Assembly: GCA_051047955.1 (NCBI GenBank)
Contig: JBPGPT010000045.1
Location: 62,001-100,423 of the forward strand
Source: Cystobasidiomycetes sp. EMM_F5
Lineage: Eukaryota
Reading direction: 5' to 3'
Length of the DNA stretch: 38,423 bases
Under the pieces are notes generated by a model, which made no database searches, was not told the DNA's origin, and saw nothing but the letters and a program-made list of their open reading frames with translations. Below, in pieces: positions 1 through 38,423 of this stretch. Both the position numbers and the translations under genes were made by a program. Positions within the stretch are counted from its first letter, which is position 1. The number at the start of each line of letters is the position of its first letter.

Positions 1-1079
1 CCAGTCTCGTAGTACGTGCGCTGGCTCGACGCGATGATACTCGACAGAGACGTGGAGGACGGGATGATGAGGCCTGGTCCGGTAAGTTGACGTTGGCCGT
101 TGCATCCCGTGCGAGCGGCGACCTGCTCGAGCACAACAACGTTGGTGCTAGAAAGGGAAGTCCGGGCTTGGTGCCAGTCGAAGCGGAGGAGCGTAGCAAT
201 GTAATGACCGACTGGGACGGCATAGAGAGCAGGAATAAGCGGGATAGCTGCATTGATGAGCGAAGTGCGGGAAGCGATTTTGGAAGCTGCCTGGAGTTCT
301 TCTCGCTCCTGTTTGACGAGCGACATGAAGCTCTGCCAGAGTGTGCTACCAACGGTACTGTCGGATGAGGAGGACAGCCTGTAGTGGTAGGCAAAGACGA
401 GCCCGACCATGGCAGCGAGAACGACAGCTTCGTACACGCAGAAGAAGATGGTCATGCGTCTGAGAGATACACGCCTACTAGTGCATCGCGAGGTAATGCT
501 GAAGATGAGAGAAGCGGTCGAGAGGAGACGCAAGGCCATACTGTCCAAAGTGTTGCTAACGACGGTGTAGCTGAGACATGCGCACCCGAGAACGAGAGCG
601 ATCCTGGAAGCACGAGCTTGCCAGTTATTGTGAAGAGGGCGGTACACGACTCGGCCCTTGACTGTCTTGTATGCCACGGTGGGCATCCCGACGATATGCG
701 ACAGTGTGGCGTAGAAGGAAGAGGTCTGGACAAGTGTGGTAGATTAGTCGGGTCGCTGCGTTGTAGTCAGTACGTCCAAACTCACCAGAATGCAGCCAAC
801 CAAGGCTGCGAAGAAGTACTGGACAGTCTGCTCGTCGCCCTTGAGCACGATCCACACTTCAACGACGAGTAGTGCCAGAAATGCCAACCCTGCTGGCCTG
901 GGCACGAAGCGTCTTCTCTTTGCAGCCTGGCCGTCCGTACTCTCCGGTACTGGTGCCTCCAGCGCCGACACTGCTATCCAGTTTTGGAGGGCAGCCCGGC
1001 TTGCCATATCGTAGGCCATGACGAGGACGATGGGCGTCACCCACGAGTATCCGACTTCGACGCCGTTGATGTGCAGCAT
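1..1079 (-). CDS. Multi-pass membrane protein, divergent signal-peptide-peptidase/presenilin (A22)-like; 3' end runs off the window
   Basis: ATG at 1079. GTGAG...CTAAT...CAG intron at 726-785. The spliced frame stays open to position 1 with several hydrophobic segments. FFCVYE and GHYIATLLRFD...RTYY resemble SPP LFxYD and GxFIAxxLRFD...PYF. Confidence 0.6.
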
Positions 1080-1944
1080 GGCGGGATATGTGCTGACGAT
1101 GTGGAAAAAGAGTGCTCAACCCAGGATATCGCTGCGTCTACTTTCCACTCTTGATCCCGCTGTCCCGGCTATGCGGAGTTCTTGTCCGAGGTGTCGGAGC
1201 AGTGAGCCAGTGACTGATGTGTTTGATTTGTATATGCTGACGGACTGAGCAGAGGCAAGCCAGGGAGCAGCTCACTTTGCAGGAATTAAAATATGCAGAG
1301 CCCAGTCCTGCATGGGCTCTGGCACTTTATGCGTGAGATGGTCCGCCACTTGCCTATCTGAGCAGGGGGGGGCGATGCAAAATTTTATTCGACTTGGCCC
1401 AAAGCTGAGAGCGCGACGGGGCTGGTCAGTGGAATGGAAGTGGTGGTGGTGCAGACCTCGTTGCTAACGTTTGCGAGTCTTGCGGGTTGGCTGACGGTGC
1501 CTGACCGCCGTGGTCTCCACAATACCCAATCCAACACTCTGCAGACTGTTTCTACTCCCTGCAGCTCTGTAAGCTGGCTACAGACTGACCACATGACCCT
1601 CTCCACGTCCCTCGCCACCTTACGCTGATTTCCGAAACACCGCTATTTCTGCAGAACCGCCAAACAGCGCTTAATCTAAACTGACAGACACAACTGACGC
1701 CCGCAGCAAGGGCTGAAGCACGGTGCCGGCCAAAGGTGCCCGAGAGACTCCACTTTCGTCCGACTGCAGTAGGTTCCACTCTTGTAATACCGATATATCC
1801 CTCAAACCCGTGCGGCAAAAAAACGAAAACATCTATGCGATGAGAGCGTACTCGGGCGTATTGTCCCACTGCCTAATCTAAACCTCTTCTCTCTCTCTCT
1901 TCTGCTCATAAGACCGTCTTCAAGCCTCGTCTTCCTTCTTCTCT

Positions 1945-3348
1945 ATGACGCCACTGGGCTTAGTCCAGCCTTCACTCCTGGCACTCCCGGACGATGTTCT
2001 TGTCGAGATCATCACTCACTTCCGTCTTGAACCCGATCAAAGGTCGACAGACCTAATACACGCCTTCAAATCTACGCTCAACAAACATCGAAGAGCTACA
2101 CTGTGCTCTATAGCGCTTGTATGTCGGCGAGTATCCCGACTCGCTACCCTATATCTCTACGAGCATGTCGTGCCATTACCTCCTTCTTCCACCCTTTCCG
2201 CATCGATATGGACAGCGAATCCTGCCCTATTTCAGAGCTTCAAGAGGACCCGCTCAATCTACCTTTGCGTCCGGGATCACTTTCAAATTGTCCATGGCGA
2301 ATTCATCCTCGTATCCGGCTCGCAGTCAAGTACTGTAGTCTTGACAAGACTGTCCCAATCACTAGTGCACTTGACAAGTCTGCATCTCGATCTACCGGGC
2401 GAGACGACACCAGGTCATCTCTCCATCATGGGAAAGGAGCTCTCGGCTCATTATGCACACCTCTCTTCATTGGGCGTATCGTTAACACTCAAATTGACGA
2501 GCACTAACCGACAGCGGAGAGAAATCGGTCGAGCGCTAGTTACAAAATTCTCGATCCCTTGCATACACCGTCTGACGGTGCTCAACCTGGACGTACACGG
2601 GGTCCGCTTTCCCACTCTATCCCTGGCTCCATCGTCGTACGAGGCTCCATACCTACAGCGCCTTAGCACTCGTGCAATCGTAGGCGACTTTGGGGATAGC
2701 GGAGATACAGGCTTGACTGGATTCAAGGAGTTCATACACGCCATCAACGCACCTAATCTGACCGAAAGTGATTCTGCGCACGGCACAATGTGCGTCTACT
2801 CCAGTCAGATATGCTCCCAAATTAAGACAATCTACATGCGAACCTCCGATTGGGCAGAAATAACGCCTTTCACTCTTGCTGAAAAATATCCTTCACTATC
2901 CCGCATCATTGTCGATAACAATGTCGATAAACCCGCACCTTTGCAAAACAAGCTCGAAGCCAAGAGTTTACATCCTCTACGTCTCGAGTCGGTCGTGTAC
3001 AAGCCACATAGTCTGCAGGGCCTAATACTTTTTCTGCAAGCGGCTGTCAACAAAGTTGCAACAGGCGCTAGCCAAGGTCCCCTTCTAGGAACCTGCAGCG
3101 AACTTGAGATCGAGATGGAGGACGTGCTTTGCGAGATGGAGCATGATGCAGGAGATTTCGATACAATTCTTGGCCTCAAGCAGACCAATCTGATGGGCCC
3201 AGACTTGGGACAGAAAGATTGGATTTCGTCAACTGCAGAAATCAAGTCACTCCTTGCAGACACTGCTTTTGTCAACGTGCAGGTGAACCCGAGCGATATC
3301 GTCGGCATGCTCACGTCGCATTGGTGGAAAACATTTGGCAGCCTGTAG
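1945..3348 (+). CDS. F-box-like protein (467 aa) with Leu-rich body
   Basis: Single long ORF. N-terminal LLALPDDVLVEIITHF...LCSIALVCRRVSRLATLYLY is a typical fungal F-box-like motif. Confidence 0.75.
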   Translation: MTPLGLVQPSLLALPDDVLVEIITHFRLEPDQRSTDLIHAFKSTLNKHRRATLCSIALVCRRVSRLATLYLYEHVVPLPPSSTLSASIWTANPALFQSFKRTRSIYLCVRDHFQIVHGEFILVSGSQSSTVVLTRLSQSLVHLTSLHLDLPGETTPGHLSIMGKELSAHYAHLSSLGVSLTLKLTSTNRQRREIGRALVTKFSIPCIHRLTVLNLDVHGVRFPTLSLAPSSYEAPYLQRLSTRAIVGDFGDSGDTGLTGFKEFIHAINAPNLTESDSAHGTMCVYSSQICSQIKTIYMRTSDWAEITPFTLAEKYPSLSRIIVDNNVDKPAPLQNKLEAKSLHPLRLESVVYKPHSLQGLILFLQAAVNKVATGASQGPLLGTCSELEIEMEDVLCEMEHDAGDFDTILGLKQTNLMGPDLGQKDWISSTAEIKSLLADTAFVNVQVNPSDIVGMLTSHWWKTFGSL

Positions 3349-3526
3349 ATAGACGGCAGTGTAGTCCCTGTTCATATTTGTTGCTCGTTGTGTTCCAGAG
3401 ACACTATATCCCTCTCATACGGGAACCCATGTCAAGCTTGTTACCCCGCATCTAGTACAAACGCACAACCCAATCTAAAAGGCTTCAACCTATGCAGACT
3501 ACCCATACAATGAAATCCGAATTTGC

Positions 3527-4868
3527 CTATCGCATAACCATCTGCCAGGGTACCGGTACCTTGACTGCCCGTTTAGCGTTTCTTTGCGCCTTTGCCTGAG
3601 TGCGACGATTTGCCTGCCGTGCTTTGGGAGTGTTGGCGGAACTGGTCTGTTCTCCCCCACCGCGTCGATGGCGAGCACGCATCGAAAGTGATGTAATGAT
3701 AACTTGGCAATAACCATCGCCTACGTTTCCGGCGCCTGGGGACAAGGCGGATAATTGATAGTTGTAAGTGTTTCCGGATGAGTAGTAAGCTACTGATGAT
3801 CCACCACCACCACCACCACCGGTTGCAGGATCATCCGGACTCCCCTGGCTATCACCTCCCCCTGCCATCGCCAGAATTAGCGCGCTTGATCGCTCGGTAC
3901 GAGAGCAAAGCCTATGACCAACCTCCGCCAAACAGGCCAGCACCACCACCAATGGTACTTGTGTCAGGCTTAGCAGCACTGACGCTCTTTCTTCTGCCTG
4001 ACGCAGATCCGAAAAGAACCGTTATAACCTGAGTAAGCCCCGCCTGCGCCACCGCTACCCCCATTGCCAGCTTGCCTATCTGAGGGGAGCGTGGATGGAA
4101 GAAGGCGTCTGTCAGAAATAATGCGAAACGGTGTGAGACTGATTGACTTACGACTGCCTCCTCCCGCGCCCGGTCCCGTTGCAAGGCCGCCTTGCCCGCC
4201 CGAAACAACATTGCTGCCGCCAGTCGTGCCAGTAGCGGCGGGCGGTCCCAACTGCGAAGCTTGGCCGGCGGAACCGCCAATATTATTGATGCCTGCACCT
4301 CCACCACTTCCTGCCAACAGCAGCGGAACAGTCGTGTCCACGCTCACGTCGGCCAAGTAGGTCGAGCCTCCTCCGCCGCCTCCAAGAGTTCTGGGCGTTG
4401 TCGTCTGTCCGTCACGAGGGTCTAAGTTTCCTCCCGAGTTTTAGCCTGTTCCACCGAGAGCCCCGGGTCCACCGGTCTGCGCAGTATTACCATTCTGCCC
4501 TGCCTGTCCAATTGAGTACGTAAAGATCGAATCTGCCGAGTGATCACTGAAGGCTAATCTGATGATGCTGCCAGTTCCACCTGGTTTCAGACCCGTAGAA
4601 CCACCACTGGCGCCCGCACATTCGATCGTAAAGGCCGTGATGAATGCAGGAACAACGAATTGGCCAGTACCAGAGGTGAAGAAGCACTGTCCAACGTTGG
4701 CTGGCGTGCACACAATTGGCCGTGGAAAGGCTGAAACGAAGGGTAGAAGACGTTGTGGCTGTTTCTGACGCGACGGGTTGACGGTATCGACGGGAGGAGA
4801 GAGGAGGAGCCTCGCAGAACAACACATACTGCCCTGTGCATACTTTTGTTGTGGTCAATCATAAGCAT
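3527..4868 (-). pseudogene. ALK/LTK-type glycine-rich domain (Gly_rich) gene with an in-frame TAA at 4441-4443
   Basis: Ordered motifs IECAGASGG, GGTGSII, YSIGQAG, GGGGGGSTYL, LLLAGSGGGAG, GGGAGLFGGG, GGGGGGSS and GDGYCQVII across intron-split exons. ORFs 4441-4827 and 3970-4356 share a frame separated by one TAA. The start codon is uncertain. Confidence 0.6.
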
Positions 4869-4901
4869 CAGTAGTCAGTTAGTCAGATTTGCGCCGACTT
4901 G

Positions 4902-5583
4902 ATGGCAGAGGACTCGGAGCAGAGGTTCAGCTGCCTGTACTTTGGTTACGCCAGCAATCTGTCCGCTCGCACGCTCAAGCAGCGCTGCCCGGAGAGCGCG
5001 TATGCTGGACTGGGTGTCCTTCGGGATTACCGCTGGATCATCAACGGCACTGGATACGCCAATATTGTACCGTCTCCAGGCGACGTCGTCTACGGGTCTC
5101 TGGCATTCCTGTCAGCGCGAGATGAAGCTGCGTTGGACTTGAGCGAAGGTGTTCCTTGGATGTACGAAAAGCACACCCTTCAAGGCATCGAGCGAATTGG
5201 CGCAGACGGCGAGCCTTTGCTGTCGACGGATGGGACTGATACGCAGAAGGTTGCTGCCGTCGCGTACGTCGACGTAAAGCGGACAACTGAAGGCAAAATC
5301 AACCCAGACTATGTGATTTGGTGCAACCGAGCTGCTAGCGATGCCGCCAAGGACGGTCTCCCAGCGGCATATGTTAAAAAGTATTTAAGGCCATTTGTGC
5401 CAGAGAGAGCGGAGACGGAGCATGACAAGTCTACATTCATGCTTGTGAGTTAGTCCCGTGCACCTCACGCTCCATGGCTGACACTTACGGCATCAGCGTC
5501 TGCCCTACAGCATGTCGGCTCCGCATAATACCAACTGGGGGATCTTTGGGTCAGGCACCGCAAGAACAAGTGCAGCTGGATAG
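4902..5583 (+). CDS. Gamma-glutamylcyclotransferase (GGCT/AIG2-like)
   Basis: LYFGYASNL...RCP, GYANIV, VYG and LDLSEG motifs. The intron 5445-5496 (GTGAGT...GCTGAC...CAG) leads to TAG at 5581-5583. Confidence 0.85.
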
Positions 5584-6181
5584 ACCTCATGCAACTACGA
5601 TGCGACATGCGCGTTTGCTCTTCCCGAAGCCCGAAGAAGAGGACCTACTCAGTCACACAAGCTGGAAACTTGATCCGTCAACAGACAACCCTAAATCGAG
5701 GAATCAGGTATTGGAAATTCGAATAACAGGCTGCTTTGCAGCTTGATCAGTAACTCAAGGCCATCTCGTTTGCTTTGTGGTGAGCGCAACTCGACTGCGC
5801 TTGAAAATAGTGCACACAGTGCACCAATCGATTCCATCCGTATGATGATGTATAGGCCGGACGGACTGCCGTCTGCATCTCGCGCCAAGATGGGCATGAA
5901 TGCAGAAAAGGTTCAATAAGGCACCTCGGACGCTGCATGTAGCAAGCGGGAGACGTCAGCTCCGCTCAAGTAAATTGGAAGAGAAGTACCATTCTTTCTA
6001 CTCAACGCCATCATACTGCGAGATCGTAGTGGTCTATATTTCCGCGTGGAGTTTCGCACGACTGTGGCTCTCTAGCTTATTGATGTCCGTTGTACAGTAA
6101 ATTGCACGTCACGAATCTTGCTTGTTTGCCACGGGCTGCGTTGTGTTCATGCCATCCGAAATACAATATCGCTAGCTGACC

Positions 6182-8012
6182 ATGGCCGCTGCTGCGGTTG
6201 AGTCTATCATGAGCAACGGCAGCGGTATTGCATCGACTTCACAAGACTGGCCAGGCGAGTAGCCCGTCTGCCGGTTATTTCGCAACTGTGTGAATACTGA
6301 CATCGTTATGGTCCATTTGCTGCTGTAGGCAGATGGACACATCACGACAAGATCTTGGGTCGCGCAACACGATTTAACGAGGAGTTTGAGCCGGGTCAAC
6401 AGGTAAAGTCATCGTCATAATGGCCCTGGGCGTGCTCGACTGGCAAATGGCAACGTACTAATCTGCATTGCATAGACGCAAGACTTTCTGCGTAACAAAT
6501 GCAAGATTCTTGTCATTGGCGCCGGAGGCTTGGGCTGCGAGATTCTAGCCAATCTAGCCATGCTCGGCTTTCGAGACATACATGTCATTGACCTGGACAC
6601 GATTGATGTGTAAGTTGTGCGACGATAAACTACAAGTTGCCAGAAAGCTGACACTTAAAGTATGTTGCATATCATCAACCCGCTTCTGACAGTTCGAACC
6701 TGAATCGCCAATTTCTATTTCGAGAAAAGGACGTTGGGTCATCGAAAGCCCAGGTGGCTGCTTCATACATTATGAAGCGTGTCCCTGGATGTACCGTTAC
6801 GCCTCATCACGCGAAAATACAAGATTTCCAGGAAGACTACTACATGCAGGTGTGCATTGTTGGAACTTTCGTATCAGCCCAGTGGCCTGACATTGACTGC
6901 TTCTGCGATAGTTCAACCTCATTGTCTGTGGTCTGGATAATGTGGAAGCGCGAAGATGGATTAACGCGACTCTGGTTCAAATGGTGGATTCTGACAATCC
7001 AGAATCGCTCAAACCGCTCATTGACGGCGGAACAGAGGGCAAGTTCACGCACCCCAGCTCATGTCGTCAGCCTCTATTGACACAATCTAATAAACAGGTT
7101 TCAAAGGCCAATGCCGAGTGATTCTGCCAACCATCAGCGCTTGTATAGAGTGCACGATTGATCTACACGTACCGCGTGCTGCTGTGCCATTATGCACACT
7201 TGCAAGTACGCCCCGGCAACCAGAACACTGCATCGAGTTTGCTTCAATCGTTGAATGGCCGCGCGTCTTTGGCGATAGCAAAAAGCTCGACAATGACGAT
7301 CCAGAACATATTAGCTGGCTGTACGATGTAGCGAGCAAGAGAGCAAATGAGTTCGGTATTCAAGGCGTAACGTGGAGCTTGACGCAAGGTGTCGTCAAAA
7401 ACATCGTATGTCGACCTCGATCGTCGTTTCAAGCTTGCTCACTCTTCCCGCAGATTCCAGCAATCGCTTCGACGAATGCCATCATTGCTGCAGCAAGTTG
7501 TAACGAAGCTTTCAAGATCGTTACGTCATCAGCAGGAATGCTGAACAATTACATGTGCGGTGGCCAGCAGATTCAAATGGTATCTGGTCAAGCTGAGACT
7601 TATTGCAGGCAATACTCCGGTACAGAGGGAGTGTACACCTACACTTTCGAATATCAGCAACGTCCTGAATGTCCAGTGTGCGGCGGTGAGGTGACCGAGA
7701 TGCAAGAGCCTTCTGACGAGACGCTCGAGGATTTTATCGAGAAATTGAAAGCACAACCCAGCGTGTATGTCTATCTTGTGGTATACGACACTCCTGCTTG
7801 CTTGACGTATATCTGTTCACAGTCAATTGAAGAACCCAGCACTTTCTGTAAACGAGAAGCCCTTATACTGGCCAAGTCCGCCCGATATTGAGAAGAGTAC
7901 ACGACATAATCTTAAAAAGACTATCGGGCAGCTGTTTACGGGATCTGAGGATGTCACTGTCACCGACAAAGCTCTGCCGATGGTACTCAACCTCAATATC
8001 ACTCCTAAGTAA
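6182..8012 (+). CDS. UBA3: NEDD8-activating enzyme E1 catalytic subunit
   Basis: DWPGRW N-terminus, [75 protein letters not shown] and CPVC motifs. Multiple short introns. Confidence 0.95.
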
Positions 8013-8184
8013 TCATAGCAATGCATTTTAAGGAGACAACATCAGATTCGATCAGTGCAGTATAGCAACCGTTCGTCAATCGTGAGTTAACACAGTAGAC
8101 ACAGTCATCAACATCTGCTCATAAGTTGGCATGCTTTGTTGTTCGAGAGAGTTGGAATGCAGGCGCGCGGTACATTCGAGCGGA

Positions 8185-11053
8185 CTATCGTAGTGCCCCT
8201 GTTCGAGGTGGACCCAAACCAGCGATGAGCGAGCTACCATTGACCATGCCCGTGGTTACGACCAGTATATTACGGCCGCTGAGCCTTTGACTGGTGAATC
8301 TCAGAGCTGTTACTTCAGTGTATGTGCAACCACCGATGAAGCAAACCACCGTGAGGGGCACTTGATCCGGGCTGTTTGAGGCTGCAATGATACAAATTAG
8401 GAAAATAACTCATGCGGGATTTGCAGACTTTGCACAACCTACCTTGGCGCGTTTCCGATTGATCTGGACTTTGATACTCCTCAAACACTGCGCCAGGCAG
8501 AGTTCGCAATACCTCATCCAGTCCTTTCCAGCCCACTACTCCAGACGTTGTCTGTCTATCTCTGCTGGTGCCGCCCACCCCGGGCAGTCCAGCCATAAAA
8601 CCTCCCGTAGAGGACTGTACGGGTATTCCGACGGCATGCTGCACCAGCCTAATGCTAGCTGGCGCGTATCCAGAATACACGTACGCAATATCTTCGGGAT
8701 CCGACTCGTCGATTTCATCGACAATGAGTCTGAGTGGTTTGCGCACGCTAGCAAAAGGCGATCTGGCACTCGAGCTAGCATTTGGCGGAACTTTGGTCAA
8801 TAGCCCCAGATCCGCAAGAGATATGAGAAGAGGAAGATACTCGAATCCGTATGTTTGTAGTAAGTCACGCTTGATTTCCTCTAGGATCTTAGGCTTGATA
8901 CCATTGCCAACAAGGCTTAGCATGCACAGCAGTCGTATGACTGTGAAGACATTGGCTTCTTGATAAATCAGGTCGCGGATCGAAGTTTCTTGAGCCGGTA
9001 TATCAAGCCCAGCGACGAGATCTGCACGAAATATTAACGATGCAAGCTGTCTCGTGCGAATTGGCTTACTTTGCTGTATTTCGAGCACCCGATTGAAGAC
9101 ATCTTGACCCGTGACCTGCATGATCTGCTCAGTCAAGCTCGTGTCTGCAAGCAATCCGATGAGATCAGTAAGCAGATATGCATACGAACGCAAAATTGGG
9201 CTCGGACTGACGAAGTCGCAAAGCTTGATGTTCAGCTTGCAGTCCGCTGAGGCGGCCTACAAACTCGCGCATTTGTCCTACAGTCTGCGCTTGATGTCTT
9301 CCTTCATAGTCTGCATTGATGCGCTTGGCAGTACGATTGAGAATGTTGCCTACGACTGCGAAATTTCTGTCTCTCAAATCGCCGAAAAGAGGATCCGCGC
9401 CAGGTGGCTGAGGTTCTTGCTGTGAGCCCTGGCCACTACCTGAAGCCGACATACCCATGGATGTTGCCGCACCTGCAGCGTTCGCAGAGTTGAGGGTAGA
9501 TAAGAGATGCTTTTTCTTCTTGGGTGGTTGCTGTGCTCCGAAGTGGGCTGCCGTGGAGGATGAAGGTGTCGGTGGAGCGGGGTTGGTGATGGATGCATCT
9601 AGCTCTACCGCAGCATTCTTGATACCCACAATCTCGTCAACAAGCCCTTCGTACGTAAGCTGCGTACACAAGGGCGTCACCATGTCCACCTGCCTGTCAA
9701 TCAAAATGATCGAGTCGATAGGGCCGTAAGGTGAATGTCCGGCGCCGTTGATGTATGCTGAGCTAGAGTCTTGCATGGGTGCGGACTCTTTGCGAAGCCT
9801 AATCATGATATCCGCAAGGCGTCGTGCAGCATCTCCCTTTCCCAGAATCCGTGGTATCAAGCCGAAAGCCCGTTGCAAAGTGACCAAAGCACGTCCTAGC
9901 TCGTATATTGAGTCGTAATTGCTGTCCTGAGCGATATTTAACGCGGCCACGGTAGAGTAGAAATGCAAAGAAGTCTTACAAGAAAGATGTCTTTGTAAGC
10001 TGACGCTCCCAGTTCCATACTCAGAAGATCACGCTCCAGAGGCAGCAAGGACATTGGAAACTCGGCAATGTCTACAGATCCGAGGACTCCGAGGTCTTCC
10101 AGAGCTGACGCACACACTGACGTTGCGCGTGGAGTGAGGAGGATGGTGTATGTGTGATTCAAGGCTGGCAATGCCGATTTGATCTGGTCTGTCCGATGAT
10201 GCCGGACAGGTGATACGCGTCAGTATAGGACTAGTATGGTTCTGCAGCTCGGTCAAGATTATATAAGCAGTTTGCAACACCGAGAGATGTGACAGAAAGA
10301 AGGATAGAGGAGGGAATAGATATACCAGTAGCATAGAAAGAGCGACTGATCGTCAAGTGAGCGAAAAGAACCAGAAGGCAATCGCAAAAGGATAGTGCTC
10401 GGCAAAAAACGCCTGATAATGCAGAGTGCAAGTCTCCGGACGCTGACTGACCCCGGTTCCTGTGGGGTCTATACAGATGCCATGTTTGCGATAAAGCAAC
10501 GGCGCGGAAAACCGGGGCTAATGTGGTCCGGGTTGTTGTGGATGTGTATAAATGGACGGCTGGTGGAGTGATGAACGGAAAGCTCGTCGCACTCACCAGC
10601 AATGATCCGCATGCAAGATATCTCCGCCTTGCAAATGTATACAATATGCTTCTGAGCCTGGGAAAGCGCTCCCGGTTCGAGCCAGAATATGCGATCCACG
10701 CCGTGATCCTGCGGACGCATACAGATGAGCCAAGCGCGATACGATTGCTGCGCTCACCAAGCTCACTCGCAACAAACTCATCTCCGCAACGAGACCTAGC
10801 GGTCCTGCCAGCAGCGGATCCAGAACGAGGGTCTTTGCGCCAGCTATCTTTTTTGTGAACAAACGGGCGTGATATTGACAAGGCCTCAGTGAGCCTCACA
10901 ATCTGATGGAGCCATTCATATTGCCCTACGCACCCGGTCGAGGGCATTAGTCAGAGCCCTCCGAGCCAGAACGCTGAAGGCCTTCACATCTGGCATGGAA
11001 TGGTACGCTGACGAGCTGGCCGCATCGCTGCTGACGCCCGCAATGCCCGACAT
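8185..11053 (-). CDS. VPS33: Vacuolar sorting protein Vps33 (Sec1/Munc18 family)
   Basis: GAKTLVLDPLLAGPLGLV, LLPLERDLLSMEL, IILIDRQVDMVTPLCTQLTYEGLVDE, LRDRNF, DIAYVYSGYAP and GGCTYTE motifs. ATG at 11053 and TAG at 8185-8187. Confidence 0.95.
10189..10596 (-). ncRNA. 408-nt structured intron of VPS33; candidate intronic H/ACA snoRNA (U17/snR30-like motifs)
   Basis: The intron is about 7 times longer than its neighbours and has several complementary stems. TATTCC and GAACCAT face each other just above an 8-bp stem near the 3' end. Confidence 0.35.
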
Positions 11054-11397
11054 GGCTGCAGTATTCTTCGCAGCGTCCACTCAAGTGCAAGTCACCGTCG
11101 AAGTCTCAGAATCATGTTGGCGACTGAATTGTCAAGAGACAACGAATGCAGCTACTGAATTATGCAAAGTGCACCGAAAGCTGACGAGCGTAGACCGTAA
11201 CGATGCTACAATCGCGTAAGCTCCTACGCAGTCAGGATTGCCGGAATATATTTGGCCGAATCTGCTGTGCAGTAAAGACACCCAGGATGATGTTAGGGCC
11301 CTTGATGGAGGATGATGGACAGCCTGCCGCTCGCTTCATGTCGTGCGTCGTAGACGACTTTGAGTATCGATAGAATAACAGTCGTGCTGACGTACCG

Positions 11398-13413
11398 TCA
11401 CCTCCTGTTGCCCGATGAAGACTTCCACTTGAGAGACCCATCCGACTGCATCGAGGTCCTTCGACTGATCACCTCGGCCACCTTCTCTGTTACTCCAACC
11501 TTGCCCTTCCATTCCCTTTCAAACCACGCGTGCACCTCCTTCTCGGTTGGCGCAAACGCACTCGAGTCTGGCATGTTTCCTTGAATAACGCGCCCAATAA
11601 GGCGCTCGCTCGGCAACGCCAGGGAAGCATGCGGATACTCCTTATACGATTCCGGCGGTGAAGTTAATTCGGCCTTGGGAAAGAAGGTGTCGCGGATGTG
11701 CTGCGTCGTCACTTCCGATAATGTCGCTGGTGACCACGGTGCCGGCGCCAACTTACCATCCGCATCTGGTTTGTTCTTCTTCTCAATCAAGACATGCGTT
11801 ACACCGTTGACAAAGTCGGGTGCGATGTCTGGGTTCTGATGTTGACATCAGCTGGAAGCACGGTGAACACGCTTGAAAAGCCTTACGCAGAAGACATTGG
11901 CTAGATGCATATCGAGATCAAAGACTTGGTCGATGCTTAGACTTGCGCCGCGACGTATCCCTTCTAGAGCAACTTTGACGCTGGTAGGACTTCGTGCTTC
12001 GATCGTTTCGCGCGTCTTTTTCGCCCAAGCTGCGAGACGATTACCCGCGTCATCCGATGACAGTGTGGTCTTTTCCAATTGCTGCAGTGCTTTGGTGATC
12101 TCTTCTGCTCGAGATGGCGCAAAGCATGTGTCGATAGCAGCTCGTTTTGCATGGACCAGGTCATAGCTAGAGCTGGTAGAAGCGTCGTGATCACCCGAGA
12201 ACTCTTCTATGGCAGCATTGATGAGCGCAATGCCTTTATCAGACGTCGACGGCGCATCGGGCGCGAACTGTAAGCCGGAAAGACGCTCTTCCAACGCCGA
12301 AAGGCGATCAGAGGGAACGAAATGAGTGGCTATGCCTGCTTGATACACGCCGTACCCTTTGAGCTGGTCGCTCGTCAGACCAAGGTAGACTCCAAGCTGA
12401 CCATCGAGACGCGGCAAGAAGAAGTTTGCTCCGACATCCGGGAACAGCCCAATAGTTGTCTGCTTGACGTTATCGGCCATGTTCAGCTGTGAGTTGCGCA
12501 AGTAAGATATAATAATAACGCACCTCCGGCATCGCGAATACAGTCTTCTCGGTTGCTATCCTGAATGCCGCGTGTACAGACAGCCCGACGCCACCTCCCA
12601 CTTGTCAAGGAACAGATTGTATCAACATCAGAGTAAGAAAGCGAAACGGACATCACTCACTTGTAACACCGTCCATGAAGGTGATTACCGGCTTCTTCAT
12701 GTGTGCGATAAAGCGATCTAGCTCGTACTCTTGTTTAAAGAAGTCTGTGGCAGCTGAGCGAGTCTTGGGATCTCTCGCTGCTTTCACAATACCTGTACTA
12801 ACGAATGAGCGTAGATTTCATGGACAAGCCTAAGCGTCAACTTACAAACAACATCTCCACCCGCACAAAACGCTCGCCCTTCGCCTTTCAGGATGATTAT
12901 ATCGCACGTTTTTGATCTCTCCCAATTCTGATTTGGGGATACCCGTCGTCAATAATTCAGTCAACTTCATCAGACACTTCTGCATTACCTCCAACAAAGG
13001 CTTCATCAAGTTTATCATTTCTCCGTTTAGCGCATTCAATGCTTTCGGCCTGTTCAATTTCAAAGTCCGAATGCCGAGGTTGCTCGTATGCACGACAGGA
13101 GGCTAAGACCAGTATTACATCAGCGGGTAAATCCTACAATGCTCGTTGCTGTTCTCACTTCATTTCCAAACCCTTGTACATTACTGGGCGTAGTAGCCGA
13201 TGTCCGAGGGGAGGTCGAGATATGGCGGCTCAGCATTTGCACACGCTGCGACGGGCCAGGACTGCTTTCGCTTCCTGTGCGCGACTTGCTGGACATGGTG
13301 GAATATCTGGACGGATGTTGGGAGTATACGACAGCTGCTGCAGTAACAGCCAGCGATTGACGGGCAGGAGCAGCGCAGCGAGCTAGGCGAGAGGTTGCTC
13401 GCCGTTGCAGCAT
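11398..13413 (-). CDS. EHD3: 3-hydroxyisobutyryl-CoA hydrolase, mitochondrial (enoyl-CoA hydratase family)
   Basis: Arg-rich presequence [12 protein letters not shown], then [70 protein letters not shown] and DFVNGV. Confidence 0.92.
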
Positions 13414-13582
13414 CAGAGATGTCAGGCAATTCAAATAGTGGGTGGAAAAGCAAGAGCTTGACGTCGTATTCGATCAGCGATATCCTAGACATTATCCAGC
13501 CAAGTTGATGTGGACTGCCTGTGTTCAATTCTGGTGAAATATTAGTTAAAATACTGCTCGTATCTGCGTTTATGAGCTCAGC

Positions 13583-15219
13583 ATGAACGAAGCCCCAGCG
13601 AGCAGCTCCAGCCTGCCGAGCGAAATATGCTCGGGGCTCGACTGCAGCAAACCAGCTGGCAGTCTAGCTTGCCCGACCTGCATCAAGCTGGGCATAAAGA
13701 CGTCCAAGTTCTGCGACCAAGATTGCTTCAAACGGAATTGGGCGACGCACAAGGCCGTTCATGTTGGGCCGAAAATCGTCAATGGCGTCGAAAGTAGGCT
13801 ATGTGTTGCAAAGCATTTATATATATACAAGCTGACGTATCTCGTTATGATCAGCTTACGACCCATTCCCGCAACGCGTCTACACGGGTAGTCTGCGCGC
13901 ATGCTACCAGAAAAACAAGCTATATGTATGTCATTTTGCTCACTTGTGTCGGAAATCATCAGGATTATCAAGCTGAACACGGTGCGCTGAACAGAATCCT
14001 CGCGACCCGTCACAACGTCGCCATGTTCCTCTGAGCATTCGCAGGCCAAATTACGCAGATGACAGTAAGGCCCGTTCCTGAACAAGCAGTATAAGTAACC
14101 TGAACAATCTCGTAGTAAACGGCGATCCAAAGTATCCTGGTCTCAGAGAACGCAAACCACGAGAACTCAACGCCGAAGAAATAGATGGGATGCGAGAAGC
14201 CTGTAGAGTGAGCAGAGAAGTACTAGATCACGCGGCGTCGTTCATCAAGCCAGGCATCACGACCGATGAACTGGGTAAATTAGTCAACGTCTAAGCTTCA
14301 GTGAGCATGACTGACTCACGCAACTGCAGATCGCATTGTGCATCAAGCTACGATTGACAGAGGCGCTTATCCTTCTCCACTCAACTACCGCAATTTCCCA
14401 CGTTCCTTCTGTTCAAGCGTCAACGAGGTCATCTGCCATGGCATTCCGGATCTCCGTCCGCTCGAGGAGGGTGATATAGTCAATCTTGACGTTTCGTGTT
14501 ATTACAAAGGGTAAAAAACCAACTCGGCAAGCAAGCGTTTGCAACTAAATTCATCATCGCAGATTCCATGGCGATCTGAATGCAACGTATCCTGTGGGCA
14601 AGATAGATGCTGACTCAGAGTAAGTGAAGGCGAAAGTCAGGTCATCAAGGTAATCCATACTCACAGCCTTCTCCGTCAGACGACTCATCCGCACTGCGCG
14701 AGCGTGTCTTGATGCTGCGATAGCGATAGCGAAACCAGGCACTCTGTACAGAGATTTCGGAGCAGTCATCGAAAAAGTCGCGACAGACAACAACTGTACC
14801 GTCAACCGGACGTACTGCGGACACGGCATCAATCAGCTCTTTCACCCGGCACCAAGCGTGCCACACTATGCCAAGAACAAAGCACCCCATTTCCTCAAAC
14901 CAGGCCATACGTTTACTATCGAGCCGATGATCTGCCTGGGTTCCCCGCAGGAAACCCACTGGCCAGACAACGTGAGTCTGTGTTACAATTGAGCAGTAAT
15001 AACTGGGCTAATACTTTTCAACACAAGTGGACTGCTGTGACGATTGATGGGAAGCGTTCTGCGCAATTCGAAGAGACATTGCTGGTGACTGAAACGGGCA
15101 TTGAAATACTGACAGCTGCAAGACCGCTCAAAGCAGATGCGAATGGCTCAGAAACGGCAATCAGTGGTCTCACGGACCAAGTCGCAGAAGCTAGCATATC
15201 AGGATCCAAGTCGTCATAG
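13583..15219 (+). CDS. MAP1: Methionine aminopeptidase 1 with N-terminal C6H2 zinc finger
   Basis: CSGLDC...CPTC...[63 protein letters not shown] and [11 protein letters not shown]. Confidence 0.95.
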
Positions 15220-15445
15220 TAAATTGCATCTGAAACCCTAAAAATTCGCAAGCTCGTAAATGAGTGTGGGATACATTCGTTTCCGCCCTGAAAGACGCTC
15301 AACCCCTATCGTATCGTTTCTGCCGCTTGCAAAACCGCGGCTTTCGTCTACATTCATCCTGTCATTGCCGCCCATCCTTTACTGAATATCAATTCTGCTA
15401 CTAAACCCGATCCCTGAGCCTGCGACCCGCGGACATTGTTGTGAT

Positions 15446-17405
15446 TCACAGTGCGCGGCCATAAGTATCGGCGAAAGCCAATTGAGAGGCCGGCGAGGCA
15501 GAGCGGTGAAGATCCGCAGTGCTTGATGCCATTGAAGGCGGGTCGTATGTGTCCTTCTCTGACATGATCTGGCTCTCGGCTGAAGTCTGTATAACCTGAT
15601 CGATCTGAATCTGGTGCACGACAGAAGGCGACACGGGGAAGGCATGCTTCTCGAGGCCGGTAACAAACACTGTGCCGGTCTCGAAGCCGGTATTGCCACG
15701 AGCACCGTTGAAGAGCAGCTTCTTCGCGTCGAAGGTAGATGCATCGGATGCTTCCCGGGAGTGCGTGTAGTCGCTCGATGCCGGGGCAGCAGGGCGAACA
15801 GCGTTACCAGCCATATCTCTTCCACGGAATGCTCGGTACTGTGCATTGAACAAGATTAGTTTACGTTGTTTCAGACAAAGCAGCAAAGCCTACCAAGATC
15901 AGCGCGACTGTAGGTGTCGACTGGGCGTAGTACGCAATCATGACGATCAAAAGTGCGAGAGCAAGCAAATTCGGGTCTGTGTGGACCTCCCAGCCTTTGA
16001 TGCAATCGAAGAGCAGCATGCCGAAGCACAGAACCAGGAGGACGGCAGCGCCACCAAACTGGAAGCACAAGTTGTAGTGCTCGAAGCGGGCTTGGCGCAA
16101 AGCTTGCATGACGAATGGGTCAGAGCTCTTCGCATGGGCATTACCGAGTTCGAAGGTGCCGCTGTCCTCCAGACTGTTTGTTTGCTGCTGACCGGCCAAG
16201 GCAAGGCGCGTCTTCGTGACAGCGCGCACAGCAAAGAAGGCAATAATGGCCAGGATAACTGCGATTCCAACAAATGCAGACCTTTACGCAAGAGGACTTT
16301 TGAGCCGAAAGACAGCAGACAGTGCAGCGGAAGAGGAGCTTACCATACGCCATAGACTGGTCGCCATTTGGAGGCAGAGTCCGCATCGAGGGCTTTGATT
16401 TTGGCGAAAGCTTGCAACATCGCAACCTGGTCAGCTTGCGAGACACCTGTGCTTGCGTAAGCTGCAGCGTTCTGGAGCAACATGCTGTGTACGACGACTG
16501 TGGAAGATCAGATCAGTAATCTTGCAAAATCGCAACCACAAGGTGGGGCGACCTACGTCCATATTCCTCTAGTGTCTTGACAGAATTGAGGAGCCGAGAA
16601 GCAGGAATAGACACAGCAACCACCAGACCCAGTGGAGCAGCGAAAATAAACCCGTTCAAAAGCCAGCATGGGAGAAACGCAAGAGGCGGCTGCTTGGAAG
16701 CAGCATTTCCGTCTTGCACACCCCGGCGGGCGGTTGCCAAAGGAGACGGTGCGACGAGGATACCGTACAAGACGCCCAGCGAAGTCATCAGAAGTCCAAC
16801 GTAAGGAGCTGAAATTACGATTTATTTCAGATGGAGAATAGGCTCGCCAACGACGTCTGCTCACCCATCCACATCATGGTGGCCCAGCCGAGGTCCATGT
16901 ACGCATGTCCCGGTTGGTCGTAATATGTAATGTGGAGACCAGGATAGATCATAAAGACCAGGCAGGTGACAATGTTGCAGACCAAGAAGATGTTGATACT
17001 ATTGAGCGTGATGTATTTCCCGCCGCTCTTGTGCTCGCGCAACTTGTAGAAAGATAGACCTTCCTGCCGACTTCTGATGTACAGTGTGGCGAAGGTTGCC
17101 AGCAGATTACTGGTGCACAAAGATTATGAAAGTGAGCTGTAGGCGAGTGTCAAGGTGGGAGTGCAACAAACAAGGCAGCGACAGCAATAACGAGGATAAA
17201 GATTGGTTTCGACCATGGAATTACACCTAATAGCTTTCGGTCAGCCGTGCTTCACGCGTTCTGCAGCCGCCCTGAACGCACCTGGATACGAAGCTTTCCA
17301 GAGAGCAACGGCATAGCCAGCAAACGGGTTGACGCCAGCTGGTACTTGCGCAAAGATTGCCTGAAGCTGCGGCAGCAGGCCAGACACGGTTGTTGCTGCC
17401 GACAT
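15446..17405 (-). CDS. Hypothetical multi-pass membrane protein with long cytoplasmic C-tail
   Basis: The spliced reading MSAATTVSGLL...VPAGVNPFAG...IPWSKPIFILVIAVAAL is followed by several hydrophobic exons (16827-17120, 16513-16788, 16216-16290, 15861-16060) and a polar tail ending at TGA 15446. Confidence 0.65.
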
Positions 17406-18780
17406 GGCGAAAGCAGCTTCTTCGAAATCGAAAGTGGGGGTCCAAGGCGACGATGTCGAGAGCTCCCAAGCCGGACAAGCGTTTATGTGGAAGAAGCGAA
17501 AGTGAGTATATGTGGGAGGAGCAGAGCAAGAACCGCGTCGTCCAAAAGCTCTCTACAAAGTCGCGTCCAGCTGGTCGCTATCGGCCAGGCTTTTCGAAAT
17601 CACCCCTCTCTACCACGGACGAGGTTAAATTGGTCGGGAGCCCTCGCTCGGGATGATCGAGAAAGTCCCCCAGGCCCTGATCAGCTACGCGTCCTCGACG
17701 GTGGTGCCTGAATGCGACGAGGACACCATCTCGCGACTGGCTGCAGTGTGCGTACGAGGGCTGACGATGTGAATCTGCTTGCAACTACCTGTTTGACATT
17801 CAGCTCTATCCCAATCAGCCTCTCGAATTGGGTTGCAATTGCCGGTGTCAGTCAGCCTCGTTTGCGTTCCGGCCAGCTGGTCAGCTCTGCCTCTTTCCAA
17901 CGCGTCAATGCCAGCATCAGTGAGATCTGAGGGATCCGACAGATGCACAAGTGTCACTTTCGGGCGGCTTTCTTCATGTCAACATCGTGCGAGGAGTTGG
18001 TGATAATACTGCCGTCGAAGAAGACTGACCTGACCTCGCTGACTACCAATGAACATATCACATTCGTTTCAAGACTGACCTTCAGCACATTATGCATCGC
18101 TGACTGCCACAAAGACAAGCTGCGTCTCGCTCTTCTACACCTCCCCTCACGCACTGACTCTCCGCTCTCTCCACGTGTGGACCGTTGCAACTGCCTTCCA
18201 CGCCTCTTTCCGAATCCTCCCGGTTCCCGTCCGGATCTTCTGCCCGACAACACTGACTCTGCCCGCTTCCCGTCGACAAGGCGAGGCGTCGCAGAGTGAA
18301 AGCTGGCTGGATGCAGAAGCGGCACTGGCAGCTGAGGATGTCAGTGACCAGCCTGGCGACACGCTGACATGGCAGACAGTTCAGACATGCTACCCGCAAG
18401 GGCATTCATTCCGATATTCGTCGTCCTCGGTGGGCAGTGCATTCCCTTACCTTTTGCTCAGAATTTGCCAGCTGATATGACCGCGATTTGTAACCAGGCT
18501 TCTCCGTAATCGCAGCAGGCGTGGCAGTCTATGTCGTCGCAAGACGGCACAGGTTGCGTCTGCCCAGATGGAGATGGCCGTCACGGCGCCCCGCTGCAAT
18601 CTCGGTAGCGCAATCGCTCAAACAGGTCCTCGAAAATGATATACCTGAAAGTCCAATCCACACCGCCAAGACAGCTCGCATGCAAGAGGTAGTCTACACT
18701 ATCCCTCTCAGCCGACCGTGGTCGCCTGCATCCAGACCCAACTCGACCATCACTCCCGTCGGACCTGGAATGGAATGTCG

Positions 18781-18872
18781 CAATCAATCAGTCAATCAAC
18801 CAGTGCAATCGCAATCAATCAATTGAATACTGACAATCAATCAACTCAATACTGACAATCAATCAACTCAAT
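18781..18872 (+). repeat. CAAT-rich tract with two exact 22-bp units AATACTGACAATCAATCAACTC
   Basis: Units start at 18826 and 18848, preceded by CAATCAATCAGTCAATC. Confidence 0.9.
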
Positions 18873-19138
18873 GAATCCACTGCTGACGACCGTCCATCGC
18901 TTACCAACAATCGCGCGTGAAACCAGCAACTCTGTAACGACCGCGCAATCATCCGATGCGCAAGCTACGCAGCTTGAAATCCTGGTTACGGATGGCTGCA
19001 GCGTCGCCTCGCGGAAACTCGTCGCTAGCCCAGACAATGCCAGGCAATTCCGCCAACATTTGGCTAGCACAGCGCAGGTGTCAGTTGAACCCACAGTCTC
19101 GATGATGACTGCCACTCACTACCTGCAATGCCCGGGCG

Positions 19139-19600
19139 CTAGCCGCTTGTGACACCCCCACAGTCGGGTCGCGAACTTGGTGTCCTGTTCACAGAATAGT
19201 GAGCGTGCGCCACGGGTATTCTGGGTATACTCACGCCGCAGAAACGATAGTTGAACATGATTGCCACCTCACCGCAATCGCAACTGGGAAAGTGCTGTGA
19301 TTTGACAGGCGCATCCACCTTCACCAGCTGAAATAGCTCGTTGGTTTGCCAGAATGTCCCAGGTTCCTCTGCAGGTTTGGTCCTGATGATTGCAATCTCG
19401 TGAGCCCGCCAGTAGATTTGTCGTGTACGACAGTCACTCGCCATTGGCACCTCAAGAAGGCTTGCCCGTCCCGCTTGCCGCATTCCCATCGACGGGTCCC
19501 ATAGAGTTCTGACTGTGGGTCATGTCGGTGAGTGTTGCCCATGACATGCATTGGACTCACGTTCGGATCACTGATGACCTGCACCCTGCCCGGAGCCAGA
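19139..19600 (-). pseudogene. Possible relic or short gene with one MuDR/WRKY-GCM1-like zinc domain
   Basis: RRWECGKRDGQAFLRCQWRVTVVHD in one frame, then LVKVDAPVKSQHFPSC (H-x3-C) in another. Confidence 0.35.
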
Positions 19601-20568
19601 CAATCGCAATCCGGAATGCATCGCTGAGAGGAGGCTCAGTGCACCATTTTGCACCTTCCAATGACGGCTACTTGCACCAACTATTGGGATAATGGTCAGC
19701 ATTAGTAACGTAACGACGTAGCTTAGTTTTCACCTCTGTGCCAAAAAGCACGGCATAGCCCCGCATCCGTTCTAGGATTGACAGGGTGGAATTTGATGTA
19801 TTCTAGGATAGATTCGGCACATATCAATACATTCAAGGGTCACACAATTAGTCAATCAGCCTGCGTACTCCCCTCTACGCCCTGCAGTACCGCTATCCAT
19901 TCGAATTCAGTCAAGTGTCGTAAAAAAGCATGTAAGCTGCCCACCATCTTGAATGGCGTTCAGAGCGTCAGACCACCCAGCAGCTAGAATGGCCAGGATG
20001 CCATTGGGCCAAGGTCAGCCCTCTGCCATCCATAACCCCCACTGCCGCCTCACTCACGCATGTTCGGCTCATCTGCTCTGTATACAATCTGCACAGCTAC
20101 CACGCGGTCTGCTTGTACCACTCAGCCCCAGTGTCTCGTATAGCAAGCGCATGCCCTTCTACCTTCCGCATCCTTGACATATCTGACGCTGACATTGCCG
20201 AGTGCTGGTACAGTGTCTGTCGTCAAGCATGAGCCGGGAGGATCTTGTGCATGCGCAAGCGCTCACCGTCATCAATCATGCGCACGACTACGCCATCCAT
20301 GATTATAATGCAACAGTACTGCTTGCTTGATTACTCGCTTGAAAGCTCCTGATACCCTCGCTGCAATTGCCCATCAGGTGTCCATTGACGTTGAACGAAT
20401 GGGGAAGCGAGGAAGATGTTCAACCATTGACCACATTCCAGTCCCCTCGTACTGACGAGGAGCCATTCACGCTTACTTCCAGTACACCTCATCCCGCTCC
20501 ACCTGTACCTCCGCCCGAAATATCACTTCTTACACCCATCATCGACGTCCGATACGCTCTTGAATGCA

Positions 20569-23500
20569 ATGCCACCTGGAGTATCTGTGCAATTACCTAT
20601 CGGAGCGCTGCTGCCGTTCCTGCAGCTTCATGCCAATCTTCCAAATGCAGCACCTCCAGTAGCACCAATCGCTCCAGTGCTACGCGGGGTTCCGCAAGCC
20701 GAACCAGAGCAGGGACAGCAAGCGGATCAGCAGCCAGCACCCCTGGTGCAACAAGTCCCACCAGTTGTTGGAGTCGGAGCAGCGGGTCAAGCTCCTAACG
20801 ATGAGACTGCGGCACAACCACACGCGGATGAAGCACAGCCCGTAGACGCCGATATGGCTGCCAGGCTGGCAAAGATTAGTGAGGCTATCCGCCGGTGTTC
20901 GTACGCTTGCGTCTGACTCTATATTGTTCTCCAAACAGCCCCAGAGTACAAACCCCTGTTTCCATATCCAAGCTTGACCAAGGTTCAAAATCTTGCTTTT
21001 GACGACGTGCGTACAGCGGCTGTCTCTCATAGTATGCGACTCAATTCTTCTTATACAGCTTATCTCGGATTCCAAACGCAACCTCATCTTGGCCGCTCCA
21101 ACGGGCACTGGCAAGACTGACGCCATCTGCATCGCCGCGATTGGAATGCTTCAACGGAATCCAAGATCACGTATGCTGATTATGGTGCCAACCCGTCAGC
21201 TTGGTCAACAAACGGCCCAGCTGATCAGCCAGCGTCTGTCGCAATGTCAGGGGCTACACTCTGTTTGTTAGTTGAAATACCGTTTTGAATCTTTACGAAT
21301 CAAAAGCCGACGATAGCTTGCAGGCGCAGTCATCGACAGCGAATCGAGCCAAGCTGCCAAGGATGTCATGAAAAACGCTAGCGTCATGTAAGTCTTCTTT
21401 CGGAAGGCCACATCGTCGTCGCTAACTCTCGGTCAGCGTGACTAACCCAGAGAAATGGCAACACATCACCGCTAGCTTGGCAGACGCTGAGCTGAACGAA
21501 TGGATCTGCATGTTTGATCAGCTAATGTGGGTGTGTATGGTCGTGATGTCCGTTTAATCTGACCGACATCCGGCAGTTTCGACGAAGTGCATTTGATTGG
21601 AGAGCGAGAGAGAGGCCCAGCAACAGAACACGTCGTATTCCGTATGAAGCATCTCAATCCTCCAATGCGCGTAATCGCACTCAGCGCTACGATACCAAAC
21701 CCAGAAGATATCGCAACATGGTTAGGACACGACCTCTCCTTGGACGATGCACGCGTAGCAAAGGTCAGTGGGTCGAATGCACTGCTCATTGTGATCCTTC
21801 GCTGATGGCCAGAGAGCAGCACCTGGCATTCAATGACGAATATCGGGCAACGCCATTACTCAAGTGTGTTGGCCGAACATTCCGGGTGTTGCGATTGTGA
21901 TGGCTAAAGGCCGCATTCAGAATGGTTTGGCCCGTATATATCTCTCCAGCGGATGATCTGAGCTGGTACAAACGTCACCAGCGAATTATCAAGGCGTGAG
22001 CGCAAAGACCCTATTTCGATCGTACCATGCCTAACGTCGCTTCGCAGAGTCCCTCAGGTACTGCTGACTCAACCCGTCCGTCGAGATCCGCAAGGTGGTG
22101 TGCTCATTCTCGTGTCGCGCAAGGCCGACTTTGAGAGATACATGGACAGGTTGGTCGAAGGTACGCCGGCTCCGCATTGCAATCGTGATGATTGCCTAAC
22201 TTGGCGCTACAGGTCTACAAGAGGATGAAGTCAAGAATGGAAGACCGATGTTCCGCAGACCAGAGCCCGCTGAATTGATCCTCATTCAAGACGAATTGCT
22301 GAAGAGTGAGCACCAAACGCATCCACCACCACGGCATTGCGCAGCTCACTTTAGCGCATAGCCTCTCTCCTGAAAGGGTTCGGCATTCACCATGCGGATC
22401 TGCCAAAGGGCGACAAATCCCAGGTCATTCGCCTTTTCGAGGAGAAGAAAATCGAACTGATGCTATGCACCACAACATTAACTACCGGCGTAAGCAACTG
22501 CACGTCCTCTTTATTGAAACAAACTCACACTTCGGTAGATTAATCTGGGATTGAGGCTGGTCATTCTGCCGGATCCGGTAGACTGGGTCGTGAGTGTCTA
22601 CTCATGCCTACGTACGCCGCTTACATCTCCTCGCGTGACAGCTAACGCGTAGAGCAGACAAGACCGTTTCGACACCCGAGCCAATGAGTCTGCTTCGTCT
22701 GAATCAAGCAGCTGGCCGCGCTGGTCGCCTAGGTCACGCCAAAGAGGGCACAGTAGTCCTACTTTGTCCTGAGGATCAGCGACGACACTACGAAGACAGC
22801 TTTGTGCTGGGTAACACAGCGCTCGAGCCGCTGATCAGCGGGGTTAATGGCTCAATTGCCAGAGCACTCTTGAGTGAAGTCGTCCATAATTATGTCAAGA
22901 CCCAGAGCGACCTAGAGAAGGCTTTTGCGCGATTCTTTTGGGGCAGTACCGTTAAAACGTACGGCGCAAAGAAAAGACCACAACAAAATCCACAGGCTCT
23001 GACCCTAGCGAATTTCGCGGCCGATGAAGATTTGGATGCTCTCTCAGGTGTCAAAATCGTTCCAGAAGGGATGGCTGACAATCTTTACAATGCGCGTGCA
23101 GGAGCTACGCTAGTCTCGGCGACTCTGTCACGGGGGCGGTGGATTAAAGCTGCAAAGGACGGAAATAACGTCAGACTGATGCCCACAAGTCGAGCCAAGC
23201 TTCTTATCAAGCACAAGGTCGCCCTCAAAGCTTCAAACTTGTATCTAACCGGGCCAGAGTTGGCTGCGACGCCTACAGTTGAAGCCATGCATACCAAAAT
23301 AGTCAGTCAGTCAATCAAGGTGGTGCTGACAAGCAGCTGATGACCATGCAGAAAGCCGCAATGATGAGATGGGTGCAAGCCATGCCCATTTCCGAAGACC
23401 AGCAGGCGGAAACAAGCGCCATGTGGGGAAGGCCTGGTTTTGCATCAAACTTGGAACCGATGCATCAACACGACTGTATGAGCTATGGTCGCTGTACGCA

Positions 23501-23721
23501 GGTTGCAAACTACGAATCTGATGTCAGAATACTGATATACATCATACGCAGATTTGGCTGAACTTGCTAGTTTGTATTGTCGTCCGCACGAAGCAGCCGT
23601 CAAGCAATTGGTCGACTTGTAAGTGGAGTAGTGGCATGGCTACAGCACACTGACCGCTGTACTCTAGAGTCAACGAATACGGGTGTGCAGAAGGTGTAGC
23701 CGGAAAATGCTACGACTGTAA
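20569..23721 (+). CDS. Divergent Ski2-like DExH helicase (Mer3/HFM1/Brr2-type)
   Basis: FPYPSLTKVQ (Q), APTGTGKT (I), VPTRQL (Ia), TNPEKW (Ib), DEVHLIG (II), ALSATIPNPEDIATWL (III), RATPL, GIHHADL, CTTTLTTGINL (V) and QAAGRAGR (VI). Many short introns; the 3' end is approximate. Confidence 0.85.
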
Positions 23722-23977
23722 CGTAGCAGGCGGACCAGAGGACATGAGCATCGAAGCGGACTAAAGATTGGTCCCTGGGCATCTGATAGAGTTATTTTCT
23801 GAGCGACTAGCGCTGTCAAAAACGTGTACCATTAGATTACAAGCACGTCCACACCTCGCTTCTTTTTGCCACCGTCCACCGAGCGTTGTCCAAATGGACG
23901 TCGGTCAAGATCTTTGCTTTGTACCAACGTCGGCAGCTACAACCTCACAACTCAACCTCAATACCCAGTCAATCATC

Positions 23978-25068
23978 ATGACCTCAGTCAGTACACCACA
24001 GTTCTGCCATCCTGCGGTGCAGCGGCTGACGTCCTTGACACAAAACAGCGTGTCGTAGACCTCGACGCCCTGGAAGTAGAGAACGCCAGGCTTGGCATTG
24101 AGCTAGACGAGTGCAAACGCCAGAAGCGCGCAGCTGAAGATCGCGTTCGAACATTCCAAACCATCTTTCGAACAACGTTATCGAGTGTCGAGTCGGCACG
24201 GCTGCTCGCACCAATTCCACATGCAGCCGCGAGCGGTGCTACTGCTGCTGCACCAGTCGATCCTCCCCGAATCCAAGAACACCAGGCTCCCATCCCGGCC
24301 GATCCTGCAGTTGTACCGGGCGGAGTTCAAGGAGGAGTAGGAGAGGTTCCCTCTGCCGACAAAGGTAAAGGTCGAGAAGCTGTCTCACAAGCCGAGAGCC
24401 AAAATCCAGGGTCAGCGACCTCGCCGCTCTCGCCTGTAGAAGACGCTGTCGACTGGAACGCAATGCTCCTGGACGCTGACCAAGCAAGTGAGAACGCAGA
24501 CGGCCCATCTGCCCAGTTGGCCTCTTCACCTGCATCTGATGGACAGACGTTCGCCCCGAAATTCCGGTCGACAGCTGCTGCGAACCAGTCCTCTTCTCTC
24601 GCGGATTGGGGGACCCCTAAGGCTCTGTCCTCTCCGAGGGAAGGCTATGTCTGCGATTTCGAGTTATGTGGGGCATCGGCACACACGAAGGGATATTGTG
24701 CCATTTTCTTTGGCTTTGCTACAAGCTCCAATCTCCCCGGCCCCTATAACTTCTTCAATGCCATTTACGCCAGGAAGATGGACCTCAAGCAGGCGGTAGA
24801 CCATGCAAAAGCCGTTCCCCTTCGTGGTAGGGATGACAAGATCCTAAAGTGGAATGGCGAATTGGTCGGCAATTTCGAATTCGGTCGATTTGACTATGTC
24901 CATGGATCTCGAGCCGGTGTTCCTGCAGATTGGGTATTTAAGGACACAGAAACGGCGGCAGCACTTGGAGACTTCCGTGCTGCTACTTTTAAGACCCACA
25001 AGCGTGGAACAAGCGGTGATAGTACCGCGTCTTCGAGCGGCACTAGCAAGCGAGGCCGTCGAAGGTGA
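23978..25068 (+). CDS. Hypothetical nuclear protein: coiled coil, disordered linker, CCHC zinc-knuckle-like motif, basic C-terminus
   Basis: ATG at 23978, with intron 23987-24048 joining the 400-aa ORF. LEVENARLGIELDECKRQKRAAEDRV coiled coil, CDFELCGASAHTKGYC motif and a KRGRRR end. Confidence 0.7.
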
Positions 25069-25746
25069 AGTAAGAGGCGCCGTATTGGCCAGCAAACAAG
25101 AAGAGTTGGGTAGTGATAGTGTTCAAAATGTCGTAAGTTACTCAGTTCATTGATGCTCTCCTCTGCCGTTGTCAGTTTCAAATGAGAAATGTCACGCCGC
25201 CGGTTGGAGCAAAGCGGCGGGCAGAACACCGAAATGCAATGTAGTGGGTATATTAAAGATGTTTGTGGTGTACTGGAAGCTCTTGGACAGCTGCAATGAA
25301 TGTGTTTCTGCATTATTAGCGACAAGCAGAGGTGCCTGGATGCCCAAAAACGCAGCACCCGCAGGTGCCGGCGGTTTTGCGTGATAGTTACATATGTCAG
25401 TTTGTTATGTCTGCTCATGCTGGTGCTCATGACAGATTTATGCGGTGTCGACAGCTTCGGGCACAATCAACGTAAGGAACTGTACAGCTCAGGTCAGGCA
25501 CAGCGCAAAGGCGTACCGACGTCTTGCCTATACTCCTCAATCAGACAAGATAACCCTGGCGTCCAGCAGGCACCATTCAAAGACTACACGCTGCGCATCG
25601 ATTCCGTGTCAGCAAGATTACGACGCTAGCGTGAAGACCGCTTTGGACACATCAAACATAGTGAGTATGACTGGTGTGAATCCAGTGTGGATTAGCAGCT
25701 ATAGCTGATGATTCCTGCACACACATGCAGTACACTCATTCCTAGC

Positions 25747-26651
25747 ATGGCCAACGTACCGCCGCTTGTGGATGCGACAGAGCAGACGAGCTTCTCGGAG
25801 GAATTATGCCAATGGCTGGACGAAACGCAGAAGTGGGTGGATGGCGCAGGAGAGCAAGGACAGCAAGGACATGCGATAATGATATACAACCGCCTGATCT
25901 GCTTCGCCGACCTTGAAGCTCAGACGAGCACCATCAACCGAATCCTTGCATCCTACAAGGGAGAGGACGAGCAGGAACTTGTCGATACCCTCATCGAAGA
26001 TTCGAGATATTGGGTCACGGCCAAATCCTTCAAGACTGCCTTCCGGGCTAGCAGGATTTGCTACGCTCTAGTCTCCACTCAATCCAATCGCGTGTTTGAA
26101 AACACCCAAACTTGCAAGGATCTCCAAACAGCAATCTCTGCTTGCCAAGCTTCCGACACGCGGGGAAAGAAGCAAGCTGAGAAAAGGCTGGCCTTTGCGC
26201 GCGTGCAGCACAGCAAGTCGCAGGCCAATTGGCATGTGTTCGCCATGAGGTTCGCCCCAGTTGTGGATAGAAAGCGACAAGTGCGTCATATTCTCAGCCG
26301 CTGTGATAAGGCCGCGCAGCTGACCACACAAGAGAGCAGATCTTGATTTTCGACAGCAGATACAGACCCGATGCCTATCCCGAGGAAGATCAGCTGCATC
26401 GCATTACCTCTGTCGATTGGGGCAACACCGTCGTTAAGCTATTGCGGTGCATGCGGGCCAACCCAGACCGTCTTGGGGACGTAGAAATTTGGATAGGAGG
26501 TCGGGAAATCAAGCTCGCGGGTCAGAAGGAGGCGAATTGCCAGACGTCAGCTCAGGAATGGGTGCGGCAAAGAATCCAGGCGGATCTTGGACTTGTCGCG
26601 CTTGGAGACATCAAAGGCGACCCGGTGAATGGTACGCAGCTTAGAATGTAG
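25747..26651 (+). CDS. Hypothetical protein, possible Ulp1/C48-like (clan CE) cysteine protease
   Basis: Intron 26281-26339 (GTGCGT...GCTGAC...CAG) fuses two ORFs into NWHVFAMRF...RQILIFDSRY...GQKEANCQ, giving the order His, Asp, Gln, Cys. The ends are uncertain. Confidence 0.5.
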
Positions 26652-27768
26652 TGTAGAGATTGGTACGTCACGCCGACATCTTCCACGTTCTAGTAAAGAG
26701 ATTTGATGTCCGCAATAGTATCCTTTGCAGTATTCCCTCGTATCAATGAATTCGTCCACAGATCACAGAGTGCGAGTATCTTTGCATCGATCGCTGACGA
26801 GACTCACAATCCGGCCTGTAAATTGTCGAAATTGTCTCGTAATCTTCCACGGATATCCACCTTATACTGACGCACGCTGAAAGAGAAACGCAAGCGTCAT
26901 GGTTCAGATTCTGGCTGATTGCCGTACACTCTCAAGAAGGCAATACCGCGTGGACGGGCTGAATTAGGCTGCAGGATGCCCCCCGCAATGATCGAGACGG
27001 GAACTGTACTGAGTGCGTTCTTTTCGTTGTCAGCATAAGCTCAGCGTGTTCTTCCCAAGCGACAACCATTATTACACGCGAAGACTGATTGCTTACACTC
27101 TACTGATGTCTATTAATCGAATGCCAGAAGCATCCGAACGAGGCCGAATATTGATCAGCTTGCTAACTAGGTCAAAGACGTCAGGCTTTATCATATACCT
27201 CTGATCTCTGCTTGCTCGGTCACCCATGCTGCGGTATGCACCGTCGATATGCACCCAGCACCACTGTGAGCGCCCACAATTTCTCTTGATGACCCGGCAT
27301 AAGCGGGGCACCTGCAAAATCAGCTCATTAGGGTGCCGAGCGCTGGAGGAGCCTTTTCCATGGACAACTCGCTTATGTTTAACTAGCGTAAAGCAGGTAT
27401 AACATCAATGCGGTGTCCGTTGGTCGAGATGTTACAGCCACTTCAACGCATAGTGAAAACTATATAGTTGGTGCCTGAGGTTTTCCCGCCGGCTTGAGAG
27501 GTGTCCTAGCTGACGCATGTCGTTTTGTCTGAGGGATGCGCAATCATCATGGTAGATTTTATCGTAATTCGTGGGTGCGGGATCTCAGCCGACCAAGAAA
27601 GCATTGATGTAAGCTGATCAGCCAAGATCTCGGACTCGAAACGTTAATGCAAGTAAAGGCCAGCCATTTTTCCGCAACTATGGTCGTGTACCATACACAC
27701 GACGGGAGTAGCATGGCATTGATGGTCACGCAGCATTGTTTACAACGAATTTGGCCCCCCGATGCCAT

Positions 27769-28411
27769 CTATGGCTGATATACAAACTTCTTTGTGCCCC
27801 TCTTGTTGCCCTCCCTCTTGACCTCCACGTTCTTTCCTTTACTACCACCATCCTCCTCTTTGGCACCTGCCTTGGCCCTCAACTGCTGATCTACATCCCT
27901 TACCGCGCTGCTGGAAGGCTCAGGCGAGCACGGATAGCCCTCGGCTTCGTCGTAGTCGATGCCGTACTGACGGTCATAGAGCGCTGTTTCGTCTCCTTCC
28001 CACTCCCGCCACTCCTTGAGGCCGATTTCCCACTGTTCTTCCTCCCTGGCGACCTCCAGTTCGTCGGAGTCCGCCTCGCGAGGAGGAACAGAGCGCATGC
28101 GCTCGAAGGTCGCCTGCAATCATATGAAATGTAGCTCTTCAGATGATGATAACGCAAACAACGACTCATGCACATACCCGGTCGATAGCTCTCAACGAAG
28201 CGCCTGCTTCCTTGAGGCATCGAATGCCATCGGCTATCTTGCCAGCCGCTGCCGTGCATAGTCTGGCGGTGGCTGCATCGTGTGCACTCATGGAGGTTAT
28301 GTATAGGCTGTTGGTTGCCTCCAGCGCTTGAATGGATGATTTGGTCGCGTTGTTCAACGACGCGCCGGTCTCTAGTACTGGACAAGGCTCGGTAGATTTC
28401 CTGTTGCTCAT
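27769..28411 (-). CDS. Small hypothetical protein with acidic middle and basic C-terminus
   Basis: ORFs 28166-28411 and 27769-28119 are joined in frame by a GTATGT...GCAG intron (AIDR|ATFERM). The start may lie further upstream. Confidence 0.5.
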
Positions 28412-28795
28412 CGTCGACCTGTGCGTGATGTACTTGTTGACTCGACTGGATTGTTGGCTGCAAGGTCGAACTCGTCGTCAGCGTCATAGATGCCTCAATG
28501 GATGCAGTGTGACCTACAGAATGCCTTCTGCAGTATCTCTCCGTGTCCACTACTGGTGAGTAAAAACTTTCAGAGCGTCCAATGGTCGTTTGGACGTCGA
28601 ATCGACTGGTTCAGAAATTGGCAAGTTGGAAACCTCGTCACGATGTGGCAAGGCTGTCATGTCCCCCTCATACATATGAAGCACGCATGAGACAGCCGCA
28701 CTAACGGCATATCGCTACAACGAGATGCCAACTGGCCTTAGTGGACGTACATCAACAACTTCTCTGCATGGATACGAAACTAGCATTTAGTGCCC

Positions 28796-31700
28796 ATGAA
28801 TGACGGGACTACAGCTTTAAATTCAGCTCAAGTGCATCAAATCAGTCAAGCCTTTCCCCCTTCGCAGGCTAGCCAAGCGCAACAGCAGATTATCAGCATA
28901 TCTGATTCTTCAGATGATGAAGACGGCAGGGGCAACACGGCTTCCAATCGGATAGCACAAAATTTGGTTAGTGGAGCTCGGCCTGCATCTTCCGGAGTAG
29001 CGACTCCGCCTATCCATCTTCGCCAAGGGCAGATACATCGGCTCGAAGCGTCCTTGGTCACTAAGGCTCGAAAGGCTATCGCACATAGTCGCAAGCCACC
29101 GTCTGACAACACGGAGTCCACGACCAAAGTCGCCAGATTGTCTTCGGACTAACCGACGCCGTCGGCTGACATACTTATATCATGCAGAGATCCGAAATGC
29201 CCAGTCAAGATCAGTGTTTCTTATCAGTACGTAGGTTCTGGAAGTGCAGAATCGGCTAACGCTCCAGGAGGAGAAGGCCGGAAGATGACAAGCATAATGC
29301 TAGATCATCTGGAGTTTTGTGATCCTAGAAGGGCGGAGCGAGCTTCGGAAGCACATCATGCTGCTTCTTATGATTATTCACAACTTTCGGCCACGAATGC
29401 CGTCTCTGAACCGAGTCGAAATCTTCCGCCGATGCGCATAAGCAACACGGAGAGTAGTATGCCTATACCGCCTGTGCCGAACACACGTCTAGATGCAGAC
29501 GATGCCATGGACACAGATGATCCACCTTTCGGCCTCCGTATGCCCGGACCAAAACGACGTCGTCTTCTAGACGAGAGCGACTCAAAATCTCGCGATAAGG
29601 GGAAAGAACGGGCCGTCTCCCCACAAGAGGAGACGTCTCACTCTAATACCGCTGTGCCTTCTCGCAAAGGCAAAGAGCGAGCTGCGACATTGTCACCGGC
29701 CGTTCGGCCCATCGCCAAGCGTGCCCAATATTTCACCGATGTAAGCTGCCTCTTATCAGAGGGTGGACAACGAGCATCGTCGTCGTCGTCGTCGTCGGAA
29801 CAATTGACAACAACGGCCGACCTTTCAAATGCGACAATGCCACTACAGTCGGAGTCTCTCGGCCAGCCTGTACTCGCGGCGGATCGTGTTGAACCTGCAG
29901 AGGCCGTGGGCCAGCGAGCACAGGCATTAGAGCCAGTGGTTAGGGTAGTAGACGTTGATACCTCACAACCAGGACCTGCCGTCTCACTCACTTCGAAACA
30001 GCATCAAACGAAGGTGGGCCTGTGCTTCTGCTTCGGTTTTGCTTTTCTGACGCCTCAGCAACACTTAGGATGCGCTTGTCGAGTATGCGGCTGAAGCCCT
30101 GCGTATGCAGTCTGCTGACCTTCGCGAGGAATACGAAGGACAGAACGAGCAAGAGACTCTGTTGCTCAAGTGCTCGTACTGCATTGCCGCGAAAGCCCTG
30201 GTTGATCGCGGTTGGGGCATTGGCGCTCATGTTATGGCAACGGGGGACGGTATCGGCCGGTAAGTCTCGCTGGCCGACCCGGCTGCGACTATGCTGAACC
30301 CTTCATACAGGTCAGTTTCGAGGACTCACAAAAAGCATCACAAAACATGCAAGCACCCTCAATTGCTAGGAGCAGATCCATACCATACCGACACTAGTGT
30401 GTCTGATCATGCGTCGGCTATACCCACGCGGAATTCAATGGAGCCTGTGTAGAGCCTTGGGACAGAAGCTACTGCGCCCGCTGACAATCCTATTTGGCGA
30501 ACACTCTCGCTGCACGGGAGTTCTACTCAGGACAGCACAACGAGTCAGGATGTGATTGAAGCGACCCCTGACCCGCCTGTCCAGTCGAATACATCCTATG
30601 GCACTGGAACGACATCGCCTGCCTCGACCAGCGCGGGTTCATCGAAACCGTCTCTTGGTGCGATGTCCTCGTCAGAACGTGATAGCCTCCCGCCAGTAAG
30701 CCGGCTCAGCAGACCGACGTACAACGCTAGTCCCACTCGCTCCCGCTCGCCCATAAAGCCGCTCGTACCCCTTGGAACTGGAGCATACGCTTGTGCGCCA
30801 TCCATCGGTGCCAGTTTCGAGACTCTTCCGAATTTTCTGGCAGCCATTGACGCGCACTCTAGCCAAGTAAATCTAGAAGCAATTCTTACTATGGGCAAGG
30901 GCGATGCTGACAAGTTCCGCGAATACTGCACAAGGCCGACTTGCACTTACTTCTTTACGTACGAACAAGATTCTGGCGGATTCGAGGTCACTGAGGTATG
31001 TGCGGTTCATGCACATAGACTAAGTATCTGAAAAGTATCCGACGCAATGAATTTGTTATAGGTCCAGCCAGAGCACTGCGTAGAGTGTATGCAAGCTGGT
31101 TCATCTGTAGGTATAGAAAATGTTACAAGCCTGCCCCGAATGCTAAAGATAAGACTACAGATCCATATCCGTACTCCGCCGATCTCAGCACCCAATACGC
31201 GGACGGGCGCATTCAGCTTGTCGACCAATGTGAGCAGGCATTCGCGCGTGAACAGCCCTCGATCGCAACAGGCTCCTACCACCCAGAACTCGACGGGCTC
31301 ATTAGCCCAGAATGTATTCCCACCAGTCCCAAGTGCTTCTGCTAGTCAACCAAACCAAGCGGATAGGACAAGTCGAACCGAGCAATCCCGACGAAGCACT
31401 CCACGCGTCTCCACGCTCTTTAATGCACCTCGTGTGGGAAGTGTCTTTGACGCTGCTGACGAGCTAGAAAGGGCCATCAAGGCCTACTCCATCGGCGTTC
31501 ATCCGTTGGGTCGCATAACGGCCTCGCATGATGCCACAGGATGGACCTGGAGTTGTAAAACCTCGGACTGTCGATTCTCCTTTCACGCTGCCTACCTGAG
31601 CGTCATCGAAGGCTCAGTCCGCGTTGATCTTGTGAGTCGCTCAGAGCTTTGAGAGATATTGCAACCAGATTCTGAGGGTCAACCAGACGCACCCACATCA

Positions 31701-32354
31701 CGATCGGCATCGTTTAGACAGAAAGCCGTCTGAGGACGCGCCCAAGGTCGGCAATCTCTTCGGCGATCTCGAAGCATTGCAGCAGAGAATGTTCGAACAT
31801 ACGGAAAGGGTCAACCCCGGCTCTTCAGCGGGCTTAAGAGACTTCAAAGCTGCTGTGACGCAGCACTCTGAATCAGTCAATTCCGGCAGCTCTCTCAACT
31901 GGAAGAAAACAGCTACTTACATACGATGCGAGTGCAAGAATTATCATGCTGGATGTCGGTACGAATTTCACGCTGCATACTACATTGACAAGGAGTTGGG
32001 CAATAAGAGACGGCTTTCCGTCACCGATGTAAGCTACCTTCTGCTGGGAATATCATACAGCTTACCGATTCCTCATTTGCTCGGCAGGCTGTTATATCTC
32101 ATAGCACCAAATGCGGACAGGAACTGATGATTTCCGGGAAAAAGAAGATGTCGTCACGTCCCGATGAACGTCGCCGGCTGCGCACACGGTCATCAGCAGC
32201 TGCTTTCGGCACATCAGCATCGGACGCAGATGCGAGCAGTGCGGATGTTGCACCCGAGGCAGCGCCACAACCGCCTCGCAAGAAGCACACACCGAATTCA
32301 GCATCGAAATCGAAAGTCACTGCGAAGGCTCTTGCATCAATATACTGTCATTGA
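28796..32354 (+). pseudogene. Large protein with five tandem MuDR/WRKY-GCM1(FAR1)-type zinc DNA-binding domains; in-frame stops at 29150-29152 and 30450-30452
   Basis: A repeated pattern, clearest in domains 3-5: AP(S/R/K)(I/V)GxxF..., C-x4-6-C, aromatic strand, terminal H-x3-C/H (HLEFC, HHKTC, HCVEC, HHDRH, HSTKC). Linkers are S/P-rich and the introns are consensus type. Confidence 0.6.
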
Positions 32355-33021
32355 ATTGACCGCCTCAATCACCATGTAGACACACTGAATACTCTTCACG
32401 GACTGACTGGTGCATCGTTGGCCCGTCAGGAAGGCGTCTGCGTTGGCGGCTACACTTGCACTGGAAGCAGACCAGCCAACCCACAGGCAATGGTTGTACA
32501 CTATGCGCACCTCTCATTCTGACCGTGTGCCATCCTCTTGCCCATCTGGTGTACATAGTGCGTCAAATGAAAGTCGGTACCTGGCAGTACTCGAAATCCC
32601 AAAACCTGCTCCTCAGGGTGCCGGTGGATCGACTCGCGAAGCCCATATGTGCGTTGCATAGTATTAGCTAGCGTAATGCAGTCATAAAATTCATGCAATT
32701 TGCAGGGATTCGATGCCTGCAGCGAAACCGCCTTCCCAGATAAACTATATAGTCGGTGCCTGGGGGCAGGGTAGCACCGGTTCACCTTGCAGCGAGGTGA
32801 CTTGTGGATGCGCTGACCACGACATGGTTGTAAATACGGTATGCTGGCCTGTTCGCCGATCAAACTGTCCTGCCGTCAACGAGTTCCAGAGCGGAGACGA
32901 GCAGGGCGAGCTCGGCGTAGTCGAGAATGCCGCACTGCCTTCCCTCTCTCGGTCTACAGATTCGGTAGCTAGCTGACATCACTCTATCTACCTCATCCGA
33001 ATGACATGTCTGTCGGCGAAT

Positions 33022-33131
33022 AGCATTCTGAGAATCAATCAGTCTAATACTGACAATCAATCAGTTAAATGCTGACAATCAATCAGTTGAATACTGACAA
33101 TCAGTCAGTTAAATGCTGACAATCAATCAGT
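33022..33131 (+). repeat. Tandem array of five 22-bp dyad units (consensus TAAATRCTGACAATCAATCAGT)
   Basis: Directly visible. Each unit contains (A/G)CTGA-N7-TCAGT, and units alternate TACTGA/TGCTGA, giving a 44-bp higher-order period. The first unit is degenerate. Confidence 0.92.
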
Positions 33132-33271
33132 GTCTCATGCTTAAGATTCTCCACGTTCAACGAATTCTTGATAATCAACCAACGGAGGACTGGCGCTCTG
33201 CCGTGTGTATTGTACGACAATGGATCAAAGGCGAGAATGTTAACAAGAGCGAATGCCACAACCATCGATCG

Positions 33272-35151
33272 TTACTCTAAGATCAGCCAATCCGCTAAAG
33301 CTCTTGTGCCTGCTTTCCACGTCACTTGTCCCCACGCAGTTGCATCCTCGCGATACAGGGCTATTGCGTCGACTTCTAAATGTTTCTTCTTGCAGTGTGC
33401 CATCCACTTATGACAGTCACTGAAGTTAGTTTTATCTGGACAATCTGCACATATGTAAATCCTCCGAGAACGTGCGAGGCAGTGGTTGACATCCAGCGTG
33501 GAGTTAGCCCTGCCGGCTGACGGAATGTAGCCACGGAGGTTTGCATTGGCTTCGATTATCCAGGGCCATTTAATCAGGGCCTCTGCGAGTGAAGGTTTCG
33601 TACGAGACTGAGTCTCCCCCTCTTGTTCACCGTTGCCGTTTATCCCAAGTGCAGGTTCGGCTATTGGCGGCGGGGCAGACTGTAGTCGAAGGGATGCCTG
33701 TGCTGACGAGGGAGTCTGGCCGACATCGACGAGCCTTGCATTTTCGGTAGAGGGTTGCAATGACACACGTAGCGTATCAATGAATACTGCCAACCGCGAC
33801 GCGAGGCTGGGGTCATGATCCGCATTCCGTCTGTATACGGTATCTAGGTCCTGTGCAATGCGGAGAGTAGGCGATATGGCAGAGGAGCCAGTCACGATAT
33901 CGCTGATTGCCAATTCTAGCAACGATTTGAAGAACGGAAAATCGCAGTCGATATCTTGCACCTCGGCGCGTCTCTGATGAGCCTGACAATCTGAAATCAC
34001 GAGTGCTGAGGCCTCGTGAACAAAGTTCCATGTTGTTACGATGGAATTTGCTTGCGTCGTCACTGCATGAAAACACCCAGCTGGGAGATGGAGCAGACTG
34101 CCTGTCTCCACTCGAATCTGTTCAGTAGCCCGGTTCAGCCGAAGTGAGGAAGCCTTAGGTAGCCCTACGACATACCCGTTTGACGTTTTTGAACGCAGAC
34201 TCAAATTGACTCGATGAACAGTCGCTCATGCTGCTTCTGCCCTCGAGTGCAAACGCGCGCGACAAGGCGACGTACGCCTCTGCGTTCTCTCGAGAGTATT
34301 CCGCGACATAAAAGACTTTGGAGCCCTTATTCATATACAGCAGCGCTGCCGACCCAGCCTGGTCGATGTGAAAGCCAGTGCATGAGTCGGCAGGCGTCAG
34401 GCCTACGATAGGCCCGAACTTGGCCTCCTTGATCTGGTCCTCGTCCAGTGCCGAGCGGGTCTCAAATCTATGAGCCCAAGACAGCTCCTCGAGAAAGCGT
34501 GGTAGTCTAATAGCTTTGTCGTATGCCGAGCCGCCTAGGTGCCAATTTAGAGATGCGACACTGTACCCGTTTCTCCAGCAGAGAAGAAATTTGTCAATGC
34601 TTAGTTCGAATTCTCTGAACTGTGCATTGCTGTAGTCTTCGCGCTTCACGTCAGCTAGTCCACCTGCGCGTCCAAATGATTTGCGGGGCAACTCACTGTA
34701 CGCCGGAATTGATTTGGCCATATGCGGCGACACGAGATCGTTCCTGCGAAAGTCGGCGAGATCTCTGATGTCGGGAATGTGGAAGCCGCATCCTTCCAAG
34801 TCTCCATCCACGACAAAGACATCCTGGCAGTGCTGGAGGTATTTTTCAGTGGTAAGAGTAGCGGAGTCTAGATGTAGGCAGTCGAAGGCGACGGGCACAG
34901 GATAAGTTATGCTGTCACGCTTGCGTGCCATGTGCGGTCTGTTGTCCCCACAAGGGCCCAAATGACGTTCCTCCTGTTGCGTCAAAGACACTGCCACGTT
35001 GTCCAGCCCTGATCAATTTCAAGACAGCACGTTGAATAGTTAGCCAGTCCGCCTCGTCCAGCGGCAAGCAGCATCTGTCAATAAGCAGTATCTGTTAGAC
35101 CTTGTGCATCTCACCTTCAGGAGTTCGCTTCCTCTTGTTTGTGGGCGGCAT
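33272..35151 (-). CDS. JmjC-domain 2OG/Fe(II) dioxygenase (putative histone demethylase) with C-terminal C2H2 zinc finger
   Basis: SCTGFHIDQAGS (HxD), KGSKVF (2OG-binding Lys), LPAGCFHAVTT (distal His) and WNF. C-terminal CADC-x14-H-x4-H. N-terminal MPPTNKRKR NLS. A GTATGT...CAG intron joins the two ORFs. Confidence 0.85.
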
Positions 35152-35734
35152 GGCAAGGTCAGGTTTGCTTGACGACAAGCCGTCTAGAGCTTTTGCTCCG
35201 TGTCAAATCATGCACGGCGAAATACAAAGGCATCTTGACACGTCTACGTAGCGTGAGCAACTAGTACTTCAGTGATTTTCAGTAAAGAAGCAAACGTTTA
35301 AACGCGTTAGTCGGCTCGCATTGCTGTAGCATTCCGATCACTTGCGGCTGTTTGCCATGAAAACCAACGACAAGGCTGGCAGACGACCTACTGCTGCAGT
35401 TATGATGAAGACAACGACTGATCTATGCATATACGACTGTATTATGTAGACTGCCAGAAGCTGCTGGCGAGCTGGGCTCAGCGTTGGTGCGTTCTCTATG
35501 ACAAGTTCGCAGCCAGACTTCTCCGTTGACTGGCTTTATTACTCCAGTACATAGCTTTCTCGACTGTAGAAGACTTGGCTTGATGGATTCCTTAATCCTC
35601 TGACGGATCTTTGCGCACTAGCAAGCGATGCAGCTCCGCGAAGGTCCGGAGACGATCCGTCTGTAGGATTCAGATATGCGGCCGTCGCTGCTTGCTACAT
35701 CATCATTATCCAGTCGGTTCTGTCGGCCCGGCCG

Positions 35735-36175
35735 CCTCCTCTCTGCCTCTGTCTCCCTCGCCGCCGGTCTTCGCCTCAGCTCCCCTCTGCTCCAGGCTGG
35801 CCAGCTCTTCTCCACTCCGTCTCTCCCTCGCCCTCTCACTCACTGCCTCTCCGCTCCTACTCCCCTCTCAGAGCTGGTCAGCCTACTCTCTGCCCCTCTC
35901 CTTCTCGCCTCGCTATCTCCCTCTCGGCCTCCCTCTCCTTCTACGCTCGAGACTGGTCAGCCTACCCTACTCCCTACCCTCTCACTCAGTCCGCTCCTCC
36001 CTCTTACCCCTCCCTCCATCTCTGCCTCTCCTCTCCTCTTCACGCTAGGCTTGGCCAGCCAGCCCTTCCCTTCCTTTCCTCCTTCCCTCCCTCACCTCTC
36101 TCACTTCCTCACTCCCCTCCCATTCTCTCACTCCCCTCACCTCCTCACCTCCTCACCTCCTCACTACCTCACTTC
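35735..36175. repeat. About 440-bp polypyrimidine/polypurine tract with recurrent (C/T)TGG(T/C)CAGC motif
   Basis: Almost exclusively C/T on the + strand. The motif occurs at 35797, 35874, 35953 and 36051. Confidence 0.8.
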
Positions 36176-36179
36176 TATA

Positions 36180-36500
36180 GTCAGCTTAGCTGACTCAAGT
36201 CAGTCAGTCAATCAATCAGGCCAATACGGTCAATCAATCAGGTCAATCAATCAAGCGAGTAAGTACAGTCAGCCAATCATCGCCATCCAATCAAGCTAAT
36301 GCTGTCATTGGTGCAAGCAGATGCGGTACTGCCAGCGTATTACTGACACCGCGTCAGTAGAATACTGATGATCAATCAGGATATTACTGAAAACGGTGCA
36401 GTAAGATACTGACAATCACTGAGGAAAAACTGACAATCAGCGAGTAAAATACTGACATCTGCTCAGTAATATACAGCCATTCAGTCGGTGAAATGCCGAC
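36180..36500 (+). repeat. GTCAATCAATCA cluster followed by a degenerate 22-bp-phased ACTGA-N7-(T)CAGT array
   Basis: ACTGA starts at 36342, 36364, 36386, 36408, 36429 and 36451, with decayed units at 36473 and 36495. Confidence 0.85.
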
Positions 36501-36542
36501 TTTTTCTCAAGATAGCAGTCCCGCTCGTTTGTAATAGCACAC

Positions 36543-36594
36543 TCCTAATGACGCAGCCTGCGCCATTAGGACGAGCCTGCGCCATTAGGACGAG
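36543..36594. repeat. 14-bp-arm inverted repeat overlapping a 19-bp direct duplication
   Basis: TCCTAATGACGCAG (36543-36556) and CTGCGCCATTAGGA (36558-36571) pair with one mismatch. AGCCTGCGCCATTAGGACG occurs twice from 36555. Confidence 0.85.
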
Positions 36595-37189
36595 TAGATG
36601 GACCTCATCGCTCTAGTACAAACATGTATCAATGCTGCTGCTCGTGGATAGGATTGCTCATTCAATGTGAGCTTGCAACTGTCTTTGCTGCATTCGCTCC
36701 CTGCTTGATTGCCATCTAGTCGGTTCCTACTGTGATCAGTGCCGCGCGGCGCTCGCCTTTTTTGGACACCCAACAACCCAATGAAGCATGAGCAATGAGT
36801 GCTGCACGACCAGATGATGCTATGAATCAAGATGCTCCTGGAATTTTTCGGACGAGCTGGCATGATACGGCCTTGCTGGCGATTACGCGATGACATGGTG
36901 AGCGTGGTGCAGGACCATCAGTAGACAAAGTAGACAAAGGTGAGCTGACGTCGGTCATACGCGACAGCACCGTCTATGCACTCTCGCTCGCGCTTAGGCT
37001 TCCCATTCCCGCTCTCTCTTCCGGTCAGCTCGCTGTCTTCTTCGGGTTCTGGCTGCCCTAGCCTGGTATTAGCGGAGCGAGACAGCCCGCAGTGAGCACG
37101 AGCGGAGCAAGTGGATGTCACGGCCCGTCGCCATGCACGGTGCAGCACCCATTGGTGGGCTACTGGCTAGCCAGCTGAACTGACTTCAA

Positions 37190-37295
37190 GCGAGTCAATC
37201 AATCAAGGTCAGTACTCACAATCAATCAGGGTCAAGCAGGTCAATGAAGCCTGGCTAATACGATCAATCACTTCATCAGATTAAATACTGTCAGA
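37190..37295 (+). repeat. Fourth, decayed cluster of the CAATCAATCA/ACTGA motif family
   Basis: AGTCAATCAATCAAG, TACTCACAATCAATCAGG, GATCAATCA and AAATACTGTCAG. Confidence 0.65.
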
Positions 37296-38423
37296 CAGCT
37301 TGGCGAGGCAAGGCTCCTGCCGTCAACCATGGCGGCCATAATTCCAAGCACTGGTGTGAGTTATGACTGGCAGTGACGGCCTTGATGACATCGCTGACTC
37401 TGTTAATTGTGGTGACAGCCGTGCTGAGAGTCTGCAGTGCTGGACTACTGACCCAAGAGAGCGCGGGCAGTACTGTGCAAGCAGAGTCTGCCATCGAGGG
37501 CCGGGCGGCATAGGAGAAGCTAAGTAGCTGAGCGCGATATGCTCAAAGTCCAGATACTGTTGAAGCACGGCTAATCATGCTTCAGTTTACACTCACAGCT
37601 AGGCTCTAGCCTGGGTGGACTGCCGTTCAAAGACATGCGGCTTGACAAGTCAGCTGAAAGGGATGGTAAGCGTCCTATTGAAGGACGTGCATGCATTCTT
37701 GACAACTTAAGCTGACTGCTATGCCACTCTGCGATTCTAATAGGCGACTGGTGTATGGTGGAGATCCAGTGCTGAGCTGAGAGCGACGACGCACTGCCAT
37801 ATGCAGACATACAAGCATACGCAGCTGTGAGTGACAGGTCCTTTCTTGCTCTCGCTACAACAGCTGACTCTGCTTCTTGTCGTGACAGATCGTGTTCAGC
37901 GTCCGCGGAGGAGAGAGGAGCACAGATGAGCTTACTAGCGTGTCTGGCAACAGCAATGGAGCGGCAGGCCTTATAGGTCAGTCCACGATTGCCGTATCGA
38001 CGGATAAGAGTGAATCTGGGCTGATGATACGACCGCCTTTTCTTCTGTGCCACCGTCGATTCCCAGTGATGCAGGCAGCATGCGAGACTTCGATACGTTG
38101 GGCCGGAGTATCAGAAGTAAGCCTGTATAACTCCCATATCCAATTGCGTAATCTGACATGGCATTCTTCACCTGCAGATATTGGCTAGCAAGGGGCGGTG
38201 ATGACGGACAGCGAGGCAAGGTAAAGCGGCAGCCGCAAGGTAACGTTTGTCTAGTAGCCGGTCATCCTGTAGTGGTCAGCACAATATAAACAACACTTCT
38301 TCTTGACCGGATCTGCTATGGCGGTCTTTGTGTGGACGGTGTGGATTTGTCTCGCTGGCTCGGAGGCGGTTCCTGGAGGACCGACCGGACAGACGACCGA
38401 ATACTCAGAAACCGTCTATAGAT

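Follow-up and report, generated by a model that had tools for sequence, protein, structure and literature searches.

The segment under study occupies positions 18781–37295 of a 38,423-nt stretch of DNA from Cystobasidiomycetes sp. EMM_F5, which we call the window. Its gene content would comprise a helicase and a JmjC protein, both apparently intact, a decaying WRKY-GCM1 copy, and two or three ORFs without a family. The genes of this island are unusual, fast-evolving and DNA- or chromatin-related, with short 22-bp arrays between them. The original prediction placed the end of the conserved housekeeping genes at about 17.4 kb, which is roughly right: MAP1, the last gene that Pfam recognises, runs to near 15.2 kb, and the final model before a 3.8-kb gene-free spacer is that of a membrane protein on the − strand (5′ end at 16788). 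Stretches of 3.8 and 2.3 kb carry no gene model, so the segment is sparse in genes. Below we infer the functions of these genes from their sequences.

Helicase, JmjC and neighbouring ORFs

The first gene, at 20569–23622 (+ strand), encodes a Ski2-like SF2 helicase. Its model has 14–15 exons and 732–745 aa with an uncertain 3′ end; the introns are ∼50–60 nt long (that at 21007–21059 was identified by eye), and the spliced model is open. The motifs GTGKT, (T)NPEKW, DEVH, SAT and QAAGRAGR occur in this order, and the N-terminus is rich in proline and alanine. The family originally named for this gene is borne out by Pfam matches to its ORFs (DEAD, E = 6.9e-13; ResIII; and Helicase_C, E = 0.003 and under the curated cut-off) and by best PDB matches to Brr2 (5.8e-14), ASCC3 (1.1e-13), Hel308 (1.5e-9), Slh1 (1.6e-9) and Ski2 (∼1e-4). 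The 233-aa C-terminal ORF matches neither Sec63 nor any other family in Pfam and nothing in the PDB, and a comparison with proteins of 409–2000 residues, rated by the tool as weak evidence, returned no relatives. The protein would be an apparently intact member of the Brr2/ASCC3/Slh1/Hel308 branch without a recognisable Sec63 module. Like that branch it has the core motifs, including (T)PEKW; unlike it, the window helicase is a single ∼740-aa cassette in which Pfam detects no Sec63, and orthology to Brr2, ASCC3, Slh1 or Hel308 is not obvious.

A long ORF follows at 23937–25068 (+; P0001 frame 23836–25065), with a coiled-coil-like N-terminal part, a low-complexity middle and a Cys-rich C-terminal part of ∼120 aa. 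Pfam finds no significant match in it, and the AF2 model of the Cys-rich part (24580–25065) has a pLDDT of 35.5 and is unusable. This ORF is a gene in its own right or else the 3′ exon of the helicase gene. Next, at 25417–26651 (+), lies a three-exon ORF model of 351 aa that had been read as a Ulp1-like protease. The WH..FDS..Q-x5-C pattern in ORFs 25705–26343 and 26310–26648 was recognised by eye only, and with no C48 match in Pfam, no match in the PDB and no usable match in the Atlas, this assignment is not confirmed. A two-exon model for an acidic protein of 193 aa (27769–28411, −) belongs to no recognisable family.

The JmjC gene (33272–34931, −; two exons, 534-aa model) is of the PHF8/KDM7/PHF2 class. 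Its best PDB matches are a KDM7 homologue (3.2e-4), PHF2 (8.7e-4) and PHF8 (6.4e-3), and the spliced model aligns with PHF8-like proteins across both exons. It keeps HxD (FHID), Lys (GSKVF) and the distal His (CFHAV), so that the Fe(II) ligands HxD and His are retained and the protein looks catalytically competent on these residues. It had been described as a JmjC-C2H2 protein; the PDB matches and the PHF8-like alignment uphold the JmjC part, whereas the C-terminal C2H2-like motif (C-x2-C-x14-H-x4-H) was seen by eye only, and Pfam reports no zinc finger near the C-terminus at E up to 1. Such a motif would be unusual for the JHDM1/PHF8/KDM7 class, from which the window protein also differs in being very divergent (E ∼3e-4 to the PDB); we detected neither a PHD nor any other reader domain in it. 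Among 1.84 billion representatives, its exon has six relatives at E ≤ 1e-3, one of which is itself, and a search for longer relatives found none. The fission-yeast anti-silencing factor Epe1 belongs to the JHDM1/PHF2/PHF8/KDM7 class. The apparently intact product of the window gene, which would be of the PHF8/KDM7/JHDM1 class, most likely works as a lysine demethylase dependent on 2-oxoglutarate and Fe(II), or else as a chromatin factor like Epe1. Of the anti-silencing kit originally proposed, the JmjC enzyme is a candidate with its ligands kept, and the protease call has no support from any tool.

The WRKY-GCM1 gene and its paralogue

Between these genes, at 28796–32354 (+), lies a multi-module gene for WRKY-GCM1, a MULE-type DNA-binding domain. 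It corresponds to the public protein P0006 (970 aa, 11 exons), which the window encodes exactly, with 969 of 970 residues in exact 12-mers. The full protein reaches 29.3 bits against Pfam DBD_Tnp_Mut (cut-off 25; the exon alone scores 22.8 bits), in agreement with the predicted DNA binder. A search with the protein matched only the two copies in the Cystobasidiomycetes sp. EMM_F5 genome, so the gene family has at least two copies there. The paralogue, P0007 (locus tag EMMF5_002785), is on another contig and is 91% identical in the aligned columns.

The window gene has eight canonical introns (51–108 nt), and its intron positions are common to P0007. The public gene model also has two odd introns, and inside these are hidden two in-frame stops of the window copy, TAA at 29150–29152 and TAG at 30451–30453; both stretches are coding in P0007. 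Four modules of ∼75 aa are clear in P0007, whereas P0006 has three and one fused, a deletion having fused two modules. On this comparison the window copy is a shortened, decaying derivative of P0007. It would stem from DNA-level duplication of this longer paralogue at another genomic location; its decay shows in the two nonsense codons and would also include the loss of two modules and of N- and C-terminal parts.

The closest known counterparts that we found are the stand-alone, multi-copy WRKY-GCM1 ORFs of fungi, derived from Mutator-like elements (Babu et al. 2006, PMC1702500). As outlined in that account, they resemble the window gene in that it, too, contains only MULE-type modules, without a transposase domain, and has more than one copy in a fungal genome. 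They differ in that neither Mutyl-like termini nor an autonomous partner is seen in the window, the host here is a Pucciniomycotina yeast rather than Yarrowia, and the window copy is broken by two stops.

Repeat arrays in the intergenic spacers

The original prediction of same-strand clusters of one repeat family, absent from the left half of the window, holds for four intergenic places. A 15-mer core (≤2 mismatches) has 12 matches in the whole window, all on the + strand and at or beyond 18830; the mean for shuffled sequences is 0.14, and none of 100 reaches 12. CAATCAATCA likewise occurs 12 times on the + strand and 0 times on the − strand, with none left of 18781. Array 1 (18781–18872, +), in the 3.8-kb spacer from the membrane-protein gene to the helicase gene, has ∼3–4 units of the CTGACAATCAATCAACTCAATA type; Tandem Repeats Finder gives a 22-bp period, 2.8 copies and 94% matches at 18812–18872. 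Array 2 (33028–33131, +), in the spacer where the WRKY and JmjC genes converge at their 3′ ends, has 4.7 units of CTGACAATCAATCAGTTAAATA (22 bp, 87% matches). A CT-rich low-complexity tract of 8-bp CCTCACTT-type repeats (35950–36175, +) lies beside the arrays. Array 3a (36195–36253, +; reported period 13) consists of GTCAATCAATCAGG units spaced 22 or 13 bp apart, and array 3b (36341–36474, +) of six degenerate 22-bp units (6.1 copies, 67% matches) in which CAGTAnnATACTGAC is conserved and the CAATCAA part is variable. Array 4 (37186–37290, +) has irregular units (period 23 at 37186–37245) and ends ∼40 nt upstream of a possible ATG at 37330, which is followed by a GTGAGT intron.

These arrays had been described as 22-bp dyads. 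An excess of hairpins is found in single-strand folding of array 2 (33021–33140, z = −2.3), array 3b (36334–36480, −3.9) and array 3a (36186–36300, −2.4), but not of array 1 (18776–18885, +1.1) or array 4 (37170–37300, +0.1), so the description fits three of them. All arrays are direct, not inverted. In the older units the palindromic core CAGTA-n2-4-TACTG is kept while the spacer drifts, and a period of 22 bp corresponds to two turns of the helix; a palindromic core at this spacing would be the pattern expected of clustered sites for a dimeric DNA-binding protein on one face of the helix. The arrays would form a local minisatellite family of intergenic spacers. Their most likely role is that of cis-regulatory or boundary elements, and the units are putative protein-binding sites.

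A more specific proposal is that the island is a domesticated regulatory locus whose WRKY-GCM1 protein, either the intact paralogue P0007 acting in trans or the shortened product of the window copy, would bind the 22-bp arrays and co-regulate the helicase gene, the JmjC gene and their neighbours. The conserved core and two-turn period would suit this, as would the position of the arrays in spacers flanking these genes and the TGAC in their units. TGAC is the core of the plant WRKY W-box. The specificity of a MULE-type WRKY module is, however, not predictable from plant WRKYs, the local copy has two nonsense codons, and the array between two 3′ ends is not in a promoter position. Although MULE WRKY-GCM1 domains are described as repeatedly recruited as fungal transcription factors (Babu et al. 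2006, PMC1702500), we regard this proposal as quite improbable.

The arrays could also be transcribed and act at the RNA level, as UTR or intron repeats offering tandem splice sites, and this we think very improbable indeed. Each unit does have a branch-point-like TACTGAC with a CAG 11 nt later, arrays 3a and 4 carry donor-like GTCAGT/GTAAGT sites, host introns use CTGAC/CTAAC-type branch sites near YAG, and all arrays are sense to the nearest + strand genes; but this is a post-hoc interpretation of short motifs, array 1 precedes the helicase ATG by 1.7 kb, and array 2 sits 670 nt beyond a stop codon.

Mobile element or native chromosome

Composition gives the segment a native appearance. GC is 0.49–0.57 in both window halves, and the left half has a CpG o/e of 0.985 against 0.941 for the island (0.69 at 36–38 kb); with this similarity and equal TCG/CGA and TTG/CAA densities in the two, there is no signature of hypermutation. 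GC3 of the island genes (0.50–0.65) compares with 0.51–0.61 in five models of the left half, which were pooled for codon usage (another, truncated by the left end of the window, has 0.68), and RSCU of island and left-half models correlates at r = 0.90. The island introns are short, numerous and host-type, in the same style as those of the Sec1 and MAP1 genes. Self-BLASTN of the window gave nine HSP pairs, all array-to-array, with no other repeated DNA, and metagenome scans found nothing. The genome was assembled with SPAdes from 2×151-bp reads (PMC12697161); since this short-read assembly is unbroken here, inside a 100-kb contig, a near-identical second copy of the island is probably absent, and it is on this assembly that we take the island to be single copy.

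The original prediction noted neither a catalytic transposase nor termini in the window, and our results agree. Among 393 stop-to-stop ORFs of ≥35 aa (102 + 148 + 143) from 17.1 to 38.4 kb, Pfam finds no transposase, RT, integrase or recombinase domain; the only families at E ≤ 0.001 are DEAD, ResIII and DBD_Tnp_Mut, and under the curated cut-offs are Helicase_C, PhoH and AAA_19 (in the DEAD ORF) and isolated Vp24_capsid, HopW1-1 and HNH_3. There are no terminal inverted repeats in the window, where the longest inverted pairs are 25–27 nt with 72–80% complementarity. Because transposase domains and terminal inverted repeats are lacking, the arrays are direct, composition and codon usage are native and the introns are host-type, the window evidence leans against a currently mobile unit, and it holds no positive sign that the 18.5 kb form one. 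A transposase could lie to the right of the window. Rapid divergence, gene sparsity and the island-confined repeat family would also fit a transposon-derived or accessory region.

An alternative that we consider unlikely is that a large composite DNA transposon is represented in the island by a single, old or inactive copy. The helicase, JmjC protein, WRKY binder and unknown ORFs would then be its cargo or its machinery, the arrays would serve as binding sites, subterminal or internal, and the transposase and termini would lie outside the window or have been lost. The binder does share its DNA-binding domain with MULE transposases, exists in more than one copy and is decaying, the island genes are orphans in the JmjC and helicase searches, and no repeats of this family occur in the window outside the island. 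There are also published parallels. AcademH DNA transposons, reported as low-copy in Basidiomycota, combine a transposase with an SF2 helicase and have 9–10-bp TSDs (PMC10045372, PMC10799480); the window resembles these descriptions in that a fungal locus containing transposon-related sequence also has an SF2 (DEAD/Helicase_C) helicase, but in it we found neither an Academ transposase nor TIRs or TSDs. DNA transposons with chromatin- or DNA-mark enzymes are likewise described, with SET in oomycetes and TET/JBP dioxygenases in 11 transposon lineages, including Pucciniomycotina (PMC12730594). The latter, as reported there, embody in the same host subphylum the concept behind the original prediction, namely that a transposon carries a 2OG/Fe(II) dioxygenase-fold enzyme as a means against silencing, whereas the window enzyme is a histone-demethylase-type JmjC without a linked transposase; our literature search found no JmjC-carrying transposon. 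Besides the absence of transposase-type domains and TIRs and the native composition and codon usage, two features argue against a composite transposon: TIR elements carry subterminal sites inverted at both ends, whereas these arrays are all direct, and the helicase and JmjC genes look intact, yet the supposed DNA binder is broken. Limited searches found no JmjC or helicase paralogue.

On balance, with somewhat better than even confidence, we infer that this part of the fungal chromosome (18.8–37.3 kb) is native, poor in genes, lineage-specific and not demonstrably mobile. What is new here is the 91%-identical WRKY paralogue and the two hidden nonsense codons in the window copy; the segment would hold a decaying transposon-derived gene together with minisatellite-like site arrays.

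Housekeeping genes beside the island

The DNA of the window is eukaryotic and of fungal type, with introns of ~50-65 nt, GTRNGY donors, CTRAY-like branch sites and YAG acceptors. It comes from an 18.6-Mb SPAdes assembly of 2x151-bp reads (253 contigs, GC 52%) in which 6,580 genes were predicted without RNA evidence and 58% of the genome is coding sequence; among 27 Cystobasidiomycetes genomes, EMM_F5 has no sister taxon (PMC12697161). Our gene models were made with a purpose-written dynamic-programming exon chainer and are approximate.

A Pfam scan of the 119 stop-to-stop ORFs of at least 70 aa in the left half recovers a GGACT gene (4.9-5.4 kb), a ThiF-type E1 (6.6-7.9 kb), Sec1 (8.2-10.0 kb, - strand), an ECH_2 hydrolase (11.4-13.1 kb, - strand) and MAP1 (zf-C6H2 plus peptidase M24, 13.5-15.0 kb). 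These ordinary genes are followed by a four-exon membrane-protein model from the exon chainer that ends at 16788. The boundary that the original prediction placed at the end of the housekeeping genes is about right. We also note a single-exon ORF at 1945-3348 (+ strand, 467 aa) with an F-box-like N-terminal string, LALPDDVLVEIITHF, recognized by eye, and no Pfam match at E ≤0.001. The spacer from 16800 to 20500 then runs for about 3.7-3.8 kb with no convincing gene model or Pfam match; several of its ORFs of 100-190 aa have Arg/Ser-rich, non-protein-like translations.

Genes of the island

The island (18.8-37.3 kb) had been proposed as a giant transposon-like or domesticated module. Its first gene is a Ski2-like SF2 helicase on the + strand (20569 to ~23620), which is confirmed by Pfam matches to DEAD (6.9e-13), ResIII (3.9e-8) and Helicase_C on separate exons. 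In the PDB the exon with DEVH and SAT finds Brr2 (5.8e-14), ASCC3 (1.1e-13), Hel308 (1.5e-9) and Slh1 (1.6e-9), and is weakly similar to Ski2 (~1e-4) and Mtr4 (~5e-3). The motif-I exon was missed by stricter chainer runs and was recovered once branch-site scoring was relaxed, which gave an open model of 14-15 exons and 732-745 aa in which GTGKT, NPEKW, DEVH, SAT and QAAGRAGR follow one another in that order. The model therefore has motifs I, Ib (TPEKW), II (DEVH), III (SAT) and VI (QxxGRAGR) of the Brr2/Slh1/ASCC3 type, and the gene looks intact. Proteins of that type carry a Sec63-like domain after the helicase core, whereas neither it nor any other domain is detectable past the core here, either by Pfam at E ≤1 in the 233-aa ORF past motif VI or in the PDB. 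No longer homologues of the C-terminal ORF were found, in a search that we rate as weak evidence.

The JmjC gene (33272-34931, - strand) is likewise supported, its best PDB matches being a KDM7 homologue (3.2e-4), PHF2 (8.7e-4) and PHF8 (6.4e-3). Alignments of the spliced model with two PHF8-like proteins, P0011 (61.3 bits) and P0012 (50.5 bits), span both exons and place its FHID, GSKVF and CFHAV opposite FHAD/FHID, GHKIF/GWKLF and YFHAV/WIHAV. The HxD...H iron ligands and the 2OG-binding Lys of the PHF8/KDM7/JHDM1 class are thus found in the model, and since these strings sit on the iron and 2OG ligands of PHF8-like proteins the enzyme looks catalytically competent. In Pfam, JmjC_2 and Cupin_8 each reach 13.1 bits on the second-exon ORF (33275-34225), under their cut-offs of 22 and 27.4, and the first-exon ORF matches no family. 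Among 1.84 billion representative proteins, six match the JmjC exon at E ≤1e-3: the gene's own ORF call (P0008), P0009, P0010 and the PHF8-like P0011-P0013. P0010 is a repeat protein and looks like a chance match. P0009 is an 85-aa fragment, 52% identical across 61 residues (JmjC residues 10-70), and its existence means that this orphan gene has at least one relative, a paralogue or an orthologue. The fragment seems to run into an intron at a point where the window gene has none. No longer homologues of the exon were found, and we rate this search, too, as weak evidence. The C2H2 finger assigned to this gene is visible by eye only, as a C-x2-C-x14-H-x4-H string in the ORF protein P0004; Pfam recognizes no zinc finger in ORF 33275-34225 at E ≤1, the profile-recognized motif sought being C-x2-4-C-x12-H-x3-5-H.

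Between the helicase and WRKY genes lie ORFs that are harder to place. The one at 23937-25068 combines a coiled-coil-like part with a Cys-rich C-terminal part and matches no Pfam family; AF2 gave the Cys-rich part (of ORF 23836-25065) a pLDDT of only 35.5 and no usable fold. For the candidate Ulp1-like protease at 25417-26651 (spliced model of 351 aa), a WH..FDS..Q-x5-C motif can be read by eye, as for the His-Asp-Cys triad and oxyanion Gln of peptidase C48 (Ulp1/SENP). These residues are spread over two exons in different frames, and exon-level support from Pfam, the PDB or the Atlas is absent. The two ORFs concerned give chance-level PDB rows alone (E 0.25-0.4), and in the Atlas one has a weak DUF7730 match (0.83, under the lead threshold) and the other no usable match. 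An acidic ORF of 193 aa on the - strand (27769-28411) has no family.

The WRKY gene (28796-32354) corresponds to the annotated protein P0006 (970 aa, 100,423-bp contig), with 969 of its 970 residues inside exact 12-mers encoded by the + frames of the window. The WRKY exon, used as query in a protein search, matched two proteins, both "hypothetical protein" of EMM_F5: P0006 itself and P0007 (locus tag EMMF5_002785), a paralogue of 1671 aa on a 556,640-bp contig. The assignment as WRKY-GCM1 is confirmed by Pfam DBD_Tnp_Mut, at 29.3 bits for P0006 and 34.3 bits for P0007 (cut-off 25), and the two proteins are 91% identical in aligned columns. When a profile is built on the Pfam-positive module, P0007 shows four clear modules of ~75 aa and P0006 three plus a fused one, in which a deletion has linked the start of one module to the end of the following one; additional Cys-rich modules lie upstream. 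With P0007 as reference, the window copy lacks ~230 N-terminal residues, ~190 C-terminal residues and two modules. In a metagenome scan with the P0006/P0007 alignment there were 597 pattern matches, none of which was confirmed by tblastn.

TBLASTN of P0007 on the window reveals two in-frame stops within well-aligned coding sequence. At the first, a TAA at 29150-29152, the window reads VARLSSD*PTPSADILISC against VARSSSGGPTPSADILISC in P0007; at the second, a TAG at 30451-30453, it reads NSMEPV*SLGTE against ELVTPVLSVGTE. The public P0006 model excises both stretches as introns of ~72 nt (~29114-29186 and ~30397-30467), which have weak donors (GTCCAC and GTGTGT), are coding in P0007 and, in the first case, also cost the first zinc module one Cys; the remaining eight introns are canonical (51-108 nt). 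The annotated 970-aa protein thus exists only because two atypical introns skip in-frame stops, and a product of this form may not be made as such. We also note that the annotated intron at 29741-29848 (108 nt, GTAAGC...ACAG) is open in frame and homologous to P0007 coding residues ~680-712, so this stretch may not be an intron but coding sequence that is retained. Gaps in the P0007 alignment coincide with the canonical introns of the window copy; intron positions therefore appear to be shared, which points to duplication at the DNA level, and a retro-copy origin was rejected for this reason. We conclude from these comparisons that the window copy is a decaying, shortened paralogue. In fungi, Babu et al. 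(2006, PMC1702500) described stand-alone WRKY-GCM1 ORFs and ORFs with three to four modules, which in their interpretation derive from Mutator-like elements and provide starting material for transcription factors.

The 22-bp repeat arrays

The repeat family is real, Tandem Repeats Finder reporting 22-bp arrays at 18812-18872, 33028-33131 and 36341-36474 and further related arrays at 36195-36253 and 37186-37245. By self-BLASTN the arrays are the only repeated DNA in the window. Fourteen units give the consensus AAATACTGACAATCAATCAGTT, with CAGTAnnATACTGAC as the core of the 22-mer, and all 12 occurrences of CAATCAATCA fall on the + strand, the - strand having none. With up to 2 mismatches the 15-mer core has 12 copies, all on the + strand and all at or beyond 18830, compared with a mean of 0.14 in shuffled windows (0 of 100 shuffles reach 12). 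Young arrays conserve the entire unit; in the degenerate array at 36341-36474, CAGTA-nn-ATACTGAC is kept while the CAATCAA part drifts. Two adjacent units were found at no locus in a second metagenome scan, and a literature search by sequence gave no published mention of the 15-mer core.

All arrays lie between genes. Array 1 (18781-18872) is within a 3.8-kb spacer that separates two divergent genes, array 2 (33028-33131) lies where the WRKY and JmjC genes converge, between their 3' ends, and arrays 3a (36195-36253), 3b (36341-36474) and 4 (37186-37290) share a spacer of about 2.4 kb from the JmjC start to a putative gene on the + strand that begins at 37330. Their description as dyad arrays holds for three of them (single-strand fold z -2.3, -3.9 and -2.4) but not for arrays 1 (+1.1) and 4 (+0.1). 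The core CAGTA / TACTG is palindromic and, together with the two-turn spacing, suggests that the arrays group together sites for a dimeric DNA-binding protein. That a WRKY paralogue binds them, and that the whole is a domesticated regulatory locus, is a reading that we regard as distinctly doubtful.

Several shorter strings recur in and around the arrays. Each unit at 33028-33131, 36195-36300 and 37186-37290 has a branch-point-like TACTGAC (of fungal kind) followed 11 nt on by CAG, and arrays 3a and 4 contain donor-like GTCAGT/GTAAGT strings, so that the arrays resemble a stack of intron 3' ends. The same GTCAGTCAGTCAATCAAG string opens a real helicase intron (23302-23351, 50 nt). To the reading that the arrays act at the RNA level as splice-site-bearing repeats we give very little credence. 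The 7-mer TCAATCA occurs 30 times on the + strand of the window and twice on the - strand, about 2.3 per strand being expected from length alone. Of the + strand copies, ten fall outside the arrays, including four in the housekeeping half (at 4855, 9697, 11783 and 14829), and one sits 47 nt before the GGACT ATG beside CAGTAGTCAGTTAGTCAG, a sequence similar to arrays 3a and 4. Array 3a is bordered on its left by a CT-rich low-complexity tract (35950-36175) of 8-, 16- and 19-bp CCTCAC-type repeats, and CpG o/e is 0.69 at 36-38 kb versus 0.9-1.08 everywhere else.

Native segment or mobile element

Across 17.1-38.4 kb, Pfam finds no transposase, reverse transcriptase, integrase or recombinase in 393 stop-to-stop ORFs of at least 35 aa (102 + 148 + 143), and the island has no tRNA gene and no Rfam family at gathering score. 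Mutator-like (MULE) transposons have long terminal inverted repeats and target-site duplications of ~8-11 bp. Their N-terminal WRKY-GCM1 DNA-binding domain is present here as repeated modules, but a MULE DDE transposase is absent from the 393 ORFs, P0006 and P0007 by Pfam, a search that could miss a domain broken up over very short exons. Neither around the WRKY gene nor across 16.8-38.4 kb is there an inverted pair longer than 27 nt, the best being 25-27 nt with 72-80% complementarity. Starship-like giant elements carry a tyrosine-recombinase "captain" gene at one end, and up to 38.4 kb the window has no recombinase or integrase Pfam match. AcademH elements have an Academ DDE transposase beside their SF2 helicase; the island has an SF2 helicase, but no transposase-like Pfam match accompanies it within the window.

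These negative results speak against, or at least do not favor, the island as the relic of a large composite transposon, as do the lack of terminal inverted repeats, the direct orientation of every array, the host-like introns and a composition like that of the housekeeping half (CpG o/e 0.985 there and 0.941 in the island; GC, TCG/CGA and TTG/CAA densities, GC3 and codon usage alike, RSCU r = 0.90). The stretch was also assembled unbroken from short reads, from which we infer that it has no near-identical second copy. For a single element speak the near-orphan genes, the low gene density, a repeat family private to the island and one gene that is transposon-derived, duplicated and decaying. 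There is precedent, too, in DNA transposons that carry helicases (AcademH; PMC10045372, PMC10799480) or mark-modifying enzymes (TET/JBP, SET; PMC12730594). We consider a composite relic unlikely. In a bolder version, quite improbable in our view, the island is one copy, perhaps a relic copy, of a large fungal DNA element of a kind not yet described, in Cystobasidiomycetes. Such an element would move, or would once have moved, its Brr2/Hel308-like helicase, histone-demethylase-type JmjC gene and poly-WRKY binder as a unit; the binder would dock on the arrays of 22-bp palindromic sites, and the transposase or recombinase would sit immediately beyond the window or come from a family without a Pfam model, e.g., the ORF at 25.4-26.7 kb or the Cys-rich one at 23.9-25.1 kb. 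If true, a JmjC histone demethylase would for the first time be known as transposon cargo, and the theme of transposons with epigenetic-mark enzymes (TET/JBP, SET) would be extended.

Three other origins were rejected: a mating-type locus, as HD and pheromone-receptor genes were not seen; a horizontally acquired island, because the composition is native; and a RIP-like hypermutated repeat, TCG/CGA and TTG/CAA densities being equal in both halves. What was noticed in the window stands as an observation, and its transposon interpretation is unproven. We lean toward a native, lineage-specific, gene-sparse segment that holds an intact divergent helicase and JmjC gene, a dying MULE-derived WRKY paralogue, unknown ORFs and minisatellite-like arrays with suggested sites for a dimeric protein. 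If the island is such a native segment, the public WRKY gene model is corrected, the well-defined 22-bp palindromic array is a handle for finding its binding protein, and the WRKY paralogues clearly exemplify, for a yeast class that has hardly been sampled, a MULE-derived multi-WRKY family between duplication and decay.
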